Shown here: positions 1 to 54,755 of the stretch, in pieces | How the letters are laid out: each line of letters begins with the position of its first letter | Position numbering within the stretch: the first letter of the stretch is position 1 | From: Candidatus Bathyarchaeota archaeon | Lineage (GTDB): Archaea; Thermoproteota; CALKCG01; B24; JAGTQN01 | Reading direction: 5' to 3' | Assembly (NCBI GenBank): GCA_018396395.1 | Contig: JAGTQN010000001.1 | Coordinates: forward strand, 1-54,755 | Length of the DNA stretch: 54,755 nucleotides | Position numbers and translations under genes: made by a program | The notes under the pieces: generated by a model | The model's database searches: none | What the model saw: the letters and a program-made list of their open reading frames with translations, nothing else | Told to the model about the DNA's origin: nothing

Positions 1-195
1 AACAACTTCCAGTAAGGAAGATGCCCATCCTCAATATATAGGCGCCTCATAAGGCTTTTCGTCCTATGGTATAACTTCATAAGGCGCATAAAACCCTAGG
101 AAGACTGCCAGAAATACCAATAACTTGACAGTATCGGAGCCATCGTAAGTAAGGCTTATTTAGACCTCACATGTAGCATAATATGAGATCTTAAA

Positions 196-807
196 ATGTC
201 ACATGTGATACCAACAGGTCACACCCTCAGGGAGATGAGGCTTTCAGCTCGCCTGACTCAGAAGGCCTTAGCTGAGAGAACTGGCTTAAGTCAAGCCCTC
301 ATATCGAGAATAGAAAGGGGATCCGTTGATCCTCGCATATCGACCCTAAGAAAAATTATAGATGTCCTCAATTCTTTGGTAATCCATTCAACGTATGCCC
401 GTGATATCATGAGAAGCCCTGTGATCTCTGTGAACGCATCACAACCTCTGAGGGTGGCTGTGGAGCTTATGAAGAGGTATGATATATCGCAATTGCCAGT
501 TATGCGGGCAGGGTCCGTTGTTGGAAGTATTCAAGAATCTACGATTATCCAAAAAATAGCTCAAGTGAAGGAGGTCTCCAGTCTCTTTCAGGAGCCTGTC
601 GATAAGTTCATGGAGGAGCCTTTTCCTTTTATAAGTCCCGAAACGCCCGTTGAAGACCTCGTCATCCTTCTATCGAAGGGTATCCCAGCCTTATTGGTCA
701 TGGAGAGGAAGAAACTTGTTGGAATAATAACGAAGATTGATTTGATAACCGCCCTTCTGAAGAAGGGCGAGGGCTTTCAGCTAATTAAAGGAGGTGCTTC
801 CTCATAG
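196..807 (+). CDS. Transcriptional regulator: XRE-type HTH fused to a CBS-domain pair
   Basis: N-terminal LREMRLSARLTQKALAERTGLSQALISRIERG is a classic XRE/Cro helix-turn-helix. The rest (ARDIMRSPVISV, ISQLPVM, VGIITKIDL) reads as two CBS repeats. ATG start, with TATA-like cttatttag about 35 bp upstream. Confidence 0.8.
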   Translation: MSHVIPTGHTLREMRLSARLTQKALAERTGLSQALISRIERGSVDPRISTLRKIIDVLNSLVIHSTYARDIMRSPVISVNASQPLRVAVELMKRYDISQLPVMRAGSVVGSIQESTIIQKIAQVKEVSSLFQEPVDKFMEEPFPFISPETPVEDLVILLSKGIPALLVMERKKLVGIITKIDLITALLKKGEGFQLIKGGASS

Positions 808-818
808 ACCCTCTATTT

Positions 819-1547
819 TTGGTAGCTATAGGAGCCGTTGGGCTATCCATCTCCATCGCATGTAGCATAATTTGGTTCGAGAGTAGAAGTACTAGGGAAA
901 TCTCGAAATATCTTGTAAAGGCCTTCAATGAACGTCTTGCAAGGCAAGAAAGCCAACTAGAGGTTCTGAGGCAAGATACTTCTGAAAATACTATGGCTAT
1001 AAACAAACTTGTCCGTAGGGAGGAATTAAGGGGAGCTAGGATTGAAGACTTGGAAAAAAGTGTGATTCTTTCCTTGGAAGCCGCAAGGAAAGTGTTACAT
1101 CACACCCTAGCATTCGAGGGTAGGCTAAGAAATTTGGAGGTGAAGCTCAAAGAAATCGAGGAGGGGCGCCATAACCCTCAGATCCAGGAAATTAAGAAGG
1201 AGTTGAAAGATTTGGCTAGCAAGATTGAAAGCTATGAAATACTTCGCCAAGAAGGCATTAGAAGCGAGATAAAGGAGAATATAATCTTGGAGGAGAAAGG
1301 GGTTCTTTCCAAACTAACACCAACGGAACTAAAAGTTTTGAAGTTATTGTCTTCCGATGGCGCCAAGACGAGTAGGCAAATTGAACAGGTTCTTGGAAAA
1401 ACTAGGGAGCATACTGCCCGTCTTATGAAAAAGTTGTATGTGGAGGGCTATGTCGAAAGGAATTCGGAAAGGCTTCCCTACATATATAGAATCAATGAAA
1501 GGGTTAGAAAGGCCTTAGAAAGCGCTAAATCCCCCAAAGAGGTCTAA
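819..1547 (+). CDS. Membrane-anchored coiled-coil protein with C-terminal winged-helix (MarR/TrmB-like) domain
   Basis: One N-terminal hydrophobic helix (VAIGAVGLSISIACSIIWF) is followed by about 130 aa of E/K/L/R-rich heptad-like sequence. The C-terminus reads LTPTELKVLKLLSSDGAKTSRQIEQVLGKTREHTARLMKKLYVEGYVER. TTG start 12 nt after the upstream stop, so probably co-transcribed. Confidence 0.6.
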   Translation: MVAIGAVGLSISIACSIIWFESRSTREISKYLVKAFNERLARQESQLEVLRQDTSENTMAINKLVRREELRGARIEDLEKSVILSLEAARKVLHHTLAFEGRLRNLEVKLKEIEEGRHNPQIQEIKKELKDLASKIESYEILRQEGIRSEIKENIILEEKGVLSKLTPTELKVLKLLSSDGAKTSRQIEQVLGKTREHTARLMKKLYVEGYVERNSERLPYIYRINERVRKALESAKSPKEV

Positions 1548-1975
1548 ACATTCTTCATCATCTGGGAGAATTTTGCCATTTTATAACGCCTTTCTGCTCT
1601 AGATCCAGCTTTCATTAGGAAGCCTGTCTCCGAAAGCCTTTGGAGATAAGTCGAAACTGTGCTGAGGGCTATGGGCTCTTTAAAGACATCTTCATAAGTC
1701 AATTGAATCTCTTTAGAAGAAAACCATCCAATAGGAAAATGTCCTTTTATTATTCCTTTAATCCTTTCAAGCTTAGTAGTATCCGGTTGTTGTCCCTCGA
1801 AGCGTTCTAGGGGATGGTTTTTGGATAGCCCTCCCATCATCTCGAAAAGATCTAGAATTTGGAGGACCTTATCCCTCGATACATTTCCTTCAAGCGAAAT
1901 CGTAAGCCTGTTTCCATCCGAATCGTACAGTTGAAATCGAAGCTTAGAAGGTGCCATAAGCCCATACCACCTCAA
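1544..1975 (-). CDS. Hypothetical small protein with winged-helix-like C-terminus
   Basis: 143-aa ORF, convergent with 819..1547 and overlapping it by 4 nt. ALSTVSTYLQRLSETGFLMKAGSRAERRYKM resembles a recognition helix plus wing. No family recognised; the true start could be the internal Met 7. Confidence 0.45.
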   Translation of the reverse strand: MRWYGLMAPSKLRFQLYDSDGNRLTISLEGNVSRDKVLQILDLFEMMGGLSKNHPLERFEGQQPDTTKLERIKGIIKGHFPIGWFSSKEIQLTYEDVFKEPIALSTVSTYLQRLSETGFLMKAGSRAERRYKMAKFSQMMKNV

Positions 1976-2139
1976 ATTTTTCTGTGCTCAATGAAGTTCG
2001 AAGTTGTGAAGTTGTAGAGGAAAAACATGAAATCTCGGATAGAGTAGAGAAAAAACCATTTTTTGCAGAGTATTTTCGATTCACAATTTCACAAAGGCTA
2101 GAAAGGTAAAAAAGAGATTTTGAATCTTTTTGAACGATT

Positions 2140-2160
2140 CTCCAGTGGAAATCAAGGGGT
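2140..2160 (+). promoter_or_regulatory. Origin recognition box ORB1 (Orc1/Cdc6 binding site)
   Basis: ctccagtggaaatcaaggggt contains the TCCA-N-TGGA dyad and a 3' GGGGT string, both typical of archaeal ORB elements. Confidence 0.75.
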
Positions 2161-2317
2161 TCAAATGTAGGGTCTTGTGAAAGGTTTCTAATATGGGGAA
2201 GGAGGGAGATTCTTGCTTTAATGGTTGTAGGGAAGGTTCGGGTTTCATATAGTTCACAGTCAAAAGCTCCTCGATGGTTACTAGGGTTTTCTAAAGGATC
2301 CTTAGGGATCCGCTCCC

Positions 2318-2338
2318 ACCCCTGTTTTTCCACTGGAG
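2318..2338 (-). promoter_or_regulatory. Origin recognition box ORB2, inverted relative to ORB1
   Basis: The minus strand reads ctccagtggaaaaacaggggt, which is 18/21 identical to ORB1. Confidence 0.75.
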
Positions 2339-2340
2339 AG

Positions 2341-2495
2341 TCATCTCCTTTTTGTATTTTCTTCTCTCCTTTTAGGAGAGAATAGAGTCCAAATGTTAAT
2401 CTCTTCTTAACAATTAAAAATTCCTATAAATGGAAATTGAATTTTTATAAAATTTTTTAAACATACTCCCATATACCAGAATTCCTTTGGGAAAT
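2341..2495. other. AT-rich candidate duplex unwinding element of oriC
   Basis: Lies between the inverted ORB2 and ORB3. Contains runs such as caattaaaaattcctataaatggaaattgaatttttataaaattttttaaac, clearly more AT-rich than the flanking coding DNA. Confidence 0.55.
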
Positions 2496-2516
2496 TTCCA
2501 GTTGAAATAGTGGCGT
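2496..2516 (+). promoter_or_regulatory. Degenerate ORB3 / mini-ORB
   Basis: ttccagttgaaatagtggcgt matches ORB1 at 15/21 positions. The dyad is partly kept. Confidence 0.45.
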
Positions 2517-2618
2517 AGGTGATTAATACCCCACACTCTTATACATCTTATTTCTCACCATCAATTTCAACCTCATTGAGAAGTTTAAAGAAAACAGTCT
2601 AGTTTATTGTATTACTAT

Positions 2619-2627
2619 CTTTTTTAT
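2619..2627 (+). promoter_or_regulatory. TATA-like box of orc1/cdc6 (spacing suggests a leaderless transcript)
   Basis: ctttttta lies about 25-30 bp upstream of the ATG at 2651, the usual archaeal TATA-to-start spacing. No Shine-Dalgarno-like motif lies between them. Confidence 0.4.
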
Positions 2628-2650
2628 CACATGCTAATAACTTAATTAAT

Positions 2651-3844
2651 ATGGAGAGTCCTGCGCTATCGGAGATTTTCAACCATTTCTTGAAACAGTC
2701 CATAATCCTGAAGAACCGTGAAGCTCTTCGACCAGACTATGTTCCCGATCATTTACCTCATCGAGATGAGCAGATTAGAAAGCTTGGATGGATTTTAGCT
2801 CCTGTATTAAAGGGATCGAGATGCTCAAATATGTTCATATATGGAAAACCTGGGACTGGTAAGACTGCCGTTACCCGTTTCGTCTTACAACACCTATCCG
2901 CGAAGAGTTCCGAGATAGATACTCCCCTTAGCGTTTCTTATATCAACTGCCGTCTTGCTGGAAGCGAATATAGGGTTCTCTCAATGCTGAGTCAATCAGT
3001 AAAGGTACCAGTCCCCTTTACAGGAATAGCTACCGCTGAAGTTTTCGACCGCTTTAAACAAGGTCTCAAAGCCATGGGAGGTATTCTTATCAGCGTTCTA
3101 GATGAGGTAGATATGCTTGTAAAAGCGAGCGGTGATAAGCTTCTTTATGAGCTTACAAGGATTAACGAAACCTCACCAACAGGAAAGATTGTTCTGATAG
3201 GCATATCGAACGATCTAAACTTTAAGGATCTTTTAGATCCAAGGGTTCTCAGTAGCCTTAGTGAGGAAGAAATCGTTTTCCATCCATATACGGCCGATGA
3301 GTTATACGATATCCTACTCGATCGGGCAAAGATAGCCTTAGTTCAAGATGGTGTTACAGAGGGGGCCTTAAGGCTATGTGCAGCTTTGGCTGCCGCAGAG
3401 CACGGGGATGCCAGGAGGGCTCTAGACCTCCTGAGAGTTGCTGGGGAGCTAGCTGAGCGGGAGGGAGGAAGAGCCATTACAGAGGATTATATTCGAAAGG
3501 CACAGTGGAAAATAGAGCATGATAGAGTGACAGAGGTTCTAAGGACCCTTCCTCTCCATCAAAGGCTTGTCCTCTATAGCGTTTATTTTACACAACAAGA
3601 AAATCCAAAAGAAACCCTAACGGGGAATATCTATGAGACGTACGAGAGGATTTGTAGAAAGGCTGGAATGGAACCCCTTACCCAGAGACGGGTAAGCGGT
3701 CTCCTAAATGAGCTTGACGCCATGGGAATCGTGAACTCTAAACTCGTCAATCTAGGAAGACATGGTCGCTCAAAAAGGGTCCGTTTAAGCATACCCATGG
3801 AACAGGTTCAATCCCTTTTAAAGGAAGAGACCCGTCTATCATAA
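2651..3844 (+). CDS. cdc6: Orc1/Cdc6 replication initiator (AAA+ ATPase with C-terminal winged helix)
   Basis: N-terminal LRPDYVPDHLPHRDEQI and Walker A GKPGTGKT. Walker B LDEVD, sensor region GISND, and RRALDLLRVAGE. The C-terminal winged-helix region reads LTQRRVSGLLNELDAMGIV. The gene sits directly beside the ORB elements. Confidence 0.95.
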   Translation: MESPALSEIFNHFLKQSIILKNREALRPDYVPDHLPHRDEQIRKLGWILAPVLKGSRCSNMFIYGKPGTGKTAVTRFVLQHLSAKSSEIDTPLSVSYINCRLAGSEYRVLSMLSQSVKVPVPFTGIATAEVFDRFKQGLKAMGGILISVLDEVDMLVKASGDKLLYELTRINETSPTGKIVLIGISNDLNFKDLLDPRVLSSLSEEEIVFHPYTADELYDILLDRAKIALVQDGVTEGALRLCAALAAAEHGDARRALDLLRVAGELAEREGGRAITEDYIRKAQWKIEHDRVTEVLRTLPLHQRLVLYSVYFTQQENPKETLTGNIYETYERICRKAGMEPLTQRRVSGLLNELDAMGIVNSKLVNLGRHGRSKRVRLSIPMEQVQSLLKEETRLS

Positions 3845-3870
3845 TAACTAGCCATTATCGCTTTTCTCTT

Positions 3871-4500
3871 ATGGGGTCGGGTTTGCTTCCTTCTCCTTCG
3901 CAACAAGTATGGGAGATCATTCCTAGAAAAAAGATAGAGGAAACCAAGGCCTTAGCCTTCGAAGATGGCCCCTTCACAAAAAAGATCGGAACAAAGAAAA
4001 GGAGGGCGCCCCTTATAGCCGTTCTTACTAAGGGCTTTATGGTTTTGAAGATAGCCTTTGATTATCTTAAGGTTGATGGTAGTGAAGCCACGGATCTTAT
4101 GATAGACTTGGAGAAGCATCTTTCAAGCGATGAGGATATAAATATAATATTCCTCCATGGAGTAGCCTATGCCGGTTTTAATGTTGTGGACGTCCAGCGT
4201 CTAAGGGAAGCCACAAATCGCCCTATAATCCTCGTCTTGAGATCCAAACCCAATCCTGAAGCCGTTAAAGAGGCTTTGATAAAGCATTTCAGAGACTGGG
4301 ATAGGCGCCTCGATATTATAAGCAAGGCAGGAGATCCCAGATTCTTCGAGGTATATCCAGGGATACCCATCTTCTACGAAACCATTGGAATGGAAGCCCA
4401 CGAAGCGGAAGCCCTCATAAGAGCCTTTACGATCCTTGGAAAGACCCCCGAACCCCTTAGAATAGCAAGGATCTTGGCAGAGGCCTTAGGCACCTTCTGA
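3871..4500 (+). CDS. DUF99 / UPF0215 family protein (endonuclease V-like fold)
   Basis: FEDGPF, LKVDGSEATD, HGVAYAGFNVVD and NRPIILVLRSKPNPEAV match my recollection of archaeal UPF0215 proteins. The size (209 aa) fits. Confidence 0.7.
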   Translation: MGSGLLPSPSQQVWEIIPRKKIEETKALAFEDGPFTKKIGTKKRRAPLIAVLTKGFMVLKIAFDYLKVDGSEATDLMIDLEKHLSSDEDINIIFLHGVAYAGFNVVDVQRLREATNRPIILVLRSKPNPEAVKEALIKHFRDWDRRLDIISKAGDPRFFEVYPGIPIFYETIGMEAHEAEALIRAFTILGKTPEPLRIARILAEALGTF

Positions 4501-5385
4501 GGCTTTGATCTCAAAACCCGAAATCCTTTCCATTCCCACAATTGCGGCTGAAGTTCCCCTATCTCCCATCCCTAAGGCCTCAACTATTCTGAACAACTGA
4601 CTGACTAAGGCCGTTCCTGGAAGAGGTATCTTCAAATCTTCCGCTAAAGAAAGGGCATGGTGCAGGTCCTTTAATTGATGGCTTATTTTAAAACCAGGCT
4701 CAAAATCTCTCTTTATCATTTTAGGAGCCAAATTAGAAAGCATCCAGGATGAGGCAGCCCCTCCCGTTACCACATTCAGCATTTTTTGAAGATCAAGTCC
4801 CGCCTTGGCCGCGAGCATAAGTCCTTCACAAACTGCTTGGATGTTGAGGGCGCATATGACTTGATTGCATAGCTTTGTGATCTGTCCAGAACCGCTTGAT
4901 CCCATATAGGTAATCCTCTTTCCCAGGACCTGGAAAATTGGTAGACATTCTTTGAAGGCATCCTCGGGCCCCCCAACCATGATGGACAGGGTTCCCTGTG
5001 TCGCCCCCACATCTCCTCCGCTTACAGGGGCATCCAGCATCTTTACGCCCTTCTTCTCAAGCTCCTTTGCTATTCTTATGGTTACACGAGGGGATATGGT
5101 ACTCATATCAACGACGATGAGCCCTGGATGGGCTCCCTCTATCACCCCTTGGGATCCTAGGATTACTTGCTCCACATCTGGGGAATCTGCCACCATGGTT
5201 ATCACAACATCGGATTTTTCAGCCACATCCTTCGGAGATTCCCCAGCCACTGCTCCCATGCTGACAAGACCTCGCATCTTCTCCCTAGTCCTATTCCAAA
5301 CGGTTAGTGGATATCCTGCCTTCAAAATATTCGTAGCCATGGGCATTCCCATGACCCCTAAGCCTATAAAGCCAACCCGCTTCAC
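4486..5385 (-). CDS. NAD(P)-dependent 3-hydroxyisobutyrate / 2-hydroxy-3-oxopropionate reductase family dehydrogenase
   Basis: Rossmann start MKRVGFIGLGVMGMPMATNILKAGY. DAPVSGG and the C-terminal helical domain are typical of the HIBADH/6PGDH-like family. Confidence 0.85.
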   Translation of the reverse strand: MKRVGFIGLGVMGMPMATNILKAGYPLTVWNRTREKMRGLVSMGAVAGESPKDVAEKSDVVITMVADSPDVEQVILGSQGVIEGAHPGLIVVDMSTISPRVTIRIAKELEKKGVKMLDAPVSGGDVGATQGTLSIMVGGPEDAFKECLPIFQVLGKRITYMGSSGSGQITKLCNQVICALNIQAVCEGLMLAAKAGLDLQKMLNVVTGGAASSWMLSNLAPKMIKRDFEPGFKISHQLKDLHHALSLAEDLKIPLPGTALVSQLFRIVEALGMGDRGTSAAIVGMERISGFEIKASEGA

Positions 5386-5467
5386 TCAAATCCCTCCTTC
5401 TGCATAAGAAAGATTATTCTTCCTGATGGAATACTCTAACCTTTGATAAAAAGAAACATCATATGCT

Positions 5468-7015
5468 TTAAGGGTTTCTAAAGTCCAAGGATATAACTTC
5501 CATGGTTGACAGGTTAAGGATTGGGACTTGAGCAGGGGTGGGGTCAATCCCATTCTTCTTCAAATATTCAGTTTGCCCTTGCCACGTGCCAGAGTTCACT
5601 ATCAAGGTTCCCCTATAGGTCTTATACTTATAAACGTGAACATGTCCTGCTTGAAAAACATCGGGAGGCTCTTCTATGACTAAATAATCCTTTTTTTGGG
5701 GGGTTATGGGAGTCCTCTCCCCATAAATTGGGGATAGGTGCCTAGCCCTCAGCAGAAGCTCCATGGCTTCATGGGGTTCGCTGAAGGACATATTGGGAGC
5801 CGAAGCTACTACGTCCGGAAGGCTATTTCCATGATAAAGGAGGAACTCAAGGCCGTGAAGCCTTACTCGGGCTGGGTTTCCTAGGAGGTGTAGATTCCCT
5901 AAGCCAAGGAGGGGTTCGGCATACTTCTTAAGGATCGCTGGTTGAGGGAGGGATCGTCTAGAGGCATCGTGATTTCCTGGTATGGCGATGATCTCCACAT
6001 GTTCAGGGATCTCCTGAAGGTAGGAAGCCACAAGCCCATACTGCTCGTAGACATCCGATATGTTTAGCTCCTTTTCTTGCTCAGGATAGATGCCAATACC
6101 ATCGACGAGGTCCCCAGCTATGATTAGGTATTTCACAGTTCCAGCCAGATCCCTTTCCCATGGTGTACCCAGTTCCCCCTTCAGCCATCGGATGAAACGA
6201 TTTAGGCTCCTTCCGAGGAATTTGGTGCTTCCCACATGGAGGTCTGATGTCATAACCACTGAAACCTCAGCCTCAGCCTTGCGCTGGGGATGATCCGGAA
6301 CCTCTGGCCAAAGGATTTCCGAAGCTACCATTCTTCCCTCTCCTACCATGGAACCCACAACGCATATTACTTGATCAAGAAAAATCCTCTGGGCCCTATC
6401 AACTAGGGAGCGCTCTGCATTATGGGGAACGATGACCGTTAGGCTGGACTCTAGGTCCTCGATCTCTAGGCGAGTAATCCCACCTCTTGTTCGCTTATCA
6501 GTGACAAGTCCAATTACCTTCACACCCTTAGCTGTAGGCATCTTAAGGGCTTGTTGTATCGATACAGCATCTCTAGCATCGATCCTCTGCCTGAGAATCT
6601 TCTCTAAACGCCTGAATCGATCCCTAAAGTATTCGATGAAATCCTCGAAGGATGCCTTGGCTTCCATAAATTCTGTAGGATCGAAAAGGATATCGAGCTT
6701 CGTTTCCACCTCGGCAGCTGGAACCCTTGGGGCTTTGGCAACAGCTTCTAACCCCAAGGTACTGGCTTGTTCCTTTGGCTGTAAAAAGCTAAAGGCTTCC
6801 TCCAACAGATTCTTTGAAAGCCAAAGGGGCCGCTCCTCAGGTGATGCAGCCACCTTGGTGGCCTCCTTGACAATCTCATCCAAGTCTACATCTGGTGGAA
6901 GCCTAGATAGGAACTCAAAGCCCTCTTGGTCGATCTGATAGCCAAGCTTAAGGGCAGATACGATGGCCCTTTTAAGTCTCTCATGATGGGGATCTTTAGT
7001 CGTATTGGTTGACAA
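5468..7015 (-). CDS. polB: DNA polymerase II (PolD) small subunit DP1
   Basis: An OB-fold region precedes calcineurin-like phosphoesterase motifs: VMTSDLHVGS, IIAGDLVDGIGIY, PGNHD, GHVH. Size and architecture fit archaeal DP1. Confidence 0.9.
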   Translation of the reverse strand: MSTNTTKDPHHERLKRAIVSALKLGYQIDQEGFEFLSRLPPDVDLDEIVKEATKVAASPEERPLWLSKNLLEEAFSFLQPKEQASTLGLEAVAKAPRVPAAEVETKLDILFDPTEFMEAKASFEDFIEYFRDRFRRLEKILRQRIDARDAVSIQQALKMPTAKGVKVIGLVTDKRTRGGITRLEIEDLESSLTVIVPHNAERSLVDRAQRIFLDQVICVVGSMVGEGRMVASEILWPEVPDHPQRKAEAEVSVVMTSDLHVGSTKFLGRSLNRFIRWLKGELGTPWERDLAGTVKYLIIAGDLVDGIGIYPEQEKELNISDVYEQYGLVASYLQEIPEHVEIIAIPGNHDASRRSLPQPAILKKYAEPLLGLGNLHLLGNPARVRLHGLEFLLYHGNSLPDVVASAPNMSFSEPHEAMELLLRARHLSPIYGERTPITPQKKDYLVIEEPPDVFQAGHVHVYKYKTYRGTLIVNSGTWQGQTEYLKKNGIDPTPAQVPILNLSTMEVISLDFRNP

Positions 7016-7140
7016 GGCAGCACCACGATTTTCTTATTCTTATTTTTACCTCACCATATCTTGGGAATAGGTTCGTCTCACAAATTATCTTTACTGCATT
7101 TGAGGTTTAAAAGGAACCCTTGAAGAAAAGGAGTTGATCC

Positions 7141-8310
7141 TTGATCTCCCTCTTTTCCAATCGTCAGAAGCCTACGACCTGTCTCTTATGCGGGGAGGCT
7201 AAGCCTAGGCAAGTTTCTTCAGCCTTGGGCGTCTGCTTAGATTGCCTGAGAAGACATCCTGAGGAAGCCCTTCCCATCATCATCAAAGTCCATGGGAAGG
7301 TCCGTGCTCCATGGGGGCTCCCTCCTAAGCCTCCGAAGACTCACGGCGGTATTCCATGCAACCTATGTTCTAATGAATGCCTTATAGGACCTGGCGAAGT
7401 CGGATATTGCGGCCTTAGGCAAAACATCGGCGGACGCCTAGTATCGAAGGTGAAGACTGACGCAGCCCTTCTCCATTATTACTTGGATCCCCATGTAACA
7501 AACTGCTGTAGCGCCTACTTCTGTCCAGCCGGAACGGGTGCAGGCTTTCCAAAATTCGCCTATAGACCCGGTCCTGAGATCGGCTACTATAACCTAGCGA
7601 TCTTCTTCTACGCTTGCAACTTCGATTGCCTCTTCTGCCAGAATGCGTCCCATAAAGCCTTGGGGGAAGCTCCTTTAGTAACGGCTGAAGAGATTGTGAG
7701 GGCAACCGTCCTGAATGAAAGGATTTCCTGCTGGTGCTTCTTTGGTGGTTCCCCTGAGCCCCAACTACCCTTCGCCCTGAAGGCCTCGGAAAAAGTCCTG
7801 GAAGCCCTCAAGGGTAAAAGAATTCTCCGAATATGCTTCGAATGGAATGGTTGTGGCAATCAAAGCCTTGTAGAGCGTGCAGCCCAGCTAGCCTTGGAAA
7901 GCGGTGGAAACCTAAAGTTTGATCTAAAGGCCTTCACGCCAAGCCTGAGCATCGCCCTAAGCGGAGTCCCCAATTCCAGAGCCTTCGAAAACTTTAGGAT
8001 GGTTTATGAAAGATTTTACAAAAAGCGTCAAGATCTTCCGGTTTTGACGGCTACAACACTCCTCGTTCCTGGCTATGTGGATGCCTTAGAGATCGACGGA
8101 ATAGCCAGGTTTATAGCCTCTTTAGATCGAAAAATCCCCTACAGCCTCCTTGTCTTCCATCCAAACTTTGCCATGAGGGACCTTCCCATCACACCAATCG
8201 AACAGGTGAGGGAATGCCTCCAGGCTGCCGAGAGACACTTGGACCACGTCCATGTAGGAAACCTCCATCTTCTAGGCTTCGCTTCTATGGAAAAGCTCAA
8301 ATCCATCTAA
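7141..8310 (+). CDS. Radical SAM protein (PflA / AmmeMemoRadiSam-like) with N-terminal Cys-rich region
   Basis: Cx3Cx2C cluster motif in YACNFDCLFCQN. Upstream cysteine pairs are CLLCGE..CLDC and CNLCSNEC..YCG. TTG start. Confidence 0.7.
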   Translation: MISLFSNRQKPTTCLLCGEAKPRQVSSALGVCLDCLRRHPEEALPIIIKVHGKVRAPWGLPPKPPKTHGGIPCNLCSNECLIGPGEVGYCGLRQNIGGRLVSKVKTDAALLHYYLDPHVTNCCSAYFCPAGTGAGFPKFAYRPGPEIGYYNLAIFFYACNFDCLFCQNASHKALGEAPLVTAEEIVRATVLNERISCWCFFGGSPEPQLPFALKASEKVLEALKGKRILRICFEWNGCGNQSLVERAAQLALESGGNLKFDLKAFTPSLSIALSGVPNSRAFENFRMVYERFYKKRQDLPVLTATTLLVPGYVDALEIDGIARFIASLDRKIPYSLLVFHPNFAMRDLPITPIEQVRECLQAAERHLDHVHVGNLHLLGFASMEKLKSI

Positions 8311-8372
8311 CGATGGGATGATTGGGCTTAAAATCGAGAAAAAGCCTAGGGCGAAGCTCCTGAAGTTTCCTG

Positions 8373-9347
8373 TTAGGGCTTTATAATAACTTTCACAGAA
8401 GTATCGCCCTTAGAAGCCAATTCAAAGGCTTCCCTTGCCCTTTGGAGGGGGAACTCATGGGATATCATAGGCTTTAGTTCAATTTTACCTTGAACGATGA
8501 GGCTTATGGCCTCCTCGAAAAGGGCATCGCCGCCCCCTATTCCATAAACAGTCAGGGTTTTGCCTATAATCGCCTCAGGGTCTATCTCTGCACTTTGGGC
8601 GTAGTGGGCAATAAGGCATAACCTACCCCCTGGCTTTGTGAGGGAAAGGGCCTGCCTTATAGTGGCTGGAGTGCCAGCACATTCGAAGGTCACATCGACC
8701 CCCTTCATCCTTGTCATGGAGAAGATACGCTCCTCTAGGTTCTCCATCTTGGCGTCTACGGTAATGGCTCCGAAACGCCTGGCCAACTCCAGTCTTCTAG
8801 GTGAGATCTCGCTTACAATGACTTTACTAATTCCCTCAGAAAGGCATCGTTGAAGAATGAAAAGTCCTATCGGTCCCGCCCCGAGAATAAGGATCTCTTC
8901 ATTCCCTCGGGGCTTCGCCCTCGAGAAACCATTCAAGGCTACTAGTAGGGGTTCTATGATGGCTCCCTCCTCATGGCTAATACCCTCCGGAACCTTGTGA
9001 AGCCTTCTATCAGCCTTAGGGATGCGGATGTACTCGGAAAAGGCTCCTAGGCTCCCGCTTCCTAACCAGTCAACCCCTAAAGTGACCCTATCACCAACCT
9101 TGAAATTCCTCACATTCGCTCCAATCTTAACTACATCCCCACAGTATTCATGCCCCGAGTTAAGGGGATAGGTGAAACGCTGTCCATAGCGAGTTCCCAG
9201 ATACCTGTGGACATCTGAGCCACAGATACCGCAGGCTTTCACGCGAACAAGGACATCCTCCGGGCCTATGGCTGGAACTTCTACTTCCTCCACCCTCAGG
9301 GCCCTAGGTCCGTAGATGATAGCGGCCTTCAAACCAAAAACCTCCAA
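8373..9347 (-). CDS. Zinc-dependent medium-chain alcohol/polyol dehydrogenase (threonine/sorbitol dehydrogenase-like)
   Basis: Catalytic zinc motif GICGSDVH, then GHEYCG. Rossmann motif ILGAGPIGL. Confidence 0.85.
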   Translation of the reverse strand: MEVFGLKAAIIYGPRALRVEEVEVPAIGPEDVLVRVKACGICGSDVHRYLGTRYGQRFTYPLNSGHEYCGDVVKIGANVRNFKVGDRVTLGVDWLGSGSLGAFSEYIRIPKADRRLHKVPEGISHEEGAIIEPLLVALNGFSRAKPRGNEEILILGAGPIGLFILQRCLSEGISKVIVSEISPRRLELARRFGAITVDAKMENLEERIFSMTRMKGVDVTFECAGTPATIRQALSLTKPGGRLCLIAHYAQSAEIDPEAIIGKTLTVYGIGGGDALFEEAISLIVQGKIELKPMISHEFPLQRAREAFELASKGDTSVKVIIKP

Positions 9348-9434
9348 GGAAACCTTCTTCCATAAATGGAAAATTCCCTAAACGTAAAAATTTCCTTTGC
9401 TCACTCATCTTCACCTCTTTTTTGTTTCGTCAGG

Positions 9435-10607
9435 CTAGAAGTCTGCTAGCGAACAATCCTCGTAGTATAGTCCTTGAAGGACTCCTTGGCTTCTGTAAGG
9501 ATGCTTCGCAACGGCCTCCTCATCTAACTCAATGCCTAACCCCGGACCTTCTGGTATGTAGGCATATCCTGGCTCATCCTTCAAGGCTGGCTTTGTGATT
9601 TCTCGCCTTATCCCTTGTCCTTCCCACATATGCTCTTGGAAGACATAGTTCGGTATAGAAGCATCGAGATGGAGGAAGGCGGCAGTACCTATAGGACTTG
9701 ACATGAGATGGGGCATGACTCCCACATTCGAAGCTTCGGCAATGGCTGCTATCTTTCGCCCTTCCGTGATACCTCCAGCAACTGTGAAGTCCGGGCGTAT
9801 AAGGCCAACTAAGCCTCGATCGATAAGCTCCTTAAACCCATAAAGGTCGAAGCATCTTTCTCCGGCAGCTATGGGAATGCTCGTCTTTCTGGCAACGTAA
9901 ATCATAGCCTCCATACTTTCAGGGGCTATGGGATCTTCCATGAAAAGAATTCGATACCTTTCTATTTCCCTAGCGAAGGTGACAGCTTGGATTGGTGTAA
10001 AGCGTCTATGGATCTCAACGCCAAGATCAATTCCATCCCCTACGGCTTCCCTGACAGCCTGCACCCTATCGACAGCTTGGGAAATCTCAAGACTACTAAC
10101 GATCCTTGGCCCTTCAGGGCCGAAGGGCCATATCCGAAGCACCGTGAATCCCCTCTTCACGGCTTTTGATGCCTCCTCGGCCGCCTCCTCTGGTGTGCTA
10201 CCACCTATCGTCAAGAAAGTTCGGCACTTCTCCCTATACTTTCCTCCGAGGAGTTGGTAGATGGGCAAATTCACGGACTTGCCTAGAATGTCCCAAAGGG
10301 CGATATCGATGGCAGCCATGGCTGAGTTCAGGACTCCTCCTCTAAAATGAAATCTTCTGAAGGGAAGTTGCGAATGATGTCCTATACGGAAAGGGTCCTT
10401 GCCTATGAGGAAGGATCCGAGCCTTCGAATGGCAACCTCGACGGTTTCTAGATGCGCCCAGAGGGTTGATTCCCCATAGCCTACAATTCCCTCATCCGTC
10501 TCAATTTTTACAATGAGCCATCTATCCACAAAGATGGGTTCAATACGTACAATCTTCAAAGCCTTACCATTACAGAATCTATGGGAACTTAAATAAAATA
10601 AGAGCAT
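9435..10607 (-). CDS. Enolase-superfamily sugar-acid dehydratase (mandelate racemase/muconate lactonizing family, galactonate/mannonate dehydratase-like)
   Basis: KIVRIEPIFVDRWLIVKIETDEGIVGYGE is a typical N-terminal capping domain. Metal-ligand region: GVEIHRR, FMEDP, AAGER. The real start is probably the in-frame TTG at 10559 (giving MKIVRIE) rather than the ATG at 10607. Confidence 0.8.
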   Translation of the reverse strand: MLLFYLSSHRFCNGKALKIVRIEPIFVDRWLIVKIETDEGIVGYGESTLWAHLETVEVAIRRLGSFLIGKDPFRIGHHSQLPFRRFHFRGGVLNSAMAAIDIALWDILGKSVNLPIYQLLGGKYREKCRTFLTIGGSTPEEAAEEASKAVKRGFTVLRIWPFGPEGPRIVSSLEISQAVDRVQAVREAVGDGIDLGVEIHRRFTPIQAVTFAREIERYRILFMEDPIAPESMEAMIYVARKTSIPIAAGERCFDLYGFKELIDRGLVGLIRPDFTVAGGITEGRKIAAIAEASNVGVMPHLMSSPIGTAAFLHLDASIPNYVFQEHMWEGQGIRREITKPALKDEPGYAYIPEGPGLGIELDEEAVAKHPYRSQGVLQGLYYEDCSLADF

Positions 10608-10791
10608 CGTTACTAAGGAAGCATTGGCGCTATTTAGAGCTCTTTATGGTGGATTTTAGAAGGTTGGACCCATCGTAACCAACGAATTCCTGATGAAGGA
10701 TGGAAAAGGATAGATAGATAAGATAGGATAGGAATAGAAGCCTGTGAAAAACTTTAATGGGCCTTCCTAAAAAATCTATCAGGGCATAGTT

Positions 10792-11712
10792 TTGACGGAG
10801 TTCAGGGGTAGAGACATCGTATCCATCGCCGATTTCAGTCGCCAGGAGCTGGACTATATTCTCAAAACTACGGATGGAATCGAAGACCTAGCCAAAAGAA
10901 AGCCCGACCTTATTAGAGGGAAGACCTGTGCTATACTGTTCTTCGAGCCCAGCACAAGGACAAGGTTGAGCTTTCAGGCGGCCGTCCAGAGGCTTGGAGG
11001 CTTTGTCCTAGACATGTCTGAACCAAGGACCAGTTCCATAGAAAAAGGGGAAAATCTCACAGATACTATAAGGGTTGTCCAAAACTATGCCGATGTGATT
11101 GTTTTAAGACATCCCCTAGAAGGCTCAGCCCGCTTGGCTGCCGAGGTGGCCGATGTACCCATCATAAATGCAGGATCCGGAGCCGAGGAGCATCCAACCC
11201 AAGCCATGCTAGACCTTTACACAATAATGCGGGAAATGGGGAGCATCGATGGCCTGAAGGTAGCTCTCCTTGGAGACCTTAGGTATGGAAGGACTGTTCA
11301 CAGCCTTGCCAGCGCCCTATCCCTCTATGATGTAAAACTTTACTTGGTTTCTCCAGAGACCCTTCGCATGCGAAGGGAGTTTGTCGAGCTTGCAAGGCAA
11401 CGCATAGAGGTTCAGGAATTTGAAAGCCTTGAACCAATCTTAAAAGATATCGACGTCCTCTATGTTACGAGAATCCAGAAGGAAAGGTTTGCGGATCCAG
11501 CCGAGTATGCGAAGCTGAAGGGCTACTACAAGATCACGGCAGAAACCGTAAGGAAAATGAAGCCAAACGCTATCATCATGCACCCCCTTCCCAAGGTGGA
11601 TGAAGTGGCACCAGAGGTGGACCTTATGCCCCAGGCTAGATACTTTAAACAGGTCTACTATGGGCTTCTGACGAGGATGGCCCTCCTTGCCCTAGTGCTA
11701 GGTGCCCTTTAG
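10792..11712 (+). CDS. pyrB: Aspartate carbamoyltransferase catalytic subunit
   Basis: FFEPSTRTRLSF, HPTQ, GDLRYGRTVHS and HPLP motifs; 306 aa. Confidence 0.95.
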   Translation: MTEFRGRDIVSIADFSRQELDYILKTTDGIEDLAKRKPDLIRGKTCAILFFEPSTRTRLSFQAAVQRLGGFVLDMSEPRTSSIEKGENLTDTIRVVQNYADVIVLRHPLEGSARLAAEVADVPIINAGSGAEEHPTQAMLDLYTIMREMGSIDGLKVALLGDLRYGRTVHSLASALSLYDVKLYLVSPETLRMRREFVELARQRIEVQEFESLEPILKDIDVLYVTRIQKERFADPAEYAKLKGYYKITAETVRKMKPNAIIMHPLPKVDEVAPEVDLMPQARYFKQVYYGLLTRMALLALVLGAL

Positions 11713-11750
11713 CCCCTTCCCTAAGGAAATGGCTAATCATAGATAGATGT

Positions 11751-12470
11751 ATGTCAAAATCTGCAGAAATCTATAGGAAAAACCTTCCATTCTACTATCC
11801 TATCGTTGGAGACATTCCTCCATCAAGGGCAGCCCGATTTCTGGCAAAGGCCTTTCGGAAGGAAGATCGTTCTAGACTGACGGTCGTTGATGCGGGTTGT
11901 GGTGAAGGAAGGGATACCCTTTTTCTCCTAAGGGAGGGCTTTCATGTAATAGCCCTTGATGCTTCCGAGCGAAACTTGAAGGTTTTATCCCAAAAATCCA
12001 TCGAAGCTAATATAGCTTCTGGAATGCTCGAATGCCGTATAGCCGATCTTGCCAAGAAGATTCCCATAGGAGACTCGGAAGTTGATGCCCTTCTTGACGT
12101 ATGGGTTCTAGGTCCCATAATCCTACGGTACGATGGCAAAGCTGGTGCCATACGATACTTGAAGGAGGTCTATAGGGTTCTGAAGCTAGGAGGACTTTTC
12201 GTATCGGAGTTTGAAACCCTAATTCCCAATCTTTCCTCCGAGGAGCTGAAGAAGTACTTTGCAAACCTAGTGAAGGGTTTCTTCTCCATCATCACCTTGG
12301 AATCTATTGAGACAGATTATGTCCATTATCTAGCTATCCAAAATCTCCATAGGATTGAGGAGAACTCGGCAATCTTAGCCATAACCCAGAAGGAGGATAT
12401 TAGGCGAGGGGTTAAGAAATACCCTAAATTGAGTAAGACCCCTTCCTTTGACCCCTCAAGGGGATCTTAA
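11751..12470 (+). CDS. Class I SAM-dependent methyltransferase
   Basis: Motif I VVDAGCGEGRD, then an acidic residue after beta-2 (ALDAS), then LKLGGLF. Confidence 0.75.
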   Translation: MSKSAEIYRKNLPFYYPIVGDIPPSRAARFLAKAFRKEDRSRLTVVDAGCGEGRDTLFLLREGFHVIALDASERNLKVLSQKSIEANIASGMLECRIADLAKKIPIGDSEVDALLDVWVLGPIILRYDGKAGAIRYLKEVYRVLKLGGLFVSEFETLIPNLSSEELKKYFANLVKGFFSIITLESIETDYVHYLAIQNLHRIEENSAILAITQKEDIRRGVKKYPKLSKTPSFDPSRGS

Positions 12471-12533
12471 GAATGAAAGCTCCCTGAACCCATCCCAAAA
12501 CAGAAATAGACTAACCCAAAACCCAGGGTCCCT

Positions 12534-14570
12534 TTAATGCCTTCTCTCACATTTTATGTATCCGTAGCGCTCCATCTCCTTAAAGTAATCAAGAAGGCGT
12601 ATGTTGGATTCGCCTGTTTCACCCTCCACAAGTTCCTCTATCTCAGCCACAGAGCGGACTCCATCGCACCACATTTGGGCCGACTGGATAACGGATCCCT
12701 TCAATCCCCATTCATGGCATTTTCTCTGCCACTCTTTTCGCTCCTCGGCAGGTATCCGAGTCAGTTGGCAAGACCCAAGGACGAGACGTTTTGGCACTAT
12801 TCTTGATGCCTCACGCTTATATCCATCCATATCTATCCATCGCCTTTTCCTAGGCTTCCATGGCTGAAATCCCAGTTCCCTGGCTACCCTTTCGAGGCTC
12901 ATGGAAGCATAGGCTTTTAGATCTTCCTTAGCATCTTTAATCCTCTTTTGAAGGCTTTCGCTTCCAGCAAGGCGGGTCACCGATTCGATGGCGATTCCAT
13001 AGCGGGTTTGCAGGTAGTTTAGCCTTCGCCATAGCTTTTCTAAGGCCTTCGCTCCTTCCCCTTCCTTCCTTTCTCCATAAACTTCGTAAAAAGGGGTTAG
13101 GAAGCCCTCCAGCTCATCAAGAATTGTCCTTTTGGCCTCGATGAAGACTTCGGAAGCGAGCCATTGGGCCTCGACCTCTCCGGCATTGGCGATAAAGTAT
13201 GCATACGTTGCGACGGCACGACCTATCCAGGCAAGCCTTCTAGGATCGAGCTTGTCTGGCGTATCCATGGATGAATGGTAGAAGGTATATGGATACTCGA
13301 TTAAGAGAGGGCATGGAATCCCTATGGATGGGTCTGCAATCATGTTATCAGCCTTCATGAAGGGAACCTCGCGCCAATTAACCAGCATCTTATCCATCAT
13401 TGTTGAATGTTCGAGGATGAGCCTTAGGAGGGTATCCGTATAGGAGCTTTGGGCATGGGGGTTCCTCGAGAGGCTTAAGAATGCCCGGCATAGGGCTTCG
13501 TTCCCTCCTACGCAGTCCAGGGTTATAGCTGCGACGGTTCGTTGAAGAAGCTCAGGTCTCTCCAGAAGGGCTCCCATGGTCCCCATGCACTCATAAGTGA
13601 AGAGCATTCTTATTCCTCGTCTAGGCTTCTTGAGCCTTCCGGATTTGATGAGGGAGTTCAGACACCTCAAAACCTCTATTGCCAGACCACACCCACTCGC
13701 ATCGTCTATGGCTCCGACTTCGTACAAGTGCCCATTTATCAGGACCTCCTCATCGGTTTCACCTTTGATCAATCCTGTTACCACATCGATCGAACCATCG
13801 TAGAAGGAAGCATCGATCTCCGCATGGATCTGAAGCCTCCTTTCCTTTTTCATGAGTTCCCTAAGCCAATGTCCCTGTCTAGGCGTTAGGACAAAGCCCC
13901 AGAACTCAGGGTCCCCCTTCTTCATACCCCAGCCCCCAAATTCGGAGCTAAACCTATCCCAGTAGCGACAGTCGGGTAGTTCCATAGGTGGACGGTAGTA
14001 ATCGATGGCGGGAAGATAATCCGATACGATGCCAAGGGCGCCATGCCTCAAAGCCTCAAGGCGGGACGCCCTAGCCGAATCCCTTGTGAAGACAACCTTT
14101 CCCTTGACTTCCAAATCCTCATAATCTTGGGCTTTGGAACCTCCATCGACCATCACGAGCTCGGCTGTAATGCCCTCAGAAGGCGTGGGCTTACTGTATA
14201 CGACGAGGGAACATGGATCCTCTTTATAGTCGCAAAGCTTTACTTCGCCTAGACCTTCTTCCTTGCCCTCGCCCTTGGATCCCCATAGAAGCGTCAGTTT
14301 GGCCGATTTGGCCTTCCAAGCCCTCGGCATGACCCAGTCCCCATAAAGCTTTTCACCATCGGCAGGGAGCTCGAAGATCTCGCCCTCGAGTCCATACTCC
14401 TCCAATTTATGGAGGCAATAAAGGGCAGCCTCATGATGCCTATCGAAGGAAGACCAGCGATCGTGGTCATGGATGTGGGCGATCAAGTCTAGGGCATTCG
14501 TTCCGGATACATAGGGTCCTATCCTCTCGAAGAGTCTCCTAAACATAGCCTTCGCCTTCCATCCTTTCAT
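12534..14570 (-). CDS. M28-like aminopeptidase-domain protein (DUF4910-type) with C-terminal winged helix
   Basis: INGHLYEVGAIDDASGCG matches the M28 H...D(D)ASG metal-ligand block. The C-terminus VRSVAEIEELVEGETGESNIRLLDYFKEMERYGYI looks like a wHTH. I prefer the Met at 14570 as the start because it forms an ATGA overlap with the stop of the upstream GNAT gene. The longest ORF reaches 14606. Confidence 0.6.
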   Translation of the reverse strand: MKGWKAKAMFRRLFERIGPYVSGTNALDLIAHIHDHDRWSSFDRHHEAALYCLHKLEEYGLEGEIFELPADGEKLYGDWVMPRAWKAKSAKLTLLWGSKGEGKEEGLGEVKLCDYKEDPCSLVVYSKPTPSEGITAELVMVDGGSKAQDYEDLEVKGKVVFTRDSARASRLEALRHGALGIVSDYLPAIDYYRPPMELPDCRYWDRFSSEFGGWGMKKGDPEFWGFVLTPRQGHWLRELMKKERRLQIHAEIDASFYDGSIDVVTGLIKGETDEEVLINGHLYEVGAIDDASGCGLAIEVLRCLNSLIKSGRLKKPRRGIRMLFTYECMGTMGALLERPELLQRTVAAITLDCVGGNEALCRAFLSLSRNPHAQSSYTDTLLRLILEHSTMMDKMLVNWREVPFMKADNMIADPSIGIPCPLLIEYPYTFYHSSMDTPDKLDPRRLAWIGRAVATYAYFIANAGEVEAQWLASEVFIEAKRTILDELEGFLTPFYEVYGERKEGEGAKALEKLWRRLNYLQTRYGIAIESVTRLAGSESLQKRIKDAKEDLKAYASMSLERVARELGFQPWKPRKRRWIDMDGYKREASRIVPKRLVLGSCQLTRIPAEERKEWQRKCHEWGLKGSVIQSAQMWCDGVRSVAEIEELVEGETGESNIRLLDYFKEMERYGYIKCERRH

Positions 14571-15439
14571 TTCTGAAGATCCTTTCGTAGCTGATAGCCT
14601 GTCCAAAAGGATGGTAGCTGGGCATCCTGCCAGCCTTCCTTAAGGAGTTCCCCCTCCTCCACGTAGGGAATTGGAAGCTCCACTCCAACCCATCTATAAC
14701 CGCCAGTAGAAGCTCTATAGGCGAAGAGCTTAAGCATCCTAAAGGCATATGCCGAATCTTTAACGAAAATATAGCCTAGCGTAACAAGATCAGGATAGAC
14801 CTCATTCCTTCGACCTATGAGAATACCTACGATCTGGTTATCCGCAAGCACAGCCAATGCCTTTTCAGGATCTGATTCGTAGACGCTAAAGTAGGCTGAT
14901 ATGAAGCGTAAGTATTCTTCGCGATCCATAAGGGGGATGAAGTCCCTCAGCCCTTCCAAGGCTATAAGGCGGCTCTCCAAGCCTTCAGGAGGCTCCAGGC
15001 TTTTTCCAATGAGTTCTAGAACGAGACGCCTTCGAATGCCTACGCATTTGAAACCATACTTTTCGTAGAAGCGAAGAGCGAAGGGCGTACCAGTAAGGAT
15101 GGCCTTAAGACCTAAGCTACTAGCCTTTTCCTCTATAGCTTTTAAAAGCATGCCTCCTATTCCCATACCCTGAAACTTAGGATGGACCGCTATCCAATGG
15201 ATTGATGCATGGGCTTCGCCATCAGGGCTTCCGAAGATGAAGCCCACAACCTTCCCTTCGGAAGTCTCAGCCACGAAAAGCCAATCAGGCCACTGCCTCA
15301 TATATTGCACAAACCTTTGACCCATGAGCCTTGTAAGCCTAGCAGTCTCTAGGAAGGACTGGTTGGCAATCCTAACAATGTCGATGACATCCTCAAGCTT
15401 CATCGTTGTTATTCTAACCCTTGGTCTCGATTGTTCCAT
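14567..15439 (-). CDS. GNAT-family N-acetyltransferase, two-lobed
   Basis: IHWIAVHPKFQGMGIGGMLLKAIEEKA...RFYEKYGF is the acetyl-CoA binding core. A second GNAT-like half of about 140 aa follows. Confidence 0.8.
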   Translation of the reverse strand: MEQSRPRVRITTMKLEDVIDIVRIANQSFLETARLTRLMGQRFVQYMRQWPDWLFVAETSEGKVVGFIFGSPDGEAHASIHWIAVHPKFQGMGIGGMLLKAIEEKASSLGLKAILTGTPFALRFYEKYGFKCVGIRRRLVLELIGKSLEPPEGLESRLIALEGLRDFIPLMDREEYLRFISAYFSVYESDPEKALAVLADNQIVGILIGRRNEVYPDLVTLGYIFVKDSAYAFRMLKLFAYRASTGGYRWVGVELPIPYVEEGELLKEGWQDAQLPSFWTGYQLRKDLQK

Positions 15440-15683
15440 GAAACTTTTTTGGAGAAGGGCTATAATAAGGATAAGAAGGGAGAGGAATTGAAAAAGCTTT
15501 CAAGCCTTCCCTTAGGAAGGGGGCAGGCCGTGACGCACATCGAGAAACCTTAACCCAATCTTTAAACTTTAGTTTGAATGGGAATGATGGATGTGGTATG
15601 GGATAAAGGGGGGAAGACATTAAAAATTTAAATAATTAAGATAGGAACATTAATCTTGATAATTCATAGAGTCACTTTTTCGC

Positions 15684-18600
15684 GTGGGGTTCAGGATGTT
15701 TCCAGCAAGGAAGCCAATCGTTCATTCTTTAATTTTTTTATTAACATTTGTATTCCTGTGGAGCTTAGTATTCCTAAATCGACCTATACATGCATCAAAT
15801 AGCAATATTGTAGAAAAAGATGAAATTGTAGAGATCGTTAGAAATATTAATATTTCTAAAATTATACTCCATGCTAAATATTTTTCTAGTTTCGAATCGA
15901 GATATTCAGGTTATCCTGGATCTGATGCCGCAGCGGAGTATATTCGACAATATTTTGAGAGTTTAGGTTTAGTAGATGTAGAATTCCATGAATTTAACGT
16001 GACAGTACCCATCGACTATGGTACGAGCATTTCTTTACTCGGTCATGATGGACGGGAGAAGAGGGCCTTCAAAGCCTACACCCTAGAGCCAAACATGGTG
16101 GCACTTAGTCGAAGATCTTCTGAGGGATTGACTGGCAAGCTTGTCTATGTTGGCAAAGGTTACTTGGAAGAGATGAGCGGAAAAGATGTTGAAGGCAACA
16201 TCGTACTCATGGACTTTTCGGGAAGTAAAGACAACTGGATTAATGCCGCGAAATTAGGCGCGAAGGCCGTAGTCTTCATAGGAGAAGGCGATAGATATGA
16301 TGCCGCTCGGAAAAGTCTCTGGATCCCATTAGATTTTCCTAGAATCTTTGTCCCTGAGCCTAGCGGTTGTATGCTCAAAAAGGCTATAAACGAAACTGTC
16401 AGGGTTCTTTGTGATATGCGCTTTGAGCAAAGAACGGCAAAGAATGTAATTGGGTTCATCTATGGCAAGCAAATGCCTGAACAGTCCCTAATACTTACAG
16501 CTTACTATGACTCTTACTCTATTACTCCAGGATTTGCACCAGGTGCACAAGAATCTCTGGGCATATCAACGCTCCTTGAATTAGCACGTTTCTTCTCGGA
16601 ATATAGTAAGAGGGGAAGAGGGCCTAATAGAACCATCATGTTTGTAGCCTTCGCTGGGCATAACCAAGCTTTGTTAGGGGCAAGGGAGTTTACGGAACTA
16701 TTTCTCTTCGAGAGAAGATGGCAGAGCAAAGTTGGCTTAATGGATATGACCTACTACCCAATCATGATAAATCTTGACCTAGCCACAGACAACGACTGGG
16801 TGGTCAACCTAGGAGCAGGAGATGTATGCGCACTAGGCTATGGTACTCGAGGCCCTGCTTTCCAAGCTGTTCGATGGATCTATGATAGGTTTAAGGATGT
16901 TTACACACCTCAAATAATAGATGCTTGGAAGACTATATATGGCAGAACTTTCAGGATAGATCTTGACCCATACTATCCTGGCTCTAGAGCCCCCGAGCCC
17001 AATCACATAGTTATGGATAGTGAGCCTTACTTAGCCGCAGGGGCGAACGGATTCTCGTTCTATACAGCTTATAGTGAACGAAAGTACTACTCGACTCCAT
17101 TCGATACATATGAACGGTTGATGTGGAATAATCTTCAACCCCAAATTGAAACAATATTTTCTGTAATCTACATGCTACAGGCGGAACCCCAACTTAAGGA
17201 ACTCTCTACAGAGGTCACGCGTATTGGTGGGCGTCTTTATGGAGCCAACTACGGAAAATTATTCGGAAGAGTTGTAACTTTTAATCCCTCAATCAACCAA
17301 TATGAGGGAGTTTCCAAAGCTCTGGTAGCTATTCAGGGGCCGGGCCTTTATAGGTATATCCTTACAACTGATGAGGATGGCCTATTCACTGTCGTGGGGA
17401 TAACAGCATTCGGTACCAACTATGGAATATATCCCTTCTATCTGGACGAAAACGGTACTATCGAGTATGCTCCGGATTTTGGAATATACAGTTTCGGAAA
17501 TGATGTACAGATAACGATATGGAGGGGGGGCATCATCGGCACTCAAGAATATCCGCAGTATTTTACTGTTTTTAAGTGCGGATCTGTTGCTTTCTTCGAC
17601 TTATTAGCACCTAGAACCGGTTTTGCCTCAAGCGTCTTCCGAATTATGGACTTCAATACACACTCTACGCCCGCCCATTACAGTTTCTTCCCTCGGGAAG
17701 CAAGTCCTATTGTGGTTGCCTTCGTAGAACCCGGCACAAGGGTTGAGGCGATAGCCTTTCAAGCTGATGTGCCTATACCCTCCGCAATTATTTTGAACTC
17801 ATCGAGGATACGACCCCAAGGTAATGGGTACGAGGTCAAATACGGAAGACAACTTCTCGTGACGAATGCCTTGCTTAAGAATGCAGAAGATATATGGTTA
17901 CTGAATAACGAAAGAATCAACACATTCCTCCAATTTAATGTTTTTGAACCTGCCGCGGCCCAGCTTCATGACGCAGCTAAATCGATCTTGGATGCTTCTT
18001 GGGGCGCTTTTGAGAACAGGTCATATGGACTCGCCTTTACGAATGCTCAGCGGGCTTTGGGAGTTGAGACCAGGGCCTACGCCAGAATTCTGAGTTTATA
18101 TAACGAGACGATTAGCTCAACGATGTTCTTCTTCGCTCTCCTTGTTCCTTTCGTTTTCCTAGCTGAAAGGCTGTTCCTTTCGTGGAATGGTCCTAGAAGG
18201 CTTCTAGGCATCATTATGATCTTTATTATGGCGTTAGGCATGTTCGCTCTTTTCCATGCAGGCTTCCATCTAGGTGCAAATATGTTCATTGTCCTGATAG
18301 GCTTCGTTACGATGGCTCTTACATTACCCCTCGTACCAATTCTGGGCGGTCATGCTCAGTCAAGAATCTTAGAATGGCGGAGAGCAGTTGTAGGGCTTCA
18401 TTTCGCGGAGATAAGCAGAACGGGGGCCATTCTACTCTCGTTATCCTACGGAGTCCAGCAGATGAGAAAGCGGAGGCTTAGGACGACCCTAACCTTCACA
18501 TCGATCTTAATGATTGCCCTCGCTTTGGTTTCGATGACTTCTATGTCTGTACATAGCATAACACTACAACTTCCCACGGGAGGGGAGCCGACTCGGGTTG

Positions 18601-20156
18601 GCCTACTCGTAGCAGCTTGGATAGATCCTTTCAAAGGTATTCAGCCCATTTCGGAAGAATTATTAGAGGGAATTAGGCGCGTCTATAATGAGGGGGTATC
18701 GATAGCCCCTAGGGCATGGTTGTACAACATCCATATAGGGAATATGCCTGGCGATTTTAATGATCCATATGCGAGGGGACTTCTCAATATTTCTTCTGGA
18801 GACTCATGGCATACGGCTGCTGCAATCCTTGGAATTTCTGAAAATGAATTGAATATAGCTTACCAAGGAGATATGCAGAAGATAGAACAGATACTTCTGG
18901 ATGGGGTCTGGTTCCCATCAGAGGATGAATTATTTGTTCTCATAAGTAAAGACTATGCAGATTACCTAAACATCAGTATGTCTGACCCATCTTCAACCCT
19001 GATTAGAGTTAATGGTATTCAGATGAGAGTTTGTGGAATCTTTGATGCAAAACTCCTAGAAGGTATAAAGGAACTTGATGGGAGACCCATTATGCCCTTC
19101 GATCCCTCTGATTGGAGAAAGCGACAGCCCCTTCGAGCCCATGAGGTTCTCCTCATGCCATTTAACGCTGTAATGAGGCGCTTAGCTACTTGGGGGCCCT
19201 TTATTACCCAAGTGGCTTTGTATATCGAAAATCCTGTCAAAGTTAAGGAACTAGCAGAATCTATAACTCTCTACTATGACTTCGATGTCTATGCCTCTAC
19301 TGGAGAAAGAGTTTACTTGTTTGCTCATGGAGTCTCAAGGGAAGTAAGTGGACTAACTTTTATAATACTCCCCTCTATCATAGGAGTCCTTAGCCTTTTC
19401 AACATCATGTTAGGCAATGTAATAGAGAGGAGGAGGGAAATATCCACCTTCGCCTCTGTTGGTCTATCTCCCTTGCATGTCGGAAGTATATTCCTTACGG
19501 AGGCAGGAATATACGCTGTTTTAGGAGGGACCTTAGGATACCTCTTTGGCATCATAATCGCCTCGGGAGCGTATAGATTCTATGGAATAGCCGTGAATTA
19601 TTCTTCAATCATGGTGGTAGCCGTCGTACTTCTCTCCATGGGGTTAACGACCTCCTCATCCATCTATCCAATCTATAAATGCGCAAGGCTAGTAACACCT
19701 TCTCTTGAAAGAAAGTGGAAGGTTCCGACTAAGCCAAAAGGAGATACTTGGGAAATTCCCTTGCCCTTTGTTTCCAGCGAGGCTGAGGCAAGGGGGATAA
19801 TAGCATTTATGAAGGAATTTTATGAGGGACATATGATCAGAGATGAGTCGCCAGTCTTTTTCGCCCAGAATCTCTCCATAGAGGAGAGAGCTACGAATAA
19901 CATTACCGTTAAGTCTCTTATAGCGACCGTGGCTATAGAACCTTATCCGCGGGGGATATCCCAGATTGCTATCTTTAATGCATCTATAACTGAGGGTAGG
20001 GCGAGTTACACCTTATTCCTTAAAAGGCTCACAGGAGAACAATCGAGTTGGCAACACCTCAATAAATCCTTCATAAGTGAAGTCCGGAGGCAACTTCTCA
20101 TATGGCGAAGCCTCAGGGATCATGAGAAGAAACGGTATATGGAGGCTAAATTGTAA
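15684..20156 (+). CDS. Giant membrane protein: signal anchor, PA domain, M28-like (apparently inactive) ectodomain, FtsX/MacB-type permease module, unknown C-terminal domain
   Basis: N-terminal TM helix IVHSLIFLLTFVFLWSLVFL and PA-like GKLVYVGKGY..VEGNIVLMD..AAKLGAKAVVF. M28-like block NVIGFIYGK..LILTAYYDSYS..PGAQESLG..FVAFAGHNQALLGAREF. FtsX hallmarks are RKRRLRTTLTFTSILMIALALV, a large loop, and LFNIMLGNVIERRREISTFASVGLSPLHVGSIFLTEAGIYAVLGGTLGYLFG. The start may instead be the ATG at 15696. Confidence 0.8.
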   Translation: MGFRMFPARKPIVHSLIFLLTFVFLWSLVFLNRPIHASNSNIVEKDEIVEIVRNINISKIILHAKYFSSFESRYSGYPGSDAAAEYIRQYFESLGLVDVEFHEFNVTVPIDYGTSISLLGHDGREKRAFKAYTLEPNMVALSRRSSEGLTGKLVYVGKGYLEEMSGKDVEGNIVLMDFSGSKDNWINAAKLGAKAVVFIGEGDRYDAARKSLWIPLDFPRIFVPEPSGCMLKKAINETVRVLCDMRFEQRTAKNVIGFIYGKQMPEQSLILTAYYDSYSITPGFAPGAQESLGISTLLELARFFSEYSKRGRGPNRTIMFVAFAGHNQALLGAREFTELFLFERRWQSKVGLMDMTYYPIMINLDLATDNDWVVNLGAGDVCALGYGTRGPAFQAVRWIYDRFKDVYTPQIIDAWKTIYGRTFRIDLDPYYPGSRAPEPNHIVMDSEPYLAAGANGFSFYTAYSERKYYSTPFDTYERLMWNNLQPQIETIFSVIYMLQAEPQLKELSTEVTRIGGRLYGANYGKLFGRVVTFNPSINQYEGVSKALVAIQGPGLYRYILTTDEDGLFTVVGITAFGTNYGIYPFYLDENGTIEYAPDFGIYSFGNDVQITIWRGGIIGTQEYPQYFTVFKCGSVAFFDLLAPRTGFASSVFRIMDFNTHSTPAHYSFFPREASPIVVAFVEPGTRVEAIAFQADVPIPSAIILNSSRIRPQGNGYEVKYGRQLLVTNALLKNAEDIWLLNNERINTFLQFNVFEPAAAQLHDAAKSILDASWGAFENRSYGLAFTNAQRALGVETRAYARILSLYNETISSTMFFFALLVPFVFLAERLFLSWNGPRRLLGIIMIFIMALGMFALFHAGFHLGANMFIVLIGFVTMALTLPLVPILGGHAQSRILEWRRAVVGLHFAEISRTGAILLSLSYGVQQMRKRRLRTTLTFTSILMIALALVSMTSMSVHSITLQLPTGGEPTRVGLLVAAWIDPFKGIQPISEELLEGIRRVYNEGVSIAPRAWLYNIHIGNMPGDFNDPYARGLLNISSGDSWHTAAAILGISENELNIAYQGDMQKIEQILLDGVWFPSEDELFVLISKDYADYLNISMSDPSSTLIRVNGIQMRVCGIFDAKLLEGIKELDGRPIMPFDPSDWRKRQPLRAHEVLLMPFNAVMRRLATWGPFITQVALYIENPVKVKELAESITLYYDFDVYASTGERVYLFAHGVSREVSGLTFIILPSIIGVLSLFNIMLGNVIERRREISTFASVGLSPLHVGSIFLTEAGIYAVLGGTLGYLFGIIIASGAYRFYGIAVNYSSIMVVAVVLLSMGLTTSSSIYPIYKCARLVTPSLERKWKVPTKPKGDTWEIPLPFVSSEAEARGIIAFMKEFYEGHMIRDESPVFFAQNLSIEERATNNITVKSLIATVAIEPYPRGISQIAIFNASITEGRASYTLFLKRLTGEQSSWQHLNKSFISEVRRQLLIWRSLRDHEKKRYMEAKL

Positions 20157-20187
20157 AAATGACTTCCTTACTTGGCATGGATCGAGT

Positions 20188-20195
20188 AAAATGAG
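20188..20195. repeat. Left copy of 8-bp target-site duplication (aaaatgag)
   Basis: Identical octamer immediately outside both terminal inverted repeats of the 20196..20691 element. Confidence 0.7.
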
Positions 20196-20691
20196 GGTGC
20201 TGTAACCTTAAGCCTTAGGGGAGCCCTATCTCCCTCGATGCTTTATGAAAACCTTCGAGAGGGATAGGAATCCTAGGCAGATTGTGAAGTAGCCTATGCC
20301 CTATCCTATCCTATACTTATACCTTTCATGTCCATCCTTAAGGAAGGATTCAAGGACCATAGAATAAGCCTATGGCTTCCTAGAAGCCATGAATCCATAT
20401 GGCGTTGGATCCATTCCATCGCTTCGGAGGCCTTTCATTTCAGAAGCCTTCTATAAGGGAAGGGCTAAGAAGGCTTTCATGGACGAGATGAGCGAACCGT
20501 AAACTTGAAAGGCATTCGATGGAAGCCTGGATATGGAATGGATGGCCTTAGAACCCATAGGCGAATCCTAGCCCCTTAGAACTGAGCTGGACAGGGAGAG
20601 GTATAACCTTATGTTACGTTACACCATATATATTTCTAAGGAAGCTTAAGGAAATTATGGCATAAAGGCTTAGGCTTAAGGTTACAACATC
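20196..20691 (+). mobile_element. Non-autonomous (MITE-like or internally deleted) IS6-family-like element
   Basis: The 20-bp TIRs are ggtgctgtaaccttaagcct and the reverse complement of aggcttaaggttacaacatc (18/20). They are flanked by the 8-bp direct repeat aaaatgag. The interior carries only broken transposase-like frames (SHESIWRWIHS; FMDEMSEP..KLERHSMEAWIWNGW). Confidence 0.7.
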
Positions 20692-20699
20692 AAAATGAG
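20692..20699. repeat. Right copy of 8-bp target-site duplication (aaaatgag)
   Basis: See the left copy at 20188..20195. Confidence 0.7.
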
Positions 20700-20716
20700 A
20701 GGCGTATAGGTAGGAT

Positions 20717-22741
20717 TTAAACTGGGCCAGGTTCGTCAACATTATTCGGAAGAATTTCATAGATGAGCTTCTCACCTATGATCGAGAGGTCTTCCATGAT
20801 TGTGTTAAGCCTTCGGAAAGTCTGTTCAAGCACTTGAGCCTCGATCTCGATTCTATGCAACTTCTCTGGACGTGACCTCAAAGCCTTAGAATATCGCACA
20901 GGCTGAATCCAAGGCAATGTATAGAGGTATGCACCATCTATACAAAAGCATGTTGCCTTTAGTTCAGGGGTTATCACAAGACGTCGAATAAGGTTAGCCA
21001 ATCTGAAATATCTCCTCAGCGCCTCCATTTTCTCGTCAGGAAGTCTTTTAGGAAGTCTCGAAACTTCTTGAAGAAGTCTACCGTCTAGGTTTCCTTCCCA
21101 AGGTCCCTGATCAATTGCCTTCAGATAAGCACATAAGCTCAGGGTTAAAACCCTATTCAATTTATCGGCTTCGATCTCCATCTTTTCGAGCTCTTTTAAA
21201 GCTCCAGCTAAGTTTATGCCAAGCTTAGATGCTTTCTTTACAAGGTCACGAAGGCCTTCCTTTCCTTCCATAAGCATTCTAGCATAGCATTTGTAGTCTA
21301 GAGGAAGAACATCAGACTCAGATAAAGTGAGAAGCATTACTCCAAGCCCTTCAATCGGTTCCTTAAACCGATCTGGTCTAAGAAGTTCCTCAGGTTCAGG
21401 CTCATCGGCGGGTCCATGATAAGGGTTAGACTTAACGAGGTAAGGAGTTAACCTTTTACCGACCCAATCCTTCCCGCCTCTAGTTACAGCTGGGCTCGTT
21501 ACTGGAATGCAGCCATCGATGAAGAACACGATCATATCAAATCCTGCACCTCGTACAAGACTATAACCTCCAGCCTTAAGCCCTGGAACGACAGAAGTGG
21601 CTACATATTTGCTGAGCGATCCGAGTTCTGGAGAACCCCATCCACCCGTGATAAGGTCTTTACCGAAAACTCCTCCATCGACATCGATATAGGCTACGAT
21701 CTTATTCTTGATAGATTCATGTTCATCCAAATAGGCATAAGAGCCGACGCATCCCTCTTCTTCTCCTGTCCAGAAGCAGAATTTTAAAGTTCTGCGAGGT
21801 CTAATACCCTCTTTCAGAAGTTCTCCGAAGGCATGCGCAACCCCAAGGATAACTCCACATCCACTCGAATTGTCGAGAACACCTCTACCGAAGGAATCAT
21901 AATGTGCCCCAACCATTACTACTTCATCTGGAAACTCGGAACCAGGGATTGTGGCGACCACATTAAATGCTTGTTTCCTTTCAACATTCTTCAAGACCTT
22001 TATTAAGACCTTCACGTTCTCTCTTCGGCATAGGCTTCGGAGATAGGCACCATCCTTCCTTTGAACTATCACAGCTGGTATCATGGGTAAACTCTCTTCA
22101 GGGAACTTATAGAACATATAATCTCCTTGATGTTCGAGCCATGCATAGGTAGAACCTTTTGGAAGCATTCGTATGGGCCTATGCCAGCCACCTGCTGGGC
22201 CTTCAAAATAGCTATAGTTGAGCCTTGTAGCCACTACTGCTCCAACAGCACCATGAATCCTAGCCAGAATAAGCCTGGATCTAGCCCAAAAACCGTCCAT
22301 AAGAATGATCTTTCCCTTTGCATCTATACCCCTCCTCTCTAATTTCTTATAGTCCTCTTCCCAACCTCTTCCAACATATAGGAGACTTCCAGAAACCCCC
22401 TCTGGTTTTGTGGCATTTCCATATATCATTGGTGTGCATGGAATGTCAACTTTCTTTGGTGATATGATGGTAAGCGAGCATTCTAATACATCGTGGCGTT
22501 CACATTCGAAGCTTTGTACTTCGGTATGAAGCCCACATTCCTTCAACCGTTTTGCAATGTATTTGGCTTTCTTTATGTTTTCAGGCATTCCCATAAGCTG
22601 GTTTACACCCTTGGGCCCTACCTTACACATCTCCACGGTCCAATCGTAAGCTTTTTTAAAGTCTACAATATGACAAAATTTTCTCTCCAGTTCCTTCTGT
22701 TTTTCTGAGACTGGAAAAGCAAAGCCCATTGAGGTATTCAT
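20717..22741 (-). CDS. M28-family metallopeptidase with PA domain and C-terminal helical domain (M28B-like architecture)
   Basis: Canonical ligand blocks are intact: MVGAHYDSFG, VLDNSSGCG, FWTGEEEGCVGSYAY, AYIDVDGG. PA-like GSLLYVGRGW..AKGKIILMD..GAVGAVVA. No N-terminal signal sequence is evident. Confidence 0.85.
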   Translation of the reverse strand: MNTSMGFAFPVSEKQKELERKFCHIVDFKKAYDWTVEMCKVGPKGVNQLMGMPENIKKAKYIAKRLKECGLHTEVQSFECERHDVLECSLTIISPKKVDIPCTPMIYGNATKPEGVSGSLLYVGRGWEEDYKKLERRGIDAKGKIILMDGFWARSRLILARIHGAVGAVVATRLNYSYFEGPAGGWHRPIRMLPKGSTYAWLEHQGDYMFYKFPEESLPMIPAVIVQRKDGAYLRSLCRRENVKVLIKVLKNVERKQAFNVVATIPGSEFPDEVVMVGAHYDSFGRGVLDNSSGCGVILGVAHAFGELLKEGIRPRRTLKFCFWTGEEEGCVGSYAYLDEHESIKNKIVAYIDVDGGVFGKDLITGGWGSPELGSLSKYVATSVVPGLKAGGYSLVRGAGFDMIVFFIDGCIPVTSPAVTRGGKDWVGKRLTPYLVKSNPYHGPADEPEPEELLRPDRFKEPIEGLGVMLLTLSESDVLPLDYKCYARMLMEGKEGLRDLVKKASKLGINLAGALKELEKMEIEADKLNRVLTLSLCAYLKAIDQGPWEGNLDGRLLQEVSRLPKRLPDEKMEALRRYFRLANLIRRLVITPELKATCFCIDGAYLYTLPWIQPVRYSKALRSRPEKLHRIEIEAQVLEQTFRRLNTIMEDLSIIGEKLIYEILPNNVDEPGPV

Positions 22742-22771
22742 CTCAATCGTATCCCCCTATTTCAAAATACA

Positions 22772-22804
22772 TTTTATTTTTTATGTTTAACATAAAAAAT
22801 AAAA
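22772..22804. repeat. 33-bp A/T-dominated palindrome (16-bp perfect arms, 1-nt centre)
   Basis: ttttattttttatgtt t aacataaaaaataaaa. It lies 31-63 bp upstream of the M28 peptidase start codon and about 100 bp downstream of the permease stop. Confidence 0.85.
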
Positions 22805-22900
22805 GGAGACACAATTACCCTATTTTCACATGAGGAATAAATCTTTGTCGGTAGGAATGAAAACTTTCCATATTTAATGCTAATGGAATTACAAGCCATA

Positions 22901-24847
22901 TTAGTAGGGAAGGGACCAGGCAGCATTTCTGATTAGGGCAATGATAGAGCCGATGGCTGCTGCTATGCCTTCGCCAAGCGCCAATCCAGCAATCGCGATA
23001 ATTTTGTAATCAGTCCATCCTTTTCCTATTTTTCTGGTCAGAAAGATATTGATGATGCCCCCAACTAAGAGGGATAGGGGTTGGGGTATAGGTTGACTAA
23101 ATCCAGCGGCGAAACCTATGATTGAGAATGGGAACTTGAGGAAGTGACAAGTAATGGTCGCGGCACTCGATATCACGAATGCGAAAATGATATTCTCAGG
23201 AACCCACGATATCTGCGATCTTGAAACCCAGATGACGCTATTCAGGACTTGTATAGGCCAGAAGATGACTGTGGCAGGATAAGATGAAGAGGGGATGGGC
23301 GAAATCCTCCAAAAGGCCTCGACGTAGAGAAAACCTAAAAACAAAGCTATGGCCATCGCTATTATGTATGCAAGTATCCAACTCCTGTGGCTCGTCTCAG
23401 TCATATCGCATACCGCCAAGTTTGCGCAAATTCCTGCTCCACCCCCTCCTAAAGGTGGACTTGTATACCAAATGTCTATGCCTTGATATCCGCTTACAAG
23501 GTAAGCCCCTTCACGCACATACGGGATGCTAATCGCGTATCCTGTTTCGCCAATCCCTCTTCCCGCTATGATAGAGCTTATAAGAGGCATTCCAATCCCG
23601 AGAAGGATTAAAATCCATGCAGGAAAGCCTGGCACGAGAATGATTGGTATCGCCGTGAGAGGTATTACTCCTCCAAGCCATAGGACGATAGGGACGAGCG
23701 AAAACCTAGCTCCCTTTCCACCCCTCATCAAAGCCTTCAAAGACCCTATAAGAATATCCCAAACTCGTCTCCAGTTAAGTGCTAGGGGTATCAATCCTGC
23801 TGCTAAGCTTACTCCTATGTTAGGGCTTGCCCAGATTCGGAGCATCGACATGTTCCAAATATCTCTAATCCGCATACCCGAGGCATAACCAAAAAGGCCT
23901 CCCAACCTTCCAGGTGTTGGTGGGAAAAGGTATACAAGTATAGGATTTCCGATAACATAAGGACCTAATGAACCTATGAAGATCGATACAACCACATTGA
24001 AAGGTATTATGAAGCCTGTCGCAAACACAAAAAGGTCTGTTGCAAAGCCAAGGGTAGCTCCAGGCAGGATGGCATCTATGGGGATCTCGGCCCAAGGTAT
24101 CGGAATGGGTGCAATAGCAAAGTTTGTCGCAAACGGAAATGCGAAGGCCAAGGTGCCGTAAGCCAGACCTACGACAGCAGCGATGACCATAACACTCATC
24201 TTCCGTGATTCCCTTGTTGCCACGGTGACAACCATTTCCCCAGAAACCCTCTGCAGAGGGAACTGTAACCTCTCGATTTTTACATAGAGATTGTAGGTCA
24301 AAAGCCCCAGACCTATATCACATAAGAAGCCAAATGCGACACTGAAGTATGAGAGGAGTATCGGGACTCGAAAGTCGGGATGGAACAAAGTCCTTTCTAT
24401 AACAGCGGTAGAGGTTGGCGGAGGAGCCCACCAATCAGGAATAACTTCCCGTAAAGGAATGTTGGTTCCAGGTGCTGTAAAAGTTAAGGTATACGAACTT
24501 ACATTCCTGTAGTAAAGATTAAAGATGAAGCCCGTAGCCGATACAGTTGCACCAGAGACTGCAGCACAAGACCATATAATGAAGAGTTCTTGTTTACTAA
24601 GCGGGGTACCGAAGAACCTTGTGATTTCGCTGAAAAGTAGCACAGTCGTATAAGATATAGTCCACCACATGATGTCTGCATTTCCTAAAGCCAATGTCAT
24701 CCAGATGCTCGCAGGGAGAAAGACGACACCTGTGTAGATGAGGGCTAGAAAAGATCTGAAGGTCAATCCATTTATGTAGCTAATATCGGGAGATCCGGGC
24801 TCTCTGATCGTTGTAATAGTCTCCGTCTTTTCTGTTTCGGTAGTCAT
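22901..24847 (-). CDS. Polytopic membrane protein (at least 12 predicted TM helices), putative peptide/solute permease, OPT-like or uncharacterised family
   Basis: 648 aa and hydrophobic almost throughout, with repeated G/P-rich TM segments. The N-terminal GLTFRSFLALIYTG is reminiscent of OPT-type starts. Distantly similar to 27939..29924. Confidence 0.55.
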   Translation of the reverse strand: MTTETEKTETITTIREPGSPDISYINGLTFRSFLALIYTGVVFLPASIWMTLALGNADIMWWTISYTTVLLFSEITRFFGTPLSKQELFIIWSCAAVSGATVSATGFIFNLYYRNVSSYTLTFTAPGTNIPLREVIPDWWAPPPTSTAVIERTLFHPDFRVPILLSYFSVAFGFLCDIGLGLLTYNLYVKIERLQFPLQRVSGEMVVTVATRESRKMSVMVIAAVVGLAYGTLAFAFPFATNFAIAPIPIPWAEIPIDAILPGATLGFATDLFVFATGFIIPFNVVVSIFIGSLGPYVIGNPILVYLFPPTPGRLGGLFGYASGMRIRDIWNMSMLRIWASPNIGVSLAAGLIPLALNWRRVWDILIGSLKALMRGGKGARFSLVPIVLWLGGVIPLTAIPIILVPGFPAWILILLGIGMPLISSIIAGRGIGETGYAISIPYVREGAYLVSGYQGIDIWYTSPPLGGGGAGICANLAVCDMTETSHRSWILAYIIAMAIALFLGFLYVEAFWRISPIPSSSYPATVIFWPIQVLNSVIWVSRSQISWVPENIIFAFVISSAATITCHFLKFPFSIIGFAAGFSQPIPQPLSLLVGGIINIFLTRKIGKGWTDYKIIAIAGLALGEGIAAAIGSIIALIRNAAWSLPY

Positions 24848-24992
24848 TCTGATCCACTGATCTCAATAAGAGTTGTCATTCAAAGCTTTAAACGTTTAAC
24901 TCATTCATGTAAAGGCATATAGATGACTAGAAGCATCTCATAAATAGCACGAGACCGAACTCCATTAAGTTGAAGGGGTTGATGGGTCTATC

Positions 24993-25412
24993 TTGGACCT
25001 TACGAATGGGCAGTGGGCGGTCCTAGAGCCCTTGGTTCCAAAGCCCCCTGTCGGCCAGACGGGCCGGTCGGACAGGCCGTGGAGAAACCTGGGAGATCCT
25101 TAACGGGATCCTCTGGATTCTCTGGACTGGCGCTCTCTGCACGACCTGCCTGACAGGTAACTGCCTGGACAAAGCCCTCAAAGGGGAAGGGATAGGAGTA
25201 GGAATGATCGCCCTCCCAAGGATAGCCGCAGAAAGCCGCCTATGCAGGACGGCAACCTCCCGAGCGCTACAGAAGGCGCTGAAAGTGGAGGGGCTCATAG
25301 GATGGCTGCAGAACTTCAGGCACCTCTTAGCCCATCATGGGCACTGGCCGAGAACTTCCTAGGCTTCGTTCACCCTGGGCTGATCCTTATATTGCTCAGA
25401 TGGTATTTGTGA
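24993..25412 (+). pseudogene. IS5-family transposase relic (frameshifted and internally deleted)
   Basis: Three different frames carry transposase hallmarks. They read DLTNGQWAVLEPLVPKPPVGQTGRSDRPWRNLGD(stop), then EILNGILWILWTGA / HDLPDR, then KVEGLIGWLQNFRHLLAHH / AENFLGFVHPGLILILLRWYL. About 420 bp remain, against roughly 1 kb expected. Confidence 0.7.
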
Positions 25413-25504
25413 GATGCCTTCTAATTAGGTCATTTTCATCTATAGTCTCTGAATAGCCCATCTAAGGCTTTCTATACCCTTCCCTGATCATAGCGCACCT
25501 GAAA

Positions 25505-26506
25505 TTATGAGTAGTGAGGGATCTTTACAGCCCTCTTCAACTGGGCCGACTCTAAAACGGCATCAACGACTTCGAGAACTCTTAACCCATCAAGTACATT
25601 AATGGAGGGTGTTCTGTCCTCTATAACTGATGCTATGAACTCCCTAAGCTCACGTTCAAACATAGGATAAGTGGAATCTTCCATAAACCTGATTGTTGTA
25701 GGATTTGCATACTCGATCATTTTTGAGCTATGAACTAAGAGATAATTATCCCTCCATTCGCTTTTCATATGACCTTCTGACCCGATGACTTCTACAGAAT
25801 CGATTGATTTAGATGCCCGCATGGTCAGGCTAAGACTCGCCAAAACACTATTCTTGAATCGAATGATGAAGGAGACGGTTTCGTCAACTCCAAAGGTTGG
25901 ATGAACGTTTACCTCAGCAAGCACCTCCTCAGCTCTGCTTCCAATCATCCATAAAACTTGATCTATGAGATGTACGCCCAGATACCTTAGTATGCCTCCA
26001 CCCTTTGGCTCCTCAAGTAACCATCCGCGAAGCAGACCAGTCCCCTTTACCGCGAGAACTAAATAAACCTCTCCTACGATGCCTTTGTCAAGGAAATTTT
26101 TCATCAATGATCTAGAAGCTAAAAATCGTTGGCAGTATCCAACCATGAGTTTTGCTCCACTTCTCTCAACGGCTTCAACTAGCTCCTTTGCTTCAATACT
26201 GTTCTTTGCCATTGGTTTTTCGACAAAAGTTGGCTTTCCCGCTTCAAGACAATCTATAGACACATTTTTCAACGCAAAATGAGGAACAGCAATGAGGACG
26301 GCATCCACATTCCCCTTTTCCAGTAACTCATAATGGTCTCTATAGTAGTTTTTAACTTTGAACTCCTCAGCGAATCGCTTCGCTATAGTCTCATTCACAT
26401 CTGCTACAGCTATAAGCTTACATCCATCGATCCTTCCAAGAACCGTAGAGAGAGTCCTTCCTTGGTTGCCACATCCAATAAGCCCCATACTTAACTCTCT
26501 GACCAA
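25505..26506 (-). CDS. Gfo/Idh/MocA-family NAD(P)-dependent oxidoreductase
   Basis: N-terminal Rossmann motif GLIGCGNQG, the conserved FVEKPMA motif, and the typical C-terminal alpha/beta domain. Confidence 0.9.
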   Translation of the reverse strand: MVRELSMGLIGCGNQGRTLSTVLGRIDGCKLIAVADVNETIAKRFAEEFKVKNYYRDHYELLEKGNVDAVLIAVPHFALKNVSIDCLEAGKPTFVEKPMAKNSIEAKELVEAVERSGAKLMVGYCQRFLASRSLMKNFLDKGIVGEVYLVLAVKGTGLLRGWLLEEPKGGGILRYLGVHLIDQVLWMIGSRAEEVLAEVNVHPTFGVDETVSFIIRFKNSVLASLSLTMRASKSIDSVEVIGSEGHMKSEWRDNYLLVHSSKMIEYANPTTIRFMEDSTYPMFERELREFIASVIEDRTPSINVLDGLRVLEVVDAVLESAQLKRAVKIPHYS

Positions 26507-26781
26507 GAATTATAACTCCCCTTGTCGCTTGGCTGAGAGGTTATGGGGATTTATGTCTATAAGTATTGTGCTTTATGGGATGATACCGTCAAGTTTTGGT
26601 AGACTAAATAGACTTTATTCTCTTTATCTCATTATGGATCGTGTTGACGAGGTTCTTATGAAGGTTCTAGCCGATGGTCCTAAGCTTGACGGTATCTATG
26701 GGGATGGTGTTGTATCCATGAAAAGCATCTGAATTCTCTACCGGGCTTCGTATGCGTAAGAACACATCCTAACACCTTCAT

Positions 26782-27602
26782 TCACATTCTTTTAAGCTTT
26801 ATCTCAATAAGCCTCCTATCGGAGCCCTTGTAGGCTTCTTTCCTCGTAAGCATGTACCAGATAATCATGAGCATCTCCCTGGCAACGGCTACGATGGCTT
26901 TCTGATGTCCTCTACGGGTTGCTACGCACCTGTAGAGGCTTCCAAGCCTTTCATCGCTTAAGGAAGCCCTTTGGGCTGCCTGGACAAGGATCTAATCGGG
27001 CGAAGCCCCTTGGAGCCCTGCTTCGGTATTCTTGCCAATGCGCTTTATCGCCCGACTAGCGGATCTTGGCGAAGGCACTAAGCCAGCCTAATCGAGTAAG
27101 CCAGCTTCGAAGAGCTTGTCAAGGAAACCTATGCACGTCGCCAATCTCGGCCAGGATGAGAATAGCCTCGTCTCGTCGAGTAGAAGTCGATCACAGGCAT
27201 CGTCATTAGGAGCTTTATGGCATCCTCCTCCAAGGCTATGGAGACAATCTCCTTATCTACACATCAACATCATCCCTTAGCGCCTTACAAGCTCCATCGT
27301 AAGCTTAATGGCGTTTTCCACATCCTCGAGGCTGAGACGCCCCACATGGTTGTGGATATGCCTCGTAGCAACGCCTATGACGACGCTGGGGCACCCAGCT
27401 CCAAGGCATCGTAAAGCTTTATCCATTTGTTCCCAGTAGCCTCTAGAACAGCCTTCGCTTCCCTACCCTTCAGGGTCTCAATAAGCCCTTGGATTCCAAG
27501 GCTATCGTTTGGAAGGGATAGCTCGCCCAGGATCCCGTCCCTATCGTCCTTAAGGTATGCTTGGAAGCTGCGCTTTCCTACGTCTACCCCTACGCTTATC
27601 AT
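26782..27602 (-). pseudogene. IS110-family transposase relic
   Basis: The N-terminal frame MISVGVDVGKRSFQAYL..VLEATGNKWIKLYDALELG is the DEDD IS110 start. The C-terminal frame reads RLGSLYRCVATRRGHQKAIVAVAREMLMIIWYMLTRKEAY. The middle is frameshifted or deleted; only 821 bp remain. Confidence 0.75.
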
Positions 27603-27938
27603 GTCATGGCTTCACTTTAAGTCTTTAACATAACTTCCTCCACGAGGCTTTAGCATAGAAAGTAACTCGGATTCCGAGGATTCGCAAGAAGCCTTCCTTA
27701 GAGCCATACGATCCCTAAATGATTGTAGTAGCCCCTCCAGACTTCAATCCGTGTCTTTGTATGCCTTAAGGGCTTATGGCATTTACAAGGAAAGTATGGG
27801 ATAGACCAAAAGAAAGAAGTCCTGAAGCCTTCGCTTGACTGCCTCGCTTAGCCTTTAGTTTCTATTTACATCGTAATGAAGATTACGCTATTCAACGAAC
27901 CAAATTAAAAAAGAAAAGAGAGGTGGGTATATCAATTG

Positions 27939-29924
27939 TTAGAACTCTACAGTAACGCCTGGAGTCTTGAACCACCTTGGTACTACATATGCAGCCATAA
28001 ACACAAATGACATTAGCGCACCACCCATGGCTATGCCTATGAAAAGAGGTAAATATTTTTCGTAGAGTTTCGTTCCTCCGGTCTTGAGCATAGCGAACTT
28101 GGCAAGCCAGACGATTATCGCCATGAACCAAATTCCAGTGTAGTTATACTCAGCTGAAAAACCGATAATGATGCCGATCGGATGGAATGGCCACCACGCA
28201 AAACGGGTCCTAAGGAACCACATAACCCCAGGTAGGAGAAATGCAAGGGCTGCCGTAGACCAGTCGGTTGAGCCCCATCCAGGACCGTGGGGCATCCAGT
28301 TCGCAAGCCCACTTCCGCTCTTCACCATCGCTGCCGCTTCCTGAGGCCCTAAAGCCGTCCAAGGCCAGTTTGTGTACCCTTGGGTCATAGTGCTCCAGTA
28401 CGCTATCGAGAAACCGACGAATATTGAAACAGCGAGAGCACTAAGCGAGGCTACGATGACATCTTTCATATTCGTGCCAGTATCTGATGCAACCCTACAA
28501 GCGACAAGCGTGGCTATGGAGTTGTTGTCCTGCGCATACGAGGCTGTATAAAAGCCGCTCCAGAGCATCTCATTAAGCATTCCAGGTTTCTGGCTTAAGT
28601 TGGCGTAGGCATCGATAAAGCCGTTACTACCCCAGAACAGCTCATTGGCTGGGTAATACCACAGGAAAGTCGTTGTGAAGGCGAAACCTGTTTCAAGAAG
28701 CATGCGTACGATCCCAAGGAACAGGATGAGGTTTAGGATGATGTTTACGAGCATAAATTCGGGACTAGCCCCGAAAGCTACAGGTATCAGCCATTGTAGC
28801 AAAAGGGAAACTACAAACATGAGTAGCAATGTCCTCGTCGTGAAGCCCTGTAGCCGGATTTCCTCCGCAGCTTTCTCAGCAGAAGGCTTGCCTAAAGCAG
28901 CCCTAACTATGTTGATGACATTCCTCCAACCAAAGACTAGCATCCATACACCCAGCGAGAAGAGTCCCCAATATGCAGAAAACTGTCCATAGTAATGTGA
29001 AAGTGGAGCGTACCAAAGGAGCGCACCTCGACCCTTACTAGAGACATCCGGCCAACCAAGAATCCATACGCCTATAGGCGGAATGAGAATTCTCATAATG
29101 AAGTAAGAGAGAAACATTGTCATTAAGATGTCTTGAGGCACAAGGAATAGGAGGGATATCACGATAAGATTGTATCCTGGATAGAAACCCGCATTCGGTA
29201 ATGGCGGGTATATCTGGGTATTGACATCCCAGTTGGGGATTGTAGGGATGATTTGAAGGTTCCAAAGCGTGGGCGGAATGGTATAGATGACTCCGATTAT
29301 TAACCCAATCCAGAAGAACTTGTTGAGGATCCTAGGCCTCCCTACCTCCGATACGGGTCGGTCGATCATTGCTAAGGGTATGTGAGCCATTGGAAAGGAA
29401 AGCTTTTCAACATCTATCCATTGGCTCTTCCAAAGCAGGGCAGCGAAATTCAAGGTGAAGACTGCGAAGATCATCGCGAGAGAGGATATGACAACAGTTG
29501 CTGGTGAGTAAAGCAACGGGTTAAGGAAGGGCTTCAGTTGCGGTCCACCACCTCGCGTCATAGCGGCCCAGATCCAGAACTGCGGGCCCCCCATTGCCAA
29601 GTAAGTGGCCGTAAAGGCTGGTGCAAAGGACATCGTAAGTACAATAAGGGCTTCATGGGGGCTAAGTCTATACCTTCGCGGAAGAACTGCTGTAATTGCT
29701 GCGACGAAAAAAAATGGTATAAACGCTTGTAAATTATAAGTCCATTGACCGAAACCACCTTTAGGTGCCCAGAAACCGAAGTCTGATCCAGCAAAGCTGT
29801 GTCCCCAAACGCCGTATGTGGTATTCATAGTCTCAAGAGTCCAGTAAACCGTAAAAATGACCGCCAAAGCCATTCCAATCGCTGTGGCTCGAGGCGTCAG
29901 TCCTCTTGTTATAGCTTCTCCCAT
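27939..29924 (-). CDS. Polytopic membrane protein, putative permease; distant paralogue of 22901..24847
   Basis: 661 aa with many TM helices. N-terminal GLTPRATAIGMALAVIF. It shares the motif VEKLSFPM (IERLQFPL in the other protein) and has a similar length. Confidence 0.55.
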   Translation of the reverse strand: MGEAITRGLTPRATAIGMALAVIFTVYWTLETMNTTYGVWGHSFAGSDFGFWAPKGGFGQWTYNLQAFIPFFFVAAITAVLPRRYRLSPHEALIVLTMSFAPAFTATYLAMGGPQFWIWAAMTRGGGPQLKPFLNPLLYSPATVVISSLAMIFAVFTLNFAALLWKSQWIDVEKLSFPMAHIPLAMIDRPVSEVGRPRILNKFFWIGLIIGVIYTIPPTLWNLQIIPTIPNWDVNTQIYPPLPNAGFYPGYNLIVISLLFLVPQDILMTMFLSYFIMRILIPPIGVWILGWPDVSSKGRGALLWYAPLSHYYGQFSAYWGLFSLGVWMLVFGWRNVINIVRAALGKPSAEKAAEEIRLQGFTTRTLLLMFVVSLLLQWLIPVAFGASPEFMLVNIILNLILFLGIVRMLLETGFAFTTTFLWYYPANELFWGSNGFIDAYANLSQKPGMLNEMLWSGFYTASYAQDNNSIATLVACRVASDTGTNMKDVIVASLSALAVSIFVGFSIAYWSTMTQGYTNWPWTALGPQEAAAMVKSGSGLANWMPHGPGWGSTDWSTAALAFLLPGVMWFLRTRFAWWPFHPIGIIIGFSAEYNYTGIWFMAIIVWLAKFAMLKTGGTKLYEKYLPLFIGIAMGGALMSFVFMAAYVVPRWFKTPGVTVEF

Positions 29925-29985
29925 TTTTCATCAAATAAAGTTAAACTTATGTAACTTAAAAGTTTTGCGGTTTACATAAACTGTA

Positions 29986-29999
29986 CTGTAACCTTAAGC
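29986..29999 (+). repeat. Solo copy of the IS6-like element terminal repeat
   Basis: ctgtaaccttaagc is a 14/14 match to 20200..20213. A weaker copy, tgtaacttaaaag, lies about 35 bp upstream. Confidence 0.5.
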
Positions 30000-30142
30000 T
30001 GTAGAATGAATTTATTCATAAACCTCTTTAACATTAGTAGTATGCAATCGGCGAGAAGAAGAGATAGCTAAAACACAAGAATAGTCCACAAAGCACAAGT
30101 TTTTACATGATGGATAGATATTTTCTAAAGGCATCCATCCTT

Positions 30143-32782
30143 TTAGAATTCAAGTAAGACCTCTGCATAACCGTGAAACGGCTCAATCCTAACTGTCTCG
30201 GTATTAGCATCGTAAACACCGCCTTTTACTTTGTTCGCCTTTCTGCCTTGTGGATGAGGCAGACGAAGTTCTAAGCATTTCGGCTTCCTGTCCGAGAGGC
30301 ATTTCACTTTCGATTCAATCCTGCATTGTTCCAATTTTGATTCTACCTTCAACGATACTTCTCCAAAATAGCTGGCAACTCTGTTTAGTTCTATAGATGT
30401 GCCGTTTTCCATCCAAGATCTGGGGATCCCTGGGAGCAGCTTAAGAGTTTGACCTTGCTCCATCCAGAGCATCCATCGCGTTTGCATAAGGAACCAGCCT
30501 TCTTCATGTGTTTTGTGGGAGCTTCCAACACCCGGATAATGTTCCCAGAAAGTGTAGGTCTCTCGGTCAGCTAGGCTTGCGAAACCATTATAATAAGCCT
30601 TAAGAAACGGCTTAATCTCCCCTCGCCGAAGATGAACCTGTGGGTGACAGCTATAATAAGGTTGGCTAAAAGCCACATTACGCATATACATCAACTCTGT
30701 ATAGTAGCTCACAAGGAAATCGGCGATTCGTTCACTCGGATCTAAGACTTCGTGAAAAATAAGGTGGAGTGGTCCAAGCAAAGAGTCTCTAGCTAAGAAA
30801 GTAAGGTGGGTAAACCATCTGCCTTTTTCCGCGTAAAGCGAGACGGGGCCGCGTGCTTCGGCCCAAGGTGGAGCAGTTGGGCACCATGTTCCGTCACTAA
30901 GCGGAACAACCGGTGAGTTTGCCACAGCCTCAAACAAAGCCTCACGAATATCCTTTTTCCAATCTTCAGCCTCTCTGGCAAGCCTCTCTGATTGAGCAGG
31001 ATCCACTTTAGAGAGCATCTCCGAAGCACGGCTTAAACCAAGATATGCGTATCCGTTCAGCATAAACTGGTGGTAGGGGTCTTGCGGATCGGCGACTTTT
31101 CCTTCGATCATGCCGTAGCCTTTACCGCGTAACTCCTCCCTCTTGTTACGGTTACGCCATTCTAAAAGACGCTCACAAGCCTTAAGCAGTTTCGGCTTGA
31201 TCTGTTGAACCCAGTTGTCGTCATGTGTGTAGCGGTAATGCTCACCCATAACCCATAATGCTGCTCCCGTTTCCAGCATGTATCCATCGAAGTTCTGGAT
31301 AAATCCGTCTTCATGTTGCTTATCAAGAAAATACGTCAAAGAACGCCTAGCCAGACTATGCCAACCCATGGAGTCCATGAACTGAATGATTGGTGAACTC
31401 TCTGAGCCGATCGGACAGTATACCCCAATGGTAGCCGCAACGGTGCCGAATGGTTCAAGACCATACGCAACGAGATCTAAATGAAGCAAGCCCGCCTGCA
31501 TCATCTCTTCAATCCGTTTTTCAGGTAGTTTCACCTTAGCAGCGGACTCCAGCTTCTCTTTCCAAAATTCGCGGCATTCGGCGTGAAGCATTGTAAAGTC
31601 TCGCTTTCTCAGTCGCTTAGCCCTTTCTCTGGAGATGGGACGATGGGGAAGAAAGAACTCGAATGAGGCTGTTTCCCCAGGTTTAAGCAGAACAGCTAAC
31701 TCCTCCTGAGGCATTGGTTTCCCGTTTAATTTTGAGATGCAAAAGACCTGTCCACTTTCAAAAACTCCGAATCCGTCCTTTCCATCATACGACCATCTCA
31801 AAGCCTTTTTTGAACTAGGAAAAACGTTTTTAAACCATGCATAGCGAGGTACATAAGCAGAATTCACCGCTTCGGTTCTAAAGCAGAGCACGGTCTCTTC
31901 TTCGCAGCTCATCTCTTCAGGCAGAAGCGATTGGAATTCTCGTTCTTGCTCTTTCGTGAAAATATGGCCGTATCCATAGCCGTCAGCAACCAAGAAGTGC
32001 GTGCCCCGCAGCGACTTAGTTGTAAGCTTGGTTGATTCAAGCGTAACAAATACAGTGGAGTTATAGATTACATCATCATCGACGAGTACTCCGTGTAGAA
32101 TCGGTAGCACACCTTCTTCCAGATGCCGAGACATCCTTTCGGCACAGCCTATTCCGCGGCCGATAAAAAAGTTGTATCGGACGGGGTTGTTGTCAGCCTC
32201 TGGAAGTGGAACTGGGTAGCCATGGAATCGTGGCTGAATCCAATCCCAAACTTCCTGTCCAATCCGAAAACTAAACTCGAAGATTCGAATGTCTCTACTA
32301 AGTCCCAGCCAAGTTGGGCAGTGGAGTTCTCGAGTATTCGCCGCAGCCGATGCGTAACTTTCTTCCGGCTCGCTTTCTATACGCTGAAGTTTCGTTTGTA
32401 GTCCGCGGCTACGAATCTCTTCAGCGATCTGCTCATAGGAACGTTCATCATCTGCCTCAGTCACAACTATCCCGTATTCTGGGATGATGATGGGATATTC
32501 CTTACTGACATCTCTGAGAAAGAAACTAAACGGATTGATAGCTGTGTGAACAGTAATTAATGTTGTCTCTGATCCCAAACTGCAACCAGACTCATCAACA
32601 GTAATCTCCAGCCTGCAAGATCCATGGAATGCGAAAGAGAATTCGTCATCTACGACTTCACCTTTACCCTTCTTAATGAGCACCTCCTTCAGTCTACCAT
32701 TAACTACTTTTATTCGGCCTGTTGGTTTGCCATTCTTCCATTCTATAGCTATGCTCCTGCCCATAATAGGCACTTCTCCCAT
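30143..32782 (-). CDS. Large cytoplasmic protein with an (alpha/alpha)6 six-hairpin glycosidase-like C-terminal half; family not recognised
   Basis: 879-aa uninterrupted ORF with no signal peptide. The segment LDKQHEDGFIQNFDGYMLETGAALWVMGEHYRYTHDDNWVQQIKPKLLKACERLLEWR has the periodic helix-hairpin character of GH15/GH63/GH78/GH95-type toroids. This is judged by eye only. Confidence 0.45.
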   Translation of the reverse strand: MGEVPIMGRSIAIEWKNGKPTGRIKVVNGRLKEVLIKKGKGEVVDDEFSFAFHGSCRLEITVDESGCSLGSETTLITVHTAINPFSFFLRDVSKEYPIIIPEYGIVVTEADDERSYEQIAEEIRSRGLQTKLQRIESEPEESYASAAANTRELHCPTWLGLSRDIRIFEFSFRIGQEVWDWIQPRFHGYPVPLPEADNNPVRYNFFIGRGIGCAERMSRHLEEGVLPILHGVLVDDDVIYNSTVFVTLESTKLTTKSLRGTHFLVADGYGYGHIFTKEQEREFQSLLPEEMSCEEETVLCFRTEAVNSAYVPRYAWFKNVFPSSKKALRWSYDGKDGFGVFESGQVFCISKLNGKPMPQEELAVLLKPGETASFEFFLPHRPISRERAKRLRKRDFTMLHAECREFWKEKLESAAKVKLPEKRIEEMMQAGLLHLDLVAYGLEPFGTVAATIGVYCPIGSESSPIIQFMDSMGWHSLARRSLTYFLDKQHEDGFIQNFDGYMLETGAALWVMGEHYRYTHDDNWVQQIKPKLLKACERLLEWRNRNKREELRGKGYGMIEGKVADPQDPYHQFMLNGYAYLGLSRASEMLSKVDPAQSERLAREAEDWKKDIREALFEAVANSPVVPLSDGTWCPTAPPWAEARGPVSLYAEKGRWFTHLTFLARDSLLGPLHLIFHEVLDPSERIADFLVSYYTELMYMRNVAFSQPYYSCHPQVHLRRGEIKPFLKAYYNGFASLADRETYTFWEHYPGVGSSHKTHEEGWFLMQTRWMLWMEQGQTLKLLPGIPRSWMENGTSIELNRVASYFGEVSLKVESKLEQCRIESKVKCLSDRKPKCLELRLPHPQGRKANKVKGGVYDANTETVRIEPFHGYAEVLLEF

Positions 32783-32981
32783 TCTCTAGTCTAGGATCTC
32801 TCCAGTTGATCTCGGATTCGAAACGCATTCAATCTAAGCCACCAGTCTTCGTAGAAGACTTTAAAATGTTTCCCTGCTTTGTGGATTAATATAAATTAAA
32901 TTGTACGACCCATGATCTTCCTTATCTACTGACTGAAGGGTTGTTCTTATATGACATGTCCTCGGCGAAGAATTTGAAAAA

Positions 32982-34982
32982 CTACGAATACTCCAAAGAG
33001 ATCTTGCTTACGATACCTTCTAACCCAAACTTGTTCACAGGCTTCGCTTGAAGCGTATTAATACCCTTGCGAAGGGTCCAAAGGAAACTAGAAGGCATTT
33101 CCACCCATTCTTCTTCATTGATCTTCACAAAGAACTTGTCAAAGTTCGGGGTGACTGTATCAATTTGTACCTTAAGCTTTCCCGGCTCCGCGTACTGAAG
33201 ATGTAATTCAGCTTGGTTTAAAGTCCATTCGAAGTCCGCATCCCTTGAAGAATATTTTGTGAACCAAGGAAAGGGTTTACTCGGGACTCCTGGCGCCCTT
33301 TCCCACCTTGAGACCTTTTCACTCTCGTACATAAGCCATCCATCATAGTTCCAAGGCAAAAGTCCCTCGCCATCTGCCTCGCAGGGTTCAAGGGAGCTTA
33401 AATGATCATTCCTCATATCCATAATGCCATATCCATTCCACATCATATCAAGCCTTTCCTGTGCGGTCCAGGCCGGGCGATCGGAAACAAGCTTGATTCC
33501 TTCATAGTTCTTGTCCAAGGCTGCTTTATAGGCTTCAAGGCCACTCATAGGAATACCGTTCCTTTCGAAATAGTAGGTGCATTTTCGCCTGTCATCAGGA
33601 TCCCCTGACATGTCTATAAGGACCCATTTCTTGTACTCGTTGGACCAGGCTTCGGCCGTCGCATGGACGGCAAGCATTCTACGTGCTTGTAACCCTACAG
33701 CTAAGCAACACTGGACGAAGGCCGCGCTATAATGGGTGCACATGCCTAAGGCTAGCTTCTTCCTGTCCAATTCCAGTATAAGAAGCCCGTCAGGAGGTGG
33801 ATTATAGTCTATATACCCGAATCTTCCACCCCAGTTGATAGCTGACTTCCAACCATCTTCCCATTGACTCCTTACCCACTCTGCAAGTCTCAGGAACTTC
33901 TCAAACTCTGTCTTAGCCCCTTTCACCACCCAGTCTAGTTGGTATCGTTCTCTAAGAATTTTCAGCCTTGGCTCATCATAAGGCTGGTAAGCGAAGGAAT
34001 AGGAGCTTCGAACAATCTTCTCGTTTCTGAACTCTCGTATCTTTATTCTTTCCTCATCTAAGCTTTCTTCTAAGGAAAGCTCAGCCGAAAGCGTGAGGCT
34101 GTAGAGCTCGGGTGTAGCCCTCGGATCGCATGTGGTCAGGGCAACCCTCCACTGCAGATAATGGTGGGAGGGATCTCTGAAATGGGGGCCCTTCACCAAG
34201 GCTTCTGGAGACATCCAATGCGTCCATGTTTTTGGCGAGTAGGAGGGCGTAGAACCGATCCTCGACTCGACCTCTATCGCTGTCCCTTCAGGTTCAATGC
34301 CCTCGTAGTTTATCCACAGACTTTCTAGACAAACCTTGGGGGCTATGGGACCTGACGTTGTTGAGGAGGCTACATCGATAAAGGGAGAGGTAACGTATCC
34401 CTTAGGTGGATACGCTTCGATCTTAAGCCTTATCAAGTATTCTCCATCGCAGGAGTTGTTGATTCCCATGTTATCGTAATTCCAAGTCTTGCCGCCATCG
34501 GCGCTCTTTGCGCTTCTATTTGGCTGTCTCGAATTTTCGATCCAGAACGTGTAGCCAAGGCTTCCCTCGGAGTGGAAGACGAACTCGTTCAGACCTTTCC
34601 TTAAATATTCGACTGGAAAAGGAATCTCCGTCCACTGCGTATCATAATTGAACCATTCTCTCCTAAACCTGTAGGACGCGGCTTCTCGTCCGTTAACCTC
34701 TAAAATGAGTGGCTCCTCTTCCCTAGCACTTATGAAGGGAATAACCTCTGCAGAGAAGACATTCGGGTTGTCTATTAAGAACTCTTTCTTAATCCAAACA
34801 TCTCCTTGGACTTGCTCCTTGGTTTTTCTACCGATTCTACCAATTTCATCGGCAAGAAGGATTCGTCTCCTCAATTTCAAGGCTCCAGAATTCGTTAGAT
34901 CAATTTTATAGTCCCTGAAGACTTCATCAAAGTCGTCGTATCCTTTCCAGGTTCTTGAGACCATAATCCTTTTCAATCGCAT
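32982..34982 (-). CDS. Transglutaminase-core (papain-like Cys protease fold) domain protein with N-terminal beta-sandwich modules
   Basis: LALGMCTHYSAAFVQCCLAVGLQARRMLAVHATAEAWSNEYKKWVLIDMSGD fits the transglutaminase-like core pattern G-x-C ... GLxAR ... H/W ... D. There is no signal peptide. Confidence 0.6.
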   Translation of the reverse strand: MRLKRIMVSRTWKGYDDFDEVFRDYKIDLTNSGALKLRRRILLADEIGRIGRKTKEQVQGDVWIKKEFLIDNPNVFSAEVIPFISAREEEPLILEVNGREAASYRFRREWFNYDTQWTEIPFPVEYLRKGLNEFVFHSEGSLGYTFWIENSRQPNRSAKSADGGKTWNYDNMGINNSCDGEYLIRLKIEAYPPKGYVTSPFIDVASSTTSGPIAPKVCLESLWINYEGIEPEGTAIEVESRIGSTPSYSPKTWTHWMSPEALVKGPHFRDPSHHYLQWRVALTTCDPRATPELYSLTLSAELSLEESLDEERIKIREFRNEKIVRSSYSFAYQPYDEPRLKILRERYQLDWVVKGAKTEFEKFLRLAEWVRSQWEDGWKSAINWGGRFGYIDYNPPPDGLLILELDRKKLALGMCTHYSAAFVQCCLAVGLQARRMLAVHATAEAWSNEYKKWVLIDMSGDPDDRRKCTYYFERNGIPMSGLEAYKAALDKNYEGIKLVSDRPAWTAQERLDMMWNGYGIMDMRNDHLSSLEPCEADGEGLLPWNYDGWLMYESEKVSRWERAPGVPSKPFPWFTKYSSRDADFEWTLNQAELHLQYAEPGKLKVQIDTVTPNFDKFFVKINEEEWVEMPSSFLWTLRKGINTLQAKPVNKFGLEGIVSKISLEYS

Positions 34983-35031
34983 CTACCCCCTCGCATCATA
35001 ATTTCTGGATTCTCGAGATTGGACAGGGTTA

Positions 35032-36282
35032 CTACCAAGGAGTCTCGTACCGGAACTCGGCTGGCTCTATCTTGCAGGGATAGGTTGGGCCTGGCTCTGA
35101 TAGGGCTATCATATACCTTTTCTCCCCAGGAACATATACGCCGCTAAAGAGAGTTACTAAGCGGTAGAAAGAAGGCATTCTGTCCAAGTGCTTGCAGATG
35201 GGCGATGGAAGCGTATGGTCCCTAAGGATCTTCCACATGGAATCTACTGTAAGCTCGAGTTTCTCGTCTTCCGTCAGCCTTCTGAGGTTAAGCCACCTTT
35301 GGTAATGAAATTTGTATTGCTCTGACGAATTGTCTAGGAGGTGCCGCGTTTCTGGATGGACAGCTACCCCATCAGTTGTGAAGATCGTATCGCCCTTTGG
35401 TCTGAGAATGCCTATATGCCTCCAAGACTTCTCTACTACGGCTGCATCTCCCTTGGCGTCAACAAGGGCTATGTTAGAACAACGACGTGTGAACATGTTG
35501 TATCGCTTAAACATCTCCAACGCCTCTCCCACGGTCGCACAGTACCGCATCACAAGATCCCCTACATCTACGGGAAAAAGTTCGTCGGGTTCTCCCTCCC
35601 CCGGATAATCGATACTGCTTCCCCACATGATGAGCCCCTTCTCATTCCCGATGGGGCCGGTACTGTAACCTAGGGATGGGGGTCTTAGGACGATCGTCGG
35701 GAAACAACCTTCGTAGCTCATCTTCGGTATCCAGTCAATCGAATCGTCTGTATTCCGCCCTATGATAGGGCCAATGTCTGTCTTCCTAAAGATGACGGTC
35801 GTACAGCCTGGAGCTACACAATCCAACCACTTTGCATGACCTTTCAGGAGCTGATAGACATCATACCAGAAACGGTAGAAAACTATGTCTTGAAAGGATA
35901 GATCCGCGCCCTCGGCCATACCCTTCATCTCATCCTGGATATACTCCTTCATACCCTTTAGCTCAGGGTATTTGTTTAGGTCGGGGACAGCATTGATCCT
36001 CTTCTCATAGGCTTGCTCAGCATGCCTATAAAGATCCTCTTGGGTCCATTTATCCAATGTCCGAATTGCCTCTAGTGGTAGCTTCCACATCTCTCTGGCA
36101 AACCTCCTCCAGTTTTCGATTTTTCCATAGAGGTCAAGGAAGCTTACAATAGACTCACGGCTAGATTTTCCATAGGTGAGGCCATTCTCATACCCTGACT
36201 CAGAAAGCCTTATGATCTTGATCTTCTTAGTAAGTGTGAACTCAAGTCTCACGTATTCGTTTTCTTGCATAATTTTTTTCAC
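35032..36282 (-). CDS. Peptidase C45-like Ntn hydrolase (acyl-CoA:6-APA acyltransferase family)
   Basis: The internal site APGCTTVIF..IIGRNTDD resembles the G/CTT autoprocessing site and the following N-x-D motif of C45 Ntn hydrolases. Confidence 0.55.
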   Translation of the reverse strand: MKKIMQENEYVRLEFTLTKKIKIIRLSESGYENGLTYGKSSRESIVSFLDLYGKIENWRRFAREMWKLPLEAIRTLDKWTQEDLYRHAEQAYEKRINAVPDLNKYPELKGMKEYIQDEMKGMAEGADLSFQDIVFYRFWYDVYQLLKGHAKWLDCVAPGCTTVIFRKTDIGPIIGRNTDDSIDWIPKMSYEGCFPTIVLRPPSLGYSTGPIGNEKGLIMWGSSIDYPGEGEPDELFPVDVGDLVMRYCATVGEALEMFKRYNMFTRRCSNIALVDAKGDAAVVEKSWRHIGILRPKGDTIFTTDGVAVHPETRHLLDNSSEQYKFHYQRWLNLRRLTEDEKLELTVDSMWKILRDHTLPSPICKHLDRMPSFYRLVTLFSGVYVPGEKRYMIALSEPGPTYPCKIEPAEFRYETPW

Positions 36283-36538
36283 CTTTCTTCAAGGTATTTT
36301 TCTTGGTGGGATTTTAAAGCCTTTCTATGACTTTTTAACCACAGTTTATCGATTATATAGAAGAATTTCATTCACTTCATAGATATTAACATCGCATAAT
36401 CAGAGGGTAAGAACTTTTAGATCCATACGGATCATCATGGTCTCACCATACCTATTTAGGAGCTCCCTTTATAGTTAGCCTTCTTAAGGCTTAAAACTCT
36501 CAACAATATACAGAAGGGACAAATAGAGGCAGACCGAT

Positions 36539-39500
36539 ATGAATATACGTGCTTTTGTTGTGAAAGCCTCTGACGATGGATTTTTCAGAGTTGAGGAAGC
36601 CATTCGATCAATCGGAGGAAAAGATGCACGAGTGAAGGTGAGCCTGTTCAAAGGTATCAACTTTCCCCTAACCTATCCAATCCCTTCCCGAATCGATGAA
36701 ACTGTTCAGGGATATGTAGGTTTAGGAGAATACGATATCGTCTCCCTGCTGGACGTAGATCCGGGCGTCCTCAGTCCTAAGGAATCTTTAAACTTGGTCG
36801 CCTATGTTGAGAACGGCGGCGGCCTTCTAATCACAGGCGGCCGCCACGCCTTAGGTAACGCAATAGGCTCTTATGAGGCTTTGAAAACCATCCTTCCAGT
36901 TTTTTTGGAAAAGAAGGAAGATGAGGTTAAGGTTGATACCCTCCCTGAAGTCTCCAAGGAGCACCCCATCGTTTATGGAATTCCCCTAGACAGAATTGGG
37001 AGGGTGACGGTCGTTCAACCAGTGATGCCTAAGCCTGACGCCGTAGTCATCCTTAAGGCATCAGGTTACCCCCTCCTCACAGTCTGGGAGCATGGCAAAG
37101 GAAGGGTAGCTGTCCTGTCGACTTACCCCCTCTTCCCCCGCAAGGGAAGGATGCTCATGGAAAAGGAGCTTTTCTTCGCAACCGACTTCTACGATGACTT
37201 ATTGAGGCAGCTTCTCATGTGGCTATCGCGGCGAGACGATAATCTCCTAATTAAGGAATTCTCATGCTCTCCAAGTAGAATCTTCCTAGGGAATCGGATA
37301 GTTGCCAATGCTGTCCTTTCCAGCGAAAAGTCTTCAAAACTTCGGGTGAGGTTCTCCGTTGGGAAGGAAGGCGAACTCTTGGCAGAGGAAGAACGAAGCA
37401 TTATGATCGAAGGTCCAATGAAGCTATCCTTTTCCTATGCCACAGAAGCTCTGCCAAACCTTTCTGGCTTTTTGGAGGCGAAGCTCGAGGTTCTGGAAGA
37501 TGATGGGAAGACTTTAAACCATAGGGACTGGACTGTCGAAGCAAGGAACAGGACGAGGCTTAGTCTCGAGATCGTTTCAAGGAAAGCTGTTGTGGCGCCG
37601 GGTTCATCGCTACAATTAAGCCTTCAAGCAGTTTCGGATGAGGAGGCCCCACCCGCGGAGCTTGAGGCGAAAGTGAAGATCATCGATTTCAGAGGTAAGA
37701 TCGTGTATGAATTCCCTTCCACAAAGATCTCTCTGAGAGATGGTACCTATGGAAGGGCGTCCATTAGCTACGATGTGCCGAACCTAGCCAAGGGAAGGTA
37801 TGAGCTTATCTACGAGCTTATTTCCCACGAGAGATTGGTAGATACTGGTCGGAAGCCTTTTCTGATAGTCGATCCTTTGGATTATGAGGACTTCTATCCT
37901 ATCATCGGAGAAGCCTGGGCCTTCTTCGATGAGGGAATGATAAAAGAATGGATTGAGGATACCATGGCCCATGGCTTCAACACGGTTGCCTTCGGAGGCG
38001 ATGGGATAGGGGATTATCATTGGGAGAAGGAGTATGATTGGGATAGGCTCCAGAACTTCGCAGAAGCCTACTCCCAAGAAAAAGGTTTGGCAGTAGCCAT
38101 CAACTACAGCCTCCTCATCGACTGCCGTAGAGATAGGCCGCCCACGGTCTGCGTGAACAACCCTGACTTTGAAAAGGCGGAGAAGGATTTACTTCTCCGG
38201 CAATTGAATGTAGCAGCGAAAATCCCGAGACTTTACGCCGTTGAGACAGTGGATGAACCCCTTGTTTCGCCAGATTCCGTATGCTACTGCCAATTTTGCA
38301 AGGAGGGATTCCAGAGGAAGTATGGATTAGAAATGCCAATTATGAGTAGGATAAGGGATTACGATGTCGAAACCCGTCTGAAGCTGTACGAATGGCTCAG
38401 CGACTACTGGGCGAAGGGCTTCAGGACGATGTACGAGCTGAAGCGTCAAGCAGGCTTTAGGTTCAATCTTGCCCATACTTTCTGCCAACTCTCCTTCGGA
38501 ACCTTTTGCCCAGAATACTACTATAGAGACAGCTTCGCTTGGGCACCCTACTGCGATATCCTCGACTTCGACGTATATCCATACATGTATCCTATGTGGA
38601 GGGGCTCTGAAAGGCTTAGGTTCCATGCGCTTCATTACCATCTGAGTGCCCACAAGGCCCTCACAAGGTTCTACGGCAAACCTCTTGGATTCTTCGTAGA
38701 GACTACGGAGCGCAACTATCCTATGTATATTCCGCCTGTAAAGGCAAGCAGCGAAATTGCCTACACGGCCATTGCCCACGGTGTCAACTACCTGAAGACT
38801 TTCATAAACGTCCCGTTCACGGGTCCTCCTTCCAACAATGGTCCGAGTGAGGCAAGGTGGGATCAGTTTGGTGAGGAATTGAGGAAGATCAATGCCGTCA
38901 GCCCCCTCTTTACGAAGTGCAAGAAGACTAGGCCACGCTTCGCCATGCTTTTCGCCTTCTCAGACTGGCTACTCAACCATTATCATGCGCCCGGAATGGA
39001 GCGCGGCTGGCCAAAGCATATGGAGGACAGGCCCCTGAACAGGGTTTTTCCTTTCGAGTACACGCCTTGGAATATCTATGAAGCATGTTTCAGGGCCTTC
39101 GGAGAGCTGGAGGTCCTTCATGAAAAGCTCGTCGATGCGGGCGAGCTAAGGAATTATAAAGCTCTAGTCCTCTCCCGCATGAAATTTATACCTGACTCGG
39201 TGGCCGAAGCCATTAAGAGCTTCGTCTCTGAAGGTGGCATCCTCATCTTTGATGGAATACCATCCTTCAACCAGAGGGGAGAGGAGAGGGCATCCCTTGC
39301 TGAACTCGTAGGAGGGGAAGTCGTCGAGTTGAAGGAGGGCTTAGAGGCTAGGAAGGGGATTTATGGGAAGGGAAGGACCCTTTTCTTCAACTTCGATTTT
39401 GACGATGTCTACAGCTCTGCCGTCGAGAGAGGAGACGAGGACCTTATGCGATACCTTGAGAGGATTATCAGGGACTTCCTGTTCAGGGAAGGGCTGAGGC

Positions 39501-40063
39501 CGAATGTTCACTCCACGAACCCTGAGGTCGAGGCTGGCCTCTGGGAAGGTCGAAATACTCTAATCCTCGTTCTTGTCAACCACAGTAGCAAAAGGGAGGA
39601 GTCAAGCCTTACTATCTATAAGCCTGCATTCTTGCCAAACTACGCGTATGATGTTGCCAACCTTGAGGAGATATCCTTTAGGGTAGAGGATGGTGACATT
39701 AAGCTAAACGTAAGGCTAGAGGAAAGGGAGGGAAGGATCGTTGCCTTCTATCCAGAAAGGGTTTTTGGAAACAGAATAGAGGTGGAAACGATGCAGGTAA
39801 AAAGGGGTGAAGATTTATGCTATAGGATCATTGTTGAAGGCCAGAACTGCAATCCCGCGAAAGGACACCATGTTATAGAGGTGACCGTATCGGATCCGGA
39901 GGGAAGGTTCCTAGCACGCTATGGAGGGTTGCATTCCACAACGGACGGAGTATATGAGAAGCGAATACCATTGGCTATAAATGAGCTTGAAGGCATCTGG
40001 ACCATAACGGCCTACGAGAGGTATACGAGGCGAAGGAGTAGAGCTCAATTTCGCGTCGTCTAG
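36539..40063 (+). CDS. Multidomain GH42-like glycosidase homologue (N-terminal GATase1-like domain, Ig-like repeats, TIM-barrel, GH42-type trimerisation-like domain)
   Basis: N-terminal VAYVENGGGLLITGG is a GATase1-like/DUF1355-type motif. The central AHGFNTVAFGG ... AVETVDEPLVSPDSVCYCQFCKEGFQRKYG resembles the GH42 NE-plus-CxC-x2-C block. C-terminal NYKALVLSRMKFIPDSVAEAIKSFVSEGGILIFDG resembles the GH42 trimerisation domain. Confidence 0.55.
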   Translation: MNIRAFVVKASDDGFFRVEEAIRSIGGKDARVKVSLFKGINFPLTYPIPSRIDETVQGYVGLGEYDIVSLLDVDPGVLSPKESLNLVAYVENGGGLLITGGRHALGNAIGSYEALKTILPVFLEKKEDEVKVDTLPEVSKEHPIVYGIPLDRIGRVTVVQPVMPKPDAVVILKASGYPLLTVWEHGKGRVAVLSTYPLFPRKGRMLMEKELFFATDFYDDLLRQLLMWLSRRDDNLLIKEFSCSPSRIFLGNRIVANAVLSSEKSSKLRVRFSVGKEGELLAEEERSIMIEGPMKLSFSYATEALPNLSGFLEAKLEVLEDDGKTLNHRDWTVEARNRTRLSLEIVSRKAVVAPGSSLQLSLQAVSDEEAPPAELEAKVKIIDFRGKIVYEFPSTKISLRDGTYGRASISYDVPNLAKGRYELIYELISHERLVDTGRKPFLIVDPLDYEDFYPIIGEAWAFFDEGMIKEWIEDTMAHGFNTVAFGGDGIGDYHWEKEYDWDRLQNFAEAYSQEKGLAVAINYSLLIDCRRDRPPTVCVNNPDFEKAEKDLLLRQLNVAAKIPRLYAVETVDEPLVSPDSVCYCQFCKEGFQRKYGLEMPIMSRIRDYDVETRLKLYEWLSDYWAKGFRTMYELKRQAGFRFNLAHTFCQLSFGTFCPEYYYRDSFAWAPYCDILDFDVYPYMYPMWRGSERLRFHALHYHLSAHKALTRFYGKPLGFFVETTERNYPMYIPPVKASSEIAYTAIAHGVNYLKTFINVPFTGPPSNNGPSEARWDQFGEELRKINAVSPLFTKCKKTRPRFAMLFAFSDWLLNHYHAPGMERGWPKHMEDRPLNRVFPFEYTPWNIYEACFRAFGELEVLHEKLVDAGELRNYKALVLSRMKFIPDSVAEAIKSFVSEGGILIFDGIPSFNQRGEERASLAELVGGEVVELKEGLEARKGIYGKGRTLFFNFDFDDVYSSAVERGDEDLMRYLERIIRDFLFREGLRPNVHSTNPEVEAGLWEGRNTLILVLVNHSSKREESSLTIYKPAFLPNYAYDVANLEEISFRVEDGDIKLNVRLEEREGRIVAFYPERVFGNRIEVETMQVKRGEDLCYRIIVEGQNCNPAKGHHVIEVTVSDPEGRFLARYGGLHSTTDGVYEKRIPLAINELEGIWTITAYERYTRRRSRAQFRVV

Positions 40064-40208
40064 TCCCTGCCTAAATATATCTTCCTTATGGAACGTGAAG
40101 TAAAAATGGTAATTGACATAATGAAAGCTTCCATATCCATTGAGGAAAAAGCAGTAGCCGAATTCATCCTTTTTTCTTACATCTCATTCCCATCTGATAG
40201 GATAGACC

Positions 40209-42176
40209 CTACGGTACATCCCTGAGGGCTTCAAGCAACTCCCTTAATACTTCAACTGGCGGTGGATGCAGACTCCCCGGTCTAAGCCAACCGTTGCCTA
40301 TGATTCCCTTTCCTTTCAGGCTTTCAACAAGCTTCCATCGAGCTTCGACAGCATCGAGGGCCTCTTTTAGGTAGTCCTTCAGCCTTTCCGAATGGGATAT
40401 GAGCATCTCCTTCCTACGAATGATGCCCTTGGCTATCTCCAGCCAATGCTCAGGATAACTGGGACCAGGTTGAAAATACACGAAGGGATCTATATAGAAT
40501 TCTGGAAGACCAAGGTCCTCGAGTTTCCTCAGGGCCCTTATGGCCTTTATGGTAGCTTCGTTGTAATCGAGTCCAAGCCTTAAGAAATCAAGCCTCTCCT
40601 TGACACGATCATCTTCCACCAATCGATAGGCTTCCTCAAGGTCTCGTCTGCAATCCTCTAGAAGGCCTGGCTTGTAGAAGGCGAGAAGTTGATGGTAAAG
40701 ATGCCGCGGCCCTAGTAGCCTCTCTGAGTCTATGAAGCCCTCCCTCTCCGTGGCTATCCTCCACGCCTCCATCAAGCGGTTGAAGTACTTCTCCACAGCC
40801 TTACCAGCCTTTCTGAAGGCTTTCGAATAGAAGTCTTGTAGGATCTCATCTAGGTCGAGGCTTGAGTCCCAGAGTAGCTTAGCTGCCACATAGTAGTTCA
40901 GCCCGTTTATCGCCCAGTCGTCCACCCATTGAGTGAAGTACATCCTAACACCCTCCTTATGCAGACGCTTTATAGAGGTATCTATAAGGGGTAGGATGAG
41001 GCGGAGCATCTCAGGCCAAGCGGCATTTATATAATATTCATAGATCATGATTCGACTCGCATCGTTATTAGCCGCCCTTATCCATCTTTTCAACCGCTCA
41101 AAGTCCAGCTCGCGCCTTGCGACATTCCAATGCCCGATGCAGGTCATCGTGTACCAGACCACAACGTTCTTGTGAAGACGAAGCCTCCTTGGCGGCTCCA
41201 CATAGTACCAATAAGCCAGCACTATGATGAGTTTGCCAGGATGAGTCTTCTCCAACTCTTCGGCGATCTGATTGGCGAAGATGAACACCCTATTCGTCAT
41301 GGACAGCCCACTCAACGGATCAGCAACAGGAAGGGGTGGGCGATTTGGCGTGTAAGTCTCTCCCGTATCTAACGCTCGACAGTTAGGGCACTCGCAAAAA
41401 CCAGGAGCATCCTCGGGACTCCAGTAGACCCCTGCGAGCTCTGGGTTCTCGTCAAGATACTTGCGAATTCGCTCTACGATAATCCTAAGAACTTCAGGAT
41501 TGCTTGTGCAAAGCTGAGGTTTCGGGGAACTCGTATCCCTCTTTCCTCCCCTTAGGGCGAAGTATTCTGGATGCGTTTCGGCAAACTCCTTATTCCAATC
41601 GAATTCCCAATCTCTTCCGAACTTTACGCTTCCACCAAGCTTGTTGGCTTTTGCCCATAGTTGCATGGACGGGTCTGTAGGCCATGATCCATAAGGCGAG
41701 GGACCCGTTCCTACATCCCGCACAACGAAACTGGGTTCATGACACTCATCAATCTCAGGAATGAGGATTGAACTAGTCTTAGGAACGATTTCCCAAAGCT
41801 CCCCTGGGAAGAACCATCTGATACCAAGATATTTTTCGAGAAAATGGAAGACAGAGAACTGCGTACCATCATCGTCCTTTCCCAGTAAGATAAGGTTCTC
41901 ACCGACGGTCTTGATTATGAAGCCTTCTTGCGCTATTTTTTCGAGGCTTATCACCAACTTCGATACAAATTCAGTATAACCTATATGTATGAGGTTTCCT
42001 TTGAGATCATCTCTATACGTTTGAATAGAAAGTCTCGCTCCCGTGGCCTTTTCGATGTATTTTTGCAATTGATAAGCAGCGAGTCTATCGGTCTCTCTGG
42101 GTTGAGAGGAAAGCACGATGGTAGCATTCGCAGAACCATCCTTTACGAGAAACATGAATAACCCATCTATATTCAA
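40209..42176 (-). CDS. DUF4838-family protein (glycoside-hydrolase-like)
   Basis: ANATIVLSS..AAYQLQKYIEKATGARL..EGFIIKTVGENLILLGKDDDGTQFSVFHFLEKYLGIRWFFPG is the characteristic DUF4838 N-terminus. The Cys motif FCECPNC follows. Confidence 0.6.
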   Translation of the reverse strand: MNIDGLFMFLVKDGSANATIVLSSQPRETDRLAAYQLQKYIEKATGARLSIQTYRDDLKGNLIHIGYTEFVSKLVISLEKIAQEGFIIKTVGENLILLGKDDDGTQFSVFHFLEKYLGIRWFFPGELWEIVPKTSSILIPEIDECHEPSFVVRDVGTGPSPYGSWPTDPSMQLWAKANKLGGSVKFGRDWEFDWNKEFAETHPEYFALRGGKRDTSSPKPQLCTSNPEVLRIIVERIRKYLDENPELAGVYWSPEDAPGFCECPNCRALDTGETYTPNRPPLPVADPLSGLSMTNRVFIFANQIAEELEKTHPGKLIIVLAYWYYVEPPRRLRLHKNVVVWYTMTCIGHWNVARRELDFERLKRWIRAANNDASRIMIYEYYINAAWPEMLRLILPLIDTSIKRLHKEGVRMYFTQWVDDWAINGLNYYVAAKLLWDSSLDLDEILQDFYSKAFRKAGKAVEKYFNRLMEAWRIATEREGFIDSERLLGPRHLYHQLLAFYKPGLLEDCRRDLEEAYRLVEDDRVKERLDFLRLGLDYNEATIKAIRALRKLEDLGLPEFYIDPFVYFQPGPSYPEHWLEIAKGIIRRKEMLISHSERLKDYLKEALDAVEARWKLVESLKGKGIIGNGWLRPGSLHPPPVEVLRELLEALRDVP

Positions 42177-42421
42177 GCTTTAAGAGTTTTTAAACTTTTA
42201 GAAATAAATACTACGGGCTCTATCAAAGGGTCATAGGCTTTTTCACTTAAAGTATCTTTCAAAGAAATTGTTATCACTAGACTAGTTCTAAAGTTTCTTT
42301 ATAGTATTCTTTCCTTTTTTCTTATCCTACTTTTCAAAAAAATAGAAAAATGCTAGGAAGATTAAAATAATGTTTATTAAAAGTAAGAGATACTTAAGTG
42401 ACTAAAAAGAAAGGCTTGGCT

Positions 42422-43183
42422 TCAAAGTTCACCACACACGCAGAAAGCCTCATGGCAAAGGTCGTAGAGGGCTTCCATTCCATACCCTGTTTTAGCGGAG
42501 ACTGGAAGGATGAGGGATGATGCCTTCCAAACCTTTCCATGGATTCCCCAAAGGCCCAAAGCCAAGTCCGTCATGGCTCCAAGCCCTTCCTCGATGATGG
42601 CTTTTTCCATGGCTTTGGGATTCGAGATGAGGGTCTCAATTTTCTTCAGGGCAACCTCTGAAAGCATATCCACCTTATTCAGGACCGTGATGGTTGGAAT
42701 GCCAAGTCTTAGCTGGGTTGCCACCATGAGGGTTGAGGCGACAATGAGGTCCGTTGCCCTCCGGGCTAAGGAGGCATCCAGAACATACACAACAATGGGT
42801 CTTCCAATGCTTCCAAGGGCTTCAACAATCCTAGGGGCGGCCTCCCTGAAGACGAACATCTCCATCTGACCTGGTGTATCTAAAAGGACATGTTCCGCCT
42901 TGAGGCTTGAAAGGGCATTAAGAATTTCTTCAAGATGCTTCTCCATGAGTTCCGCTGCCCTTATCATGGCTCCATTTGGGCCAAGCCTTTCAGATTCCAT
43001 AATCTCGCCGATGGTGAAGAGTTTACGGATGTCAAAGTCGGGCTTAAAGGGAACGTATGTGCAGCCCGGATCAAGGTTTACGCAACCAACCGTGGCGCCC
43101 ATAGCCTCCATCATCCATTCAGCGAAAGAAGCTGTAAGGCTAGACTTTCCAGAGCCCGCCATTCCAACGAAGAGCACATACAA
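42422..43183 (-). CDS. GPN-loop GTPase
   Basis: P-loop VGMAGSGKSS, then VNLDPG, the eponymous LGPNGAMI, DTPGQMEMF and NKVD. Confidence 0.9.
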   Translation of the reverse strand: MYVLFVGMAGSGKSSLTASFAEWMMEAMGATVGCVNLDPGCTYVPFKPDFDIRKLFTIGEIMESERLGPNGAMIRAAELMEKHLEEILNALSSLKAEHVLLDTPGQMEMFVFREAAPRIVEALGSIGRPIVVYVLDASLARRATDLIVASTLMVATQLRLGIPTITVLNKVDMLSEVALKKIETLISNPKAMEKAIIEEGLGAMTDLALGLWGIHGKVWKASSLILPVSAKTGYGMEALYDLCHEAFCVCGEL

Positions 43184-43432
43184 TTCGACATTCCTCTAGG
43201 ACGATTGGGAATTTTCTATGGCTTAAAGTCAGCATTTCCTAACAGAGGGGAGCCTCCCCTAAAGGATTTTGACTAAAAAAGAAGGGAGGGGAGGGATGGT
43301 ATAGGAAACCCAAAATAGGTTCAGTCCCTTTCCTACTACCTTTCACTTATCTATCTATTCACTTCTTTTTTATAAGCTGGATCAAATCCTATATGCATCT
43401 CAAAGGCAGAGAAGGTTTCGTTTCCAAGGTGT

Positions 43433-44569
43433 ATGGACATGTATGATGTTCTATTGAAGGATGGTCTTCTGATAGATCCTTACCAAGGAATACAGGAAAA
43501 AATGGATGTAGCCATATCTGGCGGAAAAGTAGCGGCTTTAGAGCCTCATATAAGCGCCTCTGAAGGAAGGCGCCTTGTTGACGCCTCAGGGCAAATCGTC
43601 ACTCCTGGTTTGATAGATCTCCATGCCCATGTATGCCATGGCATCACTTATCTAAGCGTGGATCCAGAGGCATCCTGTCTTCTAAGGGGTTCCACGACTG
43701 TCGTAGATGCCGGGACGATAGGCGAACTCCTCTTCGAGGGCTTTAGACGATTCATTATAAACGCCTCGAGACCGAGGATATATGCCTTCCTGAATGTAGG
43801 CTCCTTGGGGCTTATCTACTACTTCAGGAAGCAGGAATGGGCTAAGCTGATTCCAGAACCTTCCATGACCCCCCTTTTCGTGAACCTTGAGGATGCTGCA
43901 AGGGTAATCGAGGCAAATAGGGATACGATCGTAGGCATTAAGTGGCACAGCACCTATGGATTGGATCCTGCCCTTCGTTTAGCTAGGGAACTAGCGGACA
44001 GAACTGGCTCTATCCTCATGTGTGAAAACCACCATCAGCCAAATGTCCTAAAGCAAATGAAGCCTGGGGATGTGGTAACCCATATCTTCCATGGGCTCCA
44101 TACTCAGGGGCTTCTTGACGAGGATGGAAAGGTAAGGCCGGAGTTCCATGAAGCCATAAAAAGGGGAATCGTCCTCGATGTCGGGCATGGGGTCGCTAGC
44201 TTCTCCTGGGAAGTCGCCGAGAAGGCGATGGAACAGGGTATAAAGCCCGACACGATAAGCACGGACCTTCACATAAGAAATGTCAATGGTCCTGTCTTTG
44301 ACCTACCGACTACGCTCTCTAAGTTCCTTCTTCTTGGACTTACGCTAGAGGAGGTCATAAGGGCTGCCACAGCCAAGCCCGCTGAAGTTCTTGGAAAAGC
44401 TGGTATCATCGGAACGTTGAAACCTGGAGCCGAGGGCGATGCGGTTGTCTTGAGGCTCGAAGAGGGGCACTTTTCCTTCATGGATACGAAGGGGGTTCAA
44501 AGAATCGGGAAGACCCGCCTCGTTCCGACGGTTACGGTAAGAGGAGGTGAGGTAATCCCACTACGTTAA
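43433..44569 (+). CDS. Amidohydrolase-superfamily metallohydrolase (dihydroorotase/deacetylase-like)
   Basis: MYDVLLKDGLLIDP..DVAISGGKVAAL..VTPGLIDLHAHV is the typical beta-sandwich plus HxH start. VGHG and TDLH occur further downstream. Confidence 0.8.
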   Translation: MDMYDVLLKDGLLIDPYQGIQEKMDVAISGGKVAALEPHISASEGRRLVDASGQIVTPGLIDLHAHVCHGITYLSVDPEASCLLRGSTTVVDAGTIGELLFEGFRRFIINASRPRIYAFLNVGSLGLIYYFRKQEWAKLIPEPSMTPLFVNLEDAARVIEANRDTIVGIKWHSTYGLDPALRLARELADRTGSILMCENHHQPNVLKQMKPGDVVTHIFHGLHTQGLLDEDGKVRPEFHEAIKRGIVLDVGHGVASFSWEVAEKAMEQGIKPDTISTDLHIRNVNGPVFDLPTTLSKFLLLGLTLEEVIRAATAKPAEVLGKAGIIGTLKPGAEGDAVVLRLEEGHFSFMDTKGVQRIGKTRLVPTVTVRGGEVIPLR

Positions 44570-44590
44570 AGGCATAGGGGCATTAATGGT

Positions 44591-44661
44591 TGTAATTAAG
44601 ACACAAAATCCCTGATTAAGAGCGTTATTTTCTTTTTTCGTAGCTTTGTGTCTTAATTACA
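44591..44661. repeat. Perfect 17-bp inverted repeat with 37-nt spacer
   Basis: tgtaattaagacacaaa (44591-44607) pairs with tttgtgtcttaattaca (44645-44661). The spacer contains ttattttcttttttcg. Confidence 0.85.
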
Positions 44662-44789
44662 TCTCTTCATACTGTATAGTTATACTTTCGTATGAAAGTG
44701 AGAAGCTTCAATGAAAAATTTTCTCTAAGGAGCCAGTAGAATAAAAAATCCGTGAATAGGAATTAAGCCTACAAAGGCATTCTCTTCTT

Positions 44790-45610
44790 CTAGAACCAAC
44801 CGAGGGTCTCATCTTTTTTAGCTCTTTTTAGGCCCCATCTAAAGGTTTTATAGCCGATTGGGAAGAGAATTAAAGCGAAGGCAGAACCCTTTAAGAATTC
44901 TAATAGAATTTGAAGATCTGCTATGGATGCTGCCTTAAGCATTGAGAGCCTCCAGAGATGATATACCCATGTCTGTGGCAAGAACCATGAAATTAATGAC
45001 ACTCCTGGAAGAAAGTTATCCAAGAACTGAACTGGAAATGACATTCCAGCAAGCAACTGCTGAAGCGTATTTATAGTCCATGTTATTGGATCCGTTGATT
45101 TTGTGATTAGCCTGAAACCTATGCTTATCATGGAGAGCCCGAGGAGGATCATGGCAGATATTATGAAGGCTAGAAGGATTGATAGGGATTAATTCTGAGG
45201 TTTATGTTGAACCAGAAGATTCCTATGAGTAGTTGCGGTACGAAGGTTATGAGCGAGAATATGTATGGTCAGGCTATCTGTCCGGCTACGAAGATTGGAA
45301 TCGGTATGCCCGTCTAATAATATTCTCTAGAGTCCATGGATTAAGTCTCCTTTCCAATCCATGGGCTATCGGCATAAAAAGGTTGCCTATAACCAAGCCA
45401 ACTACTAAAAAGGATATGTAGTCCCGTTTCATACTCGGGCACGGGTCTATTTCGATAGACGGCGTTTATTGCCCAGCTTAGTATCCCTATCACTATCGTT
45501 ATTAGCTGGGTTATAACTTGGGTCTTATATGTTCTCCAATCTCTAAAATCCCTCTTGGCAAAGGCCAATATTTGCCTTATAGATATCGATGAATCCAAAT
45601 TTTTAATCAT
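44790..45610 (-). pseudogene. ABC-2 type transporter permease, disrupted
   Basis: An N-terminal piece (RDFRDWRTYKTQVITQLITIVIGILSW) and a C-terminal piece (LLAGMSFPVQFLDNFLPGVSLISWFLPQTWVYH) lie in separate ORFs. The gap at 45153-45340 holds no continuous frame. Confidence 0.65.
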
Positions 45611-45719
45611 GAAGTTTCCGTCCCCCTCTTACTAGGGTTATGAACACTTCCTCCAAACTAGGCTCATGATATTCTATATCCCTGTTTCTGAGGCCATGCT
45701 TATCGACAGAAGGATCTCT
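45603..45719 (-). pseudogene. C-terminal stub of the cognate ABC ATPase
   Basis: Only about 38 codons remain (..DIEYHEPSLEEVFITLVRGGRKLHD-stop), preceded by an in-frame TAA. The stop overlaps the permease ATG (atgattaa), as in an intact operon. Confidence 0.6.
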
Positions 45720-45835
45720 CTCTGTATTGAGGTATGTTTAAAGGTTTTTGCTAAACGTTATTGAGACGAAGGCTCTGGCTACACCTTGCGCTCCACGAAA
45801 AAATGCCCGAACGGCTTACCATGGCAATGTTTGTT

Positions 45836-46324
45836 TCATAGGGCCCTTAGCTTCTTAACGAAGGTTTTTACGTCCTCCACATTTCCCTTAACCATAGAAG
45901 GTGGCAACCAGTTTTCATAGAAGTTTTGGTGCAACATCCCAGCCGATTGCCAGAGCCTTCTGAGTTCAGTATCTCCTGTCTCCTCCACCAGCTTGGCTAG
46001 GAACCCATGGAGCTCCCTATGGCTACGCAACCTTTCACCCCTTTTAGCAGCTACGGCTTTTAAGGCCTGGGACGCTGCACCCCAAAACTTCTCTGACGAT
46101 TGAACATAATTACCCCTTCGTAGAAGCTCTTCACCTTCAGTCAAGTATTTCTCTGAAAGTTTTGTATGCACCTCCCATATGACCTCGGGGTCATCGATTT
46201 CGAAATGGGATAATATGGCTTCGATCGCCAGATTCTCTAGGCTTACATCCAGCTCCCTAGATTTCTTTACTAGGCATTCCACGACCTTACTCGGAAGCTC
46301 TATTGTAACGCTCATCAACTCCAT
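45836..46324 (-). CDS. PaREP1-family (HEPN-like) protein with N-terminal ribbon-helix-helix-like segment
   Basis: The core is YLTEGEELLRRGNYVQSSEKFWGAASQALKAVAAKRGERLRSHRELHGF...AGMLHQNFYENWL. It fits the PaREP1 pattern (QASEK, SH, LH.NFYE). The N-terminal VTIELPSKVVECLVKKSRELDVSLENLAIEAILSHF looks CopG/RHH-like. Confidence 0.65.
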   Translation of the reverse strand: MELMSVTIELPSKVVECLVKKSRELDVSLENLAIEAILSHFEIDDPEVIWEVHTKLSEKYLTEGEELLRRGNYVQSSEKFWGAASQALKAVAAKRGERLRSHRELHGFLAKLVEETGDTELRRLWQSAGMLHQNFYENWLPPSMVKGNVEDVKTFVKKLRAL

Positions 46325-46787
46325 CTATAGAGTCATGCCTAAATTAAATTTATACCACGGTTCACGCGGGTAGGAAGACTTGCAACTCTAGGCTCTTATC
46401 ATCCTTATGGCTAGAAGCCTAGAGCAAGCCTACAAGCTCCATAAGTTTTCATAAAATACACCAAAGTTTTAGCTAAGTCGGAGACTAAAAACCTGTAGGA
46501 CTAACAACAAACTCTTTCATGAAGGGCGATAGCCTATTTCATTTCATACAACGCCAAGACGGGTAAATCGTTATTAAAAAGATTCGAACTCAATTGGGTT
46601 GGAATATCCATGCCTCCAAACTTTAAGAGGAAAGGTGTAAGCAATGTCTATACAATGCTATCTCCGTAAAAGGAACGATTATTTACTTTAAGTCTTCGAC
46701 TATTCGCTTTCTTAGCCCCTCTTATCAAAACCAATCGTTATTATTTTATTTTATTCCCTAGTTTTGCCTTCCTCTAGCCTGAGGATA

Positions 46788-47971
46788 TTAGATTAGAAGG
46801 GCTATCGTCATTCCAATTCCGGCTATGAGGGTCAAAAGGGCGAAGGCTGGAGTGTAAGAGAGGAAGATATCATAAACAATTCCGATGACCAGTACCCCGA
46901 GGAAACCACCAACGTAGGCGAAACCGTCGATGAAGCTAGAAGCAGTTCCCAACTTCTTTTGGAAGAAAGATTGGAGAATAGGTGAAGTAGATGCTTCCAC
47001 CGAAGCCAAGAAATGCGAAGATCAGGGTAAACATCACCAAAACCATGTTTTCCTCTGCCGTAGAGGATAGGATCCACAGGGCCCAGGGCAGAAAGGGTGA
47101 AGGATATGGCTATAGCGAACTTGAACCTACTTTTGAATCCTCCTCCTGTCAACCAAGCTCCTATGAACATACTTCCAGCCCCTGTTAGGGTTGAAAGTCC
47201 TCCCAGAATCGAGCTTGCAATGGAGACATGTGTATTTTTTTTCTGTCAAATATGTTGGGAGCCATGCAAGTAAACTTCGGAAGATGCACATATAGCATGC
47301 GTAGGCAAGGGCTACCATCCATACGTTTCTGTTAAAAAGGATTAGACGAATTCTTTCCCTCATTACCAAAGAACCTTTTGACGAATCGATCCTATGGCAA
47401 TTTGATGGATCCTTTATAAAAACCAGAAAATCCCCGTTGTAAACAACAAAAGAAAGGATGGAAATAAGAACGAAGCACGCCAACTAAAATCCATCGCCAA
47501 ATAACCCGATAGGGCATATGCCACGGTAGGACCTAGTTTGCTGGAAGCAAAAGAAAGCCCATAGCAAATCCCATCGTTCCACTATCCTTCGAATAGGGAT
47601 CAGACACAAGGCGTGTTAGGGCCCCCAAACCATTCCCTGCCCCAGCCCGTTTAGAAACTGTAGCGCCAAACCGATCGAGAAACCTAGCAGAGGTGTAGTT
47701 AAAGCTGAGAGGGAAAAGGCTATGTTAGAAAGGGAGGAGATGATACCCCCAAGAATAACGACCCTCTTAGGACCTATGGTATCCCTAGAAGACCTGTGGG
47801 GAAGAGCGTGATGGCATAGGAAACCAGTTCTGCGGAGGCAAGGGCACCAACATCGCCATGGCTTCATCTGGTAGAGGGCCATCAATATCGGAAGGACGAG
47901 GTAAATTGTATCGGCACAAGTATAACGCCAAATACTCGATACCCAAGACTAGGGTTTTTCAACCTAATCAT
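46788..47971 (-). pseudogene. MFS transporter, multiply frameshifted
   Basis: MFS-like segments are spread over at least four frames or ORFs. Examples: GDVGALASAELVSYAITLFPTGLLG, IGPKRVVILGGIISSL..LQFLNGLGQGMVWGP, RNVWMVALAYACYMCIFRSLLAWLPTYLTEKKY, VGGFLGVLVIGIVYD. In-frame stops lie between them. Confidence 0.65.
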
Positions 47972-48048
47972 GAACGCCCTTCCTATCCCTTCTTTCCTCA
48001 AGTCCATTAGGAACCTTAAAGAGATGCCTAAGCCTAAAGCCTTGTGTT

Positions 48049-49506
48049 ATGTCCAAGGGCTTCAAGGCTTCCTATTCGGCTCGAATCCCTGCTTCAGATG
48101 TTACTTCCACCTCAAAATCCACCACATCCCCACGTTTTAAGGATGCCCTCACCCTCGCCATAGAAGCCCTAAGCCTCCTCGAGTTGAACAATTTAAGCGC
48201 CAGGGCAGCCCTCCGGGGGGCTACTGAGCAACTTGACATAGAGGACTATGAGGCCCAAAGGGCTGCCCACAGGTTGGTCTTCGAGACCCTCAAAAGGCTC
48301 AATTTCATAGATTTCATGATTAAAAATGCCTTGGACCCGGAGGTCTTCGATACCCTCCCCCTAGGCGTGAAGGCCTTTCTGAGGATATATGCCTACGAGG
48401 TCGTAATAAGGGGAAGGGGACTAAGGGGGGCCCTGGGCTATGTGAGGGCGGCCAGAGACATCCTTGGCTGGAGAACCCTAAATCCGGTTGAGGAAACCTT
48501 CGCCCGCCTTCTGGGCATGAGGCCCGAAGCCCTCATCCTCGCCTCCAAAGAACCTGAGAGAACGGCCCTTAGGACTTTCCACCCTCCCTGGTTCGTGGAA
48601 TATTGCGTAAGGGCCTTCGGAAGGGTTGAGGCCTTAAGGCTTCTTGAGTCTATAGGAAGGGGGGCGCCTTTTACCTTCCTAAGGCTTAACACACTTCGAG
48701 ATTCGGAGCCTCGTATCATCGAAGCCTTGGAGAGGGAGGGTATTAGGCTAAAGGCCTTTGAGGGAATTCGCCATCTTTATGTCTTGACTGGGAATCCCAA
48801 GCTTCCCCTTACGAGGATGAACGCTTATAGGGAAGGCCTCTTCGAAGAGCAAGACCTCCTCAGCGCTTACGCAGTAGAGGCCAGCGGAATAAAGAAAGGC
48901 TTCAAGGTTCTTGAGATAGGGACTAGGAGGCGTAGCCCTGGAGCCATGGCAAGCCACATGGCCCAACTTATGGAAAACGAAGGCCTCATCGTATCCTTAA
49001 GGGATTCTGGACGGGAAGCAAGGATCTGGAAGCTTACCATTGCCAGGATGGGAGTAAGGAACGCTGAGCTCATCCTTGCTAATGCCAATGCCGGCTTCGG
49101 AGCCGGGACTAAGGACTTTATTCCCTTAGACCTCGAGGCTGATCTGGTTTTCTTGGAACCTCCTTCCACTGAAACTGGAGCCTTCCATCAGGATCCATCC
49201 CTCAAGTGGAAAACGAAGCCCGAAGACATCCAACGCTTGGCGAGGCTTCAGGCTAACCTCCTCGAGTCGGCCTTGGGCTATGTAAGGCCTGGTGGGAGTC
49301 TTGTCTACCTAACCTCCAGCCTTACTATCGAGGAAAATGAGATGCAGATCGAAAGGCTCCTGAGGCTTCACAGCGAGTTTGAAGCCATTCCTTTGGAGCC
49401 AAGCCTGGGGCAGTCTGCTTTGAGGGGACTGAAGAACTGCAAAAGGTTTTTCCTCCATCGCCATGGTTGTGGAAGTGGCTTCATCGCTAAGCTGAGAAGG
49501 CTTTAA
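48049..49506 (+). CDS. NOL1/NOP2/Sun (RsmB/Trm4-like) family homologue, predicted catalytically inactive
   Basis: The overall layout is a NusB-like N-terminal domain, a PUA-less linker and a methyltransferase fold. Motif IV reads LEPPSTETGAF where DAPCSGTG is expected. Motif VI reads LVYLTSSLTIEENE where YSTCS is expected. Motif I reads VLEIGTRRRSPGAMAS where DLCAAPGGKT is expected. Confidence 0.8.
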   Translation: MSKGFKASYSARIPASDVTSTSKSTTSPRFKDALTLAIEALSLLELNNLSARAALRGATEQLDIEDYEAQRAAHRLVFETLKRLNFIDFMIKNALDPEVFDTLPLGVKAFLRIYAYEVVIRGRGLRGALGYVRAARDILGWRTLNPVEETFARLLGMRPEALILASKEPERTALRTFHPPWFVEYCVRAFGRVEALRLLESIGRGAPFTFLRLNTLRDSEPRIIEALEREGIRLKAFEGIRHLYVLTGNPKLPLTRMNAYREGLFEEQDLLSAYAVEASGIKKGFKVLEIGTRRRSPGAMASHMAQLMENEGLIVSLRDSGREARIWKLTIARMGVRNAELILANANAGFGAGTKDFIPLDLEADLVFLEPPSTETGAFHQDPSLKWKTKPEDIQRLARLQANLLESALGYVRPGGSLVYLTSSLTIEENEMQIERLLRLHSEFEAIPLEPSLGQSALRGLKNCKRFFLHRHGCGSGFIAKLRRL

Positions 49507-49528
49507 GATGGGCTTAGAAAAAGCCTTA

Positions 49529-49546
49529 AAGCCTTCCGGAAGGCTT
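49529..49546. terminator. 18-bp perfect palindrome between convergent genes
   Basis: aagccttccggaaggctt lies between the stop at 49506 (+) and the stop at 49594 (-). Confidence 0.35.
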
Positions 49547-49593
49547 CAAGATAATCTCATCCTTCATTCCCTTCATCCTTCCCCTCCTTCCGC

Positions 49594-50472
49594 TCATCCT
49601 CTCTTCCTTCTTGCTCGCCTAAGCCTAACCAAGACAATGGGATAATGGGGAATTCTGCGAAGCATATCCCACGTTACTTTGGTCAAGCCCCTAGCTTTAA
49701 GTCTCTCAGCCATTTCCCAGACATCCCTTCCCGCTCCATGGCCCCTTAGCCTCTCGGCAAGGAAGCAGATTTCCAAAAGCCCATCTAAGGGAAGGGAAGG
49801 ACCTTCCATAGCAAAGGCTACGGCCACGGGTGTAGGTCTCGCCTTCAACTTCAGGGAGGCTCCTATCAGATAGGCGAAAAAACCTAGAGGCTTTATTCCC
49901 TTTATCGGATTTCTCACCGTTGTGAAGTAAAGGCTTCTCCAATGGAAGGTTCGATCGGTGTCCGATATGATAACCGTCGCATGTTTACCAGTTTCTCGAA
50001 GGATTATATCCCTTAAGCCTTCAGCTATCTTCTGGGCATTCCTAAGGGGTAGGGCCGCGTAAGCGTATGGCAGGTTTACGACGTCTATGCCACCCTCAGA
50101 GGCATGGCGTAGGGCATGGAGAAAACCCCCATGCCTCAGGATCGCCTCCTTATGATGGGATCCCTCTTGTAATGGATATGCCCTTAGCCTTAAGATCGTC
50201 GTGGGCTTGAGATGGCATAGGTAGCCTAAGAAATAGCCCCATCCAATCCGCATCCAAAACCTTGCCAGGAACTTAGCCATAAGGCTCGGCTTGTATTCGC
50301 TCTCATCGATAATGTTGCCAAGGGCTACGGAAAGGGCCTTTTGGGAAAGCACTATGAAATCCCCATCCCTTAGCCAAGGGCGGACAGCCTCGAGGATGAG
50401 GCTTTCATAATCGCTTCCCGGGAGCCATAGGGGGGTCTGAAGGGCCTTGGCGGAAAGCCTCAGAAGCCTCAA
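49594..50472 (-). CDS. CofE-like (F420-0:gamma-glutamyl ligase fold) protein, divergent
   Basis: DGDFIVLSQKALSVALGNIIDESEY, GGIDVVN and VIISDTDRTF loosely follow the CofE motifs GDxxVVSSKxVSKAEG, GIDASN and ITDTxGR. This is a weak by-eye match. Confidence 0.4.
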   Translation of the reverse strand: MRLLRLSAKALQTPLWLPGSDYESLILEAVRPWLRDGDFIVLSQKALSVALGNIIDESEYKPSLMAKFLARFWMRIGWGYFLGYLCHLKPTTILRLRAYPLQEGSHHKEAILRHGGFLHALRHASEGGIDVVNLPYAYAALPLRNAQKIAEGLRDIILRETGKHATVIISDTDRTFHWRSLYFTTVRNPIKGIKPLGFFAYLIGASLKLKARPTPVAVAFAMEGPSLPLDGLLEICFLAERLRGHGAGRDVWEMAERLKARGLTKVTWDMLRRIPHYPIVLVRLRRARRKRG

Positions 50473-50615
50473 GGACCTTTCCTTTTCTTTCTTTCCCTTG
50501 CATCCAGGAATGCCGCTTCTACTTTACGGTAGTTCTTTCTATCTCTATCCTACTTGGCTTAACGATAAGAGGATGCTCCCTTAAGCATCCATAGGTTTCA
50601 TGGAAAACCTAAGCC

Positions 50616-50999
50616 TCACCTCGAATCTGAGGAATTGGAACTTCCCTCCGCCTTCCGGCCTTCATATTCGACGACCCAGGCACCTCTCCTCGAACGGGTT
50701 AAATCCTCGATACGCCGCCTCACTTGTTTTATGGAGGTCTCCAGCCCCTTAATCCTCTTCTCAACCTCTCCAAGCTCATTCTCAAGAGGTCCTATACGAT
50801 TGGTGAGGTTGAGCATGGATCTTTCGAGGCGCCCAGCCTCTAGATAATCCCTAGTGCTGTAAAACTTACTCCTAACCTCTTCGAGGTCTCGCTTGAGTTC
50901 CGCCAAGGCGGAGTTAAGCTCACCCCTTCGCCGTTGGGCTTCCTTGAGGGCTTCCTCGAGCTTTGCCTCCTCCTCCTTAAGCTCTTCGATGGAAGACAT
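50616..50999 (-). CDS. Coiled-coil hypothetical protein
   Basis: 127 aa, E/K/R/L-rich with heptad periodicity almost throughout. No family recognised. Confidence 0.5.
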   Translation of the reverse strand: MSSIEELKEEEAKLEEALKEAQRRRGELNSALAELKRDLEEVRSKFYSTRDYLEAGRLERSMLNLTNRIGPLENELGEVEKRIKGLETSIKQVRRRIEDLTRSRRGAWVVEYEGRKAEGSSNSSDSR

Positions 51000-51084
51000 G
51001 GTAATGCAGCCTCCCTTAAATGGAAAGGGAATTCCTTTTTTATAATTTTCTCCCTATTCACTTCAATTCAATTTATATGGTTTT

Positions 51085-52173
51085 TTGGATGTGGACCCTT
51101 TGAACGGACGCGAGCGTTTCAGGAGAATTATGGACTTCGAGAGGCCCGACCGGTTGCCCCTCTACGAGTGGCTTGGCTTCTGGAAGGATACCTTGGACCG
51201 ATGGTATGGGGAGGGGCTCCCTCCTGGAATGGCAGTCGAGGACTACTTCGACTTCGATAAGACGGAGATCCTTCCGATAGACTTTGGTCCTATACCAAGA
51301 TTTGTTCCGAGGACTTTGGAGGAAGATGATCGATACAAGATCGTCATAAACGAGAAGGGCATCATCGCGAAACACCTGAAAACTTCGACCTCCATGCCAA
51401 GCTTCCTAGCCTTTCCCGTTAAGTCCAGGGAAGACTTCCATAAAATCAAGGTGCGCTTCAACCCTAAGGATCCTAGGCGTTATCCAATAACTTGGAGCGA
51501 TGAGCTTATAGAGTACTATAAAGCCCTCGATCGTCCTTTAAGGCTTCGTTTCCCTGGCTTCTTCTGGCAGGCAAGGGACCTTATGGGCCTTCCCTATCTT
51601 TCCATAGCCTTCTTTAGGGAAAAGAGGCTTCTCCATGAATTCTTCGATTTTTGGGCAGACTTCATCATCGAGACGAGTGAGGAAGCCCTATCTGTCGTAA
51701 GACCCGATTATGTGGACTTCGCCGAGGACATGTCCTATAAGAATGGCCCCCACATCTCGCCAAGGTTCTTCGAGGACTTCATCCAACCATCCTATTGCAA
51801 AGTTACATCCTTCCTCCGTAGCAAGGGCATCGATGTCATCGCCGTGGATACGGATGGGGACCCATCTCTTCTCCTTCCTAGCCTTATCGAAGCCGGAGTG
51901 AACTGCCTGATCCCCCTTGAGGTGGCCGCCGGTATGGATGTCGGAAGGCTAAGAAAAGCCTATGGAAGAAAGCTTCGCTTCATAGGAGGCATCGATAAGC
52001 GTGCCCTGGCCTTAGGAGGGACGCATCTAGAAGCTGAGGTAAGGAGGAGGTTCCAAGAGGCAAAGGGAGGGGGCTATATCCCCTCAGTAGATCATAGTGT
52101 TCCAGTGGACGTTTCCTTTCAGAACTACTGCCGATATGTGGAGCTGAGAAGGGAACTCATGCATGACCTATGA
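51085..52173 (+). CDS. Uroporphyrinogen decarboxylase (URO-D)/MtaA-like family protein
   Basis: ERFRRIMDFERPDRLPLYEW and the later TIM-barrel segments (DFAEDMSYKNGPHISP, IAVDTDGD, GGIDK) resemble URO-D-family methyltransferase/decarboxylase homologues. TTG start. Confidence 0.6.
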   Translation: MDVDPLNGRERFRRIMDFERPDRLPLYEWLGFWKDTLDRWYGEGLPPGMAVEDYFDFDKTEILPIDFGPIPRFVPRTLEEDDRYKIVINEKGIIAKHLKTSTSMPSFLAFPVKSREDFHKIKVRFNPKDPRRYPITWSDELIEYYKALDRPLRLRFPGFFWQARDLMGLPYLSIAFFREKRLLHEFFDFWADFIIETSEEALSVVRPDYVDFAEDMSYKNGPHISPRFFEDFIQPSYCKVTSFLRSKGIDVIAVDTDGDPSLLLPSLIEAGVNCLIPLEVAAGMDVGRLRKAYGRKLRFIGGIDKRALALGGTHLEAEVRRRFQEAKGGGYIPSVDHSVPVDVSFQNYCRYVELRRELMHDL

Positions 52174-52303
52174 TGGCATGATTGGCGGATCGTTGCTTGC
52201 TGATTTGTTTGCTGGCTGTTTTCGTTCTTCAGCTCATAGGAGAAAAAGATAAACGGCTCAAGTAGAAACATTTTTCATACTCATAGGATGGGATTGATAA
52301 GCC

Positions 52304-53014
52304 TTGAAAACCCCTTTGGCGGCATCAGTGCCCCCAGCAAAGCGTAGGATCGAGTTCGACTCAGCCCTGTGTAGCTGGTGTGGTTGTTGTGAGCTTATAT
52401 GCTCTCTAGTCCACGAGGACGAATGTCGTCCCTCCTTGGCCAGGATTCATATAGTCGTAAATCAGTTTGCTGCGAAAGTTTCGGCAAGCTTCTGTAAGCA
52501 ATGCGATGAGGCGCCATGCATTTCGGCATGTCCTGTCAAGGCAATATTCGTGGATGTGGGAACGGGGGCAAGGATCATCGATGAAGGGCTTTGCGTTGGA
52601 TGCGGAGCCTGTGCAAAAGCATGTCCCCTCAACATGGAAGGGAATGTCTTAACCCTCAATCCTGAAAAGAACGTTTACATAAAGTGCGACCTTTGTGTTG
52701 GGCTTGGCGGCCCCCGTTGTGTGGCTATATGTCCTCAAGGGGCTCTGAGATACATCGAAGTTGAGACTTTAGGGTTCGATCCTTGTCCTCCCTCGATTTC
52801 CAAAGGGAATGGCGTAACGAAGAATGATGGCGGAAAAGCCCTAGGAGGGAATGAGGATCGGGGGAATGATGGGTTAATAATTGCTAATCTTCTAGATAGA
52901 TCGAAGAAGAAGGAAAAGAAAGTGAAATGGATAAGCCCCCTCAGCTCGGATCGATCTAACCCATATCCCTTCCTTTTTAACTTAAATTTATATAACATTT
53001 ATAAGCAGTTATAA
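52304..53014 (+). CDS. Four-cluster [4Fe-4S] ferredoxin-type protein (DmsB/HybA-like) with low-complexity tail
   Basis: Four Cys groups: CSWCGCCELIC, CKQCDEAPCISACP, CVGCGACAKACP, CDLCVGLGGPRCVAICP. The last 70 or so aa are low complexity and the true stop could be the same. TTG start. Confidence 0.75.
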   Translation: MKTPLAASVPPAKRRIEFDSALCSWCGCCELICSLVHEDECRPSLARIHIVVNQFAAKVSASFCKQCDEAPCISACPVKAIFVDVGTGARIIDEGLCVGCGACAKACPLNMEGNVLTLNPEKNVYIKCDLCVGLGGPRCVAICPQGALRYIEVETLGFDPCPPSISKGNGVTKNDGGKALGGNEDRGNDGLIIANLLDRSKKKEKKVKWISPLSSDRSNPYPFLFNLNLYNIYKQL

Positions 53015-53017
53015 AAA
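53009..53017 (+). promoter_or_regulatory. TATA-like box upstream of tbp
   Basis: ttataaaaa lies about 35-43 bp upstream of the TTG start at 53052. ggtgg lies between them and may act as a ribosome-binding site. Confidence 0.4.
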
Positions 53018-53051
53018 GTCGTCATGTTTTTTACCACAAGGTGGTAAGGTT

Positions 53052-53630
53052 TTGCCAAAGCCCATTATCCAAGTGGAGAATGTTGTTGCAAGTATCGTCC
53101 TAAACCAGACGATAGATCTTCTAAGTGTAGTTAAGGCCCTCCCTGATACTGTTGAATACAGGCCCGAACAGTTTCCTGGACTTGTGTTCCGTTTGAAGAA
53201 TCCCAAGACGGCAACTTTAATCTTCAATTCCGGGAAAATGGTTTGTACAGGCGCTAAGTCTGAGGCCCTCGCCAAGAAGGCCGTAAAAAAGGTCATAAAT
53301 CAACTCGAATCGAGTGGCATCATCATTCTATCGAAGCCTGAGATCAAGATACAGAACATCGTCGCCTCTGCAAGCCTCGGCGGAAAGATAGACTTAGAAA
53401 AGGCAACCCTAAGCTTAGGAAGGACCATGTACGAACCCGAGCAGTTTCCTGGGCTCATCTATCGGATGGATGACCCGAAGGTTGTCATCCTTCTCTTCGC
53501 CAGTGGAAAGCTCGTGTGTACAGGCGCAAAGAAGGAGGAGGACGTTCATAGGGCCGTTGAAAGGCTTCAGAAGAGACTTGAGGAGGAGGGACTCATTTAC
53601 TACGGAGGAACAGAGGCCCTCAAGGTTTAG
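53052..53630 (+). CDS. tbp: TATA-box binding protein
   Basis: Two direct repeats, each with the hallmark motifs: ENVVAS..EYRPEQFPGLVFRL..NSGKMVCTGAKS and QNIVAS..MYEPEQFPGLIYRM..ASGKLVCTGAKK. Confidence 0.95.
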   Translation: MPKPIIQVENVVASIVLNQTIDLLSVVKALPDTVEYRPEQFPGLVFRLKNPKTATLIFNSGKMVCTGAKSEALAKKAVKKVINQLESSGIIILSKPEIKIQNIVASASLGGKIDLEKATLSLGRTMYEPEQFPGLIYRMDDPKVVILLFASGKLVCTGAKKEEDVHRAVERLQKRLEEEGLIYYGGTEALKV

Positions 53631-54017
53631 GGAACCTGGCTTTAAACCTGGCTTTTAGCTTCTAATAATACTATTAGTTAGAACGCAAATTTATTTTATC
53701 AGAATGAGAAGCGATGAGGGAATATAAATAATAACGCTCACATTAAGAAGACGTGACATGTTCCTCCTTTCATACTTTATGCGGATTTCATATCCTCAGT
53801 TAAGCCCAAAATGGGCTTATTTCCCTCAAATTTTATAATAGAAATCACAATGTTAATATTTACAAAGAGAACAAGTTAGAAGCAAAAGACGACAGCACTG
53901 TACTTTTATTCTTACAACCAGTACTCCTCCTTCCGAATATCTTAAGCTTCATAAGCCTTCTGGGAGAAGGCAATCATAGGTTAAAGAGTTCCTATCCTAA
54001 GATCCCTTGCTATTTTA

Positions 54018-54061
54018 TTTTTCCTTTCTTTTTCTTTTCTTCTTTTCCTTTTCTTCTTTTT
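54018..54061. repeat. 44-nt pure pyrimidine (T/C) tract on the plus strand
   Basis: tttttcctttctttttcttttcttcttttccttttcttcttttt contains no purine. It directly abuts the purA stop codon (54060-54062 on the minus strand). Confidence 0.85.
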
Positions 54062-54755
54062 ATGCCTTAATCCTTCTGTCCACAACCTCCTCTACACTAG
54101 GACCAGTTCCTACTATCGTCACGGGAACCCCCAGCCTTTCCTCGATCTCCGTTATGAATTCCTTTCCTCGCTGGGACAGTTCCTCGAATCTCTGAACCCC
54201 ATGGCACTCAGGGAACAGCACATCGAGCTTTGTTATCGCCAACTGAGTCGGACTGTTGAGCATGACGGCCCTTTCTGCCAAGCGAAAGTTAAAGGGGGCT
54301 GCGCGCCTCTCCCTTCCCGTTACGGTAGCCCTCTCGAGCCACCCTCTACTTATCGCCTCCTCCCTGCTTAGTTCCCCCTCTAAAGGCCCAGCTCCCACTC
54401 TGGTAGTGAAGGCTTTGAAGACAAGGAGAACCTCGTCAACCCTCTTGGGACCAACGCCACATTCGCTCGCTATGGCAGAGGCCGTCGTATCCCTTGAGGT
54501 GACATATGGATATGTTCCATGGATGAGGGAGAGGAAAGTTCCTTGGGTCCCTTCCAGAGCGACCTTCTCGCCCCTGGCTAGGGCTTTATTCACCTCTAAG
54601 GCCACATCCGCCAAGTATGGAGTCAACTCTGGCACTTCCCTCGCGAGCTTTGCGATACGCTTAACCCTATCTTCCTGTGCCGGCCCGACACCCTGTCCCG
54701 TAGTCCCTATCCTTCCTCCTGTTGCTCGATCCCTCTCGATATGGGTATACTCTAT
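54060..54755 (-). CDS. purA: Adenylosuccinate synthetase, C-terminal two thirds; the 5' end lies beyond the window
   Basis: The frame stays open to the window edge. It reads GRIGTTGQGVGPAQEDRV (the IGTTGRGIGPAYxDK motif), then LEGTQGTFLSLIHGTYPYVTS, FTTRVGAGP, TVTGRERR and ITKLDVL. Confidence 0.9.
   Translation of the reverse strand: MEYTHIERDRATGGRIGTTGQGVGPAQEDRVKRIAKLAREVPELTPYLADVALEVNKALARGEKVALEGTQGTFLSLIHGTYPYVTSRDTTASAIASECGVGPKRVDEVLLVFKAFTTRVGAGPLEGELSREEAISRGWLERATVTGRERRAAPFNFRLAERAVMLNSPTQLAITKLDVLFPECHGVQRFEELSQRGKEFITEIEERLGVPVTIVGTGPSVEEVVDRRIKA

Follow-up and report, generated by a model that had tools for sequence, protein, structure and literature searches.

A large family of giant membrane proteins joining a degenerate M28/PA-like head to a MacB/FtsX-type module, with linkage to OPT-superfamily genes

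In the 55-kb stretch of Candidatus Bathyarchaeota DNA analyzed here (the window; 54,755 nucleotides), the open reading frame (ORF) at 15684..20156 on the forward strand (1490 amino acids (aa) plus stop, GTG start) genuinely belongs to a large and hitherto undescribed family of giant membrane proteins, in which a catalytically degenerate peptidase-like head is joined to a MacB/FtsX-type membrane module. We tentatively propose, with somewhat less than even confidence, that this fusion protein is a surface-exposed receptor or accessory subunit of an uptake system of the OPT superfamily of secondary transporters.

The fusion family and its domain architecture

The ORF and domain architecture given in the original prediction were confirmed by Pfam and by AF2/Foldseek. 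Translation probably begins at the ATG at 15696, for a length of 1486 aa as in the nearest homologues; the homologue P0001 (1486 aa) is 95% identical to the fusion protein across 100% of its length. At least 115 full-length homologues with the fusion architecture (1430–1560 aa, 96–100% coverage) were drawn from NCBI, JGI, ENA and Logan assemblies, and several paralogues can occur in one genome. The gene is no singular oddity: the whole protein was matched by 489 clusters at 90% identity, and its tail domain alone by 1566 clusters at 50% identity. The original prediction knew of no described system with such an architecture, and our literature search likewise found no published description. The possibility, raised with that prediction, that the ORF is an assembly chimera of two genes, or else a decaying two-gene fusion, has a negligible probability because the full-length homologues are independent of one another; moreover, a Bathyarchaeia MAG locus (L007) is 97% identical to the window locus, and sequence conservation is unbroken over all domain junctions. 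Nothing was found in favor of this reading, and it was ruled out.

All domains are described on the forward strand. By hydropathy, a transmembrane (TM) segment at aa 12–30 (15717..15773; AF2 helix aa 12–31) is followed by an ectodomain extending to approximately aa 810. This segment would be a signal anchor or a signal peptide, possibly cleaved between ..PIHA and SN. The PA-inserted M28-fold head (aa ~45–500; 15816..17183) was delimited using Pfam, phmmer to 2ek8, Foldseek and family column counts. The following region (aa 520–726; 17241..17861) is beta-rich in the AF2 secondary structure, has no Pfam match, and probably forms beta-sandwich domains. Short paralogues carry a CarboxypepD_reg-like domain (Pfam) at the N-terminal end of the ectodomain, and BLASTP gave a weak match of query aa 559–598 to aa 67–105 of L037:12827-15853 (E 0.046). 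A helical stalk (aa 729–811; 17868..18116; AF2 helices 729–750, 756–777 and 781–829) runs on into the first helix of an extra three-TM bundle (aa 812–887; 18117..18344), detected by hydropathy (812–832, 840–860 and 866–887) and as AF2 helices ahead of the MacB-type module. An unassigned ectodomain of approximately 450 aa had been predicted; such a region exists, but its length is approximately 320 aa.

A cytoplasmic linker of basic amphipathic helices (..QQMRKRRLRTT; aa 888–937; 18345..18494; sequence and AF2) leads to the MacB-type TM1 (aa 938–956) and extracytoplasmic core domain (aa 957–1225), which together occupy 18495..19358 and were identified by Foldseek and by Pfam on homologues. The FtsX TM2–TM4 region, with the coupling-helix motif ERRREISTFASVGLSPLHV, spans aa 1226–1335 (19359..19688; Pfam, phmmer and Foldseek), and hydropathy placed TM1 at 938–956, the loop at 957–1225, TM2–4 at 1226–1320 and the tail at 1336–1490. 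This tail is a family-specific cytoplasmic C-terminal domain (VTPSLERKWKVPTKPKGDTWEIPLPF...; 19689..20153), recognized by invariant Trp, Pro and Arg columns. The fusion protein thus has eight TM segments, or seven if the signal peptide is cleaved.

The M28/PA head and its active site

Pfam Peptidase_M28 matched aa 254–491 (E 9e-13), and Pfam PA matched aa 150–202 with 22.6 bits (E 1e-4), narrowly below the cut-off of 23.9 bits. In Foldseek, the AF2 model of aa 1–830 (pLDDT 88.5) matched the PA-containing M28 aminopeptidase 2ek8 (E 2e-24), as well as BSAP, PaAP, GCPII and TfR1. The head shares the fold, the PA insertion and a recognizable motif scaffold with the PA-containing M28 aminopeptidases (2ek8, BSAP and PaAP) and GCPII. 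Unlike these enzymes, it has substitutions at five of the six catalytic or ligand positions, the canonical H-D-E-E-D-H corresponding to Y274-E290-H326-N327-D365-S470 in the query, and the canonical set was present in 0 of 119 family members. The phmmer alignment to 2ek8 (AYYDS versus SHHDS, QES versus NDD, GHN versus AEE) reproduced the substitutions originally read by eye, and the loss of the canonical site, for which such an alignment had been named as the test, was upheld. His stands in place of the catalytic Glu in 104 of 119 members, D276 is invariant among the 119 compared, and H326, D276, D365 and E/D290 are conserved, not decayed. Because no member is canonical and yet His326 is conserved, the head, judged from the family columns, is a pseudo-peptidase under selection.

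Those four conserved positions would also suit a head that is still a hydrolase using a non-canonical site, for example one metal on E290, D365 and H326, and that trims peptides outside the cell at the entrance to the OPT importer. A one-metal (Zn2-type) site would be completed by His at position 274, present in 38 of 119 members; such a site (H274, D/E290, D365), and with it residual catalysis, is possible for a third of the family, and peptide uptake fits the OPT-like partner. We nevertheless consider hydrolysis improbable: the general-base Glu is missing in 119 of 119 members, the Zn1 ligand positions 327 and 470 vary freely across the family, the query itself carries Y274, N327 and S470, and an M28 enzyme that functions with the Glu-Glu pair missing is not known to us.

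Transferrin receptor 1, nicastrin and nicalin are non-catalytic M28/PA-fold proteins and, like the fusion protein, place an M28/PA-like ectodomain without a canonical site on a membrane protein or complex. The TfR1 structure 7zqs was a strong fold match to the head (E 7e-22), nicalin was a weak sequence match to the fusion protein (E 0.003), and Pfam Nicastrin is recorded on the homologue P0029. However, these proteins are eukaryotic and single-pass, whereas the fusion head is covalently joined to a polytopic MacB-type module and is OPT-linked; the relationship shown is that of a shared fold.

The MacB-type module and the ATPase question

The FtsX/MacB identity assigned to the C-terminal module was supported by Pfam FtsX (aa 1225–1335, E 6e-12) and by the AF2 model of aa 790–1490 (pLDDT 86.4), the fold of which matched MacB, LolCDE, YtrEF and HrtBA. 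The FtsX region matched MacB 5lil and LolC 7arh in phmmer, and the membrane module matched 5gko in Foldseek (E 6e-11). The TM1–TM2 loop matched the MacB periplasmic domains 3ftj, 5c59 and 5lj8 (Foldseek E 1e-4 to 8e-4, TMt up to 0.63) and was closer to these than to the FtsX domain; many homologues carry a precomputed Pfam MacB_PCD annotation. Few parts of the protein are as well conserved as the coupling-helix motif after TM2 (ERxKEIGIxSSLGLSP). The tail, predicted at approximately 150 aa, was found to be 155 aa long and conserved across the family, and it was at the extreme C-terminus in every match listed. It had no match in Pfam or among PDB sequences; its predicted fold is beta-alpha-beta4-alpha, and a fold search gave weak PsbP/SRPBCC-like matches only.

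The fusion protein therefore resembles the MacB/LolCDE/FtsEX systems (type VII ABC; PF02687 and PF12704) in its four-TM FtsX module, its large TM1–TM2 extracytoplasmic domain of the MacB periplasmic fold and its coupling-helix motif. It differs from them in carrying an ectodomain of ~780 aa and three additional TM helices ahead of the module and a conserved domain behind TM4, in having no fused or adjacent ATPase in the window or in archaeal loci, and in being paired within the operon with an OPT-type secondary transporter instead of a nucleotide-binding domain (NBD), adaptor or hydrolase. No ABC ATPase was detected in the window by scanning all six frames for motifs or by searching with two NBD queries in phmmer, and no recurrent adjacent MacB-type NBD was found in ~50 archaeal loci. 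ABC NBDs were present in 12 of 57 loci, with mixed types, strands and distances. The one in L053 is part of a phosphonate importer, and the only MacB/LolD-like NBD of the archaeal loci (L038) is encoded on the opposite strand at a distance of 4.5 kb, with unrelated genes in between. In Armatimonadota, the operons of all three loci encode the fusion protein, the OPT-like protein, a 301-aa protein, PqqD, a 209-aa mini-FtsX and an ABC NBD (GPSGSGKST) of the LolD/MacB type. The original statement that there is no partner ATPase consequently holds for the window, but not as a universal rule. Since the Armatimonadota operons carry an ATPase, one encoded elsewhere is possible for the archaeal fusion proteins.

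The fusion protein could thus belong to a conventional type VII (MacB-type) ABC system with an ATPase encoded elsewhere and shared by several paralogues, in which mechanotransmission powered by ATP would shift the periplasmic core domain together with the M28-like head, so that a substrate is, for example, extracted, expelled or handed over. We regard this as unlikely, although it has several points in its favor: strong conservation of the coupling-helix motif fits continued NBD docking, the nearest folds are all ATP-driven, one NBD could serve several paralogues per genome, and mini-FtsX and NBD genes accompany the fusion gene in Armatimonadota. That NBD, however, may serve the neighboring mini-FtsX only, the archaeal loci showed no recurrent adjacent MacB-type NBD, and the window has no ABC ATPase. 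Separately encoded MacB-type permeases (LolC, FtsX and HrtB) simply end after TM4, directly where the fusion protein has its 155-aa domain. Orphan FtsX-type permeases are exemplified by ADOP of Acidobacteria (TIGR03434), which are duplicated FtsX-type permeases not encoded beside an ATPase according to the TIGRFAM description. ADOP was a weak sequence match to the fusion protein (E 0.004), but has two FtsX modules and lacks an M28/PA head, such a tail domain or known OPT linkage. The analogy originally drawn to FtsEX, in which an ATPase-driven module controls a fused hydrolase, found little support, because the head is degenerate family-wide, the loop is MacB-like and no ATPase is linked in archaea. 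On the best reading, the fusion protein does not regulate a fused hydrolase in the manner of FtsEX.

The OPT-like partner and a proposed role in uptake

In 47 of 57 genomic loci (33 of 40 where each flank covers at least 2.2 kb), the fusion gene is abutted by a same-strand OPT-superfamily gene, and this linkage spans archaea, Armatimonadota and WOR-3. The partner is 630–670 aa long, and start/stop overlap is frequent; an example is L001, with the partner beginning at 14545 and the fusion gene running to 14548. Fusion proteins and their adjacent OPT-like proteins had correlated pairwise distances (r = 0.93; maximum of 2000 permutations, 0.21). A genome may hold 3–4 such pairs, as in QMSB01 (L024, L035, L041 and L052), which by analogy would be typical of substrate-specific uptake systems.

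In the window lineage, the OPT-like gene is displaced and inverted. The cognate polytopic membrane protein (648 aa; 22901..24847, reverse strand) was identified by homology to the abutting genes of L001 (32% identity, E 3e-95), L005 (31%, E 2e-95) and L003 (28%, E 3e-56), and the L008 pair is nearest to both the window fusion protein and the window partner. Pfam OPT matched 9 of 30 OPT-like family members and did not match the window protein at E <= 0.01, the putative OPT assignment of which comes from homology to the matching members. A DUF6785/DUF6784 polytopic membrane protein (661 aa; 27939..29924, reverse strand; Pfam) represents a second recurrent partner, adjoining the fusion or OPT-like gene in 21 of 57 loci. 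It may be distantly OPT-like, as its L010 homologue gave a weak full-length Pfam OPT match (E 0.0026, below the gathering score). The conserved OPT-superfamily neighbor, the main clue, was absent from the original prediction, the observation of which stands, while its interpretation stands only in part, given the poorly supported FtsEX analogy and the missed OPT context.

A canonical M28 aminopeptidase gene (674 aa; 20717..22741, reverse strand; Pfam M28 E 7e-23) follows the OPT-like gene downstream on their shared strand, after a gap of 160 nt. As predicted, it retains its active-site residues, with all ligand motifs readable (AHYDS, DNSSG, GEEEG, DVDG and YHGPAD). The protein has no N-terminal hydrophobic segment and is apparently cytoplasmic. 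This gene was found in the window and L007 only, indicating a lineage-specific insertion; the wider family flanks lean to carbohydrate metabolism over peptide use (GFO_IDH_MocA, GH130, GHL10 and pectate lyase). Characterized OPT members carry oligopeptides or metal chelates in symport with cations, and gene context has suggested peptides, or oligosaccharides for one subcluster, as prokaryotic substrates (PMC3061005).

A system unrelated to nutrient uptake, with OPT-like proteins that do not import, seems to us improbable; it could be, for example, a machine of the envelope or of export that handles surface-layer, lipid or glycan material. Prokaryotic OPT-superfamily proteins, including DUF6785/6784, are biochemically uncharacterized, characterized MacB-type modules work on envelope substrates (PMC5985334), and the Armatimonadota fusion gene comes after an LPS-core-type glycosyltransferase cluster. 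Nevertheless, the characterized OPT members are all importers, and both the multiple divergent paralogue pairs per genome and the catabolic neighbors (glycoside hydrolases, sugar oxidoreductases and peptidases) resemble substrate-specific uptake systems.

The head, an M28 fold with a PA insertion, no longer has its co-catalytic zinc site or its general-base Glu, but has kept a reshaped, conserved pocket (D276, E290, H326 and D365). If the fusion protein is an OPT accessory subunit, this head, held on beta-sandwich domains and the helical stalk above the MacB-type module, would bind ligand as a capture or receptor domain taking an extracellular oligomer. A peptide is the most likely ligand at the window locus because the partner transporter gene seems to share a transcript with that of the canonical cytoplasmic M28 aminopeptidase; the substrate class is uncertain, since the wider flanks lean toward carbohydrate metabolism, and may differ between paralogues. 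The MacB-type module and its periplasmic core domain would provide a probably dimeric membrane platform for positioning or gating delivery to the proton-driven OPT-like permease beside it, with which gene adjacency suggests a physical complex. In archaea, the gene module does not include the usual cytoplasmic ATPase, the 155-aa domain on TM4 would occupy the place where an NBD normally docks, and the system may be independent of ATP. In TRAP and TTT systems, an extracytoplasmic capture component serves an ion-gradient-driven secondary transporter. The likeness would be a functional analogy only, because the folds are unrelated and the proposed capture component here is a large polytopic membrane protein. 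As a whole, the OPT linkage turns the functional hypothesis for this family toward solute uptake.

Architecture and predicted structure of the fusion protein

The ORF at 15684..20156 (+) is real and uninterrupted, as originally predicted, and encodes 1490 aa from a GTG start. Because its closest homologues are 1486 aa long, the ATG at 15696 (MFPARKP...) is suggested as the translation start; the homologous proteins P0001 and P0002 share 95% and 65% identity with the fusion protein, respectively. Pfam searches placed a Peptidase_M28 domain (PF04389) at aa 254–491 (E = 9e-13; 48.8 bits against a cut-off of 21.3 bits) and an FtsX domain at aa 1225–1335 (E = 6e-12), whereas a PA domain (PF02225) at aa 150–202 scored 22.6 bits, slightly under the 23.9-bit cut-off. 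The PA domain is nevertheless recognizable by profile and by fold as an insertion in the peptidase domain, since the structural model aligned over 470–520 columns with PA-containing aminopeptidases and PF02225 was present on several homologues. Hydropathy analysis indicated a TM or signal segment (aa 12–30), an ectodomain extending to approximately aa 810, three TM segments (aa 812–887), a basic cytoplasmic linker, FtsX TM1 (aa 938–956), a 270-aa loop, FtsX TM2–4 (aa 1226–1320) and a 155-aa C-terminal tail (aa 1336–1490). This layout predicts that the head and the loop are extracellular and that the tail is intracellular, in a MacB-like orientation.

The full chain was modelled with AF2 from 52-sequence alignments in two pieces, aa 1–830 and aa 790–1490. 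The N-terminal model (pLDDT 88.5, pTM 0.88) contained an M28 domain with an inserted PA domain, a beta-rich region (aa 520–726) and a three-helix stalk (aa 729–829) running on into the membrane. Foldseek comparison of this model with the PDB retrieved the PA-containing aminopeptidases 2ek8 (E = 2e-24), BSAP and PaAP, as well as GCPII, NAALADase-L and transferrin receptor 1 (TfR1), so that the head is M28-like in both its alpha/beta fold (2ek8) and its sequence profile (PF04389). The C-terminal model (pLDDT 86.4) matched MacB (5gko, E = 6e-11), Spr0694-0695, LolCDE, YtrEF and HrtBA, and its matches to FtsEX structures were weak (8tzk, E = 0.02; 8hd0, E = 0.08). Isolated MacB periplasmic domains were matched by the TM1–TM2 loop (E = 1e-4 to 8e-4; 3ftj, TMt 0.63). 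The proposed FtsX module was therefore recovered as an FtsX domain of four TM segments, the first two of which are separated by an extracytoplasmic domain, and the two pieces together depict an M28/PA-fold head on a MacB-type membrane module. By fold, the fusion protein belongs to both superfamilies. The tail was predicted to adopt a beta-alpha-beta4-alpha fold with weak similarity to PsbP, SRPBCC and BamC (Foldseek E = 0.02–0.09); it had no Pfam match and no PDB sequence match, even at E ≤ 10.

The canonical M28 site and the extent of the family

The canonical M28 set is H97/D117/E151/E152/D179/H256 of AAP, with the E151 position as the general base; motif placement, including that of the last ligand His in the YHTPxDT motif, follows AAP and GCPII. 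In the phmmer alignment of the fusion protein to 2ek8, the active-site blocks tAYYDS, PGAQES-LG, FAGHNQALLGA and YYSTPFDT stood opposite GSHHDS, PGANDDASG, FGAEENGLIGS and WYHTPNDT, respectively, in agreement with the substitutions that had been read by eye. The residues at the canonical H, D, E (general base), E, D and H positions were Y274, E290, H326, N327, D365 and S470. Of the five metal ligands (His-Asp-Glu-Asp-His), only D365 is kept and E290 is a conservative change, and the general-base Glu that precedes the ligand Glu in the EE motif is replaced by H326. S446, in an SDH motif, was considered for the last zinc-ligand position and rejected in favor of S470 in the YHTPxDT motif. The canonical M28 neighbour (20717..22741) retains all of the motifs, as had been stated, and has no signal sequence.

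These replacements extend to the whole family. None of the 119 full-length members examined carried the canonical M28 signature, and loss of the canonical site is therefore ancestral to the family. His occupied the general-base position in 104 members, D365 was retained in 108 and D276 was invariant; position 274 was Y in 63, H in 38 and F in 13 members, position 290 was E in 79, S in 20 and D in 17, and positions 327 and 470 varied freely. Judged from these columns, the pocket has been remodelled and is still being selected for, with no sign of decay. About one-third of the members could have a one-metal site, and a head with residual, non-canonical peptidase activity could be imagined on this basis; given that the general-base Glu is absent throughout and that ligand positions 327 and 470 vary freely, we regard such activity as improbable. 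The inactive-looking site of the original prediction is thus a family trait.

Searching with the whole protein gave 489 clusters at 90% identity. No fewer than 115 were full-length (1430–1560 aa, 27–33% identity, 96–100% coverage, same Pfam set), from Bathyarchaeia, Thermoprotei, Armatimonadota and WOR-3. This number of full-length homologues excludes an assembly chimera of two genes, one of the outcomes that would have undone the original prediction. In addition, the window is 97% identical to locus L007 from a hot-spring Bathyarchaeia MAG (JAWCLV010000001.1). A profile of the tail detected 1566 clusters at 50% identity with E ≤ 1e-3, 1344 of them with E ≤ 1e-10. The tail lay at the extreme C-terminus in 150 of the 150 matches listed, and the proteins listed were mostly 1430–1570 aa long, with some of about 970–1140 aa and others that are short and probably fragments. 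The source labels of the homologues are generic ("FtsX-like permease family protein", "M28 family peptidase", "ABC-type antimicrobial peptide transport system permease"), and NCBIfam has no specific model for the fusion protein, giving only sub-threshold LolC/E, MacB, DevC and ADOP matches. Our literature search found no description of an M28/PA and MacB/FtsX fusion family, in line with the impression that the architecture was undescribed.

Gene neighbourhood: OPT-like partners and ABC ATPases

Using an alignment of the FtsX-plus-tail region, we collected 57 loci from species-representative genomes, nearly all from Thermoproteota sensu lato (Bathyarchaeia, Brockarchaeota, Thermofilales, Thermoproteales and Nitrososphaerota); the search pattern (VTPS..R.W.) favors archaeal variants, and bacterial members are under-sampled. 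At 47 of the 57 loci the fusion gene has, directly abutting it and in the same orientation, a gene for a polytopic membrane protein of 630–670 aa (downstream at 41 loci, upstream at 6), and at three more this OPT-like gene is near but not abutting. When only the 40 loci flanked by 2.2 kb or more on each side are counted, 33 have it adjacent, three have it nearby and four lack it. Start and stop codons of the two genes often overlap, for example at locus L001. Pfam OPT was matched by 9 of 30 aligned members of the partner family (best E = 1e-18). A second polytopic family, DUF6785/DUF6784, adjoins the fusion or OPT-like gene at 21 of the 57 loci and lies nearby at eight; its member at locus L010 gave a weak, full-length match to Pfam OPT (E = 0.0026, under the gathering score). 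The fusion/OPT-like pairing also occurs in Armatimonadota and WOR-3 bacteria, and up to four pairs are present per genome, as in the four QMSB01 loci. Pairwise distances of fusion proteins and their adjacent partners were correlated (r = 0.93 for 41 pairs, a value inflated by close relatives; maximum of 0.21 in 2000 permutations), which shows that the pair has been inherited and duplicated as a unit.

In the window, the OPT-like partner (22901..24847, −) lies 2.7 kb from the fusion gene on the opposite strand, directly upstream of the canonical M28 gene. It shares 32% identity with the L001 partner (E = 3e-95), which carries PF03169, and 31% with that of locus L005 (E about 1e-95), and has no Pfam match of its own at E ≤ 0.01. 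The nearest relatives of the window partner and of the window fusion protein both come from the pair at locus L008, and the gene arrangement of the window is derived. A DUF6785/6784 gene is located at 27939..29924 (−). Three M28-type genes are clustered here, namely an M28 plus DUF4910 gene (12534–14606, −), the fusion gene (15684–20156, +) and the canonical, cytoplasmic M28 gene (20717–22741, −). Since the OPT-like gene and the canonical M28 gene are on the same strand and 160 nt apart, they likely form an importer-plus-aminopeptidase operon, an arrangement seen in the window and L007 only.

Several neighbourhoods depart from the common pattern. Five loci of a Nitrososphaerota/"Archaeon HR02" clade (L049, L050, L051, L053 and L057) have no adjacent OPT-like gene; in the four intact ones, two conserved ORFs (about 339 and 296 aa) come after the fusion gene. 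The L053 copies of these ORFs have no Pfam match, and in L050 the fusion gene is fragmented. At some archaeal loci, short paralogues of approximately 1000 aa (CarboxypepD_reg, MacB_PCD and FtsX, but no M28/PA head) directly follow the OPT-like gene (L033, 12738–15608; L037, 12827–15853; L039, 9319–12342; L044, 6854–9895; L054, 11056–14178), and the long form may heterodimerise with such a paralogue.

The reported lack of a partner ATPase near the fusion gene was borne out. In the window, a Walker A motif and an ABC signature never occur together in one ORF; the Walker A matches belong to other sequence types, among them Orc1/Cdc6 and a GPN-loop GTPase-type protein, and phmmer searches of the window with two NBD (ABC ATPase subunit) queries found nothing. 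A cognate ABC ATPase, fused or in the same operon, was found neither in the 55-kb window nor as a recurrent neighbour in the archaeal loci. NBDs occur at 12 of the 57 loci and are heterogeneous in type, distance and strand. The only MacB/LolD-like one, at L038, is encoded on the other strand at a distance of 4.5 kb, with PadR, wyosine-synthesis and radical-SAM genes in between, and the L053 NBD belongs to a phosphonate importer. The nearby archaeal ABC ATPases were rejected as partners, being of MalK, CcmA or phosphonate type or separated by unrelated genes.

In Armatimonadota, by contrast, all three loci have an NBD in an operon with the fusion gene, and these are the sole loci with such an ATPase. 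The six-gene operon (L003, 10001–19482; L064, 10001–19406; L065, 10001–19456) runs in the order fusion gene, OPT-like gene, 301-aa protein, PqqD, 209-aa mini-FtsX and ABC NBD (GPSGSGKST). The 301-aa protein has no Pfam match, the mini-FtsX lacks the large loop and the ATPase is of LolD/MacB type; the PqqD-like protein is possibly a peptide-binding, RRE-type domain. Moreover, the coupling-helix motif is among the best-conserved parts of the family. Because of this motif and the Armatimonadota operon, the absence of an ATPase is shown for archaeal gene linkage only and not for function. The same two observations favor the main alternative, an ordinary ATP-driven MacB-type machine whose NBD is encoded elsewhere, which we consider rather unlikely in view of the archaeal neighbourhoods.

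Other features of the window were recorded. A chromosomal replication origin is probably located at 2136–2507/2651–3844, where two 25-nt elements in inverted orientation (2136–2160 and 2318–2342), which we take to resemble archaeal ORB elements, lie ahead of an orc1/cdc6 gene (2651..3844; Pfam Cdc6_C, Cdc6_lid and AAA). The core of the two elements, TCCAGTGGAAA, matches exactly on both strands, and a third copy at 2497–2507 has one mismatch; an AT-rich palindrome lies at 2441–2464, and a PolD small-subunit gene (5468..7015, −) is near the putative origin. Rfam found nothing in the window. Between 30143 and 42176 is a run of large, mostly uncharacterised proteins that are probably extracytoplasmic or degradative: an 878-aa protein without Pfam match, a 665-aa protein resembling transglutaminases, a 1174-aa protein that carries GATase1_like, DUF7408 and MG2 domains, and a 654-aa protein of DUF4838/GH67-like type. 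In Armatimonadota, too, the family gene has DUF4838 and GFO_IDH_MocA genes on its flanks.

Proposed role and relation to known systems

The fusion protein differs from each of the systems that it resembles. It lacks the general base of M28 peptidases and their metal ligands other than D365, the linked ATPase of ABC type VII systems, and the FtsE, FtsX-type extracellular domain and separate hydrolase of FtsEX. Regulation of a hydrolase in the manner of FtsEX, raised in the original prediction, found little support: there is no FtsE, the loop is MacB-like and the head lacks catalytic residues; in addition, Pfam scans of ORFs in the window and in the flanks identified no EnvC-, PcsB- or RipC-like gene. 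A role outside uptake, such as envelope handling, would suit a MacB/FtsX-type module and sits poorly with the OPT-like pairing; we consider it improbable. The closest functional analogues are the non-catalytic M28/PA receptors and scaffolds TfR1, nicastrin and nicalin, the orphan FtsX permeases (ADOP) and, for the role proposed below, binding-protein-dependent secondary transporters, but none of these combines the features of the fusion protein. ADOP (TIGR03434) has two tandem FtsX modules and the fusion protein has one, scoring 15.2 bits against a cut-off of 622; it is not a duplicated orphan permease.

We tentatively favor, at a little short of an even chance, the reading that the fusion protein serves an OPT-type uptake system as its receptor or as an accessory subunit. 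The non-catalytic PA/M28 head would capture a ligand, the MacB-type platform, probably dimeric, would place the head beside the permease, and the dedicated cytoplasmic domain would occupy the usual docking place of the NBD. Behind this reading, the domain architecture, the pseudo-enzyme nature of the head and the linkage of the genes are demonstrated, and ligand binding, a complex with the permease and the source of energy are inferred. The OPT-family members characterised so far symport oligopeptides or metal chelates with cations; the prokaryotic members were biochemically uncharacterised as of a 2011 survey, in which genome context pointed to peptides for most subclusters and to xylo-oligosaccharides for one (PMC3061005). 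Because the window partner and the cytoplasmic canonical M28 aminopeptidase appear to be co-transcribed and a third M28/DUF4910 gene lies upstream, peptides are favored as the substrate at this locus. Among 133 flanking ORFs of non-redundant loci, there was no recurrent neighbour beyond the core genes. These ORFs lean to carbohydrate metabolism (GFO_IDH_MocA, five; GH130, GHL10, pectate lyase and DUF6259, two each), Peptidase_U32 occurs twice, and at L001 a GH10 gene lies between two OPT-like genes. Gene context suggests that the substrate class may differ between paralogues.

A bolder form of this proposal, which we hold to be doubtful, is a new class of receptor-assisted secondary transporter, in which an ATPase-less MacB-type scaffold, its NBD swapped for a cytoplasmic domain, would form complexes with proton-driven OPT-superfamily permeases. 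Either ligand capture by the dead-peptidase head would gate uptake, or the ion-driven cycle of the permease would power MacB-style mechanotransmission. If true, such a system would be both widespread and multi-copy in Thermoproteota, with some bacteria having it as well.

MacB/FtsX-type modules are currently understood as ATP-driven mechanotransmitters. This family (>1300 clusters at 50% identity, E ≤ 1e-10) seems to have lost the linked ATPase, to have gained a cytoplasmic domain and a pseudo-peptidase head, and to keep OPT-type company, and if real it would widen the known roles of the MacB fold. It is large, conserved and uncharacterised, and it ties MacB-type modules to OPT transporters in a concrete and testable way. 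That link would be the first functional handle on the prokaryotic OPT and DUF6785/6784 proteins, none of which was biochemically characterised as of the 2011 survey (PMC3061005), and it would bear on the uptake of organic oligomers by uncultured archaea of sediments and hot springs, Bathyarchaeia and Brockarchaeota among them.

Follow-up and report, generated by a model that had tools for sequence, protein, structure and literature searches.

The DNA analysed here, referred to as the window, is a 54,755-nt stretch of a hot-spring Bathyarchaeia genome (Candidatus Bathyarchaeota archaeon; GCA_018396395.1, JAGTQN010000001.1 positions 1–54,755). Transporter, amidase, peptidase and glycosidase-like genes, poorly characterised, lie there in a neighbourhood that is real but loosely built. 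We tentatively read it, with a probability of roughly 40%, as a loosely organised catabolic neighbourhood that would import and digest small peptide-linked debris, perhaps sugar-decorated, and not as a tight six-gene unit. What we observed directly is which genes are present, their folds and domains, the location of the enzymes in the cytoplasm and how the neighbourhood is conserved; sequence assigns a function to none of the enzymes.

Six open reading frames at 27939–42176 agree in coordinates, strands and lengths with the initial annotation, which had proposed that a dedicated permease and five enzymes form a single salvage locus for glycans or glycopeptides, inherited together and gained by horizontal transfer in one piece. 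The five enzymes (p879, tg666, c45_416, p1174 and duf4838_655) are cytoplasmic, as had been proposed: a hydropathy scan found no TM-like segment in any of them and their N-termini carry no signal peptide. Also present as described are a neighbouring Gfo/Idh/MocA gene and an EF_0837-type amidohydrolase/deacetylase gene (43433–44569). Intergenic gaps of about 200–250 bp and the divergent orientation of p1174 (+ strand, the other five genes being on the − strand) argue against a single operon. The GC content across the interval is 0.46–0.50, similar to that of adjacent segments.

Besides the window's own genome, the only ones found to carry the full six-gene set are two near-identical MAGs of Bathyarchaeia (91–98% amino acid identity), and in these three MAGs the genes are contiguous and syntenic. 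Genes for p879, tg666 and the DUF4838 protein were not found in the compared stretches of Bathyarchaeia with 76–78% identical permeases. More distant Bathyarchaeia share a core of p1174, C45, permease, Gfo/Idh/MocA, p648 (a second polytopic membrane protein) and M28 peptidases, and genes of this core are retained in three lineages despite rearrangement: L092 has the order p1174 > c45 > permease > gfo > p648 > M28; L008 has a transglutaminase-core gene (323 aa), c45, p1174, permease, gfo, p648 and M28-FtsX; and L010 has permease, gfo, p648 and M28. A smaller module of permease, M28-PA-FtsX and p648 genes occurs in Bathyarchaeia, Thermofilaceae, Latescibacterota and Planctomycetota (including Brocadiia), the giant M28-PA-FtsX membrane peptidase being the permease family's recurrent partner in archaea and three bacterial phyla.

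These patterns make the model of the initial annotation improbable. Six syntenic genes in three MAGs, cytoplasmic enzymes, a mixture of glycosidase-like and amidase-like folds and the resemblance of p879 to bacterial proteins all favour it, but the three MAGs are too closely related for a test of co-inheritance, three of the five enzymes are missing from the compared stretches of the relatives described above, and the interval resembles its surroundings in GC content. Nor is the permease dedicated to the five enzymes, since the genes that recur with it (another OPT-like permease, Gfo/Idh/MocA, and peptidases of the M28 or M28-FtsX type) lie outside 27939–42176. The six genes thus do not hold as a conserved unit.

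The permease, perm661 (27939–29924, − strand; 661 aa), is a polytopic DUF6785+DUF6784 protein (Pfam E-values of 8e-23 and 1e-17, respectively). Among PDB folds, its AF2 model (pTM 0.83) significantly matches only barley Yellow Stripe 1 (7wst/7wsr; E 1e-9, TM 0.61–0.66), which gives perm661 a modelled OPT (oligopeptide transporter) fold; this membership is by fold alone, as perm661 has no Pfam OPT match. The permease proposed for the cluster is present, as a distant OPT-fold secondary transporter. Its relatives number 1328 representatives at E<1e-3 and just 4 at E<1e-30. Known substrates of the OPT family (TC 2.A.67) are peptides and amino-acid-derived chelates, and the modelled fold would fit a peptide-containing substrate. 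The second transporter, p648 (22901–24847, − strand), gave no match in the Pfam search; a profile built from perm661 relatives matches it at E 1e-19, which places it as a distant DUF6785/6784 (OPT-like) superfamily member. It is kept after gfo or M28-FtsX in ten of the compared loci.

Two peptidase genes lie beyond p648. Downstream of it, m28_674 (20717–22741, − strand) encodes an M28 metallopeptidase-like protein (Pfam Peptidase_M28, 7e-23) that is cytoplasmic, with no TM segment in the hydropathy scan; a homologue with 70% identity follows p648 in L010 and L092. The second, m28ftsx1490 (15684–20156, + strand), encodes a giant membrane protein that is anchored N-terminally and has a PA + M28 ectodomain and FtsX-type helices (Pfam Peptidase_M28 9e-13, PA, and FtsX 6e-12; TM segments in the scan). 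Genes of this type adjoin DUF6785-family and p648-like genes in ten loci. The oxidoreductase gfo333 (25505–26506, − strand) is by Pfam a Gfo/Idh/MocA NAD(P) sugar-type enzyme, and its NCBIfam matches to inositol 2-dehydrogenase and to archaeal UDP-GlcNAc 3-dehydrogenase (the latter at E 1.4e-41) both fall below cutoff. Such a gene adjoins the permease in L008, L010 and L092, and a Gfo-family gene lies within 10 kb of the DUF6785 gene in 13 of 80 permease-anchored loci.

Elsewhere, DUF6785 genes adjoin sulfatases, NagB-like, lactonase, aldolase, GH129-like, GH2 and GH42-like genes, an FGGY kinase, creatininase and GGT; since both carbohydrate and amide-cleaving genes are represented, we counted this for uptake of peptide conjugates. 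The Latescibacterota members of the permease family, however, belong to loci for sulfated or amino-sugar acids that have no peptidases, so what the family carries may be derived from sugars and not from peptides. Should the DUF6785 protein import sugars, the whole locus might serve plain use of oligosaccharides or amino sugars, for example HexNAc- or HexN-containing, fucosylated or sulfated oligosaccharides, with the amidase-type genes encoding deacylases that act on sugar N-acyl groups. The Latescibacterota loci, rich in sulfatase, NagB-like, lactonase, aldolase and SelA/DgaE-like genes, speak for this reading, as do the glycosidase and FGGY genes next to family members, the recurring Gfo/Idh/MocA gene, the linkage of p879 to PIG-L and the EF_0837-type deacetylase nearby. 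We nevertheless regard it as unlikely, given that the one solved structure similar to the transporter comes from the OPT family, known for peptide and amino-acid-derived chelate substrates, and that M28 peptidases, including the ecto-M28 protein, are the most conserved partners.

Two of the cluster's enzymes belong to the conserved core. The C45-type Ntn hydrolase call for c45_416 (35032–36282, − strand; 416 aa) was borne out by NCBIfam NF040521 (C45_proenzyme; 102.9 bits against a cutoff of 85) and by a candidate autoprocessing site, G159|C160-T-T, which makes it a C45-family Cys-Ntn autoproteolytic amidohydrolase/acyltransferase. Its homologues adjoin the permease in L092 (74% identity) and L008 (51%). 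The multidomain cytoplasmic protein p1174 (36539–40063, + strand; 1174 aa) carries a GATase1-like domain at its N-terminus, followed by Ig/MG2-like repeats, a central domain and another GATase1/GH42M-like domain, and an MG2 domain at its C-terminus (Pfam GATase1_like 2e-8, MG2 1.4e-8 and DUF7408 3.8e-6; GLMA_2nd and GH42M below cutoff), and its PDB matches (2gk3/3soz/3rht) are GATase1-like. In the central domain the motifs C538...C582xC584xxC587, E573 and E721 are invariant in three aligned homologues, and the Cys residues resemble, at the level of motif, the Cys-Zn cluster of GH42 (PMC8573354). The earlier description of p1174 as GH42-like holds for this Zn-Cys/Glu resemblance and the sub-threshold GATase1-like/GH42M-type matches but not for the GH42 catalytic domain, to which p1174 has no HMM match. 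Homologues adjoin c45 in L008 (47% identity) and L092; in L090 the upstream neighbours are unrelated and the downstream side ends with the contig.

The remaining three enzymes would be lineage-specific additions, judging from the loci compared. The first, p879 (30143–32782, − strand; 879 aa), belongs to an unnamed family and gave no match in Pfam/HMM searches. Its AF2 model (pLDDT 85.9) comprises an N-terminal beta-sandwich, an (alpha/alpha)6 barrel and a C-terminal beta-sandwich, with GH95 structures as best Foldseek matches (E 2e-11), and Glyco_hydro_95_cat is weakly matched by 14 of 34 family members; the six-hairpin glycosidase-like half of the initial annotation is thus upheld by the model as a remote GH95-like fold but not by an HMM. 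The family is very conserved (mean column identity 62%, n = 34), with at least 1387 homologues, the best 120 of which are 57–93% identical over full length, bacterial ones at about 60%. In bacteria a PIG-L deacetylase gene repeatedly lies just before the p879 gene, which in one genome adjoins GH18 and GH38 genes; with the GH95-like fold, this points to HexNAc-containing glycans. The second, tg666 (32982–34982, − strand; 666 aa), retains its transglutaminase-core (papain-like Cys-His-Asp) call by a marginal Pfam match (Transglut_core, residues 352–457, E 7.5e-5, 23.4 bits against a cutoff of 23); its N- and C-terminal regions have no domain call, and sequence reading suggests a candidate triad C415/H440/D457 and an Asp-box, S160–W167. 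The third, duf4838_655 (40209–42176, − strand; 655 aa), is confirmed as a DUF4838 protein (6e-52), glycosidase-like with a GH67N-like N-terminal domain (Glyco_hydro_67N, 2.4e-4). In GH163 BT1035 and GH185 Sp_0475, DUF4838 forms the catalytic domain, and a cytoplasmic subgroup of this type has small oligosaccharides as substrates (PMC10570127); the domain in duf4838_655 is of this GH163/GH185 type and distantly GH20-like. Among the compared loci, homologues of both tg666 and duf4838_655 occur in the sister MAGs alone.

Because these three genes accompany the core in near-identical MAGs alone, their linkage to it is tentative, and it is possible, if doubtful, that independent accessory catabolic genes simply accreted in a variable, insertion-prone region, with only sub-pairs such as c45 and the permease linked. 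The restriction of the full set to near-identical MAGs would then be expected, as would the long intergenic gaps and mixed strands, the unrelated upstream neighbours of p1174 in L090, the three window-specific mobile-element relics, and the neighbours of p879 in the more distant genomes sampled, which are different ones and include no other gene of the cluster in 7 of 7. Yet the core has stayed together through at least two rearrangements at 47–78% protein identity, and the added genes are no random sample: all encode large cytoplasmic hydrolase-like proteins that fit together in theme (glycosidase folds of the HexNAc or fucose type and a Cys hydrolase).

In the catabolic neighbourhood we favour, the core would comprise two OPT-fold transporters, C45, p1174, Gfo/Idh/MocA and M28 peptidases, including the membrane-anchored PA-M28-FtsX protein with its peptidase domain outward. 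Peptide-containing debris would be trimmed outside the cell, at its surface; small peptide-linked conjugates would enter through proton-coupled OPT-like transport; once in the cytoplasm, they would be broken down by the amide-bond hydrolases C45 and M28, joined in this lineage by the transglutaminase-core Cys hydrolase, and by the glycosidase-like enzymes; and Gfo/Idh/MocA would oxidise a sugar or cyclitol set free in this way. Insertion of three cytoplasmic genes in the window's lineage, p879, tg666 and the DUF4838 glycosidase (GH163/GH185-type, HexNAc-oriented), would extend glycan trimming, and the likeliest class of substrate would accordingly be glycopeptide, glyco-amino-acid or muropeptide-like fragments. 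What we infer here is which way transport runs, what kind of substrate is used, whether the enzymes are catalytically competent and whether the genes are co-regulated. Glycosidase-type folds or motifs (DUF4838, GH95-like, GH42-like) do stand beside amide-cleaving ones (C45, transglutaminase core, M28), as first noted, and with the OPT-fold transporter this mixture keeps glycoconjugate salvage plausible, though supported only in part, but not as a unit of dedicated permease plus five enzymes; the N-glycan, S-layer and pseudomurein fragments named in the initial annotation would be no more than candidate substrates.

The same folds could in principle serve biosynthesis or envelope remodelling, with C45 as acyltransferase, the transglutaminase as cross-linker, the GATase1-like domains as amidotransferases, Gfo as UDP-sugar dehydrogenase and the OPT-like protein as exporter. 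The C45 family includes acyltransferases, gfo333 has its sub-cutoff UDP-GlcNAc 3-dehydrogenase match, and a GNAT gene lies at 14567–15439. We consider this very improbable, however, as the genes scanned (~10.8–50.5 kb) include none for a glycosyltransferase, for nucleotide-sugar synthesis or for a flippase, every enzyme is cytoplasmic, and DUF4838, GH95-like domains and M28 peptidases are degradative families.

The cluster had also been described as bordered by IS relics, taken as a sign of horizontal acquisition. On the left there are indeed a frameshifted IS110-family transposase relic between gfo333 and perm661 (26580–27613, − strand; N- and C-terminal segments in different frames, by eye), an internally deleted IS5-like relic between p648 and gfo333 (24930–25420, + strand; N- and C-terminal peptides, by eye) and a MITE-like element (20193–20714), but the right flank (44.8–47.9 kb), with its broken membrane-protein ORFs and its PaREP1 gene, yielded no identified IS. 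The relics are window-specific intergenic insertions; being absent from L001, a sister MAG carrying the same cluster, they are uninformative on its acquisition, and the IS110 and IS5-like relics stand outside the system. The roughly 60% identity of p879 to bacterial proteins is consistent with inter-domain transfer of the p879 gene.

The six genes of the 27939–42176 interval were recovered with the coordinates, strands and lengths of the initial annotation, all matching exactly: the permease gene perm661 (27939–29924, minus strand, 661 aa), p879 (30143–32782, minus, 879 aa), the transglutaminase-core gene tg666 (32982–34982, minus, 666 aa), c45_416 (hereafter c45; 35032–36282, minus, 416 aa), p1174 (36539–40063, plus, 1174 aa) and duf4838_655 (40209–42176, minus, 655 aa). 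A hydropathy scan revealed many transmembrane-like segments in perm661 but none in the five enzymes, which also have no signal-peptide-like h-region, in keeping with their description as proteins without an N-terminal signal. Because the gaps between the genes range from 49 to 256 bp and p1174 is divergent from c45, the six do not form a tight operon. The GC content over the interval (0.46–0.50) resembles that of adjacent windows.

Scanning the GTDB species representatives with a 6-sequence permease alignment yielded 80 loci, and every window protein was compared against these and against the other comparison loci. Besides the window, the full six-gene set was found only in two near-identical Bathyarchaeia MAGs, GCA_038850515.1 and GCA_038870285.1, which come from Jinze/Tengchong hot-spring samples and are its closest relatives (91–98% protein identity). 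There the order is the same as in the window, with a GPN-loop GTPase gene followed by DUF4838, p1174, c45, tg666, p879, perm661 and gfo (a Gfo/Idh/MocA gene, 25505–26506 on the minus strand of the window), and the longer of the sister contigs continues into p648 (a second OPT-like membrane protein), M28 and M28-FtsX. In another Bathyarchaeia species (L008, permease 76% identical) the order is a 323-aa Transglut_core protein, c45 (51%), p1174 (47%), a small ORF, the permease, gfo, p648 and M28-FtsX, and the stretch compared contains neither p879 nor tg666 nor DUF4838. Locus L092 (permease 78%) carries, on a single strand, the p1174 C-terminus, c45 (74%), the permease, gfo, p648 and M28, and L010 carries the permease, gfo, p648 and M28. 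The only window genes kept by L008 and L092, among those compared, are c45, p1174, the permease, gfo, p648 and M28. This set persists through rearrangement, which is real evidence that its genes are linked. In the window's lineage only, the interval between c45 and the permease gained p879 and tg666, and DUF4838 joined on the far side of p1174. With all six genes shared by near-identical relatives alone, the idea of a conserved, co-localised six-gene unit is not supported, and a model of one locus of six genes, to which the two sister MAGs conform and L008 and L092 do not, is quite improbable. The additions confined to this lineage speak for, and the set that persists through rearrangement speaks against, an accretion of unrelated accessory genes, an explanation that we take seriously and consider somewhat unlikely. 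A literature search found no Bathyarchaeia locus of this kind on target.

Three insertions, all intergenic and absent from the sister MAG locus L001, lie outside 27939–42176 and between genes of the wider cluster: a MITE-like element with terminal inverted repeats of about 18 nt (20193–20714), an internally deleted IS5-like relic (24930–25420) and a frameshifted IS110 relic (26580–27613). The bordering IS relics had been read as consistent with horizontal acquisition. We reject them as evidence of it, because window-specific insertions missing from a genome with the same cluster have no bearing on how that cluster was acquired.

At E ≤ 0.01, perm661 matched the Pfam models DUF6785 and DUF6784 and nothing else; the Pfam OPT model was not matched. 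In a Foldseek search against the PDB, an AF2 model of perm661 built from 32 sequences (pTM 0.83, pLDDT 73) gave significant matches only to 7wst and 7wsr, both HvYS1 (E 1e-9, query and target TM scores 0.61 and 0.66), the runner-up standing at E 0.03 and TM 0.10. Barley Yellow Stripe 1 (HvYS1) is a member of the OPT (oligopeptide transporter/Yellow Stripe-like) superfamily, TC 2.A.67. Since YS1 is the only fold matched and belongs to that superfamily, perm661 is predicted to be an OPT-fold secondary transporter by structure and not by Pfam model. It resembles the superfamily in being a polytopic, all-helical protein of about 650 aa with the modelled fold of the solved member HvYS1; it differs in having no Pfam OPT match, in being filed under DUF6785/DUF6784 and in being only about 12% identical to YS1. 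Transport of oligopeptides or amino-acid-derived chelates is an OPT trait, and perm661 would belong to the superfamily by fold alone.

Relatives of perm661 number 1328 representatives at E < 1e-3 and just 4 at E < 1e-30 in a full-library phmmer search (a word-indexed homologue search gave 3 matches), and perm661 is a divergent representative of a family with a moderately wide distribution. DUF6785-type genes, often with a giant M28-FtsX gene beside them, are present in Bathyarchaeia, Thermofilaceae, Latescibacterota, Armatimonadota, Abditibacteriota and Planctomycetota. p648 (22901–24847, minus strand) had zero matches in a Pfam scan; a profile of perm661 relatives matched it at E 1e-19, and it belongs, distantly, to the superfamily of perm661. 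No paper on target emerged from literature searches for DUF6785/6784/6786, and within the literature searched the OPT-fold assignment of DUF6785/6784 is new or unreported.

The family recurs in a three-gene module comprising a DUF6785-type OPT-like gene, a gene for a PA-M28-FtsX membrane protein of about 1500 aa and a p648-like gene. We found the module in Bathyarchaeia (L011), Thermofilaceae (L058), Brocadiia (L038), Planctomycetota (L029, L071, L023) and Latescibacterota (L020, L025, L081), and in the window it consists of the giant PA-M28-FtsX gene (15684–20156, plus strand), p648 and perm661. Inspected by eye, the small ORFs between permease and M28-FtsX in L023 and L029 showed no recognisable ABC ATPase motif, and the idea of such a partner for the FtsX domain was rejected. 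The conserved pairing of DUF6785/6784 with a giant M28-PA-FtsX protein, seen in two domains, is likewise new or unreported in the literature searched. Whatever the substrate, the fold assignment and the transporter/M28-FtsX module are concrete, testable annotation leads. Nearby, the window also encodes large signal-less M28-type proteins of 690 aa (with DUF4910; 12534–14606, minus) and 674 aa (20717–22741, minus) and a 290-aa GNAT protein (14567–15439, minus); with these further M28 proteins, the peptidase/amidase-rich region runs from about 12.5 to 44.6 kb, well past 27939–42176.

Permease neighbourhoods elsewhere are mixed. Latescibacterota DUF6785 loci are rich in sulfatase, NagB-like, lactonase, HpcH aldolase, SelA-like, AKR, SDR and creatininase genes, other neighbours include GH129-like, GH2, GH42-like, FGGY kinase, GGT and aminotransferase genes and at times unrelated genes, and a Gfo/Idh/MocA gene lies within 10 kb of the permease in 13 of the 80 loci. 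Since these neighbours combine carbohydrate with amide and peptide catabolism, the transporter family is not dedicated to the five enzymes, and the label of a "dedicated" permease has to be given up. Plain amino-sugar or oligosaccharide utilisation, also a main rival, would suit the carbohydrate side of these neighbourhoods; we consider it quite unlikely. A Bacteroidetes-type PUL was also considered and rejected, the window genes scanned having no SusC/SusD-type Pfam domain. DUF6785-family genes are often multiplied within a locus (two copies in L013 and L031, three in tandem at 9476–15471 of L046), and in Latescibacterota two copies bracket a block of sulfatase, NagB-like, lactonase, HpcH aldolase, SelA-like and creatininase genes.

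The two genes kept with the permease in L008 and L092 that encode candidate enzymes of the original six are c45 and p1174. c45 scores 102.9 bits against the NCBIfam model NF040521 (C45_proenzyme; cutoff 85), which upholds its description as a C45-type Ntn hydrolase, and 19 bits against Pfam AAT, below the cutoff of 23.2. Within the C45-matched region the sequence VAPG159|C160TTVIF contains a putative Gly-Cys autoprocessing site. A PDB sequence search with c45 gave nothing meaningful.

p1174 has an N-terminal GATase1-like domain (Pfam PF07090; PDB 2gk3, 3soz and 3rht) and a C-terminal MG2 domain, and its residues 850–934 give sub-threshold matches to Glyco_hydro_42M (E 8e-4, 19.4 bits, cutoff 25.8) and GLMA_2nd (E 1e-5, 25.5 bits, cutoff 27.7). 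The Glyco_hydro_42 catalytic model was unmatched at E ≤ 10 by the full protein and by the central 372 residues (445–816) alone. A Pfam scan of the isolated centre and Ig region gave nothing usable, and a PDB profile search found GATase1-like proteins and nothing else. GlmA of Thermococcus is a GH42-like exo-beta-D-glucosaminidase, and p1174 resembles GH42 and GlmA in its order of a central domain, a putative GATase1-like 'trimerisation' domain and a beta-sandwich. The centre contains C538, E573 (in the motif DEP), C582-x-C584-x-x-C587 and E721, all invariant in 3 aligned homologues, with E573 nine residues before the Cys cluster and E721 148 residues downstream of E573. In the GH42 enzyme Gal42, the corresponding positions are C113, E148 (in NEY), C153/C155/C158 and E305, which supply the Cys-Zn cluster, the acid/base Glu and the nucleophile Glu (PMC8573354). 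At the motif level alone, p1174 thus resembles the GH42 layout, in which an acid/base Glu shortly precedes CxCxxC, the fourth Cys lies some 40 residues before the cluster and the nucleophile Glu follows about 150–170 residues later; it differs in having DEP rather than NEY, in matching no GH42 catalytic HMM and in its additional N-terminal GATase1-like domain, Ig-like repeats and C-terminal MG2 domain. Because the Cys/Glu layout mirrors Gal42 while the catalytic HMM is unmatched, "GH42-like" is a reasonable lead rather than a demonstrated assignment. Homologues of p1174 are rare, with 2 protein matches in a word-indexed search and 3 loci in a metagenome scan, of which L090 alone has flanking sequence, its upstream genes being unrelated. 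The GH42-like 852-aa protein adjoining the permease in L011 proved unrelated to p1174 on comparison.

The remaining three genes are those peculiar to the window's lineage. duf4838_655 matches DUF4838 (PF16126) strongly (E 6e-52, 177 bits, cutoff 26.6), its residues 125–465 covering positions 3–324 of the 325-position profile; Pfam also places a GH67N-like domain at its N-terminus and gives no C-terminal F5/F8 CBM match. A PDB sequence search returned no DUF4838-domain entry and nothing meaningful. Catalytic residues of the DUF4838 protein Sp_0475 include D309 and Y436. DUF4838 serves as catalytic domain in GH163 (BT1035, an endo-beta-N-acetylglucosaminidase acting on complex N-glycans) and in GH185 (Sp_0475, a 6-sulfo-beta-GlcNAcase), the GH185 group having no signal peptides and presumably working inside the cytoplasm on small oligosaccharides; the domain is very diverse, a similarity network of 3826 sequences splitting into many clusters (PMC10570127). 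The window protein resembles these enzymes in its strong DUF4838 domain and, like the cytoplasmic GH185 cluster, in being signal-less, but is placed in neither family. The domain is thus no longer of wholly unknown function, and duf4838_655 is a candidate glycosidase. Its residues 223–266 contain C223, 38 aa and then C261-x-C263-x-x-C266, with E255/D256 just upstream, arranged in the same way as in the GH42 Zn site and in C538...C582xC584xxC587 of p1174; the two clusters may form a structural Zn site that two different glycosidase-like proteins of the TIM-barrel type in the locus have in common.

In p879, a scan of the full protein gave zero Pfam matches, the N- and C-terminal halves scanned alone gave nothing usable, and the single NCBIfam match, TIGR01577, fell far below its cutoff. 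An exact-sequence lookup found no match, a PDB sequence search nothing meaningful, and the p879 alignment, run as a profile against the PDB, just one insignificant stretch, in GH63 YgjK. The protein has at least 1387 homologues; among the matches listed, those from Bryobacterales, Armatimonadota, Paenibacillaceae and Verrucomicrobia are about 60% identical over the full length, and an alignment of 34 sequences shows a mean column identity of 62% with numerous invariant columns. The AF2 model (pLDDT 85.9, pTM 0.88) shows, by DSSP, an (alpha/alpha)6 barrel between an N-terminal and a C-terminal beta-sandwich. Its best Foldseek matches in the PDB are GH95 enzymes (E 2e-11 to 4e-10, TM 0.40–0.50), followed by an archaeal amylo-alpha-1,6-glucosidase, GH94/GH65 phosphorylases, GH15 and GH78; identity is about 10% throughout, with TM about 0.40–0.53. 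Glyco_hydro_95_cat was weakly matched by 14 of the 34 family members (best E 0.0043) and not by the window protein itself. Taken together, the modelled architecture, the GH95 top folds and the weak matches in relatives confirm the six-hairpin glycosidase-like part assigned to p879.

The p879 family is, as modelled, a remote GH95-like group without a close solved relative. GH95 comprises alpha-1,2-L-fucosidases and alpha-L-galactosidases; p879 shares its overall architecture, as well as that of GH94, GH65, GH15 and GH78, but at low identity and TM and with no HMM match of its own. It may act as a hydrolase or as a phosphorylase and is best called a candidate enzyme. In seven more distant genomes the neighbours of p879 homologues are unrelated to the other cluster genes, so p879 is not tied to them. 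A PIG-L deacetylase gene recurs next to the homologue, directly upstream in Paenibacillus and Armatimonadota and within one gene string with it in Cohnella (L096 7264–10640; L006 9096–12658; L007 2466–6028; L002 5933–12631), which suggests HexNAc/HexN substrates rather than fucosides, and enolase-superfamily (MR_MLE) genes occur nearby in two genomes. On a bacterial metagenome contig (L097, 1–10664), two tandem p879 paralogues of 887 aa each stand beside GH18 and large GH38 alpha-mannosidase genes, an N-glycan-type neighbourhood. From such neighbourhoods, the family's substrate would seem to be related to HexNAc or N-glycans. The 60% identity to bacterial proteins is compatible with an old inter-domain transfer, in either direction, of this single gene. 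Our literature search found no described GH95-related family corresponding to p879 on target, and the existence of so highly conserved a GH95-like family that no HMM covers is new or unreported in the literature searched.

tg666 matches Transglut_core (PF01841) marginally at residues 352–457 (23.4 bits, cutoff 23) and has a candidate Cys-His-Asp triad of typical spacing, C415/H440/D457. Its N- and C-terminal parts gave nothing usable when scanned against Pfam in isolation, and a PDB sequence search found no PNGase and no transglutaminase-fold protein. The weak sialidase match in that search is explained by a canonical Asp-box, S-A-D-G-G-K-T-W, at residues 160–167 in the N-terminal region without a domain match. 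The 323-aa Transglut_core protein adjoining c45 in L008 (2384–3355, minus strand), a more distant Bathyarchaeia species, is encoded divergently from it, and BLAST detects no similarity between this protein and tg666; c45 may thus be repeatedly accompanied by a transglutaminase-core gene, in differing forms.

The genes kept as neighbours thus encode two OPT-fold transporters, a giant protein with an ecto-M28 domain, and C45, M28 and glycosidase-like proteins of the cytoplasm. We propose that peptide-containing debris would be trimmed at the cell surface and small peptide-linked conjugates imported by proton coupling. In the cytoplasm, C45, M28 and tg666 would cut amide bonds and p1174, p879 and DUF4838 glycosidic bonds, after which Gfo/Idh/MocA would oxidise the sugar set free. 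The best fit to this enzyme mixture is a substrate of glycopeptide, glyco-amino-acid or muropeptide-type fragments, a reading to which we assign a probability of about 0.4. It agrees in spirit with the original suggestion of glycoconjugate salvage and dispenses with its six-gene block and dedicated permease. Set beside this mixture of candidate hydrolases, a biosynthetic role is highly improbable. Speculative and, taken whole, unlikely to hold is the broader proposal that DUF6785/DUF6784 is an unrecognised prokaryotic OPT branch whose two paralogues form, with a surface PA-M28-FtsX protein, a 'trim-and-import' module (Bathyarchaeia, Thermofilaceae, Latescibacterota, Planctomycetota) that here feeds a cytoplasmic glycopeptide/muropeptide pathway of uncharacterised families (C45, the GH42-motif giant, GH95-like, DUF4838 and a PNGase-like transglutaminase core).

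In bacterial loci for cytoplasmic recycling or salvage, an importer is combined with glycosidases and amidases inside the cell. Loci with an importer and cytoplasmic hydrolases are of a known kind, and each component here falls in a known superfamily or catalogued DUF. The pathway favoured here would follow the logic of muropeptide recycling (AmpG/Opp, NagZ, AmpD) and of the Thermococcus chitobiose pathway (Dac and GlmA), namely import and then signal-less cytoplasmic removal of sugars, acyl groups or peptides; it would differ from them in that the canonical genes are absent and that the transporter type and all enzymes come from different, uncharacterised families. Bathyarchaeia are among the most abundant archaea of sediments and hot springs and presumably feed on macromolecules from detritus; to our knowledge, the transporters and intracellular enzymes they would use are largely unannotated. 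If correct, the salvage reading would give a first functional context to the membrane proteins of DUF6785/6784, which would be OPT-like importers, and to a very conserved GH95-like family (about 60% identity across domains) without a Pfam or NCBIfam model, and would provide an archaeal route for the salvage of glycosylated peptide debris.

The region is bordered by archaeal genes, among them one for PaREP1. Around the PaREP1 gene (45836–46324), the stretch 44790–47885 consists of short broken ORFs encoding hydrophobic 73–120-aa pieces that resemble membrane-protein fragments, and is probably a decayed transporter gene region. Directly after the amidohydrolase gene lies a 26-nt inverted repeat (44582–44670).

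Follow-up and report, generated by a model that had tools for sequence, protein, structure and literature searches.

The window, by which the whole stretch of 54,755 nucleotides of Candidatus Bathyarchaeota DNA is meant, encodes a protein that is probably a dead, in-place descendant of the Bathyarchaeia RsmB/Fmu (PH0851-type) orthologue, retained for a non-catalytic role on RNA. The catalytic and cofactor-binding residues are gone, the fold is retained, and purifying selection acts on the protein across diverged lineages, as it is expected for a pseudoenzyme. Since selection is strong although the residues needed for methylation have been lost, the protein probably still binds RNA without modifying it.

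Gene product, domain architecture and fold

The initial annotation had described an intact ORF of 485 aa with a likeness to RsmB/Trm4-type enzymes along its whole length. Both points were confirmed. The ORF starts with ATG and covers exactly the proposed positions (Table 1), and the full-length resemblance was found by Pfam, by phmmer against the PDB, by AlphaFold2 and by Foldseek. The protein matched PF01189 (Methyltr_RsmB-F) with E = 3e-29 and 102.6 bits, well above the cutoff of 27, which places it in the NOL1/NOP2/Sun family; the canonical Bathyarchaeia protein P0012 scored approximately 166 bits with the same model. Weaker matches were obtained with PF22458 (RsmF-B_ferredox) and NusB. The NCBIfam cutoffs for RsmB equivalogs were not reached, the best model, NF011494, giving 134.9 bits where 319 are required and TIGR00563 giving 113.8 where 269 are required.

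Residues 36-482 aligned with Pyrococcus horikoshii PH0851 (2yxl, E = 2e-34) and residues 180-485 with PH1374 (1ixk). The AlphaFold2 model was of high confidence (pLDDT 91.5, pTM 0.88), and its best Foldseek matches were 2yxl (TM 0.84) and E. coli Fmu (1sqf, TM 0.86). The architecture is of the RsmB/Fmu type, with a NusB-like N-domain, a ferredoxin-like domain and a Rossmann methyltransferase domain. The corresponding N-domains of 2yxl and 1sqf align with the NusB-like domain, which keeps the family-invariant residues E79, N85, D88, L111, R112 and R136, while the ferredoxin-like domain keeps the invariant P179, W181, V183, R212 and N214. These domains are preceded by an extension that is absent from canonical relatives, varies from approximately 15 to approximately 43 aa across the clade of closest relatives described below, and is modelled with pLDDT < 50.

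Table 1. Positions of the pseudo-methyltransferase gene, its domains, its former motifs and the upstream element in the window
Feature	Position	Strand	Description
Pseudo-methyltransferase ORF, RsmB/Fmu-type, complete	48049..49506	+	485 aa, ATG start
N-terminal extension, clade-specific (residues 1-29)	48049..48135	+	MSKGF conserved, then a variable S/T/P-rich low-complexity linker
NusB-like helical N-terminal domain (residues 30-177), putative RNA-binding	48136..48579	+	Weak Pfam NusB match, all-helical model
Ferredoxin-like linker domain (residues 178-262)	48580..48834	+	Pfam PF22458
Class-I (Rossmann) methyltransferase-fold domain (residues 263-485)	48835..49503	+	PF01189; every catalytic and SAM motif altered
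Former motif I (residues 287-302, VLEIGTRRRSPGAMAS)	48907..48954	+	RRR insertion at residues 293-295 (48925-48933)
Former motif II (residues 314-321, IVSLRDSG)	48988..49011	+	Arg318 in place of the acidic SAM-ribose ligand
Former motif IV (residues 367-377, VFLEPPSTETG)	49147..49179	+	PC-Cys to Ser373, Asp to Glu370
Former motif VI (residues 418-431, LVYLTSSLTIEENE)	49300..49341	+	Nucleophile TC-Cys to Ser423; T422, S424 and EENE retained
Promoter-like element AACCTTAAAGAG (TATA/BRE-like)	48012..48023	+	26-37 nt upstream of ATG

Loss of the catalytic and SAM-binding motifs

Motif positions were read from HMMER alignments and from three MAFFT alignments. The protein lacks the motif VI Cys, the motif IV Cys, which serves in product release, the Asp preceding it, the motif I loop and the motif II acid, all of which mark an active RNA m5C methyltransferase. 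Both Cys-to-Ser changes of the initial annotation were verified: YLTSS stands at motif VI where canonical proteins have YTTCS or YSTCS, and LEPPSTETG stands at motif IV in place of LDAPCTSSG or LDPPCTSTG. The acid of motif II, which had been proposed to appear as SLR, is indeed Arg, as S(V/I)DYS aligns with SLRDS. D318 is conserved at 90% or more in 71 canonical archaeal homologues, and all five members of the degenerate clade have R at this position. The Asp following R318 is not a register-shifted motif II acid, because only the window and L001 have it, and the other clade members carry Ala. The glycine-rich SAM loop of motif I, with the consensus D-x-C/A-A-A-P-G-G/A-K-T, is broken, as had been claimed, but substitutions are not the only cause. 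DVCAAPGAKT aligns with EIGTRRRSPGAMA, in which three residues have been inserted and only the P-G dipeptide of the motif is retained; relative to the canonical VLDVCAA---PGAKTT, the changes are D289E, C291G, A293R, K300M and T301A.

The canonical PC...TC pattern was present in approximately 150 of 168 homologous loci, and the departure of the window protein from it goes far beyond chance. Among 77 positions conserved at 90% or more in the 71 canonical homologues, the five clade members all keep 53 and all differ at 20, and 12 of these 20 lie within the SAM or catalytic motifs (Fisher p = 0.016). The replacement residues E289, R318, E323, E370, S373 and L421 are common to the five members, so that Glu370 and Ser373 of motif IV occur throughout the clade. 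Judged by its sequence, the protein would be unable to bind SAM or to methylate.

It is highly improbable that the protein is still an RNA-modifying enzyme that relies on non-canonical residues or another cofactor, for example through an alternative nucleophile or a pocket reshaped about the insertion. The strong constraint on the methyltransferase domain and the former motifs speaks for such an enzyme, as does the retention of P-G in motif I, PP in motif IV, T422/S424 and EENE. However, both Cys have been lost and none has been gained in compensation, C186, C464 and C473, the only cysteines of the protein, being found in canonical relatives as well. Nor is Ser423 a conserved substitute nucleophile, because at this position the window, L001 and L002 have Ser and the other two, L003 and L089, have Pro. 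Arg replaces the acid of motif II, that of motif III is N, D or E depending on the clade member, motif I has the insertion and lacks K/T, and the Pfam family score is approximately 60 bits below that of canonical relatives. Furthermore, C-to-S or C-to-A replacement at motif VI abolishes activity in RsmB, Nop2 and Trm4 (PMC2836557).

Conservation and selection

The degenerate clade consists of five sequences, 72-89% identical and with dS up to approximately 1, that have the substitutions in common. A search for orthologues sharing both serines had been proposed, and relatives were recovered (P0001, P0002, P0003/L003 and L089); the second serine is not shared by L003 and L089, in agreement with their Pro at 423. 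The clade corresponds to one 50%-identity cluster among 15 billion proteins. A metagenome scan yielded a single further member, L089, and a scan of genome contigs, with a pattern that disfavoured N, Y, F and P variants, gave no member of the clade among the matches listed. With five sequences the clade is small, and the lineage is therefore narrow.

The overall dN/dS was 0.12-0.18 at dS 0.25-1.04, equal to the value for the neighbouring F420-ligase-like control gene. The methyltransferase-fold domain is the most constrained part of the protein (0.10-0.13), followed by the ferredoxin-like (0.12-0.20) and NusB-like (0.12-0.22) domains, and the N-terminal extension gave values of 0.2-1.0. At the remodelled positions of the former motifs dN/dS was 0.07-0.18. 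Root-to-tip distances showed a modest acceleration only (0.82 vs 0.76), and no clear difference in net charge was observed between dead and canonical proteins.

These values, together with the intact orthologous ORFs and the high-confidence fold, bear out the proposal that the gene encodes a conserved pseudoenzyme and is not in decay. That it was inactivated recently and retains an open frame on its way to loss, or that it is an artefact of assembly or sequencing, is effectively refuted. Decaying genes do occur in this genome, and the clade is narrow; the adjoining MFS gene of the window is frameshifted and served as a control for decay at the same divergence. This pseudogene has accumulated approximately 13 mostly frameshifting indels at dS of approximately 0.25, whereas all indels within the pseudo-methyltransferase ORF are in frame. 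In addition, the five sequences were assembled independently from different samples, and they carry the same substitutions in intact ORFs.

Orthology and the ancestral locus

In trees built by neighbour-joining, in which deep nodes are unresolved, the degenerate clade nests within a single Bathyarchaeia orthologue group. The gene of one clade member, L002, lies divergent to PolB, as do the genes of canonical P0039/L008 and of the Cys-less P0005, P0025 and P0037. The window gene appears to be an orthologue that underwent inactivation in place, because one clade member still adjoins PolB as the canonical enzyme does. An independent degenerate lineage, P0073/L109, retains the canonical arginase-MoeA-MoeA neighbours.

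Alternatively, the gene might be an extra, ancient inactive paralogue, a subfunctionalised duplicate that existed beside a canonical PH0851-type enzyme. Archaea often carry several NSUN-type genes, six being present in Thermococcus kodakarensis (PMC11344067), and in the window and L001 the gene no longer adjoins PolB. Against a duplicate stand the PolB-divergent position of L002, the occurrence of the Cys-less proteins and of degenerate P0073 at the canonical PolB/arginase/MoeA locus, and the nesting of the clade within one orthologue group. A tblastn search of the 55-kb window with six diverse family members also failed to find a second RsmB/NSUN gene. A paralogous origin is thus regarded as improbable.

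Recurrent loss of the nucleophile in Bathyarchaeia

Among the Bathyarchaeia family members retrieved, roughly 8-15% lack the motif VI nucleophile. The counts were 22 of 142 family cluster representatives and, with the window excluded, 10 of 138 diverse representatives at 50% identity. The Cys-less proteins form several bootstrap-supported groups. Loss of the motif IV Cys alone was seen in none of the 142 and 138 representatives. The motif VI Cys is the nucleophile, and mutants in motif IV only trap covalent RNA adducts (PMC2836557); the absence of such losses is as predicted by the known toxicity of that mutation.

More tentatively, and with the odds somewhat against it, Bathyarchaeia may hold an old and diversified radiation of RsmB-derived pseudo-methyltransferases, comprising at least ten clusters at 50% identity, that took over the locus of the active orthologue. 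The core function of the family would then be non-catalytic, that of a chaperone for RNA or for ribosome assembly, and m5C repeatedly dispensable. If this is true, the two-cysteine mechanism and the toxicity of trapped covalent adducts would find confirmation in natural history, as decay invariably starts at the nucleophile and the motif IV Cys is never the only one lost. Intermediates that have SAM binding and the PC-Cys and lack the TC-Cys might be SAM-sensing RNA binders or might use a Dnmt-like single-cysteine mechanism. Literature searches on natural m5C-methyltransferase pseudoenzymes and on m5C enzymes of Bathyarchaeota returned nothing relevant.

Upstream element and gene neighbourhood

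The element AACCTTAAAGAG is identical in four of the five clade loci, L003 having AACATTAAAGAG, and none of the five departs from its TTAAAGAG core. L002 retains the block despite the divergence of the remainder of the spacer. The position is where an archaeal TATA box would be expected if the mRNA were leaderless or had a short leader, and the conserved element may act as a promoter. The gene is apparently monocistronic, and the unrelated genes around it give no functional hint. Neither Rfam nor tRNA scans gave a match in the window, so there is no linked RNA gene pointing to a target. No match in the window was obtained by tblastn with PolB, arginase or MoeA; an 879-aa ORF at 30143..32782, considered as PolB on account of its length, was rejected, as it has no Pfam match and the tblastn search with PolB was negative.

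Proposed function

Non-catalytic binding of RNA or of a pre-ribosome is the most likely function to be read from these data. A specific RNA site would be recognised through the NusB-like and ferredoxin-like domains together with the remodelled, Arg-enriched cleft of the former active site. By analogy with bacterial RsmB, this site would most probably lie on small-subunit rRNA or a pre-ribosomal particle. The protein may act as an RNA chaperone, a placeholder or an assembly factor. Its history probably began with loss of the motif VI nucleophile, a harmless step repeated in the RsmB family. Constraint would then have relaxed, the motif IV Cys and the capacity to bind SAM being lost, before the remodelled pocket came under new constraint.

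The pocket could instead have become a new binding module, for specific or m5C-modified RNA (a 'reader'), for a small ligand or for an active methyltransferase partner, the ancestral RNA site not being simply retained. The inactive METTL14, which scaffolds or activates METTL3, is a model for the partner variant. Strong purifying selection at the former motif positions and the six replacement residues common to the clade are in line with such a module, and the gained MSKGF N-terminus with its flexible linker could be an interaction motif. Yet a linked partner gene was found in none of the five clade loci, and the signatures of the ancestral RNA-binding domains are retained, which is simplest to understand if the old RNA target was retained too. 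A new module is accordingly considered rather unlikely, and retention of the ancestral RNA role is preferred.

Automatic annotation currently names these proteins '16S rRNA (cytosine967-C5)-methyltransferase' or 'SAM-dependent RNA methyltransferase', and the canonical P0012 and P0039 'RsmB/NOP family class I SAM-dependent RNA methyltransferase'; for the degenerate clade a methyltransferase label is almost certainly wrong. For years it has been argued from laboratory work on Nop2/NSUN1, Dim1, Bud23 and others that the importance of rRNA-modifying enzymes lies more in assembly than in the marks themselves. The archaeal RsmB lineage is a natural version of that experiment, having given up catalysis and cofactor binding while the protein is strongly constrained. 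The graded series from canonical through nucleophile-less to fully dead proteins could serve to tell RNA-binding or chaperone functions apart from methylation, and could help to find the target of the PH0851-type archaeal enzymes.

Comparison with known systems

The three-domain architecture is like that of PH0851 (2yxl) and of E. coli RsmB/Fmu (1sqf/1sqg), the latter of which is the 16S rRNA m5C967 methyltransferase; identities in the Foldseek alignments are 25% and 19%, respectively. The window protein keeps the scaffold motifs FHPxWFV, RLNTL, PxxKW, GGxLVY, EENE and FIAKL of these enzymes. In contrast, it lacks both Cys, the motif II acid, the Lys/Thr of motif I and the motif IV Asp, and it adds the RRR insertion and a disordered N-terminal extension. 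The canonical Bathyarchaeia proteins P0012 and P0039 form one orthologous group with it, at 40-46% identity and with equal length and domains, and their position beside PolB is common to at least one clade member. Proteins of this canonical type keep every motif and match generic SAM-methyltransferase Pfam models, whereas the clade of the window does neither.

Nop2/NSUN1 of yeast, human and worm belongs to the same enzyme family and is a precedent for a non-catalytic role in RNA binding or assembly. It is essential in ribosome biogenesis and catalysis is not needed (PMC9561284), a conclusion drawn because mutants in the motif VI Cys rescue (PMC9561284; PMC2836557). However, Nop2 is active in nature and has no arrangement like the NusB-like N-domain of RsmB, while the inactivation in the window clade is natural, complete, with the SAM site included, and fixed in the lineage. 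Trypanosome mitoribosomes contain rRNA-modifying enzymes that lost their activity in nature and were kept for a role in assembly (PMC7957421). The MRM and RPUSD4 proteins of Trypanosoma brucei are homologues of rRNA methyltransferases and pseudouridine synthases in which the SAM motif is disrupted or the site is occluded (PMC7957421). They have a SPOUT or PUS fold and belong to a eukaryotic organelle, whereas the window protein is of the RsmB/NSUN type and archaeal. Their association with the ribosome has been seen by cryo-EM, and that of the window protein is so far a prediction.

Family assignment and predicted structure

The open reading frame proposed in the initial annotation was reproduced with its exact coordinates, strand and start codon. 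As judged by homology, its product is a member of the NOL1/NOP2/Sun superfamily, as had been claimed. It matched PF01189 (Methyltr_RsmB-F) in Pfam with E=3e-29, and weaker matches were obtained for the RsmF/B ferredoxin-like domain and NusB. In phmmer searches against PDB sequences, residues 36-482 aligned with the P. horikoshii RsmB/Fmu-type protein PH0851 (2yxl, E=2e-34), and residues 180-485 with PH1374 (1ixk). The score was far under every NCBIfam RsmB/RsmF equivalog cutoff (e.g. 134.9 vs 319 bits).

AlphaFold2, run with a 59-sequence alignment, gave a confident model (pLDDT 91.5, pTM 0.88), in which disorder was confined to residues 1-27 and to one short loop specific to the clade (352-356). 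Foldseek ranked PH0851 (TM 0.84) and E. coli Fmu/RsmB (TM 0.86) highest, ahead of Nop2 from pre-60S particles. Past motif III, the loop contains a GFGAGTKDF-type insertion, found only in the window protein and at locus L001; its residues 352-356 showed pLDDT <50 and are predicted to be disordered.

Catalytic and cofactor-binding motifs

The motif register was taken from phmmer alignments and from MAFFT alignments with 22, 58 and about 165 relatives, and the substitutions were unambiguous across them. Motif IV reads LEPPSTETG where LD(A/P)PC(T/S)xxG is canonical (C to S373, D to E370), and motif VI reads YLTSS for Y(S/T)TCS (C to S423). Motif II is SLRDS instead of S(V/I)DYS (D to R318), while motif I, canonically DVCAAPGAKT, is EIGTRRRSPGAMA, with a three-residue insertion. 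The alignments thus place serine at both cysteine positions, and the description of motifs I, II, IV and VI in the initial annotation holds, with refinements. By every defining feature tested, the protein falls outside the active RNA m5C methyltransferases, and it also fails the RsmB equivalog models. The labels "16S rRNA (cytosine967-C5)-methyltransferase" and "SAM-dependent RNA methyltransferase", carried by its relatives, should not be applied to it.

The nearest database relatives are Bathyarchaeia proteins. When orthologues with the same substitutions were sought, four sequences of 72-89% identity were found to share all of them: P0001 (MAG GCA_038870285.1), P0002, P0003 (locus L003) and L089, found by scanning metagenomes. 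When 1.84 billion cluster representatives were searched exhaustively with HMMER, the whole clade formed a single 50%-identity cluster; it is a narrow lineage. At 34-46% identity, the remaining close relatives all fall into the same Bathyarchaeia orthologue group, and most are canonical. All clade proteins share a conserved N-terminal MSKGF and, after it, a low-complexity linker rich in S/T/P and about 15 to 43 residues long; canonical relatives are without this extension, which may represent a flexibly tethered short linear motif for interactions.

Among 77 positions conserved in at least 90% of 71 canonical archaeal homologues, 53 were kept and 20 altered throughout the five-member clade. The altered positions were enriched in the SAM and catalytic motif windows (12/20 vs 15/53, Fisher p=0.016). 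The common changes were D289E, C291G, A293R, K300M and T301A in motif I, D318R in motif II, D370E and C373S in motif IV, and S421L and C423S/P in motif VI. The clade retained the hallmark residues of the helical N-terminal domain (E79, N85, D88, L111, R112, R136), together with FHPxWFV, RLNTL, Q268/D269, P371/P372, K386/W387, GGxLVY, T422/S424 and EENE. None of the clade proteins acquired an additional cysteine. Position 423 is Ser or Pro and the motif III acid N, D or E within the clade; because both vary, any residual chemistry is disfavoured, and a residual non-canonical catalysis is highly improbable.

Selective constraint

Nei-Gojobori dN/dS among the clade genes was 0.12-0.18 at dS 0.25-1.04, the same as for the convergent F420-ligase-like neighbour. 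By region, values were 0.12-0.22 for the NusB-like domain, 0.12-0.20 for the ferredoxin-like domain and 0.10-0.13 for the methyltransferase fold; near-neutral values were restricted to the S/T/P-rich N-terminal extension. The 69 ex-motif positions gave 0.07-0.18, and therefore the remodelled former active site is itself constrained.

All indels in the RsmB-like frame were in frame. The MFS gene directly upstream, by comparison with its intact L001 orthologue (396 aa, DNA 89% identical), showed about 13 indel events, mostly frameshifting, and is apparently a true pseudogene, which serves as an internal control showing genuine decay at equal divergence. The proposal of a conserved pseudoenzyme rather than a decaying gene is in good agreement with these data, and a young pseudogene is effectively excluded.

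Genomic context

The canonical gene order is PolB(-)/RsmB(+)/arginase(-), with two MoeA genes frequently lying next (loci L005, L008). The same locus holds the nucleophile-less homologues P0005, P0025 and P0037, and also P0073/L109, an independent, fully degenerate lineage (motif I ISADGMAKT, IV NPPSS, VI YTTPS). In the clade itself, the PolB N-terminus remains the divergent upstream neighbour at L002; the MFS gene takes PolB's place in the window and L001, and other genes do so in L003 and L089. Since L002 keeps PolB and these four homologues occupy the canonical locus, the RsmB-like gene is best interpreted as the canonical enzyme's positional orthologue, which lost its activity in place and whose surroundings were later rearranged. 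No second family member was found in the 54.7-kb window, and a redundant paralogue is improbable.

Downstream, the F420-ligase-like and coiled-coil genes were kept in L001, L002, L003 and L089, and the URO-D-like gene was seen in L001 and L002. Nothing in the clade loci pointed to a functional link of this block with the RsmB-like gene. Upstream, the 12-nt element AACCTTAAAGAG was identical in four of the five clade loci, with one substitution in L003 (AACATTAAAGAG), and its core TTAAAGAG was invariant in all five. L002 retains the element, while the remainder of its spacer differs. These features are consistent with a TATA-like promoter.

The PaREP1/PaREP8 family comprises archaeal repeat proteins characteristic of Thermoproteota, and the gene in the window is consistent with the Bathyarchaeia/TACK assignment. 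No Pfam match at E<=1e-3 was obtained for the 879-aa and 416-aa ORFs. The whole 54.7-kb window contained no tRNA gene (ARAGORN) and no Rfam family over the gathering threshold.

Coordinates of features in the window and of the N-terminal extension in clade loci
Feature	Position	Strand	Remarks
ORF	15684-20156	+	1490 aa
ORF	30143-32782	-	879 aa
ORF	35032-36282	-	416 aa
ORF	36539-40063	+	1174 aa
PaREP1/PaREP8-family gene	45836-46324	-	Pfam E=2e-27
MFS_1 transporter gene, apparent pseudogene	about 46791-47958	-	several short ORFs
12-nt element	26-37 nt upstream of ATG		RsmB-like gene
RsmB-like ORF	48049..49506	+	ATG start, 485 aa
MSKGF and linker, window	48049-48135		
MSKGF and linker, L001	from 1784		
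MSKGF and linker, L002	from 902		
MSKGF and linker, L003	from 8257		full ORF; public P0003 call begins too far downstream
MSKGF and linker, L089	from about 5860		
GFGAGTKDF-type insertion	49093-49119		residues 349-357
F420-0:gamma-glutamyl ligase-like gene	49594-50472	-	weak, 61 bits
Coiled-coil protein gene	50616-50999	-	127 aa
URO-D-like gene	51085-52173	+	

Cysteine loss across the Bathyarchaeia family

Among 142 full-length cluster representatives, 120 had both cysteines, 17 had lost only that of motif VI (to N, S, Y or F), five had lost both and none only that of motif IV. For the 138 diverse representatives at 50% identity that lay closest to the query, with the window left out, the corresponding counts were 128, three, seven and none; this set takes in the strongly degenerate P0148, P0154, P0157, P0162 and P0170. 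The Cys-less fractions in both sets are biased upward because dead proteins served as queries.

Neighbour-joining trees with the motif columns removed, whose deep nodes were unresolved, gave four Cys-less groups: the window's clade with P0005, P0122 and P0146 (bootstrap 82%); seven clusters (91%); P0104, P0032, P0031 and P0011 (100%); and P0023 with P0025 (100%). Since canonical sister sequences are found for each of the last two (L097 with L096 at 99-100%, L007 with L025 at 78-90%), the motif VI cysteine was lost independently at least three or four times. Motif VI was always lost first, in agreement with known biochemistry: loss of this nucleophile is benign in yeast Nop2, while loss of the motif IV cysteine alone leaves enzyme and RNA trapped as covalent adducts, with lethal or toxic effect (PMC2836557; PMC9561284).

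Intact SAM-binding motifs and the motif IV cysteine, with N, S, Y or F for the nucleophile, were observed in P0104, P0032, P0031, P0011, P0023, P0025, P0030, P0037 and P0117 (loci L007, L094, L095, L097 and L172); some have a cysteine two residues upstream (YCTNS). The persistence of the SAM site despite the missing nucleophile may reflect RNA binding that depends on SAM, a single-Cys mechanism like that of Dnmt, or a loss that is recent. More divergent degenerate clusters were P0148, P0154, P0157, P0162, P0170, P0146, P0151, P0173 and P0126 (L170), the last outside the canonical gene context. In these clusters, seven of which group at 91% bootstrap, motifs I and IV are almost unrecognisable and EENE is kept.

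Proposed function

We suggest that the window protein no longer binds SAM or methylates, and that it would have been kept for recognising the ancestral RNA site, by analogy with RsmB probably small-subunit rRNA or a precursor particle. Its role would be stoichiometric, as an RNA-folding or ribosome-assembly factor or a placeholder. The RRR insertion and D318R, which make the former cofactor pocket Arg-rich, could occupy that pocket or provide additional phosphate contacts. As an alternative to retained recognition of the ancestral site, a neofunctionalised binder or partner subunit is somewhat unlikely.

No paper on natural Cys-less RsmB/NSUN pseudoenzymes was found, within incomplete literature coverage. 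The conversion of an rRNA-modifying enzyme into a non-catalytic factor is established as a general concept, and the value of the present case lies less in the single gene than in the family-wide graded series and in an order of loss that makes mechanistic sense. Precedents for a non-catalytic window protein are Nop2/NSUN1, which has an essential role independent of catalysis (PMC9561284), and the naturally deactivated T. brucei proteins MRM and RPUSD4 in mitoribosome assembly (PMC7957421).
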